In this document: positions 1-38,498 of the stretch, piece after piece | How the letters are laid out: every line of letters begins with the position of its first letter | How positions within the stretch are numbered: position 1 is the first letter of the stretch | Sequence record: SRR22947727_1191 | DNA length: 38,498 nucleotides | Reading direction: 5' to 3' (one strand) | Notes under the pieces: model-generated | Database searches by the model: none | What the model was told of the DNA's origin: nothing | Seen by the model: the letters and a program-made list of their open reading frames with translations, nothing else | Translations under genes and position numbers: made by a program

Positions 1-56
1 AGAGCAACAGCCTTCTAAGCTGTGGGTCGTGGGTTCGAATCCTACCGGAATCGCCA
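1..56 (+). tRNA. tRNA-Arg(UCU), 5'-truncated by window edge
   Basis: Anticodon stem ACAGC/GCTGT around loop CTTCTAA (anticodon TCT); T-arm GTGGG-TTCGAAT-CCTAC; encoded 3' CCA at 54-56. Confidence 0.92.
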
Positions 57-57
57 A

Positions 58-65
58 TATAAATA
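58..65 (+). promoter_or_regulatory. T4-type late promoter (gp55 -10 box TATAAATA)
   Basis: Exact TATAAATA just after the tRNA, in intergenic sequence. Confidence 0.7.
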
Positions 66-70
66 GTATA

Positions 71-158
71 GGTTGGTCGCTCAATAGACTCGTACAGATC
101 AACGGTTAGTCTGGCAACAAAAGGAGAACCGCATCCAGCATTTATAAGTTGGCTCTGC
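71..158 (+). ncRNA. Candidate structured small RNA or structured leader
   Basis: Starts at the predicted late TSS. Pairings: GGTT(71-74)/AACC(127-130), TAGACT(85-90)/AGTCTG(108-113), CCAGC(135-139)/GTTGG(148-152). No ORF. Confidence 0.3.
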
Positions 159-174
159 TTAATAAGGAAGCTGT

Positions 175-321
175 ATGTTAACTTGGTACGATTATCTTAT
201 GATTGCTATGCTTTCTTACGTTATTAGTCAAGGTATAATATACAGCTTCTTCTTTGCTTTTATTGGATGGGTAGCATTTGTAAATTACATGGCTTGGAGG
301 AGAGATAATGTCATACGATGA
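175..321 (+). CDS. Small hydrophobic membrane protein (48 aa), not in ORF track
   Basis: RBS AAGGA, ATG at 175; MLTWYDYLMIAMLSYVISQGIIYSFFFAFIGWVAFVNYMAWRRDNVIR; overlaps start of next gene. Confidence 0.6.
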   Translation: MLTWYDYLMIAMLSYVISQGIIYSFFFAFIGWVAFVNYMAWRRDNVIR

Positions 322-574
322 TGAATTCGATTTTGGTTTTACTGCAGTCGATGAAACAGAATTAAAAGCTGTACAAGAAGTATCGGCAAAGGCAGAAACT
401 CTTGGTGCAAATGCATTAAATACTCAAGAAAAATTAGACCGTCTCTACAATGCCGTGATTCCCCTTCTCAATAATCTGAAGAAAAACCCAGAGAAAGAGT
501 ATATTCTTTGGCCTAATCGGATTGAGAAGGTGGAACAATTTGAAGACAAGCTTCTCCAAATTTACAAATCATAA
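308..574 (+). CDS. Hypothetical phage protein
   Basis: RBS GGAGG/GAGA; 88 aa with FDFGF N-terminus and PEKEYILWPNR motif. Confidence 0.8.
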   Translation: MSYDDEFDFGFTAVDETELKAVQEVSAKAETLGANALNTQEKLDRLYNAVIPLLNNLKKNPEKEYILWPNRIEKVEQFEDKLLQIYKS

Positions 575-624
575 AAAAAAACGTAAGCCATTGTTTTAAA
601 ACAAAAAAATATTGCACTTTTTTG

Positions 625-653
625 TTTACATTTGCGCGTTTTTAGTATATAAT
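625..653 (+). promoter_or_regulatory. Early sigma70-type promoter
   Basis: (G)TTTACA-N17-TATAAT with upstream A-tracts (UP-like); GTTTAC resembles the T4 early -35. Confidence 0.8.
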
Positions 654-690
654 AGATCTATAAAATGGAAAAGGAAAGAGGAGCCTGATC

Positions 691-963
691 ATGTTTTTAA
701 AGAATCTTACAAAGTTAGAACAGAACCTTTGGAAGTCTCACGTTGAATTTATGGGCGTTGACAACGATATGGCTGAAATGTATGCTGAAGATCGCAATGA
801 TGTCATCGAAGTAAAATATCGCTTCAAAAAAGGTCATATGGGTTCACTTCGTCACTTCATCGATCGTATGGATACACATCCACGCGAAGGTGTAGTAATG
901 GCTTTTGCTGCTGATCTTGGTGAAGATTGGGTTCTTGAAAATCTTGGTTATGAGGTACGCTAA
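691..963 (+). CDS. Hypothetical early protein
   Basis: Strong RBS GAGGAG, downstream of early promoter, 90 aa. Confidence 0.8.
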   Translation: MFLKNLTKLEQNLWKSHVEFMGVDNDMAEMYAEDRNDVIEVKYRFKKGHMGSLRHFIDRMDTHPREGVVMAFAADLGEDWVLENLGYEVR

Positions 964-964
964 T

Positions 965-1165
965 ATGGGTATGTCAAGTTATGTTATGGATATTGAAGAA
1001 CAGTTCATTGATAAGTGTGCTGATATTGCAATTGATTCAGAATCATTCGAAGAATATGCTGAGAGAACAATTAAAGCTTTTGGCATGGTACCACATTTAA
1101 GTGGTCAAGAAATTTCTGATATTATCGAAGATGTTTGGTATGAAATGACGGTGCAGTTGAGGTAA
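965..1165 (+). CDS. Hypothetical acidic early protein (66 aa)
   Basis: Start moved to ATG 965 (MGMSSYVMD...), right after the previous stop, with RBS GAGG. Confidence 0.75.
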   Translation: MGMSSYVMDIEEQFIDKCADIAIDSESFEEYAERTIKAFGMVPHLSGQEISDIIEDVWYEMTVQLR

Positions 1166-1191
1166 AAAATGCAATTTAATGCATTTTATGG

Positions 1192-1220
1192 TGTACATTT
1201 GTTAAAAACTGTGGTAGAAT
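1192..1220 (+). promoter_or_regulatory. Early promoter (repeated motif)
   Basis: TGTACA-N17-TAGAAT with extended -10 (ACTGTGG); near-identical copies at 2505 and 3201. Confidence 0.85.
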
Positions 1221-1253
1221 ATATACAAGATTAAAAAAGCTGAGGAGCTAAGA

Positions 1254-1550
1254 ATGTCAAATATTGTTATTACTAAAAATTCTACATATGATGAGCGTAT
1301 GCAAGCTATTCGCGAGTCTGCTGAAAGATTTGCTAAAATCAAAGCACGTCGTGCTAGGTTGGCAGCATCAGCAGCTCGTGTTCGTAAATACGTTGATGAA
1401 GTAGATAAACCTGAGCGTAAAAAGTTCGATGATATGATTTCTAAGATGGATGAAAATCATAATCATTATCAGGATGCCCCTCAATATGCGGAGAAATACT
1501 ATGGCGAAAAGATGCGCGATACTGTTGCTATGGACAATGATTGGGACTAA
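1254..1550 (+). CDS. Hypothetical early protein
   Basis: RBS GAGGAG; 98 aa, charged and helical. Confidence 0.8.
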   Translation: MSNIVITKNSTYDERMQAIRESAERFAKIKARRARLAASAARVRKYVDEVDKPERKKFDDMISKMDENHNHYQDAPQYAEKYYGEKMRDTVAMDNDWD

Positions 1551-1752
1551 TGCATATGCTGAGTCCAGTTGTCATTATTATCGCCATGATGAAATTGAGA
1601 ACAGTCAGGTAATTCATTCTCGCACAGAATATACGTGCAAAAATGGTATACCAGAACCTGTACGACCGGTTAAGATAAGAGATGATTTCCAACCGGTCGG
1701 CGATGGATTTAATAAAATCATCTCAACATTATTTAGTTTGGGTTTACTATGA
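1501..1752 (+). CDS. Hypothetical secreted protein with signal peptide
   Basis: RBS GGAG before ATG 1501; MAKRCAILLLWTMIGTNAYA|ESSC fits a Sec signal peptide (AYA cleavage site); two Cys in the mature part. Confidence 0.65.
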   Translation: MAKRCAILLLWTMIGTNAYAESSCHYYRHDEIENSQVIHSRTEYTCKNGIPEPVRPVKIRDDFQPVGDGFNKIISTLFSLGLL

Positions 1753-1874
1753 TTAGATTTATATTAGGAGTGATGGCAGGTATTGCTATCGTAATCTATC
1801 AGCCAGAAATTATGACTTGGTTCATCGATTCTGGAATGCGTGATGATATTGTTACAAAATTAAATGGAGTATAA
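1749..1874 (+). CDS. Small single-TM membrane protein (41 aa), not in ORF track
   Basis: ATGA overlap with previous stop; MIRFILGVMAGIAIVIYQPEIMTWFIDSGMRDDIVTKLNGV. Confidence 0.65.
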   Translation: MIRFILGVMAGIAIVIYQPEIMTWFIDSGMRDDIVTKLNGV

Positions 1875-1875
1875 A

Positions 1876-2535
1876 ATGAAACGATTAGCTTTGATCCCTT
1901 TTGCTGTGTTGGTTGCAGCATGTGATAAGACACCGCCAGAAATCTCGATGTCTAAACAACTGTTTGAATATAAATCTGCACAAGTTGAAAATCAAATTGA
2001 CACTATGCCTGGCTGGTATACTGATATTCCATCAGAAGAAGATGCAGTCTATGCAGTTGGTACCGCAGTAACTCCAGATTTGCAGCTAGCAGTAGACATT
2101 GCAGTACTATCTGCTAAGACCACTCTCGCCGATCGAGTAGACAGCAGGATACGGTCCCAAATGAAACTGTTTAAGTCTAAAGTTGGTGCAACTGATTTTG
2201 ATGCTACCGTTCAAAATAACTTTGAACAAGTAACTCGTAACTTAATTGCTGATGCTGATGTTGCCGGTTACTCCGTCAAAGAACAGCAGATCGTTCAGAA
2301 TGGTACGCAGTATCGTGCCTATGTTCTACTCGAGTATAAGAATGCTACAGCTAACGCTGTGATTAAAACTCGTATTAGCAAAAACCAGTACTTACTTGAA
2401 AAGCTTCGTGAAACAAAAGCGTTTAAAGAGCTTGACGATAATGTAGCTGCACAAAAAGCAGATGAACTTGCTGAAGCAAAAACGCTTGTAGACGCAATTA
2501 ATGGTGTACAATCGGATAAAACTGTGGTAGAATAA
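1876..2535 (+). CDS. Lipoprotein, LPP20-like
   Basis: MKRLALIPFAVLVAAC is a type II signal peptide with lipobox; the PGWY...VYAVG...A..SA...LA pattern is typical of the LPP20 family; RBS GGAG. Confidence 0.75.
   Translation: MKRLALIPFAVLVAACDKTPPEISMSKQLFEYKSAQVENQIDTMPGWYTDIPSEEDAVYAVGTAVTPDLQLAVDIAVLSAKTTLADRVDSRIRSQMKLFKSKVGATDFDATVQNNFEQVTRNLIADADVAGYSVKEQQIVQNGTQYRAYVLLEYKNATANAVIKTRISKNQYLLEKLRETKAFKELDDNVAAQKADELAEAKTLVDAINGVQSDKTVVE
2505..2533 (+). promoter_or_regulatory. Early promoter embedded in 3' end of lipoprotein gene
   Basis: TGTACA-N17-TAGAAT, same AAAACTGTGGTAGAATA core. Confidence 0.8.
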
Positions 2536-2539
2536 GAAA

Positions 2540-2710
2540 ATGGAAAATTTGTCTAGTGATCGTATGATGGCAGTCCGCGTATTCGAAGGTGAGCTCGAGC
2601 GTATGAAATCAATTACTGATAGTAATTACGATGCCACTCAAAAAATCATTAGGCAATACCTCCAAGAACGAATTAATGATATGACTCGGAAGGGACACAA
2701 TCGAAGATGA
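2540..2710 (+). CDS. Hypothetical protein (56 aa), probably leaderless; not in ORF track
   Basis: MENLSSDRMMAVRVFEGELERMKS...KGHNRR; stop overlaps the next ATG (ATGA). Confidence 0.65.
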   Translation: MENLSSDRMMAVRVFEGELERMKSITDSNYDATQKIIRQYLQERINDMTRKGHNRR

Positions 2711-3054
2711 CTATGCACCTTGTTCGTGGTATGACGAGCCTTAACAGCCGTAAACGTAAGGCTCGTAAGAAGTCGGCAGCTGTACTTGCAGCCGAAGCAG
2801 AAACCAAAAAGCTGCTTCAAAAACTCGGCTATAGCTCCTCAGCTAAGTGGCGCGGTGAGCTGCCGACTTATACTGTCTCAGAAACAGTACCAACAAGTGA
2901 CAAAATCATGCCTATTGCCGGCAAACGTAAAGCTGCTATGCAATACACTGGCGACGAACTACTTGGTATTGGCGTACTGCATAAATCTAACAGTGTACCT
3001 GTTCGTAAGGACAGCAATGATGCCACAGAGATCGCCAGAATGAGGAGGGGATAA
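2707..3054 (+). CDS. Basic hypothetical phage protein
   Basis: 115 aa, Lys/Arg-rich N-terminus, YTG..L.GIG.LHKSN.VPV motif. Confidence 0.8.
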   Translation: MTMHLVRGMTSLNSRKRKARKKSAAVLAAEAETKKLLQKLGYSSSAKWRGELPTYTVSETVPTSDKIMPIAGKRKAAMQYTGDELLGIGVLHKSNSVPVRKDSNDATEIARMRRG

Positions 3055-3135
3055 TCTATACATCACATGATCATGAATGCACACCAGAAGGTGTTTCAGA
3101 AAAAAAGCCATTTCAAAAAGGCTATCGTGTACACA

Positions 3136-3149
3136 CTCGCGCGCGCGAG
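3136..3149. repeat. Perfect 14-bp palindrome CTCGCGCGCGCGAG (hairpin, possible terminator)
   Basis: Self-complementary, contains (CG)5, intergenic, followed by T-rich sequence. Confidence 0.7.
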
Positions 3150-3200
3150 CGTAACTTTCATTTCAATGCAAAATTAAATGCATTAAATAGCGTTTTATGG

Positions 3201-3229
3201 TGTACATTTGCTGAAAACTGTGGTAGAAT
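3201..3229 (+). promoter_or_regulatory. Early promoter (repeated motif)
   Basis: TGTACA-N17-TAGAAT; flanks closely match the 1192 copy. Confidence 0.85.
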
Positions 3230-3259
3230 AGATCTAGAATTAAAAAAGAGGAGCAAATC

Positions 3260-4384
3260 ATGGCTGTGAGTAAACGTAAAACTAAAAGTAAAGCCCGAGC
3301 TCGTACTGGCTTAGCTGGTGCACCTATTGACAAGGGCTTCGATGCTGTTAAATATTACTTTCACATAGAAATTGATCGCAAAGATCTTATTAGCACGCTT
3401 AAGTCTTATGTAAAAGCAAATGTTGATCAAAAAAATCAAAAGTTTGTATTTGCAAATCCTGACTATAAGTTCTACTTCTTGACTCACTATTGTGCTACTG
3501 CTTTTTGGATCAGCACTGGACTTAAGCTAGATGAAAAATCTAGTAAGTATGCTGAAGGTCTATATAAGTATGTGATGGATCTTGTCGAGTCAGGCAAAAG
3601 CATCTATTTTGAAAAGCAAGCTAAGTTGAAAGATTCTGCTAGCGTAGTATCTCTTTCACCAATGCAACGTCTGCAAAAGAAGATTAGTAATACCATTATG
3701 CAAGATCTTCTTGATCTTGAAGATAAATGGATGGATGGCGAAAAAGCAGAGATTGACATCTATCAAGAATTTAAAAGACATGGATTACCTGCATCGGCTG
3801 CAAAGCCTGTGCGGGAAGTAATTGAAGGCTGGTTGCTTGATTATGAGGATGCATATCACAAACGCTGCAATGACGCAGTCGAAGGATATGCCCATTTGAA
3901 AAGACCAGAACTCAATCGGAGAGTGAAAGCTTGCAAAGAAATGCTAGCTGACCTAGATCGTCTCCGTTCTGCTGCTAAAGCAACTCGTGCAACGCGAGTT
4001 AAGCAACCAAAGGCAGCAGATAAACAGGTAGCTCGAGTCCAGTACAAAAAAGAAGATACTGAATTTAAGCTTGTATCGATACCACCGATCAAATTGGTCG
4101 GTGGTACTCGACTCTTCGTATTTAACACGAAAACTCGTGCGATTACGGAGTACTTAACACAAGATGTCAAGGGATTTGAAATATCTGGTACATCTATCAA
4201 GAACTTTGATAAAGTCAATAGTAAAACTACAAGGTTAAGAAAACCAAATGAATTTCTACCTATAGTTCAAAGTAAAACTCCAAATCAAATTGCTAATGCA
4301 TGGAGTGGCTTGACTACTAAAACCACAGTGCCTAATGGCAGACTTAACAAAGACACAATCTTACTAAGGGTATTAGATAAATGA
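3260..4384 (+). CDS. Basic hypothetical protein upstream of gp33
   Basis: 374 aa, RBS GAGGAG, overlaps gp33 start; no function recognised. Confidence 0.85.
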   Translation: MAVSKRKTKSKARARTGLAGAPIDKGFDAVKYYFHIEIDRKDLISTLKSYVKANVDQKNQKFVFANPDYKFYFLTHYCATAFWISTGLKLDEKSSKYAEGLYKYVMDLVESGKSIYFEKQAKLKDSASVVSLSPMQRLQKKISNTIMQDLLDLEDKWMDGEKAEIDIYQEFKRHGLPASAAKPVREVIEGWLLDYEDAYHKRCNDAVEGYAHLKRPELNRRVKACKEMLADLDRLRSAAKATRATRVKQPKAADKQVARVQYKKEDTEFKLVSIPPIKLVGGTRLFVFNTKTRAITEYLTQDVKGFEISGTSIKNFDKVNSKTTRLRKPNEFLPIVQSKTPNQIANAWSGLTTKTTVPNGRLNKDTILLRVLDK

Positions 4385-4623
4385 CCGTTGAGTCTAACTT
4401 TAATAATAAGAAGAAATTTTCAAAGCTAGTTGAAGATACAGTTCTAGCTATGAACATTTCATATATGGAAGCAATCATTCATATATGCGATGAGAACGAT
4501 GTAGAATATGAAGACACTCGAAAGTTTATTTCTCAAGCAGTAAAAGATAAGCTTGAGGCAGAAGCAATGAATCTTAATTTTCTACCAAAAACTAATTCAT
4601 TGGACTCTGCATTTTTTGAGTAA
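4381..4623 (+). CDS. gp33: Late-transcription coactivator gp33
   Basis: SYMEAIIHICDENDVEYE...I...VKDKLEAEAMNLNFL matches the gp33 pattern; lies upstream of gp32. Confidence 0.85.
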   Translation: MTVESNFNNKKKFSKLVEDTVLAMNISYMEAIIHICDENDVEYEDTRKFISQAVKDKLEAEAMNLNFLPKTNSLDSAFFE

Positions 4624-4639
4624 GATGAATATATATAAT

Positions 4640-4668
4640 TTTACATTACAGTCATACTGTGTTATAAT
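4640..4668 (+). promoter_or_regulatory. sigma70-type promoter for gene 32
   Basis: TTTACA-N17-TATAAT with ACTGTG extended -10. Confidence 0.75.
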
Positions 4669-4706
4669 AAACATACAAACATACATTGCAATATAAGGAA
4701 AATACA

Positions 4707-5618
4707 ATGTCATTTGAAGCACTTAAGCGCCAACGCGGCGCAGATATTTCTAAACTCGTTCAAGCAGCAGAGGCCGTAGGAGCCGCTGGTGGTGAAAAGA
4801 AAAATTATGATGATGAACGCGTTTGGAAACCAACCGTAGACAAAGCAGGGAATGGATATGCCGTCCTTAGATTCCTACCAGCAGGTGAAGGATCAGACTT
4901 ACCGTGGGTCAGATATTGGGACCACGGATTCAAAGGACCAACCGGTCTTTGGTATATCGAGAACAGCCTTACATCTATTGGTCAACCTGATCCAGTTGGT
5001 GAACTCAACTCACGACTCTGGAATTCAGGACACGAAGAAGATAAAGAAACTGCACGAAAACAAAAGCGCCGACTCCACTATGTAGTCAATGCTCTTGTTG
5101 TAGAAGATCCATCTGCACCTCAAAATGAAGGTCGTGTAGTACTCTACAAATTCGGTAAGAAGATCTTTGATAAAATCATGGATGTTATGCAACCATCTTT
5201 TGCAGATGAAAAAGCAATTAATCCATTTGATTTCTGGGAAGGTGCAAACTTTAAGTTAAAGATTCGTCAAGTTGAAGGTTATCGCAACTATGATAAGTCT
5301 GAGTTTGCAAGTGGAACTGCTCTTTATGAGTCAGATGAATCAAAGCTAGAAAGTGTGTATAACCAACTGCACTCGTTAAGCGAGTTCACTGATCCTAAAA
5401 ACTATAAGACCTATGATGAGTTAAAAACTAAGCTAGCTCGAGTTCTAGGTGAAGAAGTTTCTATGGGTGCACCAACTATGAAACAAGAAATGCAAATGAA
5501 TGCTCCGGCTCCTCAGCCTGAATATTCAGTTGCAGAACCAATGACTGCCGCGGCAGTCAATATGGATAATGATGAAGATACTATGTCTTATTTCGCTAAG
5601 TTAGCAAACGAAGACTAA
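4707..5618 (+). CDS. gp32: Single-stranded DNA-binding protein gp32
   Basis: DERVWKP.VDKAGNGYAVLRFLP, YKFGKKIFDKI, NPFDFWEGANFKLK, NYDKSEF; acidic C-tail ending SYFAKLANED; ATG 4707 with RBS AAGGA. Confidence 0.97.
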   Translation: MSFEALKRQRGADISKLVQAAEAVGAAGGEKKNYDDERVWKPTVDKAGNGYAVLRFLPAGEGSDLPWVRYWDHGFKGPTGLWYIENSLTSIGQPDPVGELNSRLWNSGHEEDKETARKQKRRLHYVVNALVVEDPSAPQNEGRVVLYKFGKKIFDKIMDVMQPSFADEKAINPFDFWEGANFKLKIRQVEGYRNYDKSEFASGTALYESDESKLESVYNQLHSLSEFTDPKNYKTYDELKTKLARVLGEEVSMGAPTMKQEMQMNAPAPQPEYSVAEPMTAAAVNMDNDEDTMSYFAKLANED

Positions 5619-7228
5619 AGTATCATTGGTTCAGGATCAATTGTGTTAAGACTAGGACTACCTGCATAAGCAGAAGCATTAGTAGTTCTTACACTTTTAT
5701 CACTAGCATCCGTAACAGTAACAGGGGCCCCTCCGCCAGAAGCAGAGGTGGCCCCTGCTTTTAGATTATTTGCAATATCTTGATTTATTTTTTCAAGATC
5801 AGTCCCGATTGTACGTACAAATTCAAGCAGTGGCATATTCATTTGATCAGCTCTTGCTTTAAGACCTTCGTAATTATCTTTCAATCGGCTGCGCAACATT
5901 TTTTCTTGACGGTCTTCACTATACATTCTCAGATCATTGAAGTTCTGTTTGCCATACTTTACAGTCTCTGCTCTTTTAGCTAAAAATTCAGAGATTTTTT
6001 CTGATGTAGCAGCTGCTACTTTTTTTGCCGTATCTTCCATATCATTAGAGTCGAATTCACTCGACGATTCGTCAGGCATAAATGGTATTGGACCACGTTC
6101 TTTTCGATTTTCCGCGGCCATAAAGTTTTGACGGAATTTTCTAAGCTCGTCTAATTCAGTCTTTAGCACCTTCAGCCTTTGCATTTCATCGTCGCTAAAG
6201 TTTTCTCTATCAGTTAAAGCTTTTTTAGCTAATACATTTACTTCACTCTGTACTGCATCTTCCCGTGCTGCTTGTTCTGGATTTGCTGTTCTATATGCAG
6301 CCATTTCGTCACTAGTAGTAATAAGAGGGTCGAATATTTTATCTAAATAACTTTGAGATTGTTCAATTATATCTTTTAAGCTTTTTGATATTCTTTCTCC
6401 TAAGAGATCTACTTCTCTTTTAAATTCTGAATCATTTTTATATTTCTCAAGAAGTCTGGATGTTTCTAATCCTGTAGCTCCAAGAAAACCAATAATAGCT
6501 CCTGCAGGTCCACCTACAAGAAAGCCACCAGCTGTTGCAGCACCAATATTCAATCCACTTCTTACTGTTTCACCGGCTAGTTCATTTATGTCTTCATTAT
6601 CAATTGATTCTTTTACTTTCTTTCCTACTTCTTCGCTGTATCGATTTACTGCTCCTATAAATGCACCAGCAATCATACCCTTTGGACCAAAAAGAGAACC
6701 TAATCCAGCGCCAGTCATAGCATAACCAGACACATCTCCGGCTAATTTAGATCCTGTATATGTTTCAACTTGAGTTGCTACCTCATCAGCAAGAGTAATG
6801 AGAAGACCACCTATAAGTCCTCTTTTTAAAAGGCCACCGATACCTGGTCTCTTTGATTTTACGTTTGCATTTCCAGTAAATAAATTTTTAAGTACATTTA
6901 AGCCGAGCAAACCTCCTATTCCAGCCAAAGCAGATTTGCCCATATCACCTATTTCTTTAATGCCTAAGAAATCAAGTAAATTACCAAATAGGCCAGTTTC
7001 TTTTTGTACAGTAACAGGAGCATCTGCTTTAACAGCAGTCACTACGTTACTTCGTTCTTCTCGTTGTTTTTCTAAGTCATCAAGTTTCGGTTTTGCAAAA
7101 CCGACGAGTTTACGAATTCCAACCGAAGTTTCTTCTTGTAATTCTACAAGTTTATCTTGTTTAGAATCACTCTCTTCGAGTTTATCTCTTACGTCAGATA
7201 ATGTTGTTGGTCTACCTTTTACTGCCAT
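5615..7228 (-). CDS. Probable tail tape-measure / hub protein (gp29-like position)
   Basis: 537 aa, helical, with Gly/Ala-rich hydrophobic repeats (GAGLGSLFGP.G.IAGAFIG; GFLVGGPAGAIIG); follows the gp26/gp51-like genes. Confidence 0.6.
   Translation of the reverse strand: MAVKGRPTTLSDVRDKLEESDSKQDKLVELQEETSVGIRKLVGFAKPKLDDLEKQREERSNVVTAVKADAPVTVQKETGLFGNLLDFLGIKEIGDMGKSALAGIGGLLGLNVLKNLFTGNANVKSKRPGIGGLLKRGLIGGLLITLADEVATQVETYTGSKLAGDVSGYAMTGAGLGSLFGPKGMIAGAFIGAVNRYSEEVGKKVKESIDNEDINELAGETVRSGLNIGAATAGGFLVGGPAGAIIGFLGATGLETSRLLEKYKNDSEFKREVDLLGERISKSLKDIIEQSQSYLDKIFDPLITTSDEMAAYRTANPEQAAREDAVQSEVNVLAKKALTDRENFSDDEMQRLKVLKTELDELRKFRQNFMAAENRKERGPIPFMPDESSSEFDSNDMEDTAKKVAAATSEKISEFLAKRAETVKYGKQNFNDLRMYSEDRQEKMLRSRLKDNYEGLKARADQMNMPLLEFVRTIGTDLEKINQDIANNLKAGATSASGGGAPVTVTDASDKSVRTTNASAYAGSPSLNTIDPEPMIL
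5722..5763 (+). terminator. Intrinsic terminator-like hairpin after gene 32, inside the antisense CDS
   Basis: CAGGGGCC-CCTC...GAGG(T)GGCCCCTG stem followed by CTTTT. Confidence 0.6.
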
Positions 7229-7401
7229 TTGTTTCTAGCCTCAGCTTTTTCTTTTATATCTTCAAGTAACATAAAGATGTAAATTTCTCTCTCCCACGGC
7301 ATCATATAATCTATATCACTTAGAGAATAACTATAATTTTGCATCAATTGAAAATTAGTTTTATAATAATTCTCTAGGCTATCATGCGAGAGATTTAGGA
7401 A
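7219..7401 (-). CDS. gp51-like tail/baseplate assembly ORF, likely the -1 frameshift extension of the gp26-like gene
   Basis: Hand translation: FLNLSHDSLENYYKTNFQLMQNYSYSLSDIDYMMPWEREIYIFMLLEDIKEKAEARNKWQ*. First ATG is at 7344, inside the conserved motif. Not in ORF track. Confidence 0.75.
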   Translation of the reverse strand, partial: FLNLSHDSLENYYKTNFQLMQNYSYSLSDIDYMMPWEREIYIFMLLEDIKEKAEARNKWQ

Positions 7402-8114
7402 AAAAAATCGTCTAAGCCCTCCAAGACTTTTTTGGTTGTCTCACCACATGAGCTACATGTGTAATCTAGTTCATATTTTAATTTAGGAATGTTTTCAAGG
7501 AAAGAATTGATTTCCTTAAACTGACTATTATTTAATGAATTAATAAACGCTTCTACTTCAGCTCTTGGTTCATCGCACATCATAATGTTTTCTTCTTCTG
7601 TCATTACAGATTCCATTGACATCATCAATGTTTCATACATAATTTCAGCTGCGGTGCTTTCATCAGATATAATCACAGGGTTGTTAATAATTTCAAAATA
7701 AGAAGGATACCTCATTTGTATTGATATATCTTCTGATATACTTACAACATTATTTGTATTTGGTACATAATTAAACGATGCTTTTTCTAAGTCAACTTCA
7801 ACCTCTGTAGAATCTGAGCAGCTACTACAAATAGCATTTATCTTTGTTTTTTCACCTACAGACTTAGATCTAATTTGTGTAAACATGTAGTCTACATCAA
7901 AAGTAGATAGTTTTTTGACATCAATAGGATCATGTACACAAGATTCGATAGTGTTAAGCATTGCTGTTAGAATCTGCTGTTTATCTTGTGATTCATATGC
8001 AATAAGTAGAATTTTTTGCTCTTTAACTAGGAATGGCCTGAATTTTACTTTCTGGTCAGTCGAAGGGATATTTAATTCATACTGTGGAATATCATTCAAT
8101 TTAGGCAGTGCCAT
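7395..8114 (-). CDS. gp26: Baseplate hub assembly protein, gp26-like
   Basis: MALPKL...YELNIPS...VKFRPFLVKEQKILL, IRSKSVGE, two CxxC motifs, C-terminal LEGLDDFF. Confidence 0.85.
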   Translation of the reverse strand: MALPKLNDIPQYELNIPSTDQKVKFRPFLVKEQKILLIAYESQDKQQILTAMLNTIESCVHDPIDVKKLSTFDVDYMFTQIRSKSVGEKTKINAICSSCSDSTEVEVDLEKASFNYVPNTNNVVSISEDISIQMRYPSYFEIINNPVIISDESTAAEIMYETLMMSMESVMTEEENIMMCDEPRAEVEAFINSLNNSQFKEINSFLENIPKLKYELDYTCSSCGETTKKVLEGLDDFFS

Positions 8115-8129
8115 TATAAACTCCTTATA

Positions 8130-8795
8130 TTATGAAAATACGCTATTTAAGCCGCCAAACGCTTGTACAATACCGAGAGGACCGCCAGTACGAGTGGTCC
8201 AATTTGTATATGATAATTCAACGGAAACCTGTACTAGGCCGTCAAGTTCATTGTTTAGTTCAACTGCATTGATTGTTGTAGGAAAGGCATCGATTAGTTC
8301 TACAGAATAAATTGTAGATCCACCGATTCCTAGGTTAAGATCTATAGGACCAATATCTACTCCTAGATTAAATATTGGTTTTCTTAATTGGTGAATTTTT
8401 ACCGGTCTGACGTATTCGGCTTTATATGCTGGCTTATGTGTTTCTTCATCAATAATTCTGCTTTTCCATGAGTCAAAATATTTTCTAATACCATAGTCAT
8501 TTAGTGCATAAAATGTGAGTGATACATCTTGTACAGCATATCCGTATGCTACTTTTTGAAACTCCATTCCAATACGTCTATCAGAAGTTAAAATTTGCTT
8601 ACCTGGTAAAACGGCTTGAGCACAAAGAAGATTAAGATCTCCTCCGCCAAGAGTTCCTCCAGTTAATACGCTTGTTAGCTGACTTAGAAATCCTCCACCA
8701 GAGAATTCAGTAGGAAGATTAACTAAGAATTGGTTAGAGCGCGCAAATCCTAATTTGCTTGTAGCTAAAGATTTAAGCTGATCAATACTAGACAT
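8130..8795 (-). CDS. Tail tube-fold protein (gp54/gp19-like tube initiator)
   Basis: G.ARSNQF.V, LPG...T, FDSW...I, L.DAFPT.I....L, V.V.LSY..W tail-tube motifs. Confidence 0.7.
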   Translation of the reverse strand: MSSIDQLKSLATSKLGFARSNQFLVNLPTEFSGGGFLSQLTSVLTGGTLGGGDLNLLCAQAVLPGKQILTSDRRIGMEFQKVAYGYAVQDVSLTFYALNDYGIRKYFDSWKSRIIDEETHKPAYKAEYVRPVKIHQLRKPIFNLGVDIGPIDLNLGIGGSTIYSVELIDAFPTTINAVELNNELDGLVQVSVELSYTNWTTRTGGPLGIVQAFGGLNSVFS

Positions 8796-9384
8796 ATTTT
8801 CCTATCTTCTTCCTTGAGTCTTGATAAACCGTTGCCGCGCTTGCTCCTTGAAAATCTGCCATCGGTAAGAATGTGGCGATCTCCCATTCAGGTGCTTCAA
8901 CTCGAGCAAATCTAGATTTGACTTGACTCATTAAGTAATGCTTATAGCAAGCTTTGTAAAATCTAGTTTTTGATGTTTTCTGTAACATGCTGTAAGTAAG
9001 AGCAAATCGAGTGGATTCATCGTATTTTTTATTGTTTGTAATTTCAAGTAAACCATCTAAAAATTTTGCTCTTAATGGTAAAGGCAGATAATGAAGATTT
9101 AATCCTGAGAAACCACCGGGGGCAGGACCTACAATAATTGTAAGGGGAAACTTATCAAAATAAGGAAGCTTGTCCTTATGCTTAGCATCATAAAAAAACA
9201 TATTCATAGAACCAATCAATTGACGATTTGCAAGTCTTAATTGAGGTTCTTTCATTAATTCCAGTCTATTAGGAATTCTTAAGTTTCTTACTTTATTCAT
9301 AAACCACTGGCGTGACTCTGCACTGCGAGGAGTAATGCCTGCTCTAAATGCTTCATATTCTAGCTTTTGAAATAAATCGCTCAT
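8788..9384 (-). CDS. gp2: DNA end protector protein gp2
   Basis: F.YDAKHKDKLPYFDKFPL, GLNLHYLP...R, K.YL.S.VKSRF; adjacent to gp4. Confidence 0.9.
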   Translation of the reverse strand: MSDLFQKLEYEAFRAGITPRSAESRQWFMNKVRNLRIPNRLELMKEPQLRLANRQLIGSMNMFFYDAKHKDKLPYFDKFPLTIIVGPAPGGFSGLNLHYLPLPLRAKFLDGLLEITNNKKYDESTRFALTYSMLQKTSKTRFYKACYKHYLMSQVKSRFARVEAPEWEIATFLPMADFQGASAATVYQDSRKKIGKYV

Positions 9385-9388
9385 GCCA

Positions 9389-9889
9389 TTATTTATATGA
9401 TTTTTTAGACTTTTTGCGATAAGGTTTTAAAGGTTTCATCGGTTTTAATTTACCAGTTTCTTTTGCCATTATTCCCATAGATTGTAATGTTTTCTCTGTC
9501 CAGATCTGAAACTCCCAACCTCTATCCTTTGCATAATTATTTGCTGCTTCCCACTTATTCATATTCTTTACATATGTCAATGCTTCACTAATATATTTTT
9601 TAGTCTTGCGACCTCCAGTTGGAGGTGAGGTTTCTTTTTCTGGCTTTATCTCTACAAGCAATATTTTATCTTCAAATATTATTTTTACATCTACAAAATA
9701 ACGATGATATTTTTTATCAACTTCATAATAGTATGGAACAACCACCTCTTCTGAGCTCCAGTATTTTACACTTGGATTTTTATCACACCACATAAAAACA
9801 TATTTTTCCCACATAGAGCGATAAACGACCTTGTCTGGATCGCCTTTATACTTTTTTATCTTTGGTTTATACTTACCGGAATACGCCAT
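9389..9889 (-). CDS. gp4: Head completion nuclease gp4 (TnsA-like)
   Basis: MAYSGKY.P...KYKGD...VYRSMWE, WSSEE..VPY, HRYFVD, LVEIKP, N..KW.AA. Confidence 0.93.
   Translation of the reverse strand: MAYSGKYKPKIKKYKGDPDKVVYRSMWEKYVFMWCDKNPSVKYWSSEEVVVPYYYEVDKKYHRYFVDVKIIFEDKILLVEIKPEKETSPPTGGRKTKKYISEALTYVKNMNKWEAANNYAKDRGWEFQIWTEKTLQSMGIMAKETGKLKPMKPLKPYRKKSKKSYK
9390..9397 (-). promoter_or_regulatory. Late promoter for gene 2 (predicts a leaderless mRNA)
   Basis: TATAAATA on the minus strand, 5 nt before the gp2 ATG. Confidence 0.7.
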
Positions 9890-9896
9890 AAAACTA

Positions 9897-9904
9897 TATA
9901 AATA
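9897..9904 (+). promoter_or_regulatory. Late promoter for rightward baseplate operon
   Basis: TATAAATA upstream of gp48. Confidence 0.8.
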
Positions 9905-9923
9905 ATGAATAATGCTTTACGTT

Positions 9924-9931
9924 TATTTATA
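9924..9931 (-). promoter_or_regulatory. Late promoter for leftward gp4 operon
   Basis: TATTTATA on the plus strand equals TATAAATA on the minus strand. Confidence 0.8.
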
Positions 9932-9942
9932 GGAAATCGAGC

Positions 9943-11142
9943 ATGCCTCCTAGACCACCGCAACTCACGAATATACAAGCCAGAAAACAGTCAACTGTAA
10001 ATGGCCCACCACCGGGCCATCCAGAGTACAATGCAGAGCTTAGCCCTACGAGAATACAAGATAAAAATAGACCTGCACCTCGAGCAGTTATTGCATACCC
10101 TTCTCGCGGAGAGGCTGAGTATGATGCATTTATGACTTTTACAGCAAAGCGTCCAATACACAAGTATGAAGTAAGTACTGGAGGTGTTGCTAATGCATTT
10201 GATATTCCAATATTAAAAAAATTAATGTCAACATATGGAATTGGTGGTCAATCTACTTCTGTATCAAATCAGCCGGAACAAAATTCAAACCCAGTTGATA
10301 CTCCAAGAGATGGTGGCAACCCAGGTGGTACGTCAACAACAGGCCGCACATCTAATCAGGAATTAAGTAATGCAATAAGCGACAAATCTTTGATGGATGC
10401 GGCTGATCTAGAAAAAAGCCAAGGGAATAACGAAAACAAATTTAAGTCAGATCCTACTGTTCCTATTGTTAGATTATATTTTCCTATGTCTTATGTTGTA
10501 AATGATGATATTGCATACAGTGAAGTAGGACTCGGCGGAGCTGGACTAACTGCAGAGGCTGGTCTAAGAAACGGCGGATCGTTACTTAGTGCTCTTGGTA
10601 TTGCAATTGGTGAAGGATTTGAATCTATCTACAATTTAGCAGCAGGCAATTTAACACAACAAGCAGCTCAGATAGCTACAGCTAGAGTTGTACAGAATAT
10701 TCCTAATGATGCTGCAAAAGCAGTGTTGACAGGTGCTTTACAGACAACAGTTAACCCAGGCACAAGAGTCATGTTTGAAAAACCGAATGTCAGAACATTC
10801 GTGTTTCAGTATAGACTAATTCCAACAGATGCTCGAGAAGCAAATGATATTGCAGAACTTGTTAAAACATTTAGAAGAAACATGTATCCAAAAGCGCTTG
10901 ATGCTATACGTAATCTTCCTCTCGGCTATGAGTTTCCTCCACTCTTTCAGATCGATTTCGGCATTAGAGGCGGAGCAAAAATTCCAAAGGTAGAATTATG
11001 TTACTTAAAAAATGTTCAAGCAAATTATAACCCTGAACAGATGGTGTTTCATTCAGACGGACATCCTATGCAAGTTGATTTGTCTCTAACGTTCCAAGAA
11101 TACAGAGCTCTTACTCAGCAAGATATTGATAGAGGTTATTAA
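9943..11142 (+). CDS. gp48: Baseplate tail-tube cap gp48
   Basis: LYFP, NP....F..P..R.F.F.Y.L.P....EA, C.L..V..NY.P, DG.P..V.L.L.F.E...LT..DI..GY. Confidence 0.85.
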   Translation: MPPRPPQLTNIQARKQSTVNGPPPGHPEYNAELSPTRIQDKNRPAPRAVIAYPSRGEAEYDAFMTFTAKRPIHKYEVSTGGVANAFDIPILKKLMSTYGIGGQSTSVSNQPEQNSNPVDTPRDGGNPGGTSTTGRTSNQELSNAISDKSLMDAADLEKSQGNNENKFKSDPTVPIVRLYFPMSYVVNDDIAYSEVGLGGAGLTAEAGLRNGGSLLSALGIAIGEGFESIYNLAAGNLTQQAAQIATARVVQNIPNDAAKAVLTGALQTTVNPGTRVMFEKPNVRTFVFQYRLIPTDAREANDIAELVKTFRRNMYPKALDAIRNLPLGYEFPPLFQIDFGIRGGAKIPKVELCYLKNVQANYNPEQMVFHSDGHPMQVDLSLTFQEYRALTQQDIDRGY

Positions 11143-11143
11143 G

Positions 11144-11890
11144 ATGAGATTTTTTAATAAGTTTCCATATACTCCTTATATTTTTGGTGATGATGAAGAT
11201 ATTGGCGGTAAAGAAGTAACAAGCATATTCATGCAAGATATTTCATTGTATGTGGATGTGATTGATCAAGTTAAAGATAATATTTCTTTTTATCAACAGT
11301 ATTATATCCAAGAAAACGAAAGGCCTGATCAATTATCTCAGAAAATATATGGTGCACCTCATTTTCACTGGACATTTTTTATGATGAACGATAACTTAAG
11401 AGAAAGAGGTTGGCCGCTTAATTCTGATAAATTATTTGACCTAGTAAAAAGAGATTTTCCTAATCAAGCGTTTGTTACTCAAATAGACATGACAAATAAA
11501 TTCTTGCCTGGTCAGGTTGCTGTAGGAAGCCAGTCCGGTGGTAGAGGAATTATCTTAAGACGTCATCTTGACTTAGGTCTTGTGGTTGTGTCTTCTGCTC
11601 GGCCATTTAAAACTGGAGAAATTGTGAGTACTGCCTCTATTGCAGACCAAACGCCATACGCTGCTCGAACTGAATCAACTATGCTTGAGTATAATGCTCC
11701 TCACCACTATGAAGATGGTGACGGTAATTATGTAGACATTGATCCATATCAAGGTCCTGGTGCACAGCTTGTAGAAATTACAAACTATGACAGATATATT
11801 AGAAAAAATAATGAATTACGTGAAATTATAGTCATTAAACCTGAAGCAATTAGAGAAATAACATCCTTATTTGAACAAGCGATATCATAA
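11144..11890 (+). CDS. gp53: Baseplate wedge protein gp53
   Basis: FF.KFP...Y, Y.I...ERPDQLS.KIYG....HW.F..MN......WPL, HHYE; start reassigned to ATG 11144. Confidence 0.88.
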   Translation: MRFFNKFPYTPYIFGDDEDIGGKEVTSIFMQDISLYVDVIDQVKDNISFYQQYYIQENERPDQLSQKIYGAPHFHWTFFMMNDNLRERGWPLNSDKLFDLVKRDFPNQAFVTQIDMTNKFLPGQVAVGSQSGGRGIILRRHLDLGLVVVSSARPFKTGEIVSTASIADQTPYAARTESTMLEYNAPHHYEDGDGNYVDIDPYQGPGAQLVEITNYDRYIRKNNELREIIVIKPEAIREITSLFEQAIS

Positions 11891-13224
11891 TGGACACTGC
11901 CAATAACACTAAAGGGTTTATTCTCAATGCTGTGACGATAAACTCAGAAAGAAACATAGTGCCAGTTGACATAACTGGTATTGTTTCTGACATTCAATTT
12001 TTTGAACATCTAGACAAACCTTATGTAACTGGAAATATTGTTATTTCTGATAGCGTTAGATTGTATGATAGATTAGATATTCAAGGCGCTGAAGAAGTTA
12101 TTATTGAAATGCAAATGAACCTTGATGGTCCTAAAGTAAGAAGAAAATTTTATATCACTAAAATAAAAGTTGCACAAAAAACTAATGAAACTACTGAGAT
12201 GGTAGTTTTGAATATAGCCGATGATTGGCTTTTTAGATCTACTACGAAGAACGTAAACAAAGCATTCTCAGGATCTCCTGATTCTATTATAGCACAAATA
12301 GCCGAAGAGTATCTTGGACTTGAAGTAATCAAAGAAGGAAACTTTGTATTTCAAAATGAAATAAAAGTTATTGTTCCTAACCTAACTCCATTACAAGCAA
12401 TCATGTGGATTAGGCAACGTGCTACTACTGATGATGGTATGCCTTTTTATGTTTACAATGATTTTATTACAAATCGACTAAATATATCCGATATCGTGAC
12501 TCTTACATCACAAGTACCATATAATAGGAGAAAGCCTTTTTTATATGGCGTGACTGATGCTCTTGTAGTTGATGAAACACAATATGCATATCTTCCAATT
12601 AAGGCATATAAGGTAAAAGATGTTCAAAACATGTTATCTCTTGTTGATAAAGGACTAATCAGTTCTACACATTCTTTTTTTCATACAAGTCATAATAAAA
12701 TAAGAAATCATTCTTTCAATATTCAAAAAGATATATTTGACAAAATAGAACTAGATAGATCTAAGAGCTATAAGTTTTCTGAAGAGTTTAAAATTGATGA
12801 TGAGAACATTACTAATCTTGGTTCTAGAAAAATATCAAGAATTAGTTCAAGCGGTCCATTTGAGATCGGTGCCACTGCAAACTATAAATCTTATAGCGAA
12901 GAAACAGATCCATCAGATCATATCAGAAAAATAACTGCTAGAGCTATGAGACATTTTTTAGTTAAAGATCCGATTAGCATTCGACTTGATGGTAAAGCGT
13001 TTATCCGTGGTGATTATAACATGACAATAGGAAACTGTGTTAGATTGTTATTTTTAGCTAATAGACCAAACACTGCTAAAGGCGGAACTAAACTTGACAT
13101 GTCAAAGTCTGGAGATTATGTTGTATACTCAAGCAAGCATACATTTTCACTAACTCGTTATGACGTAGAACTAGAATGTGTAAAGATAGCTAGCTATAAT
13201 GATGAAGGATCAATGTTGACATGA
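11890..13224 (+). CDS. Baseplate hub protein (gp27/gpD-like)
   Basis: 444 aa between gp53 and gp5; FE.L..PY..G...I.D, IVPN..PL.AI.W, SG.Y.V....H.F. Confidence 0.65.
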   Translation: MDTANNTKGFILNAVTINSERNIVPVDITGIVSDIQFFEHLDKPYVTGNIVISDSVRLYDRLDIQGAEEVIIEMQMNLDGPKVRRKFYITKIKVAQKTNETTEMVVLNIADDWLFRSTTKNVNKAFSGSPDSIIAQIAEEYLGLEVIKEGNFVFQNEIKVIVPNLTPLQAIMWIRQRATTDDGMPFYVYNDFITNRLNISDIVTLTSQVPYNRRKPFLYGVTDALVVDETQYAYLPIKAYKVKDVQNMLSLVDKGLISSTHSFFHTSHNKIRNHSFNIQKDIFDKIELDRSKSYKFSEEFKIDDENITNLGSRKISRISSSGPFEIGATANYKSYSEETDPSDHIRKITARAMRHFLVKDPISIRLDGKAFIRGDYNMTIGNCVRLLFLANRPNTAKGGTKLDMSKSGDYVVYSSKHTFSLTRYDVELECVKIASYNDEGSMLT

Positions 13225-14147
13225 CACATTTATCTGGTATTCCAAATCCTGAAGTTGATTATTATGGCGATGATGTTCGTTGGTTTATTGGCACTATAAT
13301 CAATATTAATGACCCTCTACAACTAGGCAGGTGTCAAATAAGAATATTCGGCGTCCATCCAGATAGAACTTCCGACTTAGCAAATGCTGATTTGCCTTGG
13401 GCTCAAACTGTATCTCCTATAACAGAAGGTGGCAGCTCTGGAATTGGCACGAATGTAGGGATACAGCCATTAGCTCTTGTTTATGGAATATTCTTAGATG
13501 GCAAAAATTCACAGCTTCCTCTTGTTATTGGATCAATGCCTAAATATGAAAGAGATCCGTTAAGATTAAGAGAAGATACTACTGGCCTTATTGCTGATCA
13601 AGTTCAGCGTAGTAATATCACTCAGTCTCATAACGAAGTTAAAAACTTTGTGCCGGCACCTATCATTGATAAAGAACTTTTAGTAGGGTCAGACAACAAT
13701 GAAAGAGCATTTAATTATTTTCTGACATCTGAAGGTGGTGGATTTACTCCTGCACAAGCTGCAGGAATGATCGGTAATTTCTGTGTTGAAAGCTTTGCTA
13801 ATTTAAGAGGCGGAGAAATCAGTCCAACTCAGGAAGCTCTTAATGGCGATGGCTCTTTTGGTATCGCACAGTGGTATCCTGGTGGCGCTGAAAATCGTTT
13901 AGCTCAACTTAAAAATTTTGCAGCAAATAATAATTTGCCATATAATAGCCTTTATGCTCAATTGACATTCACTACACATGAATTATATACAAAAAGTTAT
14001 TTTGGATTAAGAGAACTAAAAGCTTCTAGAACTCCAGCAGAGGCTTCAAAAACATTTGAGCTGAGATTTGAGAGACCTCTTAAGACTGCAGCAAGAAGCG
14101 ATGAAAGAATAGCGTTTGCTGAAGAAAATTATAGGAAACTAAAATGA
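13221..14147 (+). CDS. gp5: gp5 N-terminal OB-fold fused to phage tail lysozyme domain
   Basis: WFIG.I..INDPLQLGR..IRIFG.H, LPWA, V.G.FLDG...Q.P.VIG; C-terminal AAGMIGN..VES, GIAQW...R, AQL.F...EL, FERP. Confidence 0.85.
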   Translation: MTHLSGIPNPEVDYYGDDVRWFIGTIININDPLQLGRCQIRIFGVHPDRTSDLANADLPWAQTVSPITEGGSSGIGTNVGIQPLALVYGIFLDGKNSQLPLVIGSMPKYERDPLRLREDTTGLIADQVQRSNITQSHNEVKNFVPAPIIDKELLVGSDNNERAFNYFLTSEGGGFTPAQAAGMIGNFCVESFANLRGGEISPTQEALNGDGSFGIAQWYPGGAENRLAQLKNFAANNNLPYNSLYAQLTFTTHELYTKSYFGLRELKASRTPAEASKTFELRFERPLKTAARSDERIAFAEENYRKLK

Positions 14148-15742
14148 GTATAAATTTAGATAATCTCAATATAAAGCTAAAAGATGTTGTTCGTAAATCT
14201 GGCATGGAAAGAGCAGCCAATCAATCAAAAGAGCTAGTAGCAAAAACCATCAATTCGAATACTACTTTTAAAGAAAAAGCAGGTGAGCTTGCTTCTGGAT
14301 TTAAGCTGATTGCTGAAGGCGTAAAAGTTGAAAAGAAAGATGTTGAACCTATTATTAGCGAGCTAACAAATGCTATTCCGGGAATTGATATTAAGAAAGT
14401 TTCTTCTAAAACAGCAGAAATTGAAACGTTAACTGGTAAAAAGGCCGACGGTGGCGTACTAGATAAAGTAATGGCATCACCAGATCCAAAGGGTGTTGGT
14501 ACTGCGTTAGACAAAGCAATAGGTGCAGCCCCAGCTGCAATTGAGGCTGCAGTTGTGGAAATGAATGAAGTATCAAAAGATCCTATTACTCGACAAAAAT
14601 TTGAAGATGTAGGAATATCAGGTGATACTCTAGATGCTTTAGTAGGAACCTTGTCAAAAGGAAGTTTAGATCTAGTAAATACTAATTTCGGAAAATCTGC
14701 AACTAAAAATATGAAATTGTCAAGTAAGATACAGATGAAAGAATTAGATAATCCATTCGGCTCTTTTACTGACATTAAAAGTGGACTTCCTACAGGCGGT
14801 AAGGTTCCTAGTGGTAATAAAATTCAAAATCCCTTTGGTTCTTTAGGAATAGATTTCGGTAACATTATGGGAAATATTTCTTCTCTTGCTTCTGGCCTGC
14901 CTACAGCACAAAGTTTAGGTGATGAAATTTCGTCTATTAAAGGTTCTATCAATGGCATTAATCCTGTAACTAATTTACCTGTGCCAAACATCATCAACAG
15001 AAATGGCACTACGGATCTTGCTAAAGTAGTAAGCAAAGGAAATAAAACAAATACTAAAGCCACAACTCCTGTTGATGATATTGTGTCAAATAGAGCTGTG
15101 CCTGACTTAACATTTAAAAAAGTAAGTAACCGAGAAGAATTTGAATTAGAGCTAAAACAATGTAGTAGAGAATTGTCAGCAATGGTTGTTGACTGGACAG
15201 GTTCTTTCTTAGATGAAAATTTAAATGCTAAGCAATTAAATAAAAGAAGTAAGAAAAATAGAGCTACTAAAAGAGAAGCAGGAAATATTAGAAATTCAGG
15301 TGATGATAGACTTCAATCTCATTATGTTATACTAAGAGATGGAACGGTGGAAAGATGCCTGCCAGTTTCAGGTGAGATTGACCGTCAAGTCTGGCAAAAA
15401 GGTACATTTGTTATTACCTTTGTAGCTGGATACAACTGCTTTTCTGGCACAAAAAACTATAATGAATTTTTAAGTCCTGATTCTTTAACAGAAGAACAGT
15501 ATTTAACATTTGATGAAATGATTGAAGCATTTTTTAGTGCATTTCCAGGAGGTGCTGTAGTAGGATTAGATGCTATTACATTAGACCAATCATATGGACC
15601 TGGATTTAATTGCAGCGAATACATAAAAAAATTTGGAAAAGTACAAGTATATGATGAACCTAATGTCTTGTCAAATCCATATTCTACTGTAGATCCGGCT
15701 TTTGCGTCAATCTATGCTAATATATTTTTGAAGGATCAGTAA
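14144..15742 (+). CDS. Virion protein with C-terminal degenerate N-acetylmuramoyl-L-alanine amidase-like domain
   Basis: VVDWTG, SHYVILRDGTVER..P, I.FVAG, T.EQ..TF, FPGG.V.G, GPGF pattern of the amidase_2 fold. Confidence 0.6.
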   Translation: MSINLDNLNIKLKDVVRKSGMERAANQSKELVAKTINSNTTFKEKAGELASGFKLIAEGVKVEKKDVEPIISELTNAIPGIDIKKVSSKTAEIETLTGKKADGGVLDKVMASPDPKGVGTALDKAIGAAPAAIEAAVVEMNEVSKDPITRQKFEDVGISGDTLDALVGTLSKGSLDLVNTNFGKSATKNMKLSSKIQMKELDNPFGSFTDIKSGLPTGGKVPSGNKIQNPFGSLGIDFGNIMGNISSLASGLPTAQSLGDEISSIKGSINGINPVTNLPVPNIINRNGTTDLAKVVSKGNKTNTKATTPVDDIVSNRAVPDLTFKKVSNREEFELELKQCSRELSAMVVDWTGSFLDENLNAKQLNKRSKKNRATKREAGNIRNSGDDRLQSHYVILRDGTVERCLPVSGEIDRQVWQKGTFVITFVAGYNCFSGTKNYNEFLSPDSLTEEQYLTFDEMIEAFFSAFPGGAVVGLDAITLDQSYGPGFNCSEYIKKFGKVQVYDEPNVLSNPYSTVDPAFASIYANIFLKDQ

Positions 15743-17746
15743 ATGGCTGAAAATTTTGATACTACTACTAAAAAATTAAAAGGACTAGAAGGAAACGCTG
15801 GTGAGGGCATAGATCCTGATGGATATGCTGATCCTGGTGATGTGTTTCCTCTTAGAGAGTACGTAAATAAGCCATCAACAAACTTTGCTGCAAGAGGAAT
15901 TAAAATCAATAATCTCTGGCTTGGTGGTGGTGATAAAGGCATTGACTTAGAGCTTGAAGAATATAGAGGATCTCAGTATCCAAAAAATCAAGTAAGAGAA
16001 ACAATATCAGGACATGTTACAGAAATAGATGATACTCCTGGTGCAGAACGCATGCTATTTAAGCACAAGACTGGAGCAGGAGTAGAGTTCAGGCCTGATG
16101 GCACAGTTATCGTATCAGCTCGTAACAACAGTATTCAAATTACAGGTGGAGATCATAAAGTTATTGTTGAAGGCAATGGCGAAATGGTTTACAATGGAAA
16201 CCTTAATTTACGAGTAGTAGGTGATTTTAATCTTGATGTCGGTTGTGATTTTAATGTTACTGTAGGCGGTGATAAAGTAGATGATATTAAAGGTGGGTAT
16301 TCACAGAACATTACTAAAAATCATCAGACAGTTATTCAGAAAAATAGATCTCAATATATTTCAGGTATCGATACTCAAGTCGTATTTGCAGATAAAAATG
16401 AAATCATAAAAGGATCATTGAATCTTAATGCAGGTGGTGTGATTGAGTATAATTCTGGCGATAGGTTTACACTAACAGCTAGAAATGAAATAGAGCAGAC
16501 CAGCCGTAACATCAACATTGCTGCAGAAAATATATCTGTAATTGGAGACAGTGGAACATTTGGCGGTGAAGAGATCGTGTACTATGGTAAAACTGCTCAT
16601 ATTCCACGAGTAAATTCTACATCGATGCATGCAACCACATTCCACGGAACATTAGAAGGTAAGGCTACATATGCAGCTGCAGCTGATCAGGCTGGTTCTG
16701 CACCACTTGGTCCTGGTGCAGGTGGTGGTACTCAGACAGTTGTAACTGCGACTGACAAAACAACAGTACAAACAAATAATCAGATTATGAGGGATTACCA
16801 ATATAATTCTAATAAAGGTATTCGTAATGTCAATATCGATCCTGGAGATGTACTGTATAAAAAAATTAATAGAGACACCGAAGTAGGTGGAATATCAAAT
16901 AGAAGGCTTACTCTTCCTGAAGTACGTAGCAAATTAAGAGATCCTAAGACTCAGCTTAATGAAACATTTGTAGGTCAAATGGTGGCTGAAGGCGTTCTGT
17001 CTTCTAATTATGTAAATGCGGCACCTTCAAAAATTGGAGATATTGTTTCTGAAGGTCCTTCTACAAGAAGAATTGGAACAAATGTTTTAGGAAATAATGT
17101 AGGAGCTGAAACAAAAAGATATAGAGGAAGCGTAATTGCCAAGGTGATGAATGTTAGCGTTGATCCAGTATATAATCCTGAATTTACTGGAAAGATAACA
17201 TCCAACACGCCACTGGCTCGAGGAATTAAACTGGCTCGATTCTTAGGCGGATATGGTGATCCAATAACATTATTGCATATTAAAGAAGAAAGTAAAAGAT
17301 TAGAAATAGCAAAACATCTTTACATGCATGCTCAAGCAGTAAGACAGGTTCAGACTCATTCAGGCAATTTTGACAACTATCGTCTTGTTGTAGCTGAAGG
17401 TGTTTATAGGCCACATGAAAATGAACAACTTACTGAAAACAGCTTTAACGATCTAGCTCAAACTGGTAGAGCTATTGTATATGAACTAAGAAACACTTAT
17501 GGAGAAGTTGCTCTTAAGAAAACATTTGAACTAGCTGATTACTGGAAAGATAACTTACAGTTTGAAACGATGGTGCTAAACTATGATACATATGATCCAT
17601 CTGGAAAACTTCATGTTCAGATCATTCTAGTAATGCCAGGATTTATTCCAGGTACTAAATACAGAGCGTATTTCAGCCAAGATATAGAAACTCGCTATAA
17701 TAATTTTGTTCAAAGTACTAACGAATTAATCGAAATAATTGAATAA
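15743..17746 (+). CDS. gp5 C-terminal part (beta-helix spike) with extra C-terminal domain
   Basis: YP.N.V.ET.SGH..EIDDTPGAER....H.TG...E..PDG followed by V.G-type beta repeats. Confidence 0.8.
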   Translation: MAENFDTTTKKLKGLEGNAGEGIDPDGYADPGDVFPLREYVNKPSTNFAARGIKINNLWLGGGDKGIDLELEEYRGSQYPKNQVRETISGHVTEIDDTPGAERMLFKHKTGAGVEFRPDGTVIVSARNNSIQITGGDHKVIVEGNGEMVYNGNLNLRVVGDFNLDVGCDFNVTVGGDKVDDIKGGYSQNITKNHQTVIQKNRSQYISGIDTQVVFADKNEIIKGSLNLNAGGVIEYNSGDRFTLTARNEIEQTSRNINIAAENISVIGDSGTFGGEEIVYYGKTAHIPRVNSTSMHATTFHGTLEGKATYAAAADQAGSAPLGPGAGGGTQTVVTATDKTTVQTNNQIMRDYQYNSNKGIRNVNIDPGDVLYKKINRDTEVGGISNRRLTLPEVRSKLRDPKTQLNETFVGQMVAEGVLSSNYVNAAPSKIGDIVSEGPSTRRIGTNVLGNNVGAETKRYRGSVIAKVMNVSVDPVYNPEFTGKITSNTPLARGIKLARFLGGYGDPITLLHIKEESKRLEIAKHLYMHAQAVRQVQTHSGNFDNYRLVVAEGVYRPHENEQLTENSFNDLAQTGRAIVYELRNTYGEVALKKTFELADYWKDNLQFETMVLNYDTYDPSGKLHVQIILVMPGFIPGTKYRAYFSQDIETRYNNFVQSTNELIEIIE

Positions 17747-17749
17747 ATA
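17742..17749 (+). promoter_or_regulatory. Late promoter variant (AATAAATA)
   Basis: One mismatch from consensus, immediately upstream of gp25. Confidence 0.5.
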
Positions 17750-17767
17750 GTAGCTAAAGAGGTATAG

Positions 17768-18214
17768 ATGGCTGTTAGAAGATCATTTGCGATAGAAGAT
17801 GGAAACCTTGGTGGCAGAACTATTTTGTCTGCTCGTACACAATCGTATTCAGATATTGATTTAACGTTTAAAGCCAAACCTTCTGGAGACGTTTACAAAA
17901 AAACAAATGCAGCAGATGTTAAACAGGCTGTAAAGAATATTCTTTTGACCAATAAAAATGAAAAACCTTTTCTCATGGATTTTGGTGGAAGTTTAAGTGA
18001 TTACTTATTCGAACTAGATAATGACCTTGAAATTGATATAATGCGATCTCGTATTATAGAAACAATAGAAATATACGAGCCTAGAGCCCAAGTTCTAGAC
18101 GTAGATCTACTGTACGCTGAAGGAAGTAATGCAGTAAACGTAACAGTAACTTTTCAAATAGTAAATTCATCAGAGATAATATCATTTGATTTATCGTTAA
18201 CGAGGCTTAGGTAA
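17768..18214 (+). CDS. gp25: Baseplate wedge / sheath initiator gp25
   Basis: YSDIDL.F, VKQAVKNILLT...EKPF..DFG..L..YLFE, YEPR, L.RLR. Confidence 0.93.
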   Translation: MAVRRSFAIEDGNLGGRTILSARTQSYSDIDLTFKAKPSGDVYKKTNAADVKQAVKNILLTNKNEKPFLMDFGGSLSDYLFELDNDLEIDIMRSRIIETIEIYEPRAQVLDVDLLYAEGSNAVNVTVTFQIVNSSEIISFDLSLTRLR

Positions 18215-20067
18215 TGGCTAAAACAGTAAAATCCGCGGATCTTGACTTTAACACGATTAAAGCAAGATTAAAAGATTATTTTAAATCAAAATCAGAATTT
18301 TCAAGTTATGATTTTGACGGAGCTGGTCTTGATAATCTTTTAGATGTTTTAGCATATAACACTCACCTCAATGCTTTAACAGCAAACTTCTCAATCAATG
18401 AATCATTTCTAACTACTTCACAGCTTCGAAGCTCTATGGTGTCTCATGCTCAAGGGTTAGGTTATACTATTAGATCACGAAAATCATCAAAAGCTGCACT
18501 AAATCTATCTCTTAATTTGTCAGGAGTTGTTAATCGACCTGCAACTATTAGACTTGCTAAGGACACTACATTTTCAAGTTCTGTCGATAATACCTCTTTT
18601 ACATTTAGAACTCTAGAAGAATACGTTGCAAAAGACGATGGAACTGGTTCATATGTTTTCAAGACTGAAAGTGGATCTGATCAGATTCCTGTTTATGAAG
18701 GAACAAGAAAAAGAAAAACATTTATTGCCGGTGAAAAGAATGAAAGACAATTGTATGTGATTCCTGATGAAACAATTGATAGAACTACTGCAACTGTTAA
18801 TGTTTTTGATACTAGTACATCACAGTCGTTTATTAGTTATGTTCCTCTTGAAGAAGCTATTCAAATCAATGCAAACACTACGGTATATAGCATTTCAGAA
18901 GTTCCTAATGGATTTTATGAAATCAACTTTGGCGATGGTACTTCATTTGGTAAATCGCCTGAACCCGGTGAAAAAATAGTAGTTGATTATATTTCAACTA
19001 AAGGCCCTTTAGCAAATGATGCTACTCTTTTTATACCTACATCAGATATTACTATCAATGGAGTAGATTATTCTCTTATTACAGTGACGGCAGTCGAGTC
19101 ATCTGGTGGAGCCGATAAACAGACTATTGAATCAATTCGTCAACTTGCTCCTATTGCATTTGCTTCCCAGAAAAGACTCGTTACTTCTCTTGATTATAAA
19201 GCAATGATTGAGACTAATTTTCCTCAAGTAAGAGATGCTTCTGTGTGGAGCGGAGATCAGAATGTTCCTATTGATTATGGTGCAGTATACATGTCCCTTA
19301 ATTTTGAGCCAGGAATATCTTCAGCAGTTCAACAAACAGTAAAAGATGCTATCACTACAAATTATACTAATAATCTTGCTGTCATGTCAATGACTCCTAA
19401 GTTTGTGGATCCTGTTTACGTCTTTCTTGAATGTAATGTTCAATTTGATTTTGATCCTGCATTAACTGGTAATACCCTAGCTCAAACTGAAGAGAATATT
19501 TATCAGTATATTGTCAAATACTTCAATACAAATCTAAATACTTTTGATAGAGTATTTAGAAAATCAAATATGCTTACCGAAATTGATGCACTCGATGCTT
19601 CTATTCTGTCTACAACTATTGACGTAAAAGTTCAAATGAGACAAGATGTGACCACCGGCATCGAAAATGTATTTGACTTATCTTACCCATGTAAAATAGC
19701 TACACCTGATGATGTTTTCTATAGAGTGCAGTCAACAACCTTTAGTTATTTTACTGGCGGAAGTAATATTATTGCACAAGTTAAAAATAGATTAAACAGC
19801 ACTGTTCTTCAAATTGTAGATTTAGACGGAGTTGTATTGTTAGATAACTGTGGTCAGTACAGCGCAGATGATGGAACAATTAGCATATCAAATCTAAATC
19901 CTGCACGAGTGACTGGAGGCGTAGACTTCTTGAAATTTGCAGTAACTCCACAGAATGAAAACACTGTTCGTCCTCTTAGAAATTACATACTTACACTTGA
20001 TAGATCCGAGTCTTCATCGACTGCAAAACCAGACAGACAAACAACATCGCTTGAAGTAATTCTATAA
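18214..20067 (+). CDS. gp6: Baseplate wedge subunit gp6
   Basis: LDF..IK..LK.Y......F..YDF.G.GL..LLDVLAYNTH, NESFL...QLRSS.VSHA..LGY, Q.RLVT..DY. Confidence 0.95.
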   Translation: MAKTVKSADLDFNTIKARLKDYFKSKSEFSSYDFDGAGLDNLLDVLAYNTHLNALTANFSINESFLTTSQLRSSMVSHAQGLGYTIRSRKSSKAALNLSLNLSGVVNRPATIRLAKDTTFSSSVDNTSFTFRTLEEYVAKDDGTGSYVFKTESGSDQIPVYEGTRKRKTFIAGEKNERQLYVIPDETIDRTTATVNVFDTSTSQSFISYVPLEEAIQINANTTVYSISEVPNGFYEINFGDGTSFGKSPEPGEKIVVDYISTKGPLANDATLFIPTSDITINGVDYSLITVTAVESSGGADKQTIESIRQLAPIAFASQKRLVTSLDYKAMIETNFPQVRDASVWSGDQNVPIDYGAVYMSLNFEPGISSAVQQTVKDAITTNYTNNLAVMSMTPKFVDPVYVFLECNVQFDFDPALTGNTLAQTEENIYQYIVKYFNTNLNTFDRVFRKSNMLTEIDALDASILSTTIDVKVQMRQDVTTGIENVFDLSYPCKIATPDDVFYRVQSTTFSYFTGGSNIIAQVKNRLNSTVLQIVDLDGVVLLDNCGQYSADDGTISISNLNPARVTGGVDFLKFAVTPQNENTVRPLRNYILTLDRSESSSTAKPDRQTTSLEVIL

Positions 20068-21152
20068 TGTCAATATTTGATAATTCAGAAACCCTTAGAG
20101 ATTATAATAGACTTCAACCAAACTTTAGAAAAAGTATGGTTTCTGAAGCATTTCCGGAACATTATGCACAAGCATATCCTAATCTCGTAAATTTTTTCGA
20201 AAGGTATTATGAATATCTTGATTCAGACGAGCAATGGGGCGGTATTATTAATGAGATCGCAACAGTACGAGATGTTGAAGACACTACACTTGCAAGGTTA
20301 GATTTTCTTTTAGATGAAATTGGTCTCGGCGTTGCTCATGGTCAATTCACGTTTCCACGTGAAGCTGCTAAAAACATGGGTAATTTTTTTAGAGTTAAGG
20401 GTACTCAATATTCTGGTTATGGGTTTTTTAGAGGGTTTTATGATGAGACAGCAGAGATTCAATATCCTAAGAAAGATATTTTCACACTAGGAACAGAAGG
20501 CCATAATCTAGGGTACGATTATGGTAAAGTTCTGCAAAATGGTAAAGAGTATCAAGTATTCTCTACTATGATTAAGACTCCTATTGCACTTAACACTTGG
20601 GAAACTCTGTATCGTAAATTTGTACATCCGGCTGGCTTTTATTTGGCATCACAAGTAGAAGTTGTCGGTATCGGTATTGTTGGTATTACAACTGCAGAAT
20701 CTTTCTTCGATCCAAGAGCAGATATCGAAGACATCTTTACAAATACACCGTACCCATATCAGCCATTGACTTCTGGTGATGTAACACTTCTCATTCCAGA
20801 TGATAAAGGCGGAATTGCACTTGCACATCCTGATGATTCGTCTCTAACTACAGGTCATCCGTTCGGTGTATCACCTGATTTTGCAGAAGAAAGAATGAAT
20901 CCATATAGAACAGTTCAACTATATGGCATGAATACACCTATCAATATCTTGATGACATACTACAAAGACATCAAAGAGTTTGGTGCATATGATCTTACAT
21001 TTGATGCATTCCTTAATATTAGAACTTACGCACAGTCTGGCTATGTAACTCAAGGTTATGCTCAGAACGTCAGCCAAGCAATGAGAATGTCTAGCACAAT
21101 CAATACCTTCGATCAGGTAAGATATATCGGATATGATAGCGCAGGTGAGTAA
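20067..21152 (+). CDS. Baseplate wedge subunit, gp7-like (short)
   Basis: YP.LV.F...YYEYL, F...KGT......FFR.FY, FVHPAGF; follows gp6. Confidence 0.7.
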   Translation: MSIFDNSETLRDYNRLQPNFRKSMVSEAFPEHYAQAYPNLVNFFERYYEYLDSDEQWGGIINEIATVRDVEDTTLARLDFLLDEIGLGVAHGQFTFPREAAKNMGNFFRVKGTQYSGYGFFRGFYDETAEIQYPKKDIFTLGTEGHNLGYDYGKVLQNGKEYQVFSTMIKTPIALNTWETLYRKFVHPAGFYLASQVEVVGIGIVGITTAESFFDPRADIEDIFTNTPYPYQPLTSGDVTLLIPDDKGGIALAHPDDSSLTTGHPFGVSPDFAEERMNPYRTVQLYGMNTPINILMTYYKDIKEFGAYDLTFDAFLNIRTYAQSGYVTQGYAQNVSQAMRMSSTINTFDQVRYIGYDSAGE

Positions 21153-21158
21153 AACTAT

Positions 21159-21166
21159 TATAAATA
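21159..21166 (+). promoter_or_regulatory. Late promoter
   Basis: Exact intergenic TATAAATA. Confidence 0.8.
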
Positions 21167-21193
21167 ACAGTAATCTATTTTGTAGGATTAGCG

Positions 21194-23485
21194 ATGCCAC
21201 GTAAAATAATAAGCACAGGTACTTTTGGAAATGACGGAACCGGCGATGATCTAAGAACCGCCGGCGGAAAAATTAATGATAATTTCCAAGAACTTTATAA
21301 CGATATTGCTAGTTTAACACTGGCAACAGGCGGTTCATCATCATTTAGCGGAATACAATTTGCAAGCGATTCTGTAAATGGTCCTTACATTGTTTTTGAA
21401 GGTGCTACTGCTGATTCTTATGAGACACAGCTTGGAGTTATTGATCCTACTGTAGATAGGACAGTTCTTTTACCTGATGCATCTGGCACAGTAGCACTTA
21501 CATCAGATATTAATAGAAATTCTATTCTTCGTATTAAAAACAATAGCGGTGAGCTAATTGATTCTAGCATTGCTATCAATCTTATTCGAAAATATTCTAT
21601 TGACTCTGCTGAATTAGCAGCTTTGTCAGTTGATTCTGCTTTAGTCATTCAATTAGTTGATTCTTCATACATTCAAGCAAGAGTTACATTGCCGAATCTC
21701 GATTCTGCCATTGTGTTAAAATTGATTGATGTAAACAGTGTTGACTCTGATGAATTGGAAGATATAGTAGATTCTGGTTACGTTGCGCTAAGACAAAGCT
21801 ACGATTATAATCTTTTGGAAAACAAGCCAAGCATTCTTGATTCTGGTCACGTTAAGAGCCTTATGGACTCTGCTACAGTCAAACCGCTGATAGGTATGCC
21901 AATCGCTTTCGATACTATTGATAGTGCTGTGCAATGGGGTACAAGAAATCTTACTACGCCATTCTTAAGACCTACTGTCGACAGTTCAGTTGATATTGGT
22001 ACAAGCTCACTGAAATTTAGAGATGCTTATATTGGTGGCCACATATACACCGGTGGAATTAGACCACTTGCTGATAGCACATATGATATTGGTGATTCGA
22101 ATCACAGATTTAAAGATTTATATCTGTCAGGCAGTACAATTTATCTTGGTGATGTTAAGCTTAAAGCTGAACAGGCTGGATCTGCTCTTAAAGTATATGA
22201 TGCAACTGATACTGAAATTTCATTCGGCGGTCTTAACCAAGCTCAGGTAGATGCTCGAATTACATTGAATACAAATGATTATGCAACTGAAGCAGAAGCA
22301 TCAGCTTATGCCGATAGCGCGATCAATAAACATTTACCTATTGGCCAAGCCGGCGAAATGCTCTTGTATCAAGACAATAATACGAGAACATTAAAGAGAA
22401 CTAAGTTATTCTCAGTCAATGATAAGTTTGTAGAATTTTATGATGAACTTTTAGAAGAACAATCCGACGCACCTACACTTCAGGATGTGTTTAATACTTG
22501 GTCAAGATTTTCTCATGACAACAGCGGTATATATCCTGCAAACGCATCTGAAATGAATGCTTGGGTTTATAACTCCGGTCCAAATACAATATCTCAACCA
22601 TTAAATACTGGTACCGCAACTGGATTCTATTCTTTTGAGAAATATGAAGGCTATACGCACACTGCAAGATTTACATCTACAGATGCAGACAATGATATTG
22701 GATTTATGGTCATTGGCTTTGTAATTGATGGCGGAATAGAACATACGCTTACTGCAGTAAGACAGTCTAACGGCGGGATCAATGGCATTGGAACATGGGC
22801 TCTTGTTTATAATATCGGTCAAACAAGCCAAGCAATATTAGTGAATAACTCGTCAACAGCCCCAGGAAGTGGTGGTTGGAGCCAATGGACTAATGGTACT
22901 ACGATCTCTGCTGTGAAGAGTGGTAAAGATCTTACAGTTACAACTTCTCAGTTTAATAATACGTCACTTGACAATTCTACGGATATTACATTTGATCTAT
23001 CATCAGATTCACGTACATCTAGATTTGTAGGTCCTGTGCCATATGGTTATGGTGCTCAGAGCCAAGGCGGCCTGACAGTTAGTAATATTTCTTTTGTCGC
23101 GGATGATGCAGAAAGACTTTATTGGTTAGACAGCTCAGGTACATTTGTATATGAATATGATGGTTCTCTAGTACAATGGGTAGCAAATGATGCAGCAGGC
23201 TTAGATTCTGCAACTGGAAATATCTTCCACAATAATAAGACAGGTAGAACCTATTATATTGATGGTGATTCAGCACATGCTATTGGATCAGTAAGACAAT
23301 TTAACGATGTAATTTATCAAAGGCCAGTAAATAGACTACCAGACTCAGACATGATCGGAGATCTAGGGTTAAGAGCAGGAATGTTTGCGACAGCAGACGG
23401 AGTTAATTGGGACCCTGCAGGTAAAAGTGGATCAGTACCATACCCAGTATTTTGGGATGGAGCCACGTGGAACGCATTATATTAA
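21194..23485 (+). CDS. Tail fibre/connector with gp9/gp10-like N-terminus and Asp-Ser repeats
   Basis: I..G...NDGTGD.LR.AG.KIN.NF.ELY; P..DS..DIG....RF.D.Y fibre repeats; about 21 DS dipeptides. Confidence 0.75.
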   Translation: MPRKIISTGTFGNDGTGDDLRTAGGKINDNFQELYNDIASLTLATGGSSSFSGIQFASDSVNGPYIVFEGATADSYETQLGVIDPTVDRTVLLPDASGTVALTSDINRNSILRIKNNSGELIDSSIAINLIRKYSIDSAELAALSVDSALVIQLVDSSYIQARVTLPNLDSAIVLKLIDVNSVDSDELEDIVDSGYVALRQSYDYNLLENKPSILDSGHVKSLMDSATVKPLIGMPIAFDTIDSAVQWGTRNLTTPFLRPTVDSSVDIGTSSLKFRDAYIGGHIYTGGIRPLADSTYDIGDSNHRFKDLYLSGSTIYLGDVKLKAEQAGSALKVYDATDTEISFGGLNQAQVDARITLNTNDYATEAEASAYADSAINKHLPIGQAGEMLLYQDNNTRTLKRTKLFSVNDKFVEFYDELLEEQSDAPTLQDVFNTWSRFSHDNSGIYPANASEMNAWVYNSGPNTISQPLNTGTATGFYSFEKYEGYTHTARFTSTDADNDIGFMVIGFVIDGGIEHTLTAVRQSNGGINGIGTWALVYNIGQTSQAILVNNSSTAPGSGGWSQWTNGTTISAVKSGKDLTVTTSQFNNTSLDNSTDITFDLSSDSRTSRFVGPVPYGYGAQSQGGLTVSNISFVADDAERLYWLDSSGTFVYEYDGSLVQWVANDAAGLDSATGNIFHNNKTGRTYYIDGDSAHAIGSVRQFNDVIYQRPVNRLPDSDMIGDLGLRAGMFATADGVNWDPAGKSGSVPYPVFWDGATWNALY

Positions 23486-23496
23486 GGAAATAAGAA

Positions 23497-24858
23497 ATGC
23501 CAGCTATTATTACAGATGAACTTAAACAACTTATTGCTCGAGATTTCTTCGATCAGTTTGTGCTTGGTACTGCTGATTACTATGCTGGTATCGGCCGCTC
23601 CGAGCAGTGGGATAGCCAAGACACAGTTCCTATTCCAGTCAATACACCAGGTGAAATTGAGAAATTCCAAAATAGCCTTCAAGCTGTAAAGAAAATTGAA
23701 GGTGTATCTCAGGTTGTTCCTCGTAATAATTGGTCAAGTGGTCAAATTTATTCACAGTTTGATGATTTGCAAGCTGGTTATCCAGCGAATGCTTACTATG
23801 TCATGAACTCAAATAATCATGTTTACATGTGTCTTGAGACAGGTAGAAATCTATTTGGTGTTGCTGTTCCTTCTACCGTTGAGCCAACAGGATCTAACTT
23901 AAAGTCATTTAGACTTGCTGATGGATATGTTTGGAAATTTCTTTATACTATTAGTGCAGCAAGAGCTAATGACTTTATGTCTTCTAACTTTATGCCTGTA
24001 CAAAAACAAGGGCTAACTGATTCTAACTCAACTGGCATTCAACTGCAACAAGAAGAAGTGCAAGATGCTGCAGTAGCAGGAGAAGTTCTTAACATTATCC
24101 TTGTAGATGGTGGTGTTGGATACACGTCAAATCCTAATATCACTATTACTGGAACTGGCTTAGGTGCTCGAGCAGTATGCGATATCGACTCGGCTACTGG
24201 TGAACTTGTAAGAATTCGTATGTCAGACAGTGGTGCGTTTAACCATGTTGTACACGGCGCTGGATACACAAGAGCAAAAGTTACTATCACCGGAGGTGGT
24301 GCAACTGTTGATGCTAAGGCTAGAGCAGTGATTGGCACTAATGATTCAGGTGTAGGTAGAGATCCTCGTATTGATCTTAAATCTGCTGGCATCATGTTCC
24401 ACTCTAAACTTGAAGGTTTTGATAGTGATTTGATTATTGATCAAGACTTTAGACAGGTTGGTCTTATTAGAAATCCTAAAGATTATGCTGGATCTAAATT
24501 CACTCGTACTACAGGCAGTGCGCTAAAGCGTATGGAGTTATCAAGCATTATCACAGCGTTTACTCAAGACAAGATTATGGAAGGTGCTACATCACTGGCA
24601 CAAGCATATATTGATGAGGTTGATAGTAATGGACTTTACTATCACCAAACTTCTGTAACTGGATTTGATGATTTCGTCGATGGCGAGTTGGTAGAAGAAA
24701 TTAATGGAGCTGGTGAAGGTATTATCGATTCAGCTCATCAGCCTGGCACTCCTGAAGTTGATCCTATGTCTGGAGCAGTCTTATACATAGATAATAGAGG
24801 ACCTATTGAAAGATCAGCTGCTCAGTCAGAAGACATTAAGATTATTATTCAATTCTAA
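23497..24858 (+). CDS. gp8: Baseplate wedge subunit gp8
   Basis: MPAIITD, VVPR.NW..G..Y, YYVMN....VY.CL, DGYVWKFLYTI, FRQVGLI.NP, SG.VLYIDNR..I.R...Q.EDIKIIIQF. Confidence 0.9.
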   Translation: MPAIITDELKQLIARDFFDQFVLGTADYYAGIGRSEQWDSQDTVPIPVNTPGEIEKFQNSLQAVKKIEGVSQVVPRNNWSSGQIYSQFDDLQAGYPANAYYVMNSNNHVYMCLETGRNLFGVAVPSTVEPTGSNLKSFRLADGYVWKFLYTISAARANDFMSSNFMPVQKQGLTDSNSTGIQLQQEEVQDAAVAGEVLNIILVDGGVGYTSNPNITITGTGLGARAVCDIDSATGELVRIRMSDSGAFNHVVHGAGYTRAKVTITGGGATVDAKARAVIGTNDSGVGRDPRIDLKSAGIMFHSKLEGFDSDLIIDQDFRQVGLIRNPKDYAGSKFTRTTGSALKRMELSSIITAFTQDKIMEGATSLAQAYIDEVDSNGLYYHQTSVTGFDDFVDGELVEEINGAGEGIIDSAHQPGTPEVDPMSGAVLYIDNRGPIERSAAQSEDIKIIIQF

Positions 24859-24869
24859 GGGAATAAAGA

Positions 24870-27800
24870 ATGGCCATTACACTTAACAAAACTCTGTTTC
24901 CACAGCGCTATCGTGATGATTTTGCCGACAGCGATGGCTATTATCGTATTCTATTCAATAGTGGTAGAGCGCTTCAAGCTCGTGAATTAACACAGCTACA
25001 AACTATAATTCAAAACCAGATCAAAAGGTTTGGCGATAATATCTTTAAAGAAGGTGGTGTAGTTAAGCCTGGTGCTTCTGTATTGAATAACGCGTATGAG
25101 TATATTAAGCTTAATGTTACTACTTACAATCTTCCTTCAACATATAATTCTCTAATTGGTACAACTTTCACCGGTAATACCTCAGGTGTTCAAGCTAAAG
25201 TATTAGAAGTAATTCCTTCTGATGGTGTTGATCCTTCTACTCTATATGTTCAGTATCTTAATGGTCCAGCAGCAGTAGCAGGAGCTACTACTGTTAGAAT
25301 GAGTCCTACAGAAACTATGACAAATGGAACTGTTACTTTAGAAGTACAGACTACAAACACTCCTGCTAATCCAGCTACTGGTAGAGGTATTCGTTTATCT
25401 ATCGATACCGGTGTTTACTATGCGCAAGGTTTCTTTGTCTACACTGAAAAGCAATCTCTACTTATTTCTAAATATTCTGATAGCATCAATGAAGTTGTAG
25501 GCTACAAAATCACAGAGCAGACTATCAACGTAGATGACGATGGTGGTCTATATGATAACCAAGGGTTACTTCCTAATATCTCAGCACCTGGTGCTGACAG
25601 ATATAGAATTACTTTAGAGCTCGCAAAGCAAAGTGAAATTACATCAACTGATAATTTTATTCCAGTAGTAACTATCAAGAATGGCGTAGCATTTAAAGTT
25701 GTAGATACAAATTCATCTTACAATAAAATTAATGATCTGATTGCACAAAGAATTCATGAGAATTCTGGTAACTATATCGTCAATCCATTTAAAATCAGCT
25801 TTAATGAAGACTCTGCCGCTACTCATTTGCAGATGAGAGTAAGTGATGGTGTGGCTGTCATGGATGGTTATCGAGTTTCGAGAAACGTTCCTGTTACTCA
25901 GCGCATAATTAAGCCTATTACAGATTTTGAATTTAATAATCAGAAAACATCAGCAACATACGGTAACTACGTTGAAGTAGATGCATCTACTCCAGCTAAT
26001 ATGACAAGAATGCCAAATATTAACTCATTTGAGACATTAAATATTAGAACTTCTACGGGATATGGTGGATCTACTATTGGTACATGTAAACTAAGAGCAG
26101 TCTCCGAAGATGCTGGAAATCTATATAGATTCTACATTTTTGATATTCAGATGAATGCAGGTAGAAGCTTTAGAGAAGCAGTAAGCATTGGCACATCTGC
26201 AACAGTTTACTTTAATGTTTATAGACCTCTTTCAGTTGCTGAGCTAAAAGACGTTACTAAAAATACACTTCTATTCCCTATTCCAAAGAATAGACCTAAG
26301 TCAATCAGTGATATTGATTTAACAGTACAAAGAAAATTTACTATTACTTCAAGTGGTTCTGGTACATCTTCTATCTCAGTTTCAGCTACAGGTGAAACCT
26401 TTGATAATGTAAATGACTGGGTGTTTGCGGATTCCACTGGTTTCTTAAGTAGTGTATCCACTAGCGGTGCTGGAACAAATGGTGCTACATTCTCAGGTCT
26501 GCCTATATCATCTGCTACAAATGGAATTGATGTTCTTGCTTACGTTAATAAGTCACAAGGCACTGTAAGAACTAAGACAGCACAAGAAGATACAGCTACA
26601 ATTACTCCAGCAGCAGATGGATCTCTAGATCTTGGATATGCTGATGCTTATGAAATTATAAGAGTTAGAGACCAAGATTCTGATGGTGTAAATTTAAGAA
26701 ATAACTATGTTTTTGATGATGGCCAAAGAGATAATTTCTATGATAGGTCAAAGCTTCTATTAAAAACTGGATCTGCAGCTCCAGCTAGTGGTCAAGTTTT
26801 TGTAAGGTTCAAGTATTTTGAGCATGGTGCCGGCACTAATGGTGATTTCTTTGCCGTTAACTCTTACTCTGGTCAAATAGATTATAAAAACATTCCTGCA
26901 TATAGAACAGCGTCTGGTATTAACTATAATCTAAGAGAAGTTCTTGATTTTAGATCAGTAAAAGATGGTTCTGGTAATTTTGCTAATGCAGTTACTGGAG
27001 CTAGAGTACATGAGCTGCCTCAGGTAAATGACTTAATATCATCTGATATTACTGCGTATCAGCGCAGAAGAAACATTCTTACAATTGACAGAGATGGGGT
27101 CCTCTCTTTAGGAAATGGCCGATCTGGTGATTCTCCTCCTGCTCCAGATACTCCAGCAGGAACACTACCAATTTATGATATTGTGTTCGGAGGTAATACT
27201 CTTGATGAAAATGATCTAAAGGTCATTAAGATTGAACATAAAAGATATACTATGAAAGATATTGGTAGAATTGAAGACCGTATCGATAAACTTGAAGATC
27301 TTACCGCTTTAAGCTTATTAGAAATTGATACTAAAAACTTTAAAGTGTTAGACTCTGCAGGAAATGACAGAACTAAATCTGGCTTCTTTGTGGACAATTT
27401 TACTACTCAATTGTATTCTGATGTTAGACAAACAGCTTATAGAGCTTCAATTGACCCGATGGAAGGATATGTCAGACCTACATTTGTAGAAAATAACATT
27501 AGATTGATATATGATTCTGATCTTTCTTCTAATGTTGTAAAGAAAGGCGACAATATTTACCTGAAACACACTGAAGTTGTATATCAAAATCAGTCATATG
27601 CATCTCAATCTATTAGAGTTAATCCATTTGATGCAGTCTTGTATGAAGGACATGTTGACCTTTCTCCTGCATCTGATGAATGGAGAGAAACTAAAGTTAG
27701 AACTAAGAAGATTATCGATGGTGGCTCTAAACTTGATACAAGTCAAGCGACATTGTGGAATAACTGGCAGTGGAATTGGGGTGGCACAAAAATAAATGAT

Positions 27801-28517
27801 CTAAAAGTAGGTGATCAAACCAATGTAAAATCTACAACTTCTGGCAATTATCTGAATAAAAAATATAATAAAATTGTTTCAGAAGAAACAATATTAGAAG
27901 TAATTGCAGAACGGGTTGTAAACGTAGCTTTGCTTCCTTTTGCTCGGTCTAGAAAAATATATTTTAAATCACAAGGTCTTAGACCTTCATCAAAGGTCTG
28001 GTTATTCTTTGATGGAATTAGAGTCGATGACTGGGTCAGAGAAGAAACTTTCCAATTCTGCTGCGACGATCCTAAGGAGTATGGAAATATTCATGACAGA
28101 GCTACTCAACACCCAGAAGGAGCTACTGTATTAGAAACTGATCAGTACGGTGCAATTGAAGGATCTTTCTTCTTGCCTAATACTAACAATATTAGATTTA
28201 GAACAGGAACAAATGAGTTTAAGATCTTAGATATTAGTGCGGATGATGAAACTGCTACTGGATCTATAGGAAGAACTACATTTATCTCTACTGGATATTT
28301 AGATACAATTGACCAAGATATTCTTTCTACAAGATTGCTTACAGTCAAAGGACAAAGTTCTAGCCAATACATCCCTCCTTCATCAGATGGTTGGGGTGGC
28401 GGTGACGGCGGTGACGGCCATCATACTAACAACAGTAGTGCAAATTCATGTCCGGCGCCGGACGACGGAAGCCTTGGCGGGTTAGCTGATGCAGGATTCG
28501 GCGGCGGTTGGGTATAA
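24870..28517 (+). CDS. Large virion structural protein, DUF4815/VrlC-like (N-terminal part)
   Basis: Y.DDF.....YYRILF..GRALQARELTQLQT, APGADRY, RYTMKDIGRIE.RI..LE, K.GFFVDNF, L.PASD.W. Confidence 0.88.
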   Translation: MAITLNKTLFPQRYRDDFADSDGYYRILFNSGRALQARELTQLQTIIQNQIKRFGDNIFKEGGVVKPGASVLNNAYEYIKLNVTTYNLPSTYNSLIGTTFTGNTSGVQAKVLEVIPSDGVDPSTLYVQYLNGPAAVAGATTVRMSPTETMTNGTVTLEVQTTNTPANPATGRGIRLSIDTGVYYAQGFFVYTEKQSLLISKYSDSINEVVGYKITEQTINVDDDGGLYDNQGLLPNISAPGADRYRITLELAKQSEITSTDNFIPVVTIKNGVAFKVVDTNSSYNKINDLIAQRIHENSGNYIVNPFKISFNEDSAATHLQMRVSDGVAVMDGYRVSRNVPVTQRIIKPITDFEFNNQKTSATYGNYVEVDASTPANMTRMPNINSFETLNIRTSTGYGGSTIGTCKLRAVSEDAGNLYRFYIFDIQMNAGRSFREAVSIGTSATVYFNVYRPLSVAELKDVTKNTLLFPIPKNRPKSISDIDLTVQRKFTITSSGSGTSSISVSATGETFDNVNDWVFADSTGFLSSVSTSGAGTNGATFSGLPISSATNGIDVLAYVNKSQGTVRTKTAQEDTATITPAADGSLDLGYADAYEIIRVRDQDSDGVNLRNNYVFDDGQRDNFYDRSKLLLKTGSAAPASGQVFVRFKYFEHGAGTNGDFFAVNSYSGQIDYKNIPAYRTASGINYNLREVLDFRSVKDGSGNFANAVTGARVHELPQVNDLISSDITAYQRRRNILTIDRDGVLSLGNGRSGDSPPAPDTPAGTLPIYDIVFGGNTLDENDLKVIKIEHKRYTMKDIGRIEDRIDKLEDLTALSLLEIDTKNFKVLDSAGNDRTKSGFFVDNFTTQLYSDVRQTAYRASIDPMEGYVRPTFVENNIRLIYDSDLSSNVVKKGDNIYLKHTEVVYQNQSYASQSIRVNPFDAVLYEGHVDLSPASDEWRETKVRTKKIIDGGSKLDTSQATLWNNWQWNWGGTKINDLKVGDQTNVKSTTSGNYLNKKYNKIVSEETILEVIAERVVNVALLPFARSRKIYFKSQGLRPSSKVWLFFDGIRVDDWVREETFQFCCDDPKEYGNIHDRATQHPEGATVLETDQYGAIEGSFFLPNTNNIRFRTGTNEFKILDISADDETATGSIGRTTFISTGYLDTIDQDILSTRLLTVKGQSSSQYIPPSSDGWGGGDGGDGHHTNNSSANSCPAPDDGSLGGLADAGFGGGWV

Positions 28518-28529
28518 GGAGTAAAGTGA

Positions 28530-30098
28530 GTGTCTCAAAATAGTTTAGGTTATCAAAATAATTCTCATCCTTTAGCGCAGTCAATCTTTATTGATGATCC
28601 GAATGGCCTCTTTTTGACTAAAATCGACTTGTATTTTAGATCAAAAGATGCTACTCTTCCAGTTCAAGTTCATCTAAGACCTATGGTAAACGGATTTCCT
28701 TCAAATGATGTAATCGTTCCCCAGTCTACAGTGTTTGTCAATGGGCCTGATATTAATGTTTCTGATGATGCATCTGCTGAAACAGCATTTAAATTCCAAG
28801 AGCCGGTTTATCTAAAAGGATTTGTTGACTACGCTATTGTAGTGCAGTGTCAAACTTCTGATACTCAGATCTACATTGCACAAGTAGATGAGTACGTTTT
28901 AGGAACTACAGCAGCTCGAGTTAATAAGAATCCAGCTGTTGGTACTATTTTCTACTCTCAAAATGGAGCCACTTGGACACCTGCACAGAATCAGGATTTA
29001 AAATTTAGACTTCACAAAATGTCGATGACATCTACATCTGGATCGATTTATCTTAAAGCTGCTTCTTTGCCTGAAAGATTACTTCCTATAGATCCTATCT
29101 TTACAACTAATGGCTCTTCATCCGTTAGAGTTTCAGCAGAACAGGCAGGTCTTATTGTAAACGACCAAGTCACTATACGAGGTATTAATGCTGCTGTTGG
29201 TGGTATTGCCGCCTCAGCATTGAATGGAACACAAACCGTTACTGCAGTTGATTGGACAGGTTATACATTTAATGCTGCGTCTTCAGCTACATCTAATGAT
29301 CAAGGCGGTGGTGAAGGGGTATACTCCTCTCAAAATTATCCGTTCTCACACTTCTACTCTAATATTCAAATGCTGCAGCCAGTAGGAACTACATTCAGCA
29401 ATAATATTAGAACATCTCTTAGTAAGTCATATGCTGGAACTGAAACCGCATATGGTAAAGAAGTCGACTTTACTGGTACAGTGCACGGAGAAACTCAGTT
29501 CTTTACAACTGCTAGAGTTGCGATGAATGACAGCATCGGTGAAGCGAATCATGGAATCAACTTTAGCACACTAGATTACAAACTTGATATTTCGACTACT
29601 GACTCTCAAGTTACACCAATGCTCGATCTACAAAGAGCATCAATCAATCTTATTGACAATATTATCGATAAACAGGATTCTGCTTCAACAAATGGATTCA
29701 ATGTTCCTCTTAATTTTGTCAATGAAACTGATCCAAAAGATGGAAGTTCTGCAGCAAAGCACTTAACTACACCGATCACTCTCTTAGAAGATGCAGTAGG
29801 TCTTAAGATTCAACTTGCAGCTAATAGACCTTCTGGCACAGATTTCCAAGTCTACTATAGAACTTCAGAAGATGGTGTAGATATTAGAAATGTAGATTAC
29901 AAAGAAGTTACTGAAATAAGCAATAACGGTACAGATGATAACATTCTAATCTATAGAGAATATGAATACCTTGCGGGAGGTCCAGGTGGAGATCTTAATG
30001 CATTCACTACTTTCCAAATTAAAATAGTGTTTAGGTCAACAAATTCTGCACTGGTACCTCGTATTAAAGATTTAAGAGTTATAGCATTGAGCGTATAA
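28530..30098 (+). CDS. Virion structural protein, DUF4815/VrlC-like C-terminal part
   Basis: GTG start with RBS AAGGAG; PLAQS.F, G.FLT.IDLYF..KD...PV, F.SQNG.TW...Q.QDLKF, F..FQIKIV......A.VPRIKDLRVIAL. Confidence 0.85.
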   Translation: MSQNSLGYQNNSHPLAQSIFIDDPNGLFLTKIDLYFRSKDATLPVQVHLRPMVNGFPSNDVIVPQSTVFVNGPDINVSDDASAETAFKFQEPVYLKGFVDYAIVVQCQTSDTQIYIAQVDEYVLGTTAARVNKNPAVGTIFYSQNGATWTPAQNQDLKFRLHKMSMTSTSGSIYLKAASLPERLLPIDPIFTTNGSSSVRVSAEQAGLIVNDQVTIRGINAAVGGIAASALNGTQTVTAVDWTGYTFNAASSATSNDQGGGEGVYSSQNYPFSHFYSNIQMLQPVGTTFSNNIRTSLSKSYAGTETAYGKEVDFTGTVHGETQFFTTARVAMNDSIGEANHGINFSTLDYKLDISTTDSQVTPMLDLQRASINLIDNIIDKQDSASTNGFNVPLNFVNETDPKDGSSAAKHLTTPITLLEDAVGLKIQLAANRPSGTDFQVYYRTSEDGVDIRNVDYKEVTEISNNGTDDNILIYREYEYLAGGPGGDLNAFTTFQIKIVFRSTNSALVPRIKDLRVIALSV

Positions 30099-30325
30099 TG
30101 AGAGACAGACTTATCCGAGTAGAAAATGAGCCAGGCCTAGCTAGAGATGAAAACACAGGAGCAATTGTCAATACAAATGTATCTGAGATAGCAGCTGCTC
30201 GTCAAAGAAAAGCTCGTCAAAAACAAGAACGAGAAGAGCTAGAAATGTTGAAGAGCGATGTCAATGAAATCAAGTCTATTCTTAATGTCATAGTGGATAA
30301 GTTAAATGCCTCGGATAGAAGATAG
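30098..30325 (+). CDS. Small coiled-coil protein following DUF4815 gene
   Basis: VE..PGL.RD..TGAIVN.N followed by heptads LKSDVNEIKSIL. Confidence 0.8.
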   Translation: MRDRLIRVENEPGLARDENTGAIVNTNVSEIAAARQRKARQKQEREELEMLKSDVNEIKSILNVIVDKLNASDRR

Positions 30326-31037
30326 TTTACAAATATATGACACTCTTAACGAATGGTTGCGTGCAATTAACACACAATCTGAGTATATGGGTGATCTCGA
30401 TAGCATTTCCACTGTCAGTCAGTATAGAGGGCTTCCTACTCTTGTTCATGATGGACAAGACTCAAACTTTGTAGCTGCTCTTAACTGGCTTCATGAACAA
30501 AATGACAGCATTTCAGGTCTCCTATTTGGAGGAAACGTAGGCGGTGTTGTAACAGTAAACGAGGTCAGCACTCTACGAGTAGTAGCACCTGAAATTACAA
30601 ACGCTGGGTTTTTAAGAGCAGATAGTGCTGATATTGACAGTGCTACTATTACGTATTTGTGGGGAGATGATTCTACAGTACGCAGTTATTTGCATTATGA
30701 TAGTGGTGAATTCCACAGTTTAAGAGTTGACAGCGGAATCACTGCATCTACAATTGATTTTGACAGTGGCCACATCGATAGCATCTCAGGCCTCTGGTTT
30801 AATTATACATCTACAAGATCTCAACAACTGTATGCAGACAGTGCACATATTCCAAATCATGATACATTTGAAACAGTGTGGATGAATGACTCTATGAGAA
30901 TTGATAATTTAGTAATATCAAGAGGAGATTCTGCAATACTTAGCCATGCTAAGGAATTTAGACTCATTGATGTTGCTGGCAATACGTTGAAGGCTGGTTA
31001 TATATTCTCCACTGACAGTGCACCTAATGTACCTTAG
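30306..31037 (+). CDS. Asp-Ser-rich fibre-like structural protein (paralog A)
   Basis: GDLD..., S.FVAALN.L fibre N-terminal motif; 15 DS in 243 aa; clearly similar to the next gene. Confidence 0.7.
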   Translation: MPRIEDSLQIYDTLNEWLRAINTQSEYMGDLDSISTVSQYRGLPTLVHDGQDSNFVAALNWLHEQNDSISGLLFGGNVGGVVTVNEVSTLRVVAPEITNAGFLRADSADIDSATITYLWGDDSTVRSYLHYDSGEFHSLRVDSGITASTIDFDSGHIDSISGLWFNYTSTRSQQLYADSAHIPNHDTFETVWMNDSMRIDNLVISRGDSAILSHAKEFRLIDVAGNTLKAGYIFSTDSAPNVP

Positions 31038-31039
31038 GT

Positions 31040-31047
31040 TATAAATA
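31040..31047 (+). promoter_or_regulatory. Late promoter
   Basis: Exact intergenic TATAAATA. Confidence 0.8.
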
Positions 31048-31067
31048 GGATAAAAGGCTAGGAAGAT

Positions 31068-31736
31068 ATGGGTCGCAAAATAAGAATCAATACCTATAAT
31101 AGCATAGGAACATGGGTTGCTAAAAACAACCTTATGGCTGGCTATGTCGGTGATCTAGACAGCTTAGATCCACATTTTGCTTTATCGGATGATGATTCAA
31201 GCATTGTAAGTGCAATCAATCACTTGCATGATGAGATCGATAGTGTTAATAATCTTTTATTTAATCCTGGCGGAACTCTTTCAATTGACCAGTTAAACAC
31301 TCGAGTTCTTACTGTAACAGATTCTCTTAACACTGGTTATTTAAGAGCTGATAGTGCACATATCGACAGTGCATTTATTAAAAATATCAGTGGTAGTTTC
31401 TTACATTATGATAGTGGTGAATTCCATAGACTTAGAATTGACGATAGCCTTTCAGGTGGATTTATCAATGCAGATAGCGGACGAATAGATAGTATCTCCG
31501 GCATATTTGCTAACTATAGTACTATTAAAACCTCAAATCTTCTTGTAGATAGTGCAGATATTACGGTGCTTAGTACAAGCGTATTTACAGCGAATACATT
31601 TAATATGCAAGGTGTGTTGAATATAGATAGTGTAGGTATTAGAGCCGCAAAAGAATTTACGATTCAAGATGTAAATGGCACAATCGTATTTGGAGGATAT
31701 TTGCTATCTACAACAGATAGTGTGGGTGTAGCATAA
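31068..31736 (+). CDS. Asp-Ser-rich fibre-like structural protein (paralog B)
   Basis: VGDLDSL...SIVSAIN.L; 13 DS in 222 aa; shares LHYDSGEFH.LR.D and IDSISG with paralog A. Confidence 0.7.
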   Translation: MGRKIRINTYNSIGTWVAKNNLMAGYVGDLDSLDPHFALSDDDSSIVSAINHLHDEIDSVNNLLFNPGGTLSIDQLNTRVLTVTDSLNTGYLRADSAHIDSAFIKNISGSFLHYDSGEFHRLRIDDSLSGGFINADSGRIDSISGIFANYSTIKTSNLLVDSADITVLSTSVFTANTFNMQGVLNIDSVGIRAAKEFTIQDVNGTIVFGGYLLSTTDSVGVA

Positions 31737-31745
31737 GGATTTATT

Positions 31746-32804
31746 ATGGCAATTAGTAGACCATTAAGAATGAAGCCTGACGGCTCATTAATCGAAATGT
31801 CCGATGCCGACATGGCATGGATGAGATGGCTTATCAGAACAAGATTTGCTCAATCGGAACAGCCTGGTTGGCTTCGCATTAACTCAGCTCCAAGTGGCTG
31901 GGTTTCAATTGGAGCTGGTACAGATACACGTAGATCAGTAGGACGTACACAGCTTGATGGAGCTGGTGATCAGGCTGGTGACGGTATTAGATTTAGTAGT
32001 TTTTCTGGTCCTGGAAATAAAACTCAAGCCACATATACATTCTATCAGAATAGAAATGATGGAAATGTAATACCAGCTAATCTTATTCGAAATGCCGGTC
32101 CACTCATAGGAAAAAGCAGCGGCTATCAAGACCTTATTCCTCTTGGTTATAACGGTAAAACTGACATTGATGAAACTGTCCTTGAGCCAGTGATTGATGA
32201 AATTGAGAATGGCGGTAACGGCATATTTTATTTAGGTACGACCGTTCCAAGTGGATACAGCGCTACAGGTTGGTCTATGACAGATACAACTGCTATACCA
32301 AATAGCACTTCAACAGGTGCACAAAATGATGGTACTTATCAACTGTCAATTAGAACAGGAGAGACAGCTCCTTCTCTTGTGTACAGGCCTGTAAGAATTG
32401 ACGGTCCTTATCGTGAAGGACAAGATTCTGATTACGCTCTTGATAGTGATTTAGCAGGCTTTGCAGGAGATGCTATAAGAGGCGCAGTGTACACTCCATC
32501 AGGTCAGAGAGCAGGTTCAAGCATCGGTCCTCGTTGGGGTGCTGGAATTGTAGAAATGACTGATGATGAGATAGCCGATTTCTTCCTTCCATACTTACAT
32601 AATAGAATAGGTGAAGGATCACGTCTTATCTATCAGTTTAATACCAATAATAACCACATTAATACTGGATCTTATATTGACCATAAATACACTGGTACGT
32701 CTAACGCTGGTGGAGCATCAGGTGGTCTGTACATTAAGAACATTGCTAATAGGCAAGTAATTAACACATACTATTTAAAATTAATTGATGCCGCTACGGT
32801 ATAG
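31746..32804 (+). CDS. Putative virion structural protein
   Basis: 352 aa, G/S/T-rich; the RP......L.EM.D motif occurs twice (N-terminus and near aa 215-275); within the late operon. Confidence 0.6.
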   Translation: MAISRPLRMKPDGSLIEMSDADMAWMRWLIRTRFAQSEQPGWLRINSAPSGWVSIGAGTDTRRSVGRTQLDGAGDQAGDGIRFSSFSGPGNKTQATYTFYQNRNDGNVIPANLIRNAGPLIGKSSGYQDLIPLGYNGKTDIDETVLEPVIDEIENGGNGIFYLGTTVPSGYSATGWSMTDTTAIPNSTSTGAQNDGTYQLSIRTGETAPSLVYRPVRIDGPYREGQDSDYALDSDLAGFAGDAIRGAVYTPSGQRAGSSIGPRWGAGIVEMTDDEIADFFLPYLHNRIGEGSRLIYQFNTNNNHINTGSYIDHKYTGTSNAGGASGGLYIKNIANRQVINTYYLKLIDAATV

Positions 32805-32812
32805 GAGTAATT

Positions 32813-33283
32813 ATGAAATTGAACACAATTTATGATGAATCAAGTGCAGTATTCATCGATGAAAAAAAGACTACGATACGAGTTAATGCTATTGAGAAAA
32901 ACTTAAAAGGCGAATCAACTTTCGAAAGAATTATCGTAGTATCCCCTACACCAGTATTTGAAGAGTTTCAAAAGCAAGTATCTCTCGAACTTGTAGAAGA
33001 AAACACTAATAACTGGCTTAACTCAATCAAGGCTGAGCAAGATGAGTACTCAAAAATTCTTATCAAAAAAGTTAAGGAGGAGATCGGAGTTCAAGATGTT
33101 TCGTCGACGTTTAACCCAGCGACACTTACTCCGGAAGACATCTTTAAAATTAAGCTCCAAGCTTTTGAGATCGAGGAAGTTAAGAACTCTAAAAATCGTG
33201 AACTCAAGGCTAGGATTCGTAAAGCTGGAACCTTCATGGAAGTTTTGGCGTATACTTCGGCGTTAGTAAACTCTGAACTTTAA
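32813..33283 (+). CDS. Hypothetical protein linking fibre genes and enzyme cluster
   Basis: RBS AGGAG; F..KL.AFEIEEVK.SKNRELK.RIRKA motif; TAATG coupling to the radical SAM gene. Confidence 0.75.
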   Translation: MKLNTIYDESSAVFIDEKKTTIRVNAIEKNLKGESTFERIIVVSPTPVFEEFQKQVSLELVEENTNNWLNSIKAEQDEYSKILIKKVKEEIGVQDVSSTFNPATLTPEDIFKIKLQAFEIEEVKNSKNRELKARIRKAGTFMEVLAYTSALVNSEL

Positions 33284-34686
33284 TGTCATATCCTAGCAAG
33301 ACGTTTTGCGCCTTGCCTTGGATGCATATATCTACTAGGCCAAACGGCCATATGAGAGTATGCTGCACTGCCAATGCATCCGGTGTTCAGAACGCACAAT
33401 CCACAGATAAGACAGCAAGTGAAGCTGGAGTCCTTCGAAGAGACGATGGATTACCAGCTAATCTTGCTACGACTTCGCTAAAAGAAGCATGGAATAACTC
33501 TTACATGCGTGAAACACGTAAGGCGATGATGTCAGGAAAGCAGCCTGTTTCATGCCTAAAATGTTTTAAAGAAGAAGAATCTGGCCATAGATCTAAAAGG
33601 CAGTGGGAAACAGATAAGTGGATAAGAGAGATAGGTATTGATGACATACTGCAAGGATATGATCATGACACCGGCGAAGTTCCTCCACGTATACGCTATG
33701 TAGATCTTAGACTTGGTAGTAAATGCCAACTAGCATGTATTATGTGTAGTCCTCATGACAGTTCAGGATGGATTAAAGAACATAAAGAAGTGTGGCCACA
33801 ATTAAAAAACAGTAAATTAAAACAGACAATGGAGTGGGAAAAGGACTCTGGAAAGCTTGCTTGGTCTGGTGGTTCTTATAACTGGCATAAGAATAATCCT
33901 ATGTTTATAGAAGAATTATATGAACAGATCCCTACACTTAAACAGCTTTACTTTGCTGGCGGAGAACCTTTGATACATGACGAACACTACATACTCCTCA
34001 AAAAGATTATTGCAGATGGTTTTGCCTCGCAAATCGAACTCAGATATAATTCCAATGGTATGGAATGGAAGCCAGAACTTTTCGACCTTTGGAATAATTT
34101 CAAACGAGTCATCTTCCACTTTAGTGTTGACGCTATGGAAGATAGACTCGAATATATCAGATACCCCGCTCAGTGGTCTCACATATCAGGACAAATTCGA
34201 AGTCTTGATGAATACCCTTATGCAAACCTCACACTTACAACAGCCTACACAGTCATGGCCCTCAACATCCACCACTTGCCAGACTTCATCAAGTGGAAAC
34301 TCAAGTCAGGATTCAAGCTCCTCAACACCTTTTCTCAGGCTGGTGGAATGATTGACTGCCATTTAGCATATTGGCCACCACAACTAAATGTAAAAGCACT
34401 GCCTGAGTGGTATAAAAATGAAGTAGAACAGGTCTATGAAGAGTTTTATGATTGGCTTGATGAAAACTGGAAACTCACTGGTGCACCATCATACGAAGAA
34501 TATGATAAACATCCATATGTAAAGGATAGACTAAGAGGCTTGATTAGTTTTATGAAATCTGAAGACTGGTCTGTTAGATTATATGAGACAGCAGAGTGGT
34601 GTTACACTATGGCAGAAAAAAGGAGCCAAAATTTTGACTCCATCTTTCCTGAACTTGATTGGCTTAAATGGTATACTCAACGATAG
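33283..34686 (+). CDS. Radical SAM protein with N-terminal twitch/SPASM-like domain
   Basis: CQLACIMC (CX3CX2C), FAGGEP, YNSNG; N-terminal C.LPW.H...VCC...C..C. Confidence 0.92.
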   Translation: MSYPSKTFCALPWMHISTRPNGHMRVCCTANASGVQNAQSTDKTASEAGVLRRDDGLPANLATTSLKEAWNNSYMRETRKAMMSGKQPVSCLKCFKEEESGHRSKRQWETDKWIREIGIDDILQGYDHDTGEVPPRIRYVDLRLGSKCQLACIMCSPHDSSGWIKEHKEVWPQLKNSKLKQTMEWEKDSGKLAWSGGSYNWHKNNPMFIEELYEQIPTLKQLYFAGGEPLIHDEHYILLKKIIADGFASQIELRYNSNGMEWKPELFDLWNNFKRVIFHFSVDAMEDRLEYIRYPAQWSHISGQIRSLDEYPYANLTLTTAYTVMALNIHHLPDFIKWKLKSGFKLLNTFSQAGGMIDCHLAYWPPQLNVKALPEWYKNEVEQVYEEFYDWLDENWKLTGAPSYEEYDKHPYVKDRLRGLISFMKSEDWSVRLYETAEWCYTMAEKRSQNFDSIFPELDWLKWYTQR

Positions 34687-35345
34687 AGAACATCAATCTT
34701 TTTCTTAAATGATCCAATATACTCATTTGTTGTTTGGTGATATCTACGGCCACGTGTTGGATCACGGAAACCTACACCCATAAGAAGCAAAGGCTCTTCA
34801 TTGATACCTAAGATATTTTGTACATTTTCGCGGTGCATGCACTTACAGCAACCAGTTTGTAGACCAATAAGAGATGATGTCATGTTTACAAATCCTGCTG
34901 CAATGCCAATAGCCTGTTGTCTATCATTCTCTACGATGTCAGTCTCATCAAGCCTCTGGTCAGTATTTCTTTTATTTGTCAGCTCATGGCGTGTAAAGAC
35001 TAATAGAGTGTTAGCAAGCACCTGTGGATTAGTTCTAGCATATCCTTCAATAGGGCCTTTACCTTCAGTAAAGTATGTTTCATCATGAATAGCTTCAATA
35101 ATATCTCTATCCTGAGTAACAACAAGAGAATAGAATTGGGTATTTTGTTTTGTAGGACATTGTGTAGCAGAATGTACAATAAGTTGCAGTTGCTCAGGAC
35201 TTAGCTGACGACTTAAATCCCAGTTTCTTTGACATCGCTGTCCTTTTAGTACAGATTTATTAATGTGTTTAAAGAATTCAGGGTTATTATAGTATAAGTC
35301 TTGCTTTTGCTGTTTGATTTCAGATAGATTAGTGACTGCTGACAT
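34677..35345 (-). CDS. Nitroreductase-family (FMN-dependent) oxidoreductase
   Basis: QRCQRNWD, A..CPTKQN, GIAAG.V...S.L.GL.TGCC.C, LLMGVG. Confidence 0.8.
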   Translation of the reverse strand: MSAVTNLSEIKQQKQDLYYNNPEFFKHINKSVLKGQRCQRNWDLSRQLSPEQLQLIVHSATQCPTKQNTQFYSLVVTQDRDIIEAIHDETYFTEGKGPIEGYARTNPQVLANTLLVFTRHELTNKRNTDQRLDETDIVENDRQQAIGIAAGFVNMTSSLIGLQTGCCKCMHRENVQNILGINEEPLLLMGVGFRDPTRGRRYHQTTNEYIGSFKKKIDVLYR

Positions 35346-35372
35346 TATAATTCTCCAATAGCATTATTATCT

Positions 35373-35380
35373 TATTTATA
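35373..35380 (-). promoter_or_regulatory. Late promoter for nitroreductase gene
   Basis: TATTTATA (TATAAATA on the minus strand) 27 nt upstream of the ATG; RBS GGAG in between. Confidence 0.7.
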
Positions 35381-35405
35381 TATATTATTTTCATGGAGTA
35401 AACAA

Positions 35406-36455
35406 ATGTGGAAAGTGAATGAAATAGAGTGGATTGACCTCGAAACGACCACTTATTGCAATATCAAGTGTCCTGGTTGTCTGAGATCAAATTCTCGTTG
35501 GGCTGACAGTTTTATCAATAATGATAAAATGGACCTTGATAGAATCAAAGAGCAAATCACTCGCGATAAATTTCCTGCTTTACGTACTATCAATCTGTGC
35601 GGTAGCATCGATGAACCTATTTCTCATCCACAAATCATGGATTACGTTGATTGGGTTCTCAGCTTAGATGTATTTGTACATATTTCTACAAATGGATCAC
35701 TACGAAATGAGGATTTTTGGTTCAAATTAGGATCAAAGATGCCTCGTAGTAAAGGTGTAGGCATGGTCACGTTTGGTATAGATGGCACGGATGCTGAAAC
35801 ACATGTTAAATACCGTGTAGGCTCAGACTTTGATAAGATCATGAGAAATGCTGAAGCATTTATTGATGGTGGTGGTAGAGCACAATGGCAGATGATCTTG
35901 TTCGATTACAATGAGCACCAGGCTGAAGAAGCTCAACGTATGGCTATTGAGATGGGATTTCATAAGTTCAAGACTGTCAAATCTGCTCGTCCAAAAACAG
36001 TGATGCAACGAGAAGAGAAGATGGAATATAAAGCAGCAGAACGTGACACGCTGCCGAGTATCAAATGTAAGTATGTAGATGAGAAGAGAGTGCAAATCAA
36101 TAGCCTCGGCAATGTTATTCCATGCTGTTATGTCAATTCATATGACCTTGAATATAATACTGTGCCAAGCAAAGAGAAATATAAGAATCATATAAAATCA
36201 CTTAATAGACCGATACCAGATCCAGCTAATCCTGGAAAATACATTCAAGAGTATGCATATGACTATTTAGACGGATACGAGAAATTAGGAGGCATGCTTG
36301 CTAACAACATAGCATATAATGATATCGTTGACGTGATCGAAGGTGATTACTTTGCTATGATGCACCAGTCATGGAACACTGACAAGGCGGTCAGTATATG
36401 CAAGGACAGGTGCCAAAATAGAAGACTCGATGAGATGGACAGCACAATACTATGA
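35406..36455 (+). CDS. Radical SAM protein with C-terminal SPASM/twitch domain
   Basis: CNIKCPGC, ISTNGS, FGIDG; C-terminal C...G.V.PCC...C...C. Confidence 0.92.
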   Translation: MWKVNEIEWIDLETTTYCNIKCPGCLRSNSRWADSFINNDKMDLDRIKEQITRDKFPALRTINLCGSIDEPISHPQIMDYVDWVLSLDVFVHISTNGSLRNEDFWFKLGSKMPRSKGVGMVTFGIDGTDAETHVKYRVGSDFDKIMRNAEAFIDGGGRAQWQMILFDYNEHQAEEAQRMAIEMGFHKFKTVKSARPKTVMQREEKMEYKAAERDTLPSIKCKYVDEKRVQINSLGNVIPCCYVNSYDLEYNTVPSKEKYKNHIKSLNRPIPDPANPGKYIQEYAYDYLDGYEKLGGMLANNIAYNDIVDVIEGDYFAMMHQSWNTDKAVSICKDRCQNRRLDEMDSTIL

Positions 36456-37645
36456 AGTGTAAGAGACTATGGACTCATTTTGATTTCAAGCATGGTGGAT
36501 ATGCTCCGTGCTATCGCTTTAAGACAGCATTCTTTGACGGCGGTAAGGTGCCAGATCTTCCATCCGAATCGTTTAACTCAGAGTCATGGATACGTGCTCG
36601 TACTCAGATGATGGCAGGCATGTTTCCGCCCGAGTGTATCGACTGTAAGCTACAGGAAGAAGAAGGAGTCGAGTCATATCGTATGAGATCACTGACCGAT
36701 GAACCTGAAATACCAGAACCAGACTACACTACACCATATGCAGAGATCTATGATATTGAGATGAAGCTCAGCCGAGCATGTAACTATCGGTGTCGACACT
36801 GTGGTCCGTTCGCTAACTCAACATTTGAGAAGATAGGTGATGAGCATCCACACCTACGTGATCGACTGATGAATGACTATGATTTCAATCATCTGTACAA
36901 GAACGAGAACATCATCGACATACCGACCGAAGAAGTGATCGAGGATCTGATTCAGAATATCATACCAAATCGAGTCACTCGTATTGCTTTCAGCGGTGGT
37001 GAACCATTCTATCATCAGCGGATGTATACATTTCTCGAGCAGCTTATCGATCATCCAGACATCGACACAAGTCGTATTCTACTGACGTATAACACGAACA
37101 TGAGCATGACTCGATTCAAGAAATGGAAGCTCGAGGACCTGTGGTCTCACTTTCAACGTGTACATATCACCGTCAGCATGGATGGAACTGGAGATCTCTT
37201 TAACTATTTCCGTGAAGGTGGTGACTATCAGACGGTAGTAAATAATATTACTGAAATACTCGAGAAGTCGGACAAGATCAAGTCTCTTCTTATTGCATGC
37301 ACGACAACAGCATATCATGCCTTCTACATGAACGAGATATCGAGAGATATACAGGATCTAGTGAATGAAGTGAAAGTTTTTTATCCTCATGTCAACTGCC
37401 ATGCTCGAGCAAATTTCGTACACTGGCCCAAGGCTCTCGATGTAGTGAATCTTGCCGAGGAGACAAAGGCTCGACTCTATCAAGAGACGATCGAAGACGA
37501 CTTTACGTCTGACTTTCGTACTCGTCTGCTCTCTTCTCGTACACAACCTGAAGAGACATTTAAGGACGTAGTTCGAATACAGGACATGATACACAATCGA
37601 GACGCCTCAACTCTTGCACCAAGGATATTTGATTATGTCTATTGA
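36452..37645 (+). CDS. Radical SAM protein with N-terminal twitch-like domain
   Basis: CNYRCRHC, FSGGEP, YNTN, VSMDG; N-terminal C..LW.H...PC...C..C. Confidence 0.92.
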   Translation: MKCKRLWTHFDFKHGGYAPCYRFKTAFFDGGKVPDLPSESFNSESWIRARTQMMAGMFPPECIDCKLQEEEGVESYRMRSLTDEPEIPEPDYTTPYAEIYDIEMKLSRACNYRCRHCGPFANSTFEKIGDEHPHLRDRLMNDYDFNHLYKNENIIDIPTEEVIEDLIQNIIPNRVTRIAFSGGEPFYHQRMYTFLEQLIDHPDIDTSRILLTYNTNMSMTRFKKWKLEDLWSHFQRVHITVSMDGTGDLFNYFREGGDYQTVVNNITEILEKSDKIKSLLIACTTTAYHAFYMNEISRDIQDLVNEVKVFYPHVNCHARANFVHWPKALDVVNLAEETKARLYQETIEDDFTSDFRTRLLSSRTQPEETFKDVVRIQDMIHNRDASTLAPRIFDYVY

Positions 37646-38360
37646 GATACCGGTACTCGCCGAGAACGTGATTATGAAGCTATCGGGTGGAGCAGACAGT
37701 GCTCTTCTTTTGTGGCTCATCTGTAACGAGTGGACAAAACAAAACAAGCCTCTTCACGTATACACGATCACGGGTATACACAAGCAGAGACCGTGGCAGC
37801 CATATTATGCTCAACAAGTACTTGATTTCATGCATGAGCAGTGGCCGGATGTTCACTTTGCTCGACATGATACTCGACTCGTTGAAAATCCTGCTGATCC
37901 TCCTCTTCATCTCGATTACTCGAAGAATCAGTACGGCGAAACTCAAGAGCTCATGAAGATCGATATGATCGACGAAATCAAGCAGGATACACAGGTCTTC
38001 AATGCAATCACCTCGAATCCTCCTCTCAAGTACAAGGACTACTGGGGTATATCACCGATTATGGGAGACGTGTGGGAAAAAGGTGATCTGAAAGTGCGAG
38101 CATGGGAGACACGAGAAGAGAGAAAAGTCATCAATCAACACCATTACGACGGATTCATGGTCTGGTACTGTTCTCCATTCTTTCGGCACGACAAGAGCAC
38201 GATCATGAAACTCTATCAAGAACACGGACTTCTTCGTCATCTTCTACCACTCACAAGATCATGCGAGGGCTGGGACTACATGACAAAAAATTTCACACAG
38301 GAATGCGGACACTGCTGGTGGTGTAAGGAAAGAGAGTGGGCACTCAGTGTACTATCATAA
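37635..38360 (+). CDS. QueC-like PP-loop ATPase (7-cyano-7-deazaguanine synthase fold)
   Basis: LSGGADS PP-loop; PF...DK; TRSC...CGHCWWC.ER zinc motif; start reassigned to ATG 37635. Confidence 0.78.
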   Translation: MSIEIPVLAENVIMKLSGGADSALLLWLICNEWTKQNKPLHVYTITGIHKQRPWQPYYAQQVLDFMHEQWPDVHFARHDTRLVENPADPPLHLDYSKNQYGETQELMKIDMIDEIKQDTQVFNAITSNPPLKYKDYWGISPIMGDVWEKGDLKVRAWETREERKVINQHHYDGFMVWYCSPFFRHDKSTIMKLYQEHGLLRHLLPLTRSCEGWDYMTKNFTQECGHCWWCKEREWALSVLS

Positions 38361-38498
38361 GCTTCGACAGATACATCTCGAACCGACTCAGCTCTGTCAG
38401 GCAGCATGTCCTATGTGCGATCGTAACATGAACGGAGGACCGGTCAATCCTTATCTCAAACAGGCAGATCTCTCTCTTCAGGACATTAAAACAATATT
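38347..38498 (+). CDS. Radical SAM protein, 3'-truncated by window edge; not in ORF track
   Basis: GTG start; MYYHKLRQIHLEPTQLCQAACPMCDRN... contains CX3CX2C. Confidence 0.85.
   Translation, partial: MYYHKLRQIHLEPTQLCQAACPMCDRNMNGGPVNPYLKQADLSLQDIKTI

Follow-up and report, generated by a model that had tools for sequence, protein, structure and literature searches.

The closest described systems are the frameshifted chaperone genes of lambda, P2 and T4-like phages. The gpG protein of lambda has about 140 aa, and the slip site of its gene is G_GGA_AAG. According to the part of the review by Atkins et al. (2016, PMC5009743) that deals with gpG and gpGT, their gene directly precedes that of the tape measure and neither product is found in the virion; both are likewise expected at the locus described below. 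In P2, which has a contractile tail, the chaperone frameshift of E/E+E' is a −1 slip on a T run, TTTTTTG, for which the relevant section of PMC3091744 reports no downstream structure. Table 2 of Leiman et al. (2010, PMC3004832) gives gp26 and gp51 of T4 as hub assembly chaperones, and the passage of that review on gp51 describes it as needed for assembly and absent from the particle. The gp51 of cyanophages has approximately 20% of the length of its T4 namesake (Sullivan et al. 2010).

In the passages where they cite it, two papers (PMC10885494 and PMC12846349) credit Vladimirov, Gautam and Davidson (2022, Virology 566:9) with the chaperone pair of T4-like phages and its poly-T signal. The same passages attribute to this work that poly-T is the −1 frameshift signal in TAC-N genes of T4-like phages and that, in some of these phages, a short chaperone gene and a longer fused one take the place of the frameshift. 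In the open full-text literature, only papers citing Vladimirov et al. (2022) were found, and no paper itself describing the gp26/gp51 frameshift. The gp26/gp51 frameshift is a real feature that is already known, and the locus analysed here is a new uncultured example of it; the high novelty assigned to it by the initial annotation was not borne out, because the idea is in print (Vladimirov et al. 2022, via the citing papers). With it, T4-like phages join the other long-tailed phages, in which a chaperone frameshift is near-universal. In practice, current annotation is nevertheless wrong: the two ORFs are not joined in any of the nine annotated non-T4-type GenBank records examined, which carry either a "baseplate hub assembly catalyst" of 30 to 59 codons or nothing. 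The gain is better annotation and one more well-documented example, not a discovery.

The window, i.e., the whole stretch of DNA that was analysed (38,498 nt, sequence record SRR22947727_1191), comes from an uncultured marine T4-like phage, which very probably uses a one-base backward slip on a T run to make a short and a long tail assembly chaperone from a single gene. The genes and the slip site are as follows.

8130..8795, minus strand: upstream tail-tube-like gene, 221 aa (phrog_45 "tail tube", E 2.1e-28)
7395..8114, minus strand: gp26-like gene, short tail assembly chaperone form (TAC-N), 239 aa (ORF, PF12322 and phrog_150)
7401-7407, minus strand: slippery heptamer T_TTT_TTT, part of the T8 run at 7400-7407 (sequence)
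7395-7397, minus strand: zero-frame stop TAA, one codon past the heptamer
7219..7401, minus strand: −1 frame extension, gp51-like C-terminal module (TAC-C), 60 aa and stop (phrog_634, phrog_150 and alignment to T4 gp51)
5615..7228, minus strand: downstream ORF, candidate tape measure, 537 aa (ORF and position after the extension)

The gp26-like protein matched PF12322 (T4_baseplate) with an E value of 4.7e-54 and 183.8 bits (cut-off, 24.5). Its residues 10-238 were aligned with positions 2-218 of the 219 profile positions, so that the gathering cut-off was passed and the whole domain was covered, and positions 5-232 of the 282 positions of phrog_150 were also matched. A megablast search of the locus against GenBank phages gave no match. 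Related records label the upstream neighbour either tail tube or baseplate tail tube initiator. The 537-aa protein encoded downstream matched no Pfam or PHROG family, and hhalign of its profile against T4 gp29 indicated no relation (probability 0.7%). An ORF of 444-611 aa starts −26 to +9 nt from the extension stop in 55 loci of the window clade, and the positional equivalents in two of six other phages matched a tape-measure PHROG.

On the minus strand, the gp26-like gene ends with ...GGC TTA GAC GAT TTT TTT TCC TAA, and the run of eight T at 7400-7407 with the T_TTT_TTT heptamer noticed by the initial annotation was found at this end. This T8 is the sole intragenic A/T run of at least 8 in the 38.5-kb window, the other being a single A9 in an intergenic spacer. 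From the codon at 7399-7401, the −1 frame reads FLNLSHDSLENYYKTNFQLMQ...WQ* over 60 aa to the stop at 7219-7221, and the ATG at 7226-7228, where the next ORF starts, lies within the end of this extension. The length of 60 codons and the overlap with the start of the tape-measure candidate were thus as originally described, as was the size of the fusion (approximately 298 aa), a predicted long product computed from the frame as 238 + 60 = 298 aa. On the other hand, the statement that the −1 frame opens exactly at the T run was wrong, since it is already open 13 codons further upstream. The junction peptide is predicted to be ...LEGLDDFFFLNLSHD..., with the break written as ...DDFFF-LNLSHDSLENYYK. 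The −1 peptide matched phrog_634 (E 3.9e-21) and positions 236-282 of phrog_150, and a tblastn search with the extension found 544 phage records, 533 of which covered at least 80% of the query.

T4 gp26 (208 aa) and gp51 (249 aa) both match PF12322, the family of the window protein. T4 gp26 is PF12322 alone, and T4 gp51 is PF12322 (residues 1-201) followed by an extension (residues 202-249) to which the −1 peptide of the window is homologous (BLASTP, E 2e-5). An hhalign comparison of the window clade with T4-type gp51 gave a probability of 97.3%, and the alignment ended exactly at ..DFF. As judged from these alignments, T4 gp26 (short) and gp51 (long) are paralogs, and therefore the window would make from one gene what T4 makes from two. 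In T4 and Proteus phage PM2, the same two parts are fused in frame, and the two paralogous genes are divergently transcribed, gene 51 being separated from the tape measure gene 29 by genes 27 and 28, whereas the window has one gene with a −1 extension directly before the candidate tape measure. Phages with a fused gp51 also retain a separate short gp26; therefore, both forms appear to be needed. The suggestion that the small "gp51" of marine T4-like phages is a frameshift extension was supported and accounts for the length reported by Sullivan et al. (2010): the marine "gp51" would be only about a fifth as long as that of T4 because the small ORF is the extension.

In order to describe conservation, a set of 172 sequences (171 loci and the window) was used, in 170 of which the C-terminal part of gp26 was matched. 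An in-phase T_TTT_TTN followed by a gp51-like segment in the −1 frame was present in 169 of these 170 loci; the last one extends beyond the end of its contig. The 169 loci are not independent of each other, as 160 belong to two clades that were chosen for their similarity. An in-phase T run and the −1 relation, whose constancy among homologs the initial annotation had proposed to check, were thus present in 169/169 readable relatives. The taxa covered were Kyanoviridae, Pelagibacter phage, Vibrio phage, Sinorhizobium phage, Pseudomonas Otagovirus, Pootjesviridae Rhizobium phage and Desulfovibrio phage; the Vibrio query in the related-locus search gave one weak locus only. The heptamer was TTTTTTC in 85, TTTTTTT in 83 and TTTTTTG in one of the 169 loci, the −1 ORF was 57-65 aa long, and the zero-frame stop followed the heptamer after 0 codons (80 loci), 1 codon (87), 2 codons (1) or 8 codons (1). 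The run was only T6 in 86 of the 169 loci and T8 in the window and 82 loci, and two close relatives (94% and 89% identity) had a T8 and frame identical to those of the window. Among 128 unique junctions, the first Phe codon was always TTT (background, 0.71) and never the first TTC of a TTC TTC pair, and the codon before the heptamer was GAT, AAT, TCT or AGT, T-ending in every case (background, 0.73 for GAT and 0.73 for AAT).

Three further elements flank the slip site in the window.

7417..7422, minus strand: Shine-Dalgarno (SD)-like GGAGGG, the GGAGG core of which ends 10 nt upstream of the heptamer
7383..7393, minus strand: 5' arm of a predicted long-range stem, starting 7 nt after the heptamer, in the conserved LSH codons
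7288..7298, minus strand: 3' arm of the predicted long-range stem, within the PWERE codons of the extension

The predicted pairing of GGAGGG to the anti-SD sequence was −9.8 kcal/mol, and an SD-like score of −4 or lower was found at the same place in 66% of 128 unique relatives, compared with 9% of background windows, which suggests that this element may be stimulatory. The stem 7383-7393/7288-7298 has 10 bp and a predicted energy of −16.2 kcal/mol, a strength equalled at 0.7% of 1500 control positions. RNAalifold recovered the same stem from 26 non-redundant sequences of the window clade, and no structure common to all clades from 43 sequences. The Leu codon in the 5' arm was CTC in 122 of 128 junctions (background share, 0.07), and GAG was favoured in the codon choice of the arms (background, 0.25). 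In Vibrio phage D479, both arms are changed and the pairing is still 10 bp. Stems start 7-8 nt downstream in most lineages, and the one in the window would probably act as a stimulator. There was little covariation of the stems within a clade, and amino-acid conservation could partly account for them.

The −1 frameshift of E. coli dnaX has an SD-like element approximately 10 nt upstream, the heptamer A_AAA_AAG and a downstream stem. The window resembles dnaX in this three-part signal, although gene and heptamer differ, so that dnaX is used as a working analogy only. We tentatively suggest that the three-part signal is partly built into the extension's own codons (the LSH and PWER arms) and that other lineages have swapped the stem for a local hairpin. 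If this is true, and if the 2022 paper does not describe it, it would be a new example in which a protein motif also serves as the stimulator of its own recoding. The P2 site TTTTTTG is exactly that of Rhizobium phage RHph_I1_9; however, gpE proteins of P2 are unrelated in sequence to those studied here, and in most lineages a strong pairing partner lies at the above distance downstream of the run, in contrast to P2.

It is likely that the two chaperone forms are produced from one gene by ribosomal −1 frameshifting at T_TTT_TTT. Most ribosomes would read 8114..7395 to the stop and produce the 239-aa short form, the counterpart of T4 gp26. A minority would slip back one base on T_TTT_TTT (7401-7407), with the Phe-tRNAs re-pairing in the −1 frame, and would read 60 more codons to 7219, producing the 298-aa long form, the counterpart of T4 gp51. 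The slip is likely to be stimulated by GGAGGG, 10 nt ahead of the heptamer, by the zero-frame stop that follows one codon after it and by the stem beginning 7 nt downstream. The analogy with lambda gpG/gpGT predicts that the domain common to both forms holds the tape-measure-like product of the following gene and that the additional C-terminal helices bring in a further component of the tail or hub; neither form would be expected in the finished virion. We infer from sequence features and from this analogy that the slip occurs, that it is ribosomal, how efficient it is and what the products bind.

The same long form would arise if RNA polymerase stuttered on T8 and an extra U were inserted in some transcripts. 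T8, present in the window and in 82/169 loci, is of a length at which some RNA polymerase slippage can occur, and it is the only run of its kind within a gene of the window; moreover, the run is extended by the T that invariably precedes the Phe codons. However, in 86/169 loci there is only T6, interrupted by C or G, which is short for bacterial RNA polymerase, whose programmed slippage runs have roughly 8-9 or more residues. In addition, no enriched hairpin was found just upstream of the run (mean, −2.3 kcal/mol versus a background of −3.0 kcal/mol), and the SD-like and downstream-stem features lie at spacings typical of ribosomal −1 frameshifting. A ribosomal slip is favoured because half of the relatives have only T6 and because SD-like and stem elements flank the site, and transcriptional slippage is considered unlikely.

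Far less probable is that there is no recoding and that the small ORF is a gene in its own right, with ribosomes starting at an internal TTG/ATG (7342-7347) or re-initiating after termination of gp26. The separate 30- to 59-codon genes annotated in GenBank records are what this would predict, and in two phages an ATG lies close to where the conserved block begins. One is RHph_I1_9, whose ATG overlaps the stop (TGATG) right at the block and which could use translational coupling instead; the other is Sinorhizobium phage phiM19. However, the first start codons in the −1 frame of the window are TTG ATG at extension codons 19-20 (7342-7347), with no ATG, GTG or TTG earlier, in agreement with the original remark that no start precedes the conserved block, and no SD-like sequence is visible ahead of the internal ATG. 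A scan of the −1 frame for ATG, GTG or TTG, beginning at the preceding stop in that frame and ending at extension codon 8, found none in 137/169 loci; a start for the small ORF is thus not conserved. The position of the first ATG varied between codons 3 and 33 among the 128 junctions (codon 19 or 20 in 84, codon 33 in 23, and other places in the rest). The 19 codons before the window's first ATG are conserved with a coding pattern. Upstream of the first ATG, where the initial annotation had proposed to look for amino-acid conservation, the entropy by codon position was 0.70/0.60/1.25, and L4, H6, L9, Y12, N16 and F17 of the extension were 92-98% conserved. The codon pattern thus indicates that the pre-start part of the extension is under protein-level selection. 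Furthermore, the homologous segment occurs in T4 and PM2 only as the C-terminus of a PF12322 protein.

A homopolymer error or a recent frameshift mutation that split one fused gene is extremely improbable: homopolymer runs are error-prone and T4-type phages carry the fused form as a single gene, but the frame offset was identical in 169/169 assemblies and isolates, contigs of two other studies (covering 7338-7501 and 7224-8039) cross the T run without an indel, and phages with a fused gp51 keep the short gene as well. The homopolymer error that had been named for checking was thereby excluded, and a single fused ORF was absent from these independent DNA contigs. Contigs from two RNA runs covered 7459-7718, 7923-8054 and 8048-8300, all outside the junction.

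The predicted fold of the shared part may likewise be that of a tail assembly chaperone. Neither Foldseek against the PDB at E ≤ 0.001, using the model of the gp26-like protein, nor a profile search of PDB sequences gave a meaningful match. The AF2 model (pLDDT 86.9) was compared with 48,161 chains, and the best four were 3fgx, 2ob9 (HK97 TAC), 3klu and 5ir0, with Z scores of 7.3, 7.1, 6.7 and 5.1, respectively, where a Z of approximately 7 falls in the range rated common by the comparison tool; the fifth chain had a Z of 4.3. The chaperone matches align 85-86 residues of the shared N-terminal domain, and all four are called TACs in the literature passages on them. The analogy with lambda G/GT drawn by the initial annotation thus gains support from the short/long paralogy of T4 gp26 and gp51 and from the best matches of the N-terminal domain, which are solved tail assembly chaperones of the same kind as gpG/gpGT. 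There is, however, no detectable sequence similarity between the lambda proteins and the window protein, whose shared part of approximately 240 aa, with two Cys-pair hairpins, and slip site T_TTT_TTT are unlike those of lambda gpG. With a model of a T4-type gp51, the N-terminal match was not repeated, and chaperones were matched only at Z 3.0-3.4 over residues 103-175 or 103-197. The weak matches on residues 103-175 of this model hint at an internal duplication in PF12322.

The gp26/gp51 junction of the window is a real and strictly conserved feature with a convincing explanation, a probable -1 frameshift. It is known already, through papers citing Vladimirov, Gautam and Davidson (2022, Virology 566:9); a full-text literature search found no open paper that itself describes it. 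The features at the junction are as follows.

8114..7395, minus strand: gp26-like ORF, 239 aa, with the 3' end ...GGC TTA GAC GAT TTT TTT TCC TAA
7400-7407, minus strand: T8 run
7401-7407, minus strand: in-phase heptamer T_TTT_TTT
TAA at 7219-7221, minus strand: end of the -1 extension, 60 codons read after a -1 slip and starting TTC CTA AAT CTC TCG CAT...
ATG at 7226-7228, minus strand: start of the 537-aa ORF, overlapped by the -1 extension

The fusion of about 298 aa proposed in the initial annotation was recomputed as 238 + 60 = 298 aa; the -1 frame, described there as open from exactly the junction, is actually open from 13 codons upstream. A homopolymer error at T8, for which a check had been proposed, is excluded because the same run and frame occur in two close relatives (94% and 89% identity), DNA contigs of two other studies span the run without an indel, and 13 DNA runs of marine or seawater origin, from 10 studies, contain the stretch. 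Apart from T8, the window has just one A or T run of at least 8, an A9 run at 573-581, which begins in the stop codon of the ORF 308..574 and sits in an intergenic spacer. At 7219-7228, the extension stop overlaps with the start codon of the 537-aa ORF (ATGGCAGTAA). Frameshifted ribosomes would therefore terminate inside the start of the next gene, and the overlap could couple translation of the extension and the 537-aa ORF.

A tblastn search with the 59-aa -1 peptide matched 544 GenBank phage records, 533 of which span at least 80% of the query, including the region before the window's first ATG. Ten annotated GenBank loci and 161 IMG/VR loci, the latter found via gp26 protein queries, were compared with the window. 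The gp26 C-terminus was matched in 170 of these 172 sequences, the exceptions being PM2, a T4-type locus, and a single weak hit that is Vibrio-like. An in-phase T_TTT_TTN was present in 169 of the 170 (TTTTTTC in 85, TTTTTTT in 83 and TTTTTTG in 1), and the remaining locus runs off its contig. The extension was in the -1 frame in 169 of 169 loci (57-65 aa where complete), a sample that is not independent because similarity was the basis for choosing the two clades that supply 160 of the loci. The remaining nine are GenBank loci from Kyanoviridae, Pelagibacter, Vibrio, Sinorhizobium, Pseudomonas, Rhizobium and Desulfovibrio phages, and all agree. The zero-frame stop follows the heptamer at 0 codons in 80 loci, at 1 codon in 87, and at 2 and 8 codons in one locus each.

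In the 128 unique junctions, the heptamer was preceded by GAT (64), AAT (46), TCT (14) or AGT (4), all of which end in T, and the first Phe codon was TTT in all 128; the background frequencies of GAT, AAT and TTT in the same genes were 0.73, 0.73 and 0.71, respectively. This codon usage indicates constraint at synonymous sites. The 19 extension codons before the window's ATG varied mostly at the third position (entropy 0.70/0.60/1.25; 128 junctions) and include residues that reach 92-98% conservation, a pattern indicative of protein-level selection. ATG, GTG and TTG were absent from the upstream -1-frame stop through extension codon 8 in 137 of the 169 loci, and the position of the first ATG in the extension shifts between codons 3 and 33. 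The initial annotation had named a conserved T-run, a conserved -1 frame and conserved residues before the first ATG as what homologues should show, and a varying frame, TTC TTC codons or a conserved start of the small ORF as evidence to the contrary. The former were all observed, the run and frame in every one of the 169 loci, and none of the latter was found (169 loci; 128 junctions).

Ribosomal slippage is the probable mechanism, in which both tRNAs would re-pair in the -1 frame on the Phe-Phe heptamer. The P2 chaperone frameshift is described as using TTTTTTG in a passage of PMC3091744. RNA polymerase slippage on the T8 run of the window, which could support it, would yield an identical protein. 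However, only T6 is present in 86 of the 169 loci, and a hairpin just upstream of the run is not enriched; both weigh against transcriptional slippage as the general mechanism, and we consider it unlikely. Three accessory features, namely a Shine-Dalgarno (SD)-like element, the stop and downstream pairing, fit ribosomal slippage. Two of them are located in the window as follows.

GGAGG core ending 10 nt upstream of the heptamer, minus strand: SD-like GGAGGG, -9.8 kcal/mol to the anti-SD
7383-7393 with 7288-7298, minus strand: predicted stem, 10 bp with one mismatch, -16.2 kcal/mol

The SD-like position reached -4 kcal/mol or lower in 66% of the 128 junctions versus 9% of background windows, an invariant Gly codon accounting for part of this signal. 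The stop is located at or beside the A site, and the predicted downstream pairing starts 7-8 nt past the heptamer. Of 1500 control positions taken from the window, just 0.7% had an equally strong partner inside 150 nt, and RNAalifold recovered the same stem from 26 non-redundant window-clade sequences. The stem arms sit in conserved LSH and PWER codons, where codon choice is unusual: CTC encodes Leu at 122 of 128 junctions (background 0.07), and GAG is the predominant Glu codon (background 0.25). In Vibrio phage D479 both arms are changed and a 10-bp duplex is still formed. A Pelagibacter phage has a 10-bp version of the stem, the cyanophage clade has instead a local 9-bp hairpin with a 7-nt spacer, and a Pseudomonas phage has a 9-bp stem with its partner at mid-distance. 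The control ranks of downstream pairing were 0.1-0.9% in five lineages and 4-19% in four others. No structure common to all clades was found, and covariation within a clade was little; the downstream stems are therefore candidates rather than established elements. The SD-like element and these lineage-specific stems might be new.

The 239-aa protein belongs to PF12322 'T4_baseplate' (E 4.7e-54; full length) and to phrog_150 (profile positions 5-232 of 282). The 59 -1-frame residues (7398 to 7222) match phrog_634, the gp51 family annotated 'baseplate hub assembly catalyst' (E 3.9e-21), and also the C-terminal positions 236-282 of phrog_150. Therefore, some gp26-family members have the segment in frame, and these are the T4-type gp51 proteins. 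T4 gp51 (249 aa) consists of PF12322 on residues 1-201 (E 3.9e-52) and a tail, residues 202-249, that aligns with the window's -1 peptide (BLASTP E 2e-5). T4 gp26 (208 aa) is PF12322 alone (E 8.8e-64) and aligns with T4 gp51 (E 2e-6). The two T4 proteins are thus paralogues, one short and one long, and Proteus phage PM2 has the same arrangement. When the window clade and T4-type gp51 were compared profile to profile, the probability was 97.3% and the alignment stopped exactly at the ..GLDDFF / ..DIVDVF meeting point. Whereas T4 has two paralogous genes for the short and long forms, a single locus of the window appears to encode both, with a -1 offset between them. In an IMG/VR contig (L184:1501-2246), the T4-type gene 51 homologue is normal for ~118 residues and then has many stops (16 in the given frame); the gene is broken or the assembly has a frameshift.

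A tube-like gene (phrog_45, E 2e-28) lies upstream. The downstream 537-aa ORF had no family match in Pfam and PHROG profile searches, and no relation to T4 gp29 could be detected for it. In 55 window-clade loci, an ORF of 444-611 aa begins -26 to +9 nt from the extension stop, and positional equivalents matched tape-measure PHROGs in two of six phages tested (Vibrio D479 and Sinorhizobium phiM19). A gp4-like head completion protein (phrog_218; 9389-9889, minus strand) also matches the PF08722 TnsA-like endonuclease N-terminal domain (E 4.9e-17).

The 239-aa protein was modelled with AlphaFold2 (42-sequence alignment, pLDDT 86.9), and the model was compared with 48,161 PDB representatives. The top four matches, all on residues 1-96, were 3fgx (Z 7.3), 2ob9 (the HK97 tail assembly chaperone; Z 7.1), 3klu (Z 6.7) and 5ir0 (Z 5.1), and the fifth dropped to Z 4.3; they are of the family predicted beforehand, and Z near 7 is not decisive by the tool's own notes. 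All four are called tail assembly chaperones in passages of PMC9603447 and PMC12987554. The match was not repeated with a T4-type gp51 model (8 sequences, pLDDT 84.6), for which chaperones reached just Z 3.0-3.4 on residues 103-175 or 103-197, and in which the extension forms three helices at lower confidence. In this model (of L173:1501-2247), the weak matches to 3fgx, 3klu and 5ir0 fall on the second half of PF12322, residues 103-175. Both halves have the order strand-strand, helices, Cys-hairpin, and the modelled domain may have arisen when a chaperone-like module was duplicated internally.

In the Leiman 2010 review, gp26 and gp51 are listed as hub assembly chaperones, gp51 being required yet absent from the particle. 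Lambda gpG/gpGT work alike: as outlined in PMC5009743, G binds the tape measure and T the tube protein, at a ratio of 30:1, and virions contain neither. Given this listing and the lambda parallel, we interpret the gp26/gp51-like pair as this phage's tail assembly chaperone, with binding partners that we infer by analogy.

Cyanophage gp51 was reported to be ~20% of the T4 length, with no explanation offered in that passage of Sullivan et al. (2010). A section of PMC10885494 describes a short gene plus a longer fused gene in place of the frameshift in some T4-like phages. In PMC12846349, poly-T stretches are given as -1 frameshift signals of TAC-N genes in T4-like phages. The ORFs were joined in none of nine annotated non-T4-type GenBank records examined (the Desulfovibrio record is without annotation); these either carry small genes, 30 to 59 codons long, or leave the segment blank. 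Many cyanophage genomes (L002:2501-2680 and like records: the ACG-2014 series, S-WAM1 and ACG-2014h) have no annotation over the gp51-like segment, and other cyanophage records have small ORFs of varied lengths from different internal Met codons. In Sinorhizobium phage phiM19 an ATG lies early in the extension. Rhizobium phage RHph_I1_9 (L010:2480-2560) has TTTTTTG and an ATG that overlaps the gp26 stop (TGATG) exactly where the conserved block starts; it could make the small protein by translational coupling, besides or in place of frameshifting.

Follow-up and report, generated by a model that had tools for sequence, protein, structure and literature searches.

The stretch of DNA analysed here (38,498 nucleotides, hereafter the window) comes from an uncultured marine T4-like myovirus and represents its baseplate and host-recognition region. 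The cultured relatives nearest to this phage infect SAR11, OM43 and cyanobacteria. Its relevant features are collected in Table 1. The pair of DUF4815 genes forms the upstream border of a host-recognition island, a region defined in pelagimyophages and cyanomyophages by Zaragoza-Solas et al. (2020, PMC7029224). As in the cluster described there, positions 30306-38498 of the window directly follow the VrlC/DUF4815 genes and mix fibre genes with radical SAM cassettes. The islands of related phages additionally carry a GT8-like gene and a carbamoyltransferase. The window differs in encoding fibres rich in the dipeptide Asp-Ser (DS), which the cluster description in PMC7029224 does not mention, and the cultured pelagimyophages Mosig and HTVC008M, unlike the window phage, lack any DS-enriched ORF.

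Table 1. Features of the window, with positions in nucleotides.
Feature	Position	Strand	Matches and dipeptide content
gp6 baseplate wedge protein	18214..20067	+	PF21379 and PF21871; 0 DS
763-aa baseplate-docked fibre	21194..23485	+	PF07880 E=1.3e-7; 21 DS
DS-repeat shaft of the 763-aa fibre (residues about 120-310)	about 21551-22123		
gp8 baseplate wedge protein, 453 aa	23497..24858	+	phrog_438 E=1.8e-80; 8 DS
Two DUF4815 (VrlC-like) baseplate proteins	24870..30098	+	PF16075 E=4.8e-49, phrog_358
243-aa DS-rich protein, first in conserved tandem pair	30306..31037	+	15 DS, 0 SD
222-aa DS-rich paralogue, second in pair	31068..31736	+	13 DS
Host-recognition island enzyme cassette	33283..38360	.	
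Two twitch-domain radical SAM proteins	33283-34686 and 36452-37645		
Nitroreductase	34677-35345	-	
Radical SAM/SPASM-like protein	35406-36455		
PP-loop/QueC-like protein	37614-38360		

The tail-fibre-like proteins of the window phage contain DS three to five times above expectation. An initial annotation of this region had counted DS by hand in four proteins, and those counts were exact on recount: 21 in the 763-aa fibre (7.2 expected), 8 in gp8 (2.7), 15 in the 243-aa protein (2.9) and 13 in the 222-aa protein (2.7), or 57 against 15.5 for the four pooled. The remaining 32 ORFs of the window contain 36 DS against 49.0 expected. In three of these proteins, no other dipeptide is as over-represented as DS. 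The observed count was reached by none of 5000 whole-protein shuffles of the 763-, 243- and 222-aa proteins, and by a fraction of 0.002 for gp8. The reverse dipeptide SD occurs 6, 2, 0 and 1 times, respectively, and is not enriched (O/E 0.58). The excess is therefore directional, and local composition does not explain it.

Ratios of observed to expected dipeptides, calculated per protein in the window and in relatives, show a DS excess beyond composition in fibre-type proteins (O/E 3.7-3.8) and gp8; other ORFs range from 0.55 to 1.21. The motif had been described as pervasive in peripheral virion proteins. That description fits the fibre-type proteins and gp8, but it does not extend to all peripheral proteins because the DUF4815 pair (8 DS vs 8.0 expected and 3 vs 3.2) and the wedge protein at 20067-21152 (3 vs 1.25, shuffle fraction 0.12, not significant) are unenriched. 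The portal protein is not enriched either, nor is the major capsid protein in two clade members (3 DS vs 2.1 and 1.6 expected). In 40 related viral contigs the same genes again show the excess. It is absent from six cultured relatives; in the pelagiphage Mosig, 0 of 139 ORFs reach p<0.01 for DS.

The earlier proposal of selection at the protein level, as opposed to a DNA repeat, held up, as did its observation that the fibre gene favours TCT and the small-protein genes AGT/AGC. The Ser codon of DS is TCT at 12 of 21 sites in the 763-aa fibre, and AGT/AGC codons account for 11 of 15 sites in the 243-aa protein and 11 of 13 in the 222-aa protein. DS columns remain 80-88% DS across homologues that are only 21-56% identical. 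GANTC, the sequence created by GAY-TCN codons, occurs 148 times in the window against 153 +/- 12 expected. Some local features do look as if composition, or a repeat or motif at the DNA level, had produced the excess: each of the first 11 DS of the 763-aa fibre has TCT as its Ser codon, and DS codons account for 16 of the 19 GANTC sites in its gene. The use of both Ser codon families, the normal GANTC frequency, the unenriched SD, the shuffles and the low DS ratios of other ORFs argue against such an origin, which we regard as already refuted and assign a negligible probability.

The repeats that carry DS differ in copy number by whole units, and DS is one of their consensus positions. Residues 1-45 of the 763-aa fibre form a T4 gp9/gp10-type N-terminal domain; PF07880 matches residues 3-44 at 32.4 bits (cut-off 25), as found for T4 gp9/gp10 connectors, and structural-database matches include PDB 9f4a (E=8.6e-5) and T4 gp9 (1pdp, E=2.9e-4). 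The shaft of DS repeats follows, and residues 381-739 match a C-terminal tail-fibre domain (phrog_33406). The shaft unit of this gp9/10-like fibre and of the giant fibres of relatives can be written phi-phi-D-S-A-x-phi-x-x-phi-phi-D, as in LIDSAYVQAR, and is often 9 residues long. Across 168 DS sites in 6 shaft fibre proteins, the fraction of large hydrophobic residues is 0.45 at -2, 0.62 at -1, 0.62 at +4, 0.58 at +7 and 0.47 at +8, against a background of 0.31, and Asp recurs at +9 in 52 of the 168. We propose that the two hydrophobic residues preceding Asp form a short beta-layer or turn, that Asp caps the following short helix at its N-terminus, and that Ser takes the first helical position.

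The hydrophobic register of the DS shaft is that of the MATKDDIAN nonad, the unit of the N-capping beta-layers, or nonad alpha/beta coiled coils, described for Tcar0761 and several phage fibres (Hartmann et al. 2016, PMC4786415). The beta3 residue of this nonad is described as an N-cap that is "almost always D, N, T or S" (PMC4786415), and Asp holds this position in the DS shaft. Among motif variants in the fibre alignment, 20 of the 29 changes of D give N, T or S; of the 44 changes of S, 18 give Ala and 3 give Thr. The nine-residue period, with its hydrophobic residues at beta1, beta2 and a, is found in a subset of shaft units only: nine is the modal DS spacing, but gaps of exactly nine are just 31 of 163. 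In the nonads, Lys/Arg at position e and Asp/Glu/Gln at position g close the capping network. The analogy breaks down at e (+1), which in the DS shaft is by definition Ser; at g (+3) the commonest residues are Tyr in 49, Asp in 16 and Glu in 15 of 168 sites. Helices in a low-confidence model of the 763-aa fibre begin just after DS, and 10 of its 15 secondary-structure elements begin -1 to +4 from DS (random placement, p=5e-5). The corresponding count for the 222-aa protein model is 7 of 13 (p=0.05).

The second architecture is found in the small tandem pair. The 243-aa protein has a period-5 repeat core and matches no Pfam or PHROG family. Its paralogue, about 40% identical, has 658 profile matches, and combines helices at the N-terminus with a central period-5 DS repeat and a C-terminal beta domain that an AlphaFold model shows with confidence. 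In the small family, hydrophobic peaks fall at -3, -1, +4, +7 and +12 (93 DS sites), and the same sites are most often spaced 15 (14 times), 10 (9), 5 (8) and 11 (6) residues apart. The commonest spacings in 148 profile matches are 10, 15, 9, 5, 20 and 25. DS spacing is dense and irregular in one paralogue of this family, G001 (393 aa, 29 DS). The small proteins and many giant relatives may be built from a pentapeptide unit x-x-[A/V]-x-I; peaks at -3/-1, +2(A)/+4, +7/+9 and +12 and the dominance of spacings of 5, 10, 15, 20 and 25 indicate tandem five-residue units. Explicit DSAYI-QFADI-DSAHI-DNVSI arrays occur in the relative P0067. Four such units would complete a single coil of a beta-solenoid like that of pentapeptide-repeat proteins, with DS forming ladders along alternate corners.

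A structure search with the 222-aa model placed pentapeptide-repeat proteins, which are right-handed quadrilateral beta-helices, as the best matches, at ranks 1-5, 13 and 27, with alignments over about residues 58-195 of the model. Ranks 1-5 are weak matches (Z 4.4-5.3, rmsd 3.1-4.3, 115-127 residues aligned), made with low-confidence regions of the model whose pLDDT is 43-56 per 10-residue block. The small DS family resembles MfpA (2bm4), AlbG (2xt2), EfsQnr (2w7z) and Np275/276 (2j8k) in its period of 5, small residue at i-2, aliphatic residue at i and 20-residue super-repeats. The pentapeptide-repeat consensus is A(D/N)LXX, with D/N at i-1; the DS family instead has its polar D-S at i+1/i+2. 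It also differs in its setting, a virion fibre whose terminal domains are helical (N-terminal) and beta (C-terminal). Pfam pentapeptide models matched neither small protein, even with hits allowed up to E=10, and their best score in the family was 13.1 bits for PF13599 (cut-off 38) on the giant relative P0023.

We consider it probable that DS is structural punctuation of lineage-specific fibre repeats with two architectures, because it is fixed in repeat units that vary in copy number by whole units and keep their spacing and hydrophobic register. The sequences show its register, its periodicity, its conservation and, gp8 apart, its restriction to fibre proteins. What folds these repeats adopt, whether DS caps helices or lines corners, and that it carries no chemical modification are inferences. 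Several points count against this structural reading. The predicted models are poor in the repeat regions (mean pLDDT 65.0 for the 222-aa protein and 49.8 for the 763-aa fibre), and the structural matches are weak, none exceeding Z 5.3. The irregular DS spacing of G001 and the Ser at nonad position e also speak against it, as do the observations on gp8, gp6 and Ser retention set out below.

A different role for regularly spaced Asp would be metal binding. Asp residues in RTX beta-rolls bind cations, which rigidifies the repeat, and DS ladders could likewise bind Ca2+ or Mg2+, both abundant in seawater. The clade is marine, and Asp and a hydroxyl group are regularly spaced along the repeat. No canonical metal-binding motif was found, however, and 16 of the 29 D changes in the fibre are to N or T, both uncharged. 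We judge cation binding an improbable explanation.

The initial annotation had likened DS to the Bacteroidota O-glycosylation sequon and inferred a decorated virion surface. Tailed-phage particles, fibre proteins included, assemble in the cytoplasm. Bacteroidota O-glycosylation, as described in PMC12871550, is confined to non-cytoplasmic proteins, which are exported and modified in the periplasm. Its sequon is D-(S/T)-(A/I/L/V/M/T), occasionally with S in third place and with a slight preference for Ser over Thr; in B. fragilis, Gly as the third residue abolished glycosylation (PMC12871550). DS sites in the window share the Asp directly before Ser, the next residue is frequently Ala, Ile, Val or Leu, and 33 of 57 match the three-residue motif. 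In contrast to the sequon, Thr is avoided (DT 5 vs 11.4 expected in the four proteins and 638 vs 1161.6 in 148 family matches) and Gly follows DS at 9 of 56 full-context sites; N, D, Q, R, Y and H occur there too. The nearest cultured relatives, as noted above, infect SAR11, OM43 and cyanobacteria. A Bacteroidota host system decorating the virion is disfavoured on these grounds and, in our estimate, very improbable. The sequon inference was not upheld: DS lies in repeat register, the capsid is unenriched and no enzyme family tracks the motif cleanly.

Three observations are left unexplained by the structural reading. The first concerns gp8, which is not a repeat protein and is the one globular DS-rich case. 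All 19 clade orthologues examined keep seven of its 8 DS sites unchanged, whereas 26.5% of all residues and 8.6% of adjacent pairs are invariant (20 sequences). The Ser is invariant at 7 of 8 DS sites compared with 4 of 27 other Ser positions (Fisher p=3e-4), and the sites are mostly missing from three outgroups. The claim that the motif spans unrelated folds therefore stands for gp8, the one exception, but not in general, as most of the excess is in repeat-built fibre proteins. The second is the depletion of gp6, where the reported near-absence of DS was correct (0 vs 4.45 expected); three orthologues pooled, which are not independent, give 1 DS against 11.55. The third is retention of Ser. 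Homologous DS-poor giants carry SN, DA, DN, DK, GS, DT and other pairs at aligned positions, with DS in 35 of 541 cells. The repeat scaffold thus does not need Ser, and a generic cap or turn role cannot account for its being kept in 80-88% of cells.

These observations would fit a tag recognized by a phage-encoded cytoplasmic enzyme that modifies Ser, by O-glycosylation or otherwise, on fibres and the outer baseplate; we judge this unlikely. Ser is retained although DS-less homologous repeats exist, the gp8 sites are hyperconserved, and depletion of gp6 is expected if selection acts against off-target sites. A solenoid would also put DS at exposed corners. A precedent is the SdgB/SdgA system, in which Asp-flanked Ser in staphylococcal Ser-Asp repeat adhesins is the acceptor for cytoplasmic glycosyltransferases that add GlcNAc to a surface fibre (PMC3794999). 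Its targets are long uninterrupted SDSDSD tracts, unlike the DS of the window, which is dispersed at fixed repeat positions 5-30 residues apart and accompanied by few SD. Against a tag, the commonest Ser replacement is Ala and the capsid protein is unenriched.

The enzyme would come from the host-recognition island, for example a GT8-like transferase with sugar-tailoring neighbours. A lineage-wide tag served by such a GT8-like enzyme, alongside carbamoyl-, amino- and methyltransferases and radical SAM proteins, seems to us similarly doubtful. No family tracked DS cleanly when enzyme co-occurrence was examined. Of 40 loci, 19 have a GT8 orthologue 2-6 kb past the DS pair, and GT8 matches occur in 5 of 5 clade contigs (2 of 5 over the Pfam cut-off) compared with 1 of 6 DS-poor cultured genomes. 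However, the five positive contigs belong to one clade and therefore count as a single event, and DS-poor Mosig holds a 40%-identical GT8 orthologue in the same cassette. The window has no GT8 homologue and no glycosyltransferase by Pfam. GT2 and GT4-type families are present in 0 of 5 clade contigs; for the GT4-type PF00534 the contigs are 36-58% complete, and the window has none either. These GT8 genes are read in PMC7029224 as modifying the host O-chain. We found no support for the island enzymes of the window (radical SAM, nitroreductase and PP-loop/QueC-like proteins) as DS modifiers.

We conclude that DS most likely shapes the fibres of this phage lineage and does not mark sites of sugar attachment. 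If the tag reading were true, the fibre would be coated, and selection would keep Ser in the repeats, fix seven DS in gp8 and purge DS from the inner-baseplate protein gp6.

The window encodes a T4-type baseplate region that was recognized with Pfam and PHROGs. Its baseplate genes code for hub, tube, gp48/gp53-like, gp5-like lysozyme, gp25, gp6 and wedge proteins, together with a fiber carrying a gp9/gp10 N-terminal docking domain (the gp10-like fiber), gp8, and two DUF4815 (VrlC-like) proteins. PDB 9f4a and T4 gp9 (1pdp) also match the docking domain of the fiber. Downstream of the DUF4815 genes lie two small tandem paralogs (the small pair), two ORFs without a family, and then an enzyme cassette. 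Two of the radical SAM proteins in the cassette belong to NF033640 ('twitch domain', NCBIfam; E=6e-116 and 3e-64) and the third is radical SAM/SPASM-like. The nitroreductase gene is on the minus strand, and the PP-loop protein is QueC/TilS-like. Homologs of the cassette recur in relatives and partly in the pelagiphage Mosig. As outlined by Zaragoza-Solas et al. (PMC7029224), pelagimyophages and cyanomyophages have a hypervariable 'host recognition cluster' that mixes tail fibers, glycosyltransferases, and radical SAM cassettes, and the stretch of the window from the small pair onward occupies its position. Even the closest cultured phages are only distantly related: gp8 shares 35% identity with that of Phage C48C1 and 32% with that of Mosig, and a clade member's capsid protein shows 69% identity to C48C1 and ~61% to HTVC008M and Melnitz. 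Megablast and tblastn searches with the region and the 243-aa protein gave no match among cultured phages.

We counted the Asp-Ser dipeptide (DS) and its reverse (SD) in the 36 translated ORFs of the window. The gp10-like fiber, gp8, and the small pair together contain 57 DS where 15.5 are expected, compared to 36 vs 49.0 expected in the remaining 32 ORFs. The observed count was equaled in 0 of 5000 shuffles for three of these proteins and in a fraction of 0.002 for gp8, and in three of the four no other dipeptide is as over-represented as DS. DT is scarce in the same proteins (5 vs 11.4 expected). The hand counts of the initial annotation, including the lack of SD in the 243-aa protein, proved exact on recounting, and its near-absence of DS from gp6 held as well. 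The DS it described as scattered in the DUF4815 pair amount to no excess (8 vs 8.0 and 3 vs 3.2 expected), and the count in the wedge protein is not significant. Spelling D-S as GAY-TCN generates GANTC, which occurs 148 times in the window against 153 +/- 12 expected; there is therefore no DNA-level signal behind DS. The annotation had also correctly stated that Ser codons at DS sites are mostly TCT in the fiber gene and largely AGT/AGC in the small pair, and its argument for selection on the protein rather than a DNA repeat is borne out. We conclude that the DS excess is real and under protein-level selection.

Coordinates and dipeptide counts of features in the window and in related phages
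Feature	Coordinates	DS observed vs expected	SD observed	Remarks
537-aa ORF	5615-7228 (minus strand)			Between ssDNA-binding protein and baseplate hub genes; no Pfam/PHROG family
gp6	18214-20067	0 vs 4.45		
Wedge protein	20067-21152	3 vs 1.25		
gp10-like fiber (763 aa)	21194-23485	21 vs 7.2	6	
gp8	23497-24858	8 vs 2.7	2	
243-aa protein	30306-31037	15 vs 2.9	0	Small pair
222-aa protein	31068-31736	13 vs 2.7	1	Small pair
352-aa protein	31746-32804			Directly after the small pair; no family; no tblastn homolog in the 40 related loci; similar-sized ORF in the same place in clade contig G001
156-aa protein	32813-33283			No family; found again in 10 loci
Enzyme cassette	33283-38360			Three radical SAM genes, nitroreductase, PP-loop/QueC-like gene; directly after the fiber genes
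Melnitz major capsid protein	127893-129176	7 vs 1.6		
G001 SD-rich protein	L046:16560-18305 (minus strand)			No PHROG family
G001 SD-rich protein	L050:14461-16218 (minus strand)			

We examined the distribution of DS among relatives. Scanning viral contigs with a single small protein gave no confirmed match, but an alignment-based profile scan succeeded and identified 40 loci with conserved synteny. These loci contain 650 ORFs of 100 aa or longer, of which 86 had more DS than expected (Poisson p<1e-4); nearly all of the 86 were gp10-like proteins, members of the small pair, or giant fibers. The fiber sets of a 98-kb contig and a 78-kb contig had observed/expected (O/E) ratios of 3.81 and 3.69, respectively, compared to 0.55-1.21 for all other ORFs. 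Their capsid protein has 3 DS (2.1 and 1.6 expected), and the 98-kb contig has 4 in the portal (2.2 expected), 7 in the sheath (3.6 expected), and 8 in a neck protein (2.8 expected). Mosig, C48C1, HTVC008M, and Melnitz have genome-wide DS O/E ratios of 0.82-0.95, and none of their ORFs reaches p<1e-3. DS is not enriched in the corresponding region of P-SSM7 or in the fiber of cyanophage S-B68 (16 vs 23.4 expected). Because the excess is limited to fiber-type ORFs and is missing in cultured relatives, it is lineage-specific and specific to fiber-type proteins. Two separate biases were seen. The Melnitz major capsid protein (p=1.2e-3) is the sole ORF below 0.01 in its genome, and G001 codes for two ~580-aa proteins with the opposite preference (SD 16 and 18 vs 6.2 and 6.3 expected; DS 2 and 3).

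DS sites are embedded in repeats, where alignments show that their columns are invariant or near-invariant and that whole units are gained or lost. In the aligned columns, DS occupies 88% of 403 cells for the small family and 80% of 239 for the gp10-like fiber. The context in the window is of the φ(-1)-D-S-x(+2)-x-φ(+4) type (φ, hydrophobic; positions relative to Asp), with A at 18, G at 9, and S at 5 of 56 sites at +2, and a hydrophobic residue at +4. The φ-D-S-A-x-φ pattern also fits a helix N-cap with a hydrophobic staple. The shaft units of the fibers (examples: LDSGEIITLIDSAYVQARQ) contain 168 DS sites with hydrophobic peaks at -2, -1, +4, +7, and +8, and 52 of them have a further D at +9. 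Spacings between shaft DS have a mode of 9 (31 of 163 gaps), followed by 13 (12 gaps) and 14 (8 gaps). This register is that of the N-capping beta-layer nonad as outlined by Hartmann et al. (PMC4786415), in which the following helix is capped by a D, N, T, or S at beta3. Of the shaft repeat, the S-B68 fiber shares only the half without DS. A common docking domain for the small family and the gp10-like fiber was considered and rejected, since hhalign aligns only their DS repeats (probability 69%).

The small proteins show a period-5 pattern around DS. An exhaustive profile search with the small family returned 658 cluster representatives (130 at E<=1e-10), many of them giant proteins of 1,000-5,000 aa with up to 15 matched stretches. 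Among the 148 matches listed, 93 had a DS O/E of at least 2, the dominant DS spacings were 10, 15, 9, 5, 20, and 25, and DT was found 638 times against 1161.6 expected. One relative (P0067) contains a near-perfect DSAYI-QFADI-DSAHI-DNVSI super-repeat, which corresponds to four x-x-[A/V]-x-I pentapeptides. In a Foldseek-independent structure search with the weak model of the 222-aa protein, ranks 1-5, 13, and 27 went to pentapeptide-repeat proteins (Z 4.4-5.3). Pfam pentapeptide models did not match the small proteins, and Foldseek of the 222-aa monomer model against the PDB returned nothing at E<=0.001. A PDB sequence search gave a weak match of the small-family profile to the phage tail tip fiber 7z4b (E=0.11) and nothing for a giant fiber; the protein atlas returned only unnamed viral clusters, at <=0.90. 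A 393-aa small-family paralog in G001 has 29 irregularly spaced DS. In the DS-rich metagenomic protein P0023 (4642 aa), the period-5 module is accompanied by YadA-head repeats, an E1 FCCH-like domain, and a match to an antifreeze-type beta-roll.

AlphaFold models of the 222-aa protein and the fiber had mean pLDDT values of 65.0 and 49.8. The repeats were weakly modeled, and we therefore used only local secondary structure. In these weak models, 10 of 15 elements in the fiber (random placement p=5e-5) and 7 of 13 in the 222-aa protein (p=0.05) start between positions -1 and +4 relative to a DS. The sole confident part of the 222-aa model is a C-terminal beta domain (residues 184-214, pLDDT 82-94; consensus in the small proteins FTIKD..G.IVL.GYLLST), which may resemble the T4 fibritin foldon in pattern. 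Substitutions in the fiber replace D with N (8), T (8), S (4), or A (4), and S with A (18), N (11), or T (3). This spectrum is more in line with a cap or turn than with a hydroxyl that accepts a modification. DS-poor giants that match the profile carry SN, DA, DN, DK, GS, DT, DE, and other pairs at the aligned positions, with DS in 35 of 541 cells vs 133 of 216 in DS-rich giants (register errors are possible in this comparison). The scaffold therefore has no need of Ser, and these homologs speak against a purely generic structural role. On balance, DS is probably best explained as structural punctuation of two fiber-repeat modules that have had no names so far, in which it would form the cap or corner of the repeats.

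gp8 lacks repeats, yet 7 of the 8 DS are retained in every one of 19 orthologs (54-66% identical). Across the protein, the invariant fraction is 26.5% for single residues and 8.6% for adjacent pairs. Ser is invariant at 7 of 8 positions within DS vs 4 of 27 elsewhere (Fisher p=3e-4). The gp8 DS sites are mostly missing from three outgroups. Over three gp6 orthologs, which are not independent, we found 1 DS where 11.55 are expected; outgroup gp6 proteins are not depleted (6 vs 5.2 expected in Mosig, 2 vs 4.2 in C48C1).

The initial annotation had proposed that DS is a modification sequon akin to the Bacteroidetes O-glycosylation motif D-(S/T)-(A/I/L/V/M/T). The Bacteroidota system, in the account of PMC12871550, is periplasmic, acts only on non-cytoplasmic proteins, and has a slight preference for Ser; in B. 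fragilis, activity is lost when Gly follows Ser. Its exported targets, slight Ser preference, and Gly intolerance all contrast with the DS-rich phage proteins. DT is avoided in the latter and Gly follows DS at 9 of 56 window sites, so the analogy fails and the sequon idea is not supported.

Co-occurrence with enzymes, which the annotation had suggested as a check, left a sugar-transferase link equivocal and a radical SAM link unsupported. Of 23 loci whose downstream flank spans 6 kb or more, 18 contain a radical SAM homolog. We rejected these genes as the DS enzyme because five DS-rich loci lack a homolog, while both the nitroreductase and one radical SAM gene have homologs in DS-poor Mosig. 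None of 5 clade contigs yielded GT2 or PF00534. GT8 matches are present in all 5 (above the cut-off in 2) and in 1 of 6 DS-poor genomes, but the five contigs count as one event because they all belong to one clade. A GT8-like gene lies 2-6 kb beyond the small pair in 19 of 40 loci. Genes for a carbamoyltransferase and a radical SAM protein are also present in the G001 island. A lineage-specific DS modification tag is an unlikely alternative that we retain because the strict Ser, the hyperconservation in gp8, the depletion in gp6, and the GT8-like neighbor lack an explanation. It is opposed by the frequent replacement of S by A in the fiber. The window lacks the GT8-like gene, and the Mosig cassette contains an ortholog (40% identical), making this phage a counter-example to a GT8-DS link.

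Our literature search found no published description of the DS motif. Tail fibers set phage host range, and those of abundant marine T4-like phages are nearly without annotation. The two repeat modules newly defined here, a period-5 solenoid-like unit and a 9-residue shaft unit, explain much of these fibers, and the invariant DS provides a simple signature for spotting both. If DS is merely a cap or corner, it is an aid to annotation and a lesson in fiber design. If modification proved true, ocean phages would possess a sequon-directed virion modification system, and the motif would point to the sites to inspect in viral metaproteomes.

Follow-up and report, generated by a model that had tools for sequence, protein, structure and literature searches.

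The window analysed here, the whole 38,498-nt stretch of sequence record SRR22947727_1191, derives from a marine T4-like (Kyanoviridae-type) phage and ends in an enzyme island lodged among the tail-fibre genes, in a probable 'host recognition' region. Upstream of the island are baseplate genes of gp5/6/7/8 type, and the order of a 1215-aa ORF with 522-aa and 75-aa ORFs, then fibre genes, is the one found in phage C48C1, which is devoid of the enzymes. The gp6-like protein is 40% identical to that of phage C48C1 and 30–31% identical to those of Melnitz phages and cyanophages.

ORF calls and family scans agree on four radical SAM (rSAM) genes, three of them complete and one cut, together with one gene each for a nitroreductase-fold and a QueC-like PP-loop protein (Table 1), in keeping with the inventory drawn up in a first-pass annotation of this DNA. 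The p156 protein, for which the family scan returned no match, marks the insertion site of the island. A TAATG at 33280–33284 couples its ORF to the first rSAM gene, and the two TATAAATA sites lie at 31040 (plus strand) and 35373–35380 (minus strand), all as that annotation had claimed. The nitroreductase gene forms a separate convergent transcription unit, since it is followed by a terminator-like hairpin (34641–34622, minus strand).

Table 1. Genes and signals of the enzyme island and its upstream flank
Feature	Coordinates	Strand	Description
TATAAATA, T4-type late-promoter-like motif	31040..31047	+	20 nt before 222-aa DS-rich gene
p156, 156 aa	32813..33283	+	last gene of conserved structural operon (522 aa, 75 aa ... 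156 aa)
N_Twi_rSAM, 467 aa	33283..34686	+	NF033640 387.8 bits, PF04055; CX3CX2C at C148/C152/C155
Terminator-like hairpin and T-run	34622..34641	-	just past nitroreductase stop codon
Nitroreductase-fold (FMN), 222 aa	34677..35345	-	PF00881 30.8 bits (cut-off 23.5)
TATAAATA	35373..35380	-	28 nt upstream of nitroreductase start codon
SPASM/twitch-type rSAM 'rS-A', 349 aa	35406..36455	+	PF04055 40.3 bits, partial SPASM match
Second N_Twi_rSAM paralogue, 397 aa	36452..37645	+	NF033640 217.4 bits
QueC-like PP-loop ATPase, 248 aa	37614..38360	+	SGGADS; C-X13-C-X2-C-X2-C; Pfam QueC 25.0 bits
rS-A-type rSAM N-terminus (LCQAACPMC)	38347..38498	+	cut by window end; 328 aa in L001

The site at 31040 is the only plus-strand copy of TATAAATA upstream of the cluster, and none occurs on that strand between it and the window end. 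The total of seven sites compares with 4.72 expected and is not above chance, as 20 of 100 shuffles reach seven; by our own reading, six of the seven are correctly oriented and closely precede a start codon.

Enzyme families and continuation of the island

The cluster had been predicted to continue past the window edge and to sit among fibre genes, and the downstream sequence, retrieved as metagenome contig L001 (95.1% identical to the window over 2158 nt), bears out both points. On this contig, the rS-A paralogue is followed by a 203-aa ORF, a fifth rSAM gene termed rS-B (348 aa), the methyltransferase-fold protein f3 (200 aa), three GT-A glycosyltransferase paralogues of 234, 184 and 190 aa and a 137-aa ORF, after which come two fibre proteins, one of 639 aa and one of at least 1568 aa. 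The best PDB profile match of f3 is a spermidine synthase (E 6e-4) with a class I methyltransferase fold.

The predicted structure of the 234-aa protein (pLDDT 79.9) yielded 281 Foldseek matches in the PDB at E ≤ 0.001 (TMq 0.5–0.64). The best 50 of these 281 are all GT-A glycosyltransferases or close relatives, and the matches include LARGE1, the UGGT catalytic domain, LgtC, glycogenin, GlyE, XXYLT1 and PBCV-1 A64R. A DxD motif (D83-L84-D85) is invariant in the family alignment and, combined with the modelled fold, identifies the 234-aa protein as a predicted GT-A enzyme. The three paralogues have no Pfam match except Mannosyl_trans3 at E 0.078 and do not belong to Pfam GT8 (PF01501). The f5/g4 proteins are glycosyltransferase-like by motif only; a profile search against the PDB was negative, and so was comparison with the GT-A alignment by hhalign.

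The three whole rSAM proteins of the window are radical SAM superfamily members with PF04055 scores of 32.5, 40.3 and 40.6 bits (cut-off 29.5), and the two further rSAM genes of L001 score 34.5 and 52.4 bits; the CX3CX2C motif is present in the rSAM proteins of both. Two window proteins belong to NF033640 (N_Twi_rSAM; Table 1), for which the curated cut-off is 170 bits over the whole protein, whereas rS-A reaches only 33.2 bits; none of 14 control genomes contains a member above this cut-off. The two N_Twi_rSAM paralogues align with 25% identity. The longer one, encoded at 33283–34686 and having 4766 homologues at E ≤ 0.001 (the best 52–73% identical), represents the cassette's conserved core orthologue of ~470 aa. 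Residues C9, C28, C91 and C94 are invariant among 15 sequences and the Pfam SPASM match (23.0 bits) covers residues 9–94; the Cys-rich, twitch-like N-terminal domain is a candidate auxiliary Fe–S cluster site. The rS-A protein combines C18/C22/C25 with conserved C-terminal cysteines (C221, C240, C241, C332, C336) and has at least 573 relatives in viral contigs.

The PP-loop enzyme matches Pfam QueC over the C-terminal part of its 248 residues only. Its SGGxDS motif and four cysteines are conserved, with S24, G26, D28, S29, C217, C231, C234 and C237 invariant among 31 sequences, and a single-sequence search found no PDB match. In the ESM Atlas its nearest clusters have a listed viral share of 98–100%, and the enzyme belongs, on sequence grounds, to a virus-specific QueC-like subfamily.

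The nitroreductase-fold protein has PDB entry 4g8s as its best match (E 2.6e-4). An azoline oxidase role had been raised for it; the fold-family assignment to PF00881 holds, and the SagB/McbC-type oxidase reading found no support. The protein matched no NCBIfam model, a YcaO-like match is absent among the scanned cluster proteins, and the gene occurs in only 13 of 80 related viral loci anchored on rS-A and 1 of 78 anchored on the GT-A gene, marking it as accessory.

The cassette in viruses and predatory bacteria

Hundreds of marine viral contigs contain the same cassette, and a single record can have as many as 13 N_Twi_rSAM genes. Linkage was assessed from two independent anchors, rS-A (80 viral loci) and the GT-A gene (78 viral loci). 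The rS-A-anchored loci contain N-Twi (69/80), rS-B (63/80), f3 (52/80) and PP-loop (44/80) genes, and the GT-A family of this lineage in 11/80. From the GT-A anchor, any of the three rSAM families is found in 72 of the 78 loci, f3 in 72 and the 137-aa partner in 73, and the PP-loop gene in 15; PP-loop genes occur at one to three copies per locus. Gene fusions also occur: ~1000-aa proteins in seven loci join two f5 domains to f3, and an 830-aa protein joins an rSAM domain to a PP-loop domain, the PP-loop match being weak.

Sugar-related genes accompany some of these arrays. Locus L033 carries a UDP-glucose dehydrogenase-family gene 46% identical to a Bdellovibrio one, and in locus G003 an NDP-sugar epimerase/dehydratase gene abuts the rSAM array; a carbamoyltransferase (E 7e-52) and a class IV aminotransferase (E 3e-35) are encoded in related viral loci. 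Four large related viral records contain no Pfam GT2 or GT8 gene, and two of the four contain the GT-A family of this lineage, which abuts the array in only one of them; detectable glycosyltransferases are not universal in phage arrays. Genes for an Asp/Asn beta-hydroxylase, TauD, a fatty-acid desaturase and a B12-rSAM protein are present in related loci as well. In 18 of 82 sources, the first gene of the array is a conserved 74-aa ORF (f7), which is absent from this lineage.

The island had been described as late-expressed and attached to the fibre operon. This holds for the first rSAM gene in this lineage only: a p156 homologue adjoins the island in 41 of the 78 GT-A-anchored viral loci, mostly on the opposite strand, and in 38 of 41 related loci the structural operon and the glycosyltransferase module are read in opposite directions. 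Upstream of cassette genes, TATAAATA is not enriched over its reverse-complement control (10 versus 10). As the island does not keep a fixed orientation to the structural operon, its late coupling is lineage-specific.

By our own count, 62 of 78 genome loci bear Bdellovibrionota-type titles. These 78 genome loci contain rS-A (56/78), rS-B (58/78) and f3 (29/78), and the PP-loop gene in only 6/78, though it is common in phage arrays. N_Twi_rSAM exceeds its cut-off in 33 of 151 sampled Bdellovibrionota genomes, and the ~470-aa orthologues there are ~50% identical to the phage protein. The cassette of these bacteria sits inside nucleotide-sugar/polysaccharide islands. In the isolate Bdellovibrio sp. 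HCB2-146, the 28 non-rSAM ORFs of a 40-kb island include those for GT2 enzymes (5), UDP-Glc/GDP-Man dehydrogenases (2), epimerases/dehydratases (2), DegT, GNAT, an SDR protein and a polysaccharide lyase. In each of three such Bdellovibrionota genomes, the ~470-aa orthologue has a GT2 gene no more than ~4 kb away.

The variable orientation, the lack of late-promoter enrichment and the desaturase, TauD and B12-rSAM genes that flank related loci would all suit an auxiliary metabolic island, devoted to a lipid, cofactor or secondary metabolite unrelated to glycans or the virion, that settled in a recombination-prone region. The best PDB profile match of rS-A, the lipid enzyme GDGT-MAS (E 4.4e-6), points the same way, and PMC7029224 describes the region as hypervariable, an island in which auxiliary genes accumulate. 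We nevertheless consider this explanation unlikely, given the tight linkage to GT-A genes seen from an independent anchor (72/78 loci), the company of GT2 and nucleotide-sugar genes in Bdellovibrionota and the retention of the insertion point beside p156 in 41/78 loci.

Protein, nucleic-acid and glycan substrates

Many SPASM/twitch rSAM enzymes are peptide maturases, and the first-pass annotation had proposed a RiPP-like tailoring pathway acting on virion proteins. On a reading of this kind, the rSAM, PP-loop and flavoprotein enzymes would introduce crosslinks, epimerised residues or amide bonds into virion proteins or into a late RiPP-like peptide. The location among structural genes, with TAATG coupling of the first rSAM gene to them, is consistent with this idea, as are the Asp/Asn beta-hydroxylase genes and the f7 ORF of related loci. 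The best Foldseek and PDB-sequence matches include SkfB, CteB, YydG and ChlB. With the N_Twi_rSAM AlphaFold2 model (pLDDT 83.8), however, the top Foldseek matches, the RiPP maturases SkfB and CteB, reach a TM-score of only ~0.3, with BlsE, DesII and MoaA close behind, and reflect the generic rSAM core. Cap9 is the best PDB profile match of the PP-loop enzyme (E 1.7e-4), and QueC-family enzymes can modify proteins according to a preprint.

The architecture of the cluster argues against protein maturation. There is no room for a precursor gene because the ORFs abut or overlap, the sole gap being the 60-nt divergent region at 35346–35405, and no PqqD/RRE-type family was detected at E ≤ 0.1 with Pfam and NCBIfam in 7 window and 10 L001 proteins, a search that a very divergent RRE could escape. 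The CX3CX2C motif lies ~18 residues from the N-terminus in rS-A and its paralogue and ~39 residues from it in rS-B, too close to leave space for a recognition domain. The f7 protein is conserved over its full length, unlike a precursor composed of a leader and a variable core, and the Bdellovibrionota cassette lies in polysaccharide islands. The DS-rich proteins encoded just upstream, once suggested as substrates, are not co-inherited with the cassette: homologues of the two occur in 0/80 rS-A-anchored loci and in 0/78 and 1/78 GT-A-anchored loci, those of the 352-aa protein in 0/80 and 5/78, and DS-motif-rich ORFs in 1/80 and 2/78 related loci. With neither precursor gene, recognition domain nor link to the DS-rich proteins found, the RiPP-like pathway as proposed lacks support, and protein maturation in general appears decidedly unlikely. 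The accompanying notion of a virion-attached moiety may hold, with a glycan as the moiety.

The QueC-like PP-loop and zinc motifs also raise the question of DNA protection, in which QueC-like and rSAM enzymes would make a 7-deazapurine-like or hypermodified base, or the GT-A enzymes would add a sugar to phage DNA. The rS-B protein has QueE (TIGR03365, E 3e-4) and viperin-type (NF038283, E 7.7e-11) matches, weak and far below cut-off, and Campylobacter phage CP220, from a group with 7-deazaguanine DNA, encodes relatives 27% identical to rS-A. PTPS/QueD-like genes exist in two of four related viral records, but far from the arrays, and the TGT/DpdA family is found in none of these four records versus 14 of 14 controls. 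The PP-loop enzyme itself scores 19.1 bits against the QueC equivalog model TIGR00364 (cut-off 150.3), and its gene is missing from many of the related viral loci counted above. Together with the polysaccharide setting in Bdellovibrionota and the position of the island in the fibre region rather than the replication module, these observations make nucleic-acid modification highly improbable.

We favour, on balance, the interpretation that the island is a sugar or glycan tailoring set within the probable phage host-recognition cluster. Because characterised close relatives are lacking for every enzyme of the island, it is the context only that points to this substrate, and the hydroxylase, TauD, desaturase and B12-rSAM neighbours would fit protein or lipid substrates too. 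The core of the set comprises the three rSAM families (N-terminal-twitch, SPASM-type rS-A and rS-B) and the methyltransferase/aminopropyltransferase-fold protein f3, joined in this lineage by three GT-A paralogues, the QueC-like PP-loop enzyme and the nitroreductase. The rSAM enzymes may perform radical C–H chemistry on a nucleotide-sugar or glycan intermediate (epimerisation, dehydration, C-methylation or C–C coupling), the PP-loop enzyme may adenylate and then amidate a carboxylate such as that of a uronic acid, and f3 may transfer a SAM-derived group, before the GT-A enzymes would move the product onto an acceptor, either a virion protein or the host envelope.

A more specific and tentative version of glycan tailoring, to which we give rather low weight, has the rSAM set build an unusual sugar that the three GT-A enzymes attach to fibre or other virion proteins of the phage itself, with paralogue turnover diversifying the glycan as an arms-race trait and the same enzymology decorating the surface of predatory Bdellovibrionota. 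If so, two unrelated kinds of predator that attack Gram-negative cells would use a common chemistry for surface camouflage or recognition.

Comparison with known systems

The RiPP maturases SkfB, CteB and SuiB, represented among the top Foldseek matches, pair an rSAM core with auxiliary Fe–S Cys motifs, as the enzymes studied here do. They differ in that the N-Twi proteins have their auxiliary domain at the N-terminus and that the present cluster has no RRE, precursor gene, peptidase or transporter. With QueC, Cap9 and QatC (PF06508), the phage PP-loop enzyme shares SGGxDS, a C-terminal Cys4 followed by E-R and, probably, carboxylate adenylation, but it scores below the cut-off of the QueC equivalog model and, of the pathway partners, has neither TGT/DpdA in the four related viral records nor QueD-like genes near the arrays. 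Relatives of rS-A in CP220 (tblastn, 27% identity over 68% of the protein, at three places per record) differ in host, phage lineage and gene neighbourhood, and to our knowledge no function is known for them.

The two N_Twi_rSAM proteins share the N-terminal Cys-rich domain and CX3CX2C motif of NF033640, a catalogued sequence model for a family whose function has never been assigned experimentally. For pelagimyophages and cyanomyophages, cassettes of rSAM genes have been noted in the 'host recognition cluster' (PMC7029224), and a T4-like environmental genome carries 12 rSAM genes (PMC5332604). They agree with the present island in place (a hypervariable region after the baseplate genes, among fibre genes and with glycosyltransferases), phage type and habitat, although this phage is distant from cultured pelagimyophages and cyanophages (gp6-like identity 30–40%). 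The passages of both papers that mention the cassettes give no family, partners or function, in line with the earlier view that the system is uncharacterised.

The cluster is one copy of a widespread, modular and functionally uncharacterised enzyme island shared with predatory bacteria. The bacterial islands carry GT2 enzymes and full sets of nucleotide-sugar genes, whereas the phage island carries small GT-A paralogues of GT8-like fold, and the bacterial context could differ from the use that the phage makes of the cassette. Bdellovibrionota and phage islands have in common the N-Twi orthologue, rS-A, rS-B, f3, f5/g4, a carbamoyltransferase and an SDR-like gene.

The enzyme island and its place in the phage genome

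Judged from its sequence, the window stems from a T4-like marine myophage, of which it covers a fragment. The gp6-like protein shares 40% identity with phage C48C1 (Kyanoviridae) and 30-31% with Methylophilales phage Melnitz and with cyanophages, and the stretch is present in 15 DNA runs from 14 studies; cluster DNA had no blastn match in a phage collection. Two TATAAATA sites (a T4-type late-promoter-like motif) that face apart, apparently a divergent pair of late promoters, separate a minus-strand block from the baseplate genes on the plus strand. Further downstream, the 1215-aa and 522-aa structural ORFs share a frame, with TAA and TGA stops, AAGGAG and a GTG start in between. In C48C1 a single 1661-aa gene seems to be their counterpart, since the 522-aa protein has its PHROG match in the distal portion of a long family; the gene would then have been split, or its halves fused, in one of the relatives.

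ORF calls and family scans agree with the enzyme inventory of the first-pass annotation, which had listed four radical SAM (rSAM) proteins, a nitroreductase-fold protein and a QueC-like PP-loop protein, and we also found the TAATG coupling of the first rSAM gene and the two TATAAATA sites that it had associated with the cluster. The motif occurs 7 times in the window against 4.72 expected, a number that alone does not exceed chance, and six of the seven sites sit directly ahead of start codons. With a promoter-like motif and a terminator-like hairpin of its own, the nitroreductase gene is a separate unit. The contigs of one DNA run stop on either side of this gene, with the rest of the region covered and no bridging contig seen, a possible sign that strains differ in carrying the gene. 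The 467-aa N-terminal-twitch protein (N-Twi, family N_Twi_rSAM) has 4766 homologues at E <= 0.001, the best 120 of which are 52-97% identical, and is the conserved core orthologue of the cassette. Sequence and fold searches with the rSAM enzymes returned generic rSAM-core matches only and named no substrate.

C48C1, the nearest cultured relative, has the same structural gene order without any of the enzymes, and the island is therefore an insertion. Its insertion place is marked by the 156-aa ORF, which closes a conserved structural operon (522 aa, 75 aa ... 156 aa). The position of this ORF relative to C48C1 had raised the idea of a tail-fibre chaperone, which we rejected because no similarity emerged in BLASTP. 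BLASTP was equally negative for the 352-aa and 243-aa proteins against their positional counterparts in C48C1.

The expectation that the cluster runs on past the window edge was borne out by L001, the sole metagenome contig matched in an exact 41-base search (the same search gave no match in viral contigs), which continues with further rSAM, methyltransferase-fold, glycosyltransferase-fold and fibre genes. At 95.1% identity over 2158 overlapping bases, L001 is a close relative and another molecule than the window.

Features of the window, of its continuation L001 and of related viral loci and records
Feature	Location	Remarks
Minus-strand block	5615-9889	
TATAAATA pair	9897 (+) and 9924 (-)	within 9890-9942
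Baseplate tail-tube cap, gp5-type hub/lysozyme, gp6/7/8-type wedge proteins	9.9-24.9 kb	PHROG matches
1215-aa and 522-aa structural ORFs	24870-30098	
TATAAATA site	31040 (+)	
156-aa ORF	32813-33283	
TAATG	33280-33284	joins 156-aa ORF to first rSAM
Two N-terminal-twitch rSAM proteins	33283 to window end	NF033640, 387.8 and 217.4 bits (cut-off 170)
SPASM-type rSAM	33283 to window end	349 aa
Nitroreductase-fold gene		convergent
Contig breaks in one DNA run	34563-35631	either side of nitroreductase gene
Terminator-like hairpin	34641-34622	after nitroreductase gene
TATAAATA site	35373 (-)	
PP-loop protein		QueC-type zinc motif
Fourth rSAM	cut by window end	whole in L001: 328 aa, paralogue of 349-aa protein (25% identity)
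Metatranscriptome contigs, structural genes	28.7-33.4 kb	
Metatranscriptome contigs, enzyme-gene patches	33182-33393, 33624-33794, 34431-34612, 37664-37878, 38051-38254	
ORF without family	L001	203 aa
Fifth rSAM (rS-B)	L001	348 aa
Methyltransferase-fold protein (f3)	L001	200 aa
Four proteins	L001	234, 137, 184 and 190 aa
ORF	L001	116 aa, TATAAATA ahead of it
ORF, then two fibre proteins	L001	74 aa; 639 aa and at least 1568 aa
f5-f3 fusion	L038 3216-6548	one of 7 loci (L012, L024-L026, L036-L038)
Giant fusions	L043 9092-15776; L038 15813-18305	
f7	L037 7610-7834	example
PTPS/QueD-like genes	G003:C1:145449-145865; G004:C1:36816-37241	

The 234-, 184- and 190-aa proteins of L001 are paralogues with an invariant DxD motif. 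The model of the 234-aa protein (pLDDT 79.9) has 281 Foldseek matches in the PDB at E <= 0.001; among the matches listed, all are GT-A glycosyltransferases or close relatives, including LARGE1, the UGGT catalytic domain, LgtC, glycogenin, GlyE, XXYLT1 and the PBCV-1 capsid glycosyltransferase A64R. Spermidine synthases, which have a class I methyltransferase fold, match the f3 profile at E 6e-4.

Conservation of the cassette in viral loci

A single-protein query found no match in viral contigs; an alignment-based scan with the 349-aa SPASM-type family (rS-A) recovered at least 573 relatives. A tblastn search of the best 80 of these loci with the cluster proteins detected N-Twi in 69, rS-B in 63, f3 in 52, the PP-loop protein in 44, the nitroreductase in 13, the 234-aa GT-A protein in 11 and the 156-aa ORF in 2. 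The 352-aa protein and the two DS-rich proteins (243 and 222 aa) were each found in 0 of the 80, and we therefore reject the DS-rich proteins as a conserved partner. A second, independent anchor, the GT-A gene, yielded 78 viral loci, with any of the three rSAM families (72), f3 (72), the 137-aa partner (73) and the other two GT-A paralogues (55 and 38), together with the PP-loop protein (15) and the nitroreductase (1).

Clustering of 1617 ORFs gave about two rS-A, three N-Twi and two rS-B genes per locus. Whole viral records carry 10 to 21 NF033640 matches each, with 13 N_Twi_rSAM genes above the cut-off in one 198-kb record (G001); none of 14 control genomes has any above it. In seven loci, two domains of the f5 family, a repetitive linker and f3 are fused into proteins of about 950-1220 aa, a Rosetta-stone link between two parts of the cassette. 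Within the arrays there are giant fusions too: one 1417-aa protein combines several rSAM domains, an rSAM of 830 aa shows a weak PP-loop match, and an N-Twi rSAM of 813 aa ends in a tail that weakly resembles aminotransferases (E 2e-3). A resemblance in motifs had suggested f5 (g4 in genome loci) as a glycosyltransferase; the candidate was dropped after a PDB profile search and hhalign against the GT-A alignment proved negative.

The first-pass annotation had read the enzymes as a RiPP-like tailoring pathway that acts on virion proteins or builds a virion-attached moiety. Foldseek does rank SkfB and CteB first, but this ranking rests on the common rSAM core (TM about 0.3), and BlsE, DesII and MoaA follow closely. 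The cluster leaves no room for a precursor gene, none of the window and L001 proteins scanned matched a recognition-element family, and the CX3CX2C motif lies almost at the start of rS-A and rS-B. Moreover, the proposed substrates are not inherited together with the cassette, and the nitroreductase, which lacks an NCBIfam match, accompanies it only occasionally. A conserved helical ORF of 74 aa (f7) heads 18 viral arrays right before the first rS-A gene, but it is conserved over its whole length, matches no family and was not found in the window's lineage. On these grounds we consider peptide or protein maturation improbable.

The PP-loop protein brings to mind 7-deazapurine synthesis and DNA modification, which we regard as very improbable: (i) the protein scores far below the cut-off of the QueC equivalog model (19.1 against 150.3 bits) and its nearest ESM Atlas clusters are listed as 98-100% viral, and (ii) TGT/DpdA occurs in 0 of 4 related viral records, two of which have PTPS/QueD-like genes, both distant from the rSAM arrays.

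The annotation had also described the cluster as late-expressed and attached to the fibre operon. For the first rSAM gene of the window, late co-transcription is a plausible reading; from 35406 onward it is hypothetical. Homologues of the 156-aa ORF are present in 41 of the 78 GT-A-anchored loci; the glycosyltransferase module runs opposite to it in 38 of these and shares the co-directional layout of the window in only 3; the rSAM genes uniformly point the same way as this ORF in 17 loci and uniformly the other way in 17. Across 82 sources, TATAAATA lies within 70 nt upstream of 10 cassette ORFs, as against 10 for the reverse-complement control, and of 30 other ORFs, as against 8. This mixed orientation and the lack of a cassette excess indicate that late co-transcription is not a conserved property. 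Short metatranscriptome contigs from three libraries fall on structural and enzyme genes; since DNA carry-over is possible and the contigs carry no timing, they neither show nor date expression, and uncovered stretches carry no meaning.

Sugar genes and the cassette in Bdellovibrionota

With one genome per prokaryote species scanned, the N-Twi orthologue had 91 relatives, from which 78 loci were retained. The record titles of 62 of them name Bdellovibrionota-type taxa, with complete chromosomes among them (about 50% identity), and 33 of 151 sampled Bdellovibrionota genomes encode N_Twi_rSAM above the cut-off, in up to 11 copies. These genome loci share rS-A (56/78), rS-B (58/78) and f3 (29/78) with the viral ones, as well as the accessory families g4 (= f5), g5 (= f6), the SDR-like g8 (= f14) and the carbamoyltransferase g11 (= f48). 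The three best loci (63-65% identity) and some others bear unrelated titles: contigs L082-L087, L098, L102 and L144, filed under MAGs of Verrucomicrobiales, Acidimicrobiaceae, Chloroflexota, Rickettsiales and others, carry phage-type arrays, some with an f7-like 73-aa ORF. They are probably of phage origin and ended up in bacterial MAGs through binning.

One genome locus belongs to the isolate Bdellovibrio sp. HCB2-146 (N-Twi identity about 50%). The 28 ORFs of its 40-kb island other than cassette rSAM genes include GT2 glycosyltransferases (5), UDP-glucose/GDP-mannose dehydrogenases (2), NAD epimerases/dehydratases (2), a DegT aminotransferase, a polysaccharide lyase, a fatty-acid hydroxylase, a GNAT and an SDR. 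In these predatory bacteria the cassette is thus embedded in polysaccharide islands. A GT2 gene lies about 4 kb or less from the ~470-aa orthologue in all three genomes checked. Among the viral loci, one (L033) has a UDP-glucose dehydrogenase-family gene 46% identical to a Bdellovibrio one, and in the large viral record G003 the rSAM genes have an epimerase/dehydratase gene directly next to the first and a GT-A gene directly next to the last. The Pfam GT2 and GT8 models each matched in 0 of 4 large viral records.

We interpret the cluster as a sugar or glycan tailoring island, the best explanation available and, in our judgement, somewhat more probable than otherwise. What the first-pass annotation had observed holds, and its interpretation does so in part only.

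Relation to described phage cassettes

The arrays rank among the largest rSAM gene concentrations known for any virus and are very common in seawater, as the number of rS-A relatives attests. Once shown, the reaction product would represent new radical enzymology and would account for a large, variable share of the host-recognition region in phages that abound in the sea. None of these phages is in culture; cultured Bdellovibrio isolates with the same cassette offer a tractable entry.

The term 'radical SAM' has 0 occurrences in a survey of the QueC family (PMC13329287), and full-text searches of the literature brought up no functional assignment for these arrays. Two studies, PMC7029224 and PMC5332604, do remark in their main text on rSAM cassettes of this region in marine T4-like phages without giving a function, the former describing a 'host recognition cluster' with glycosyltransferases and the latter one genome with 12 rSAM genes.
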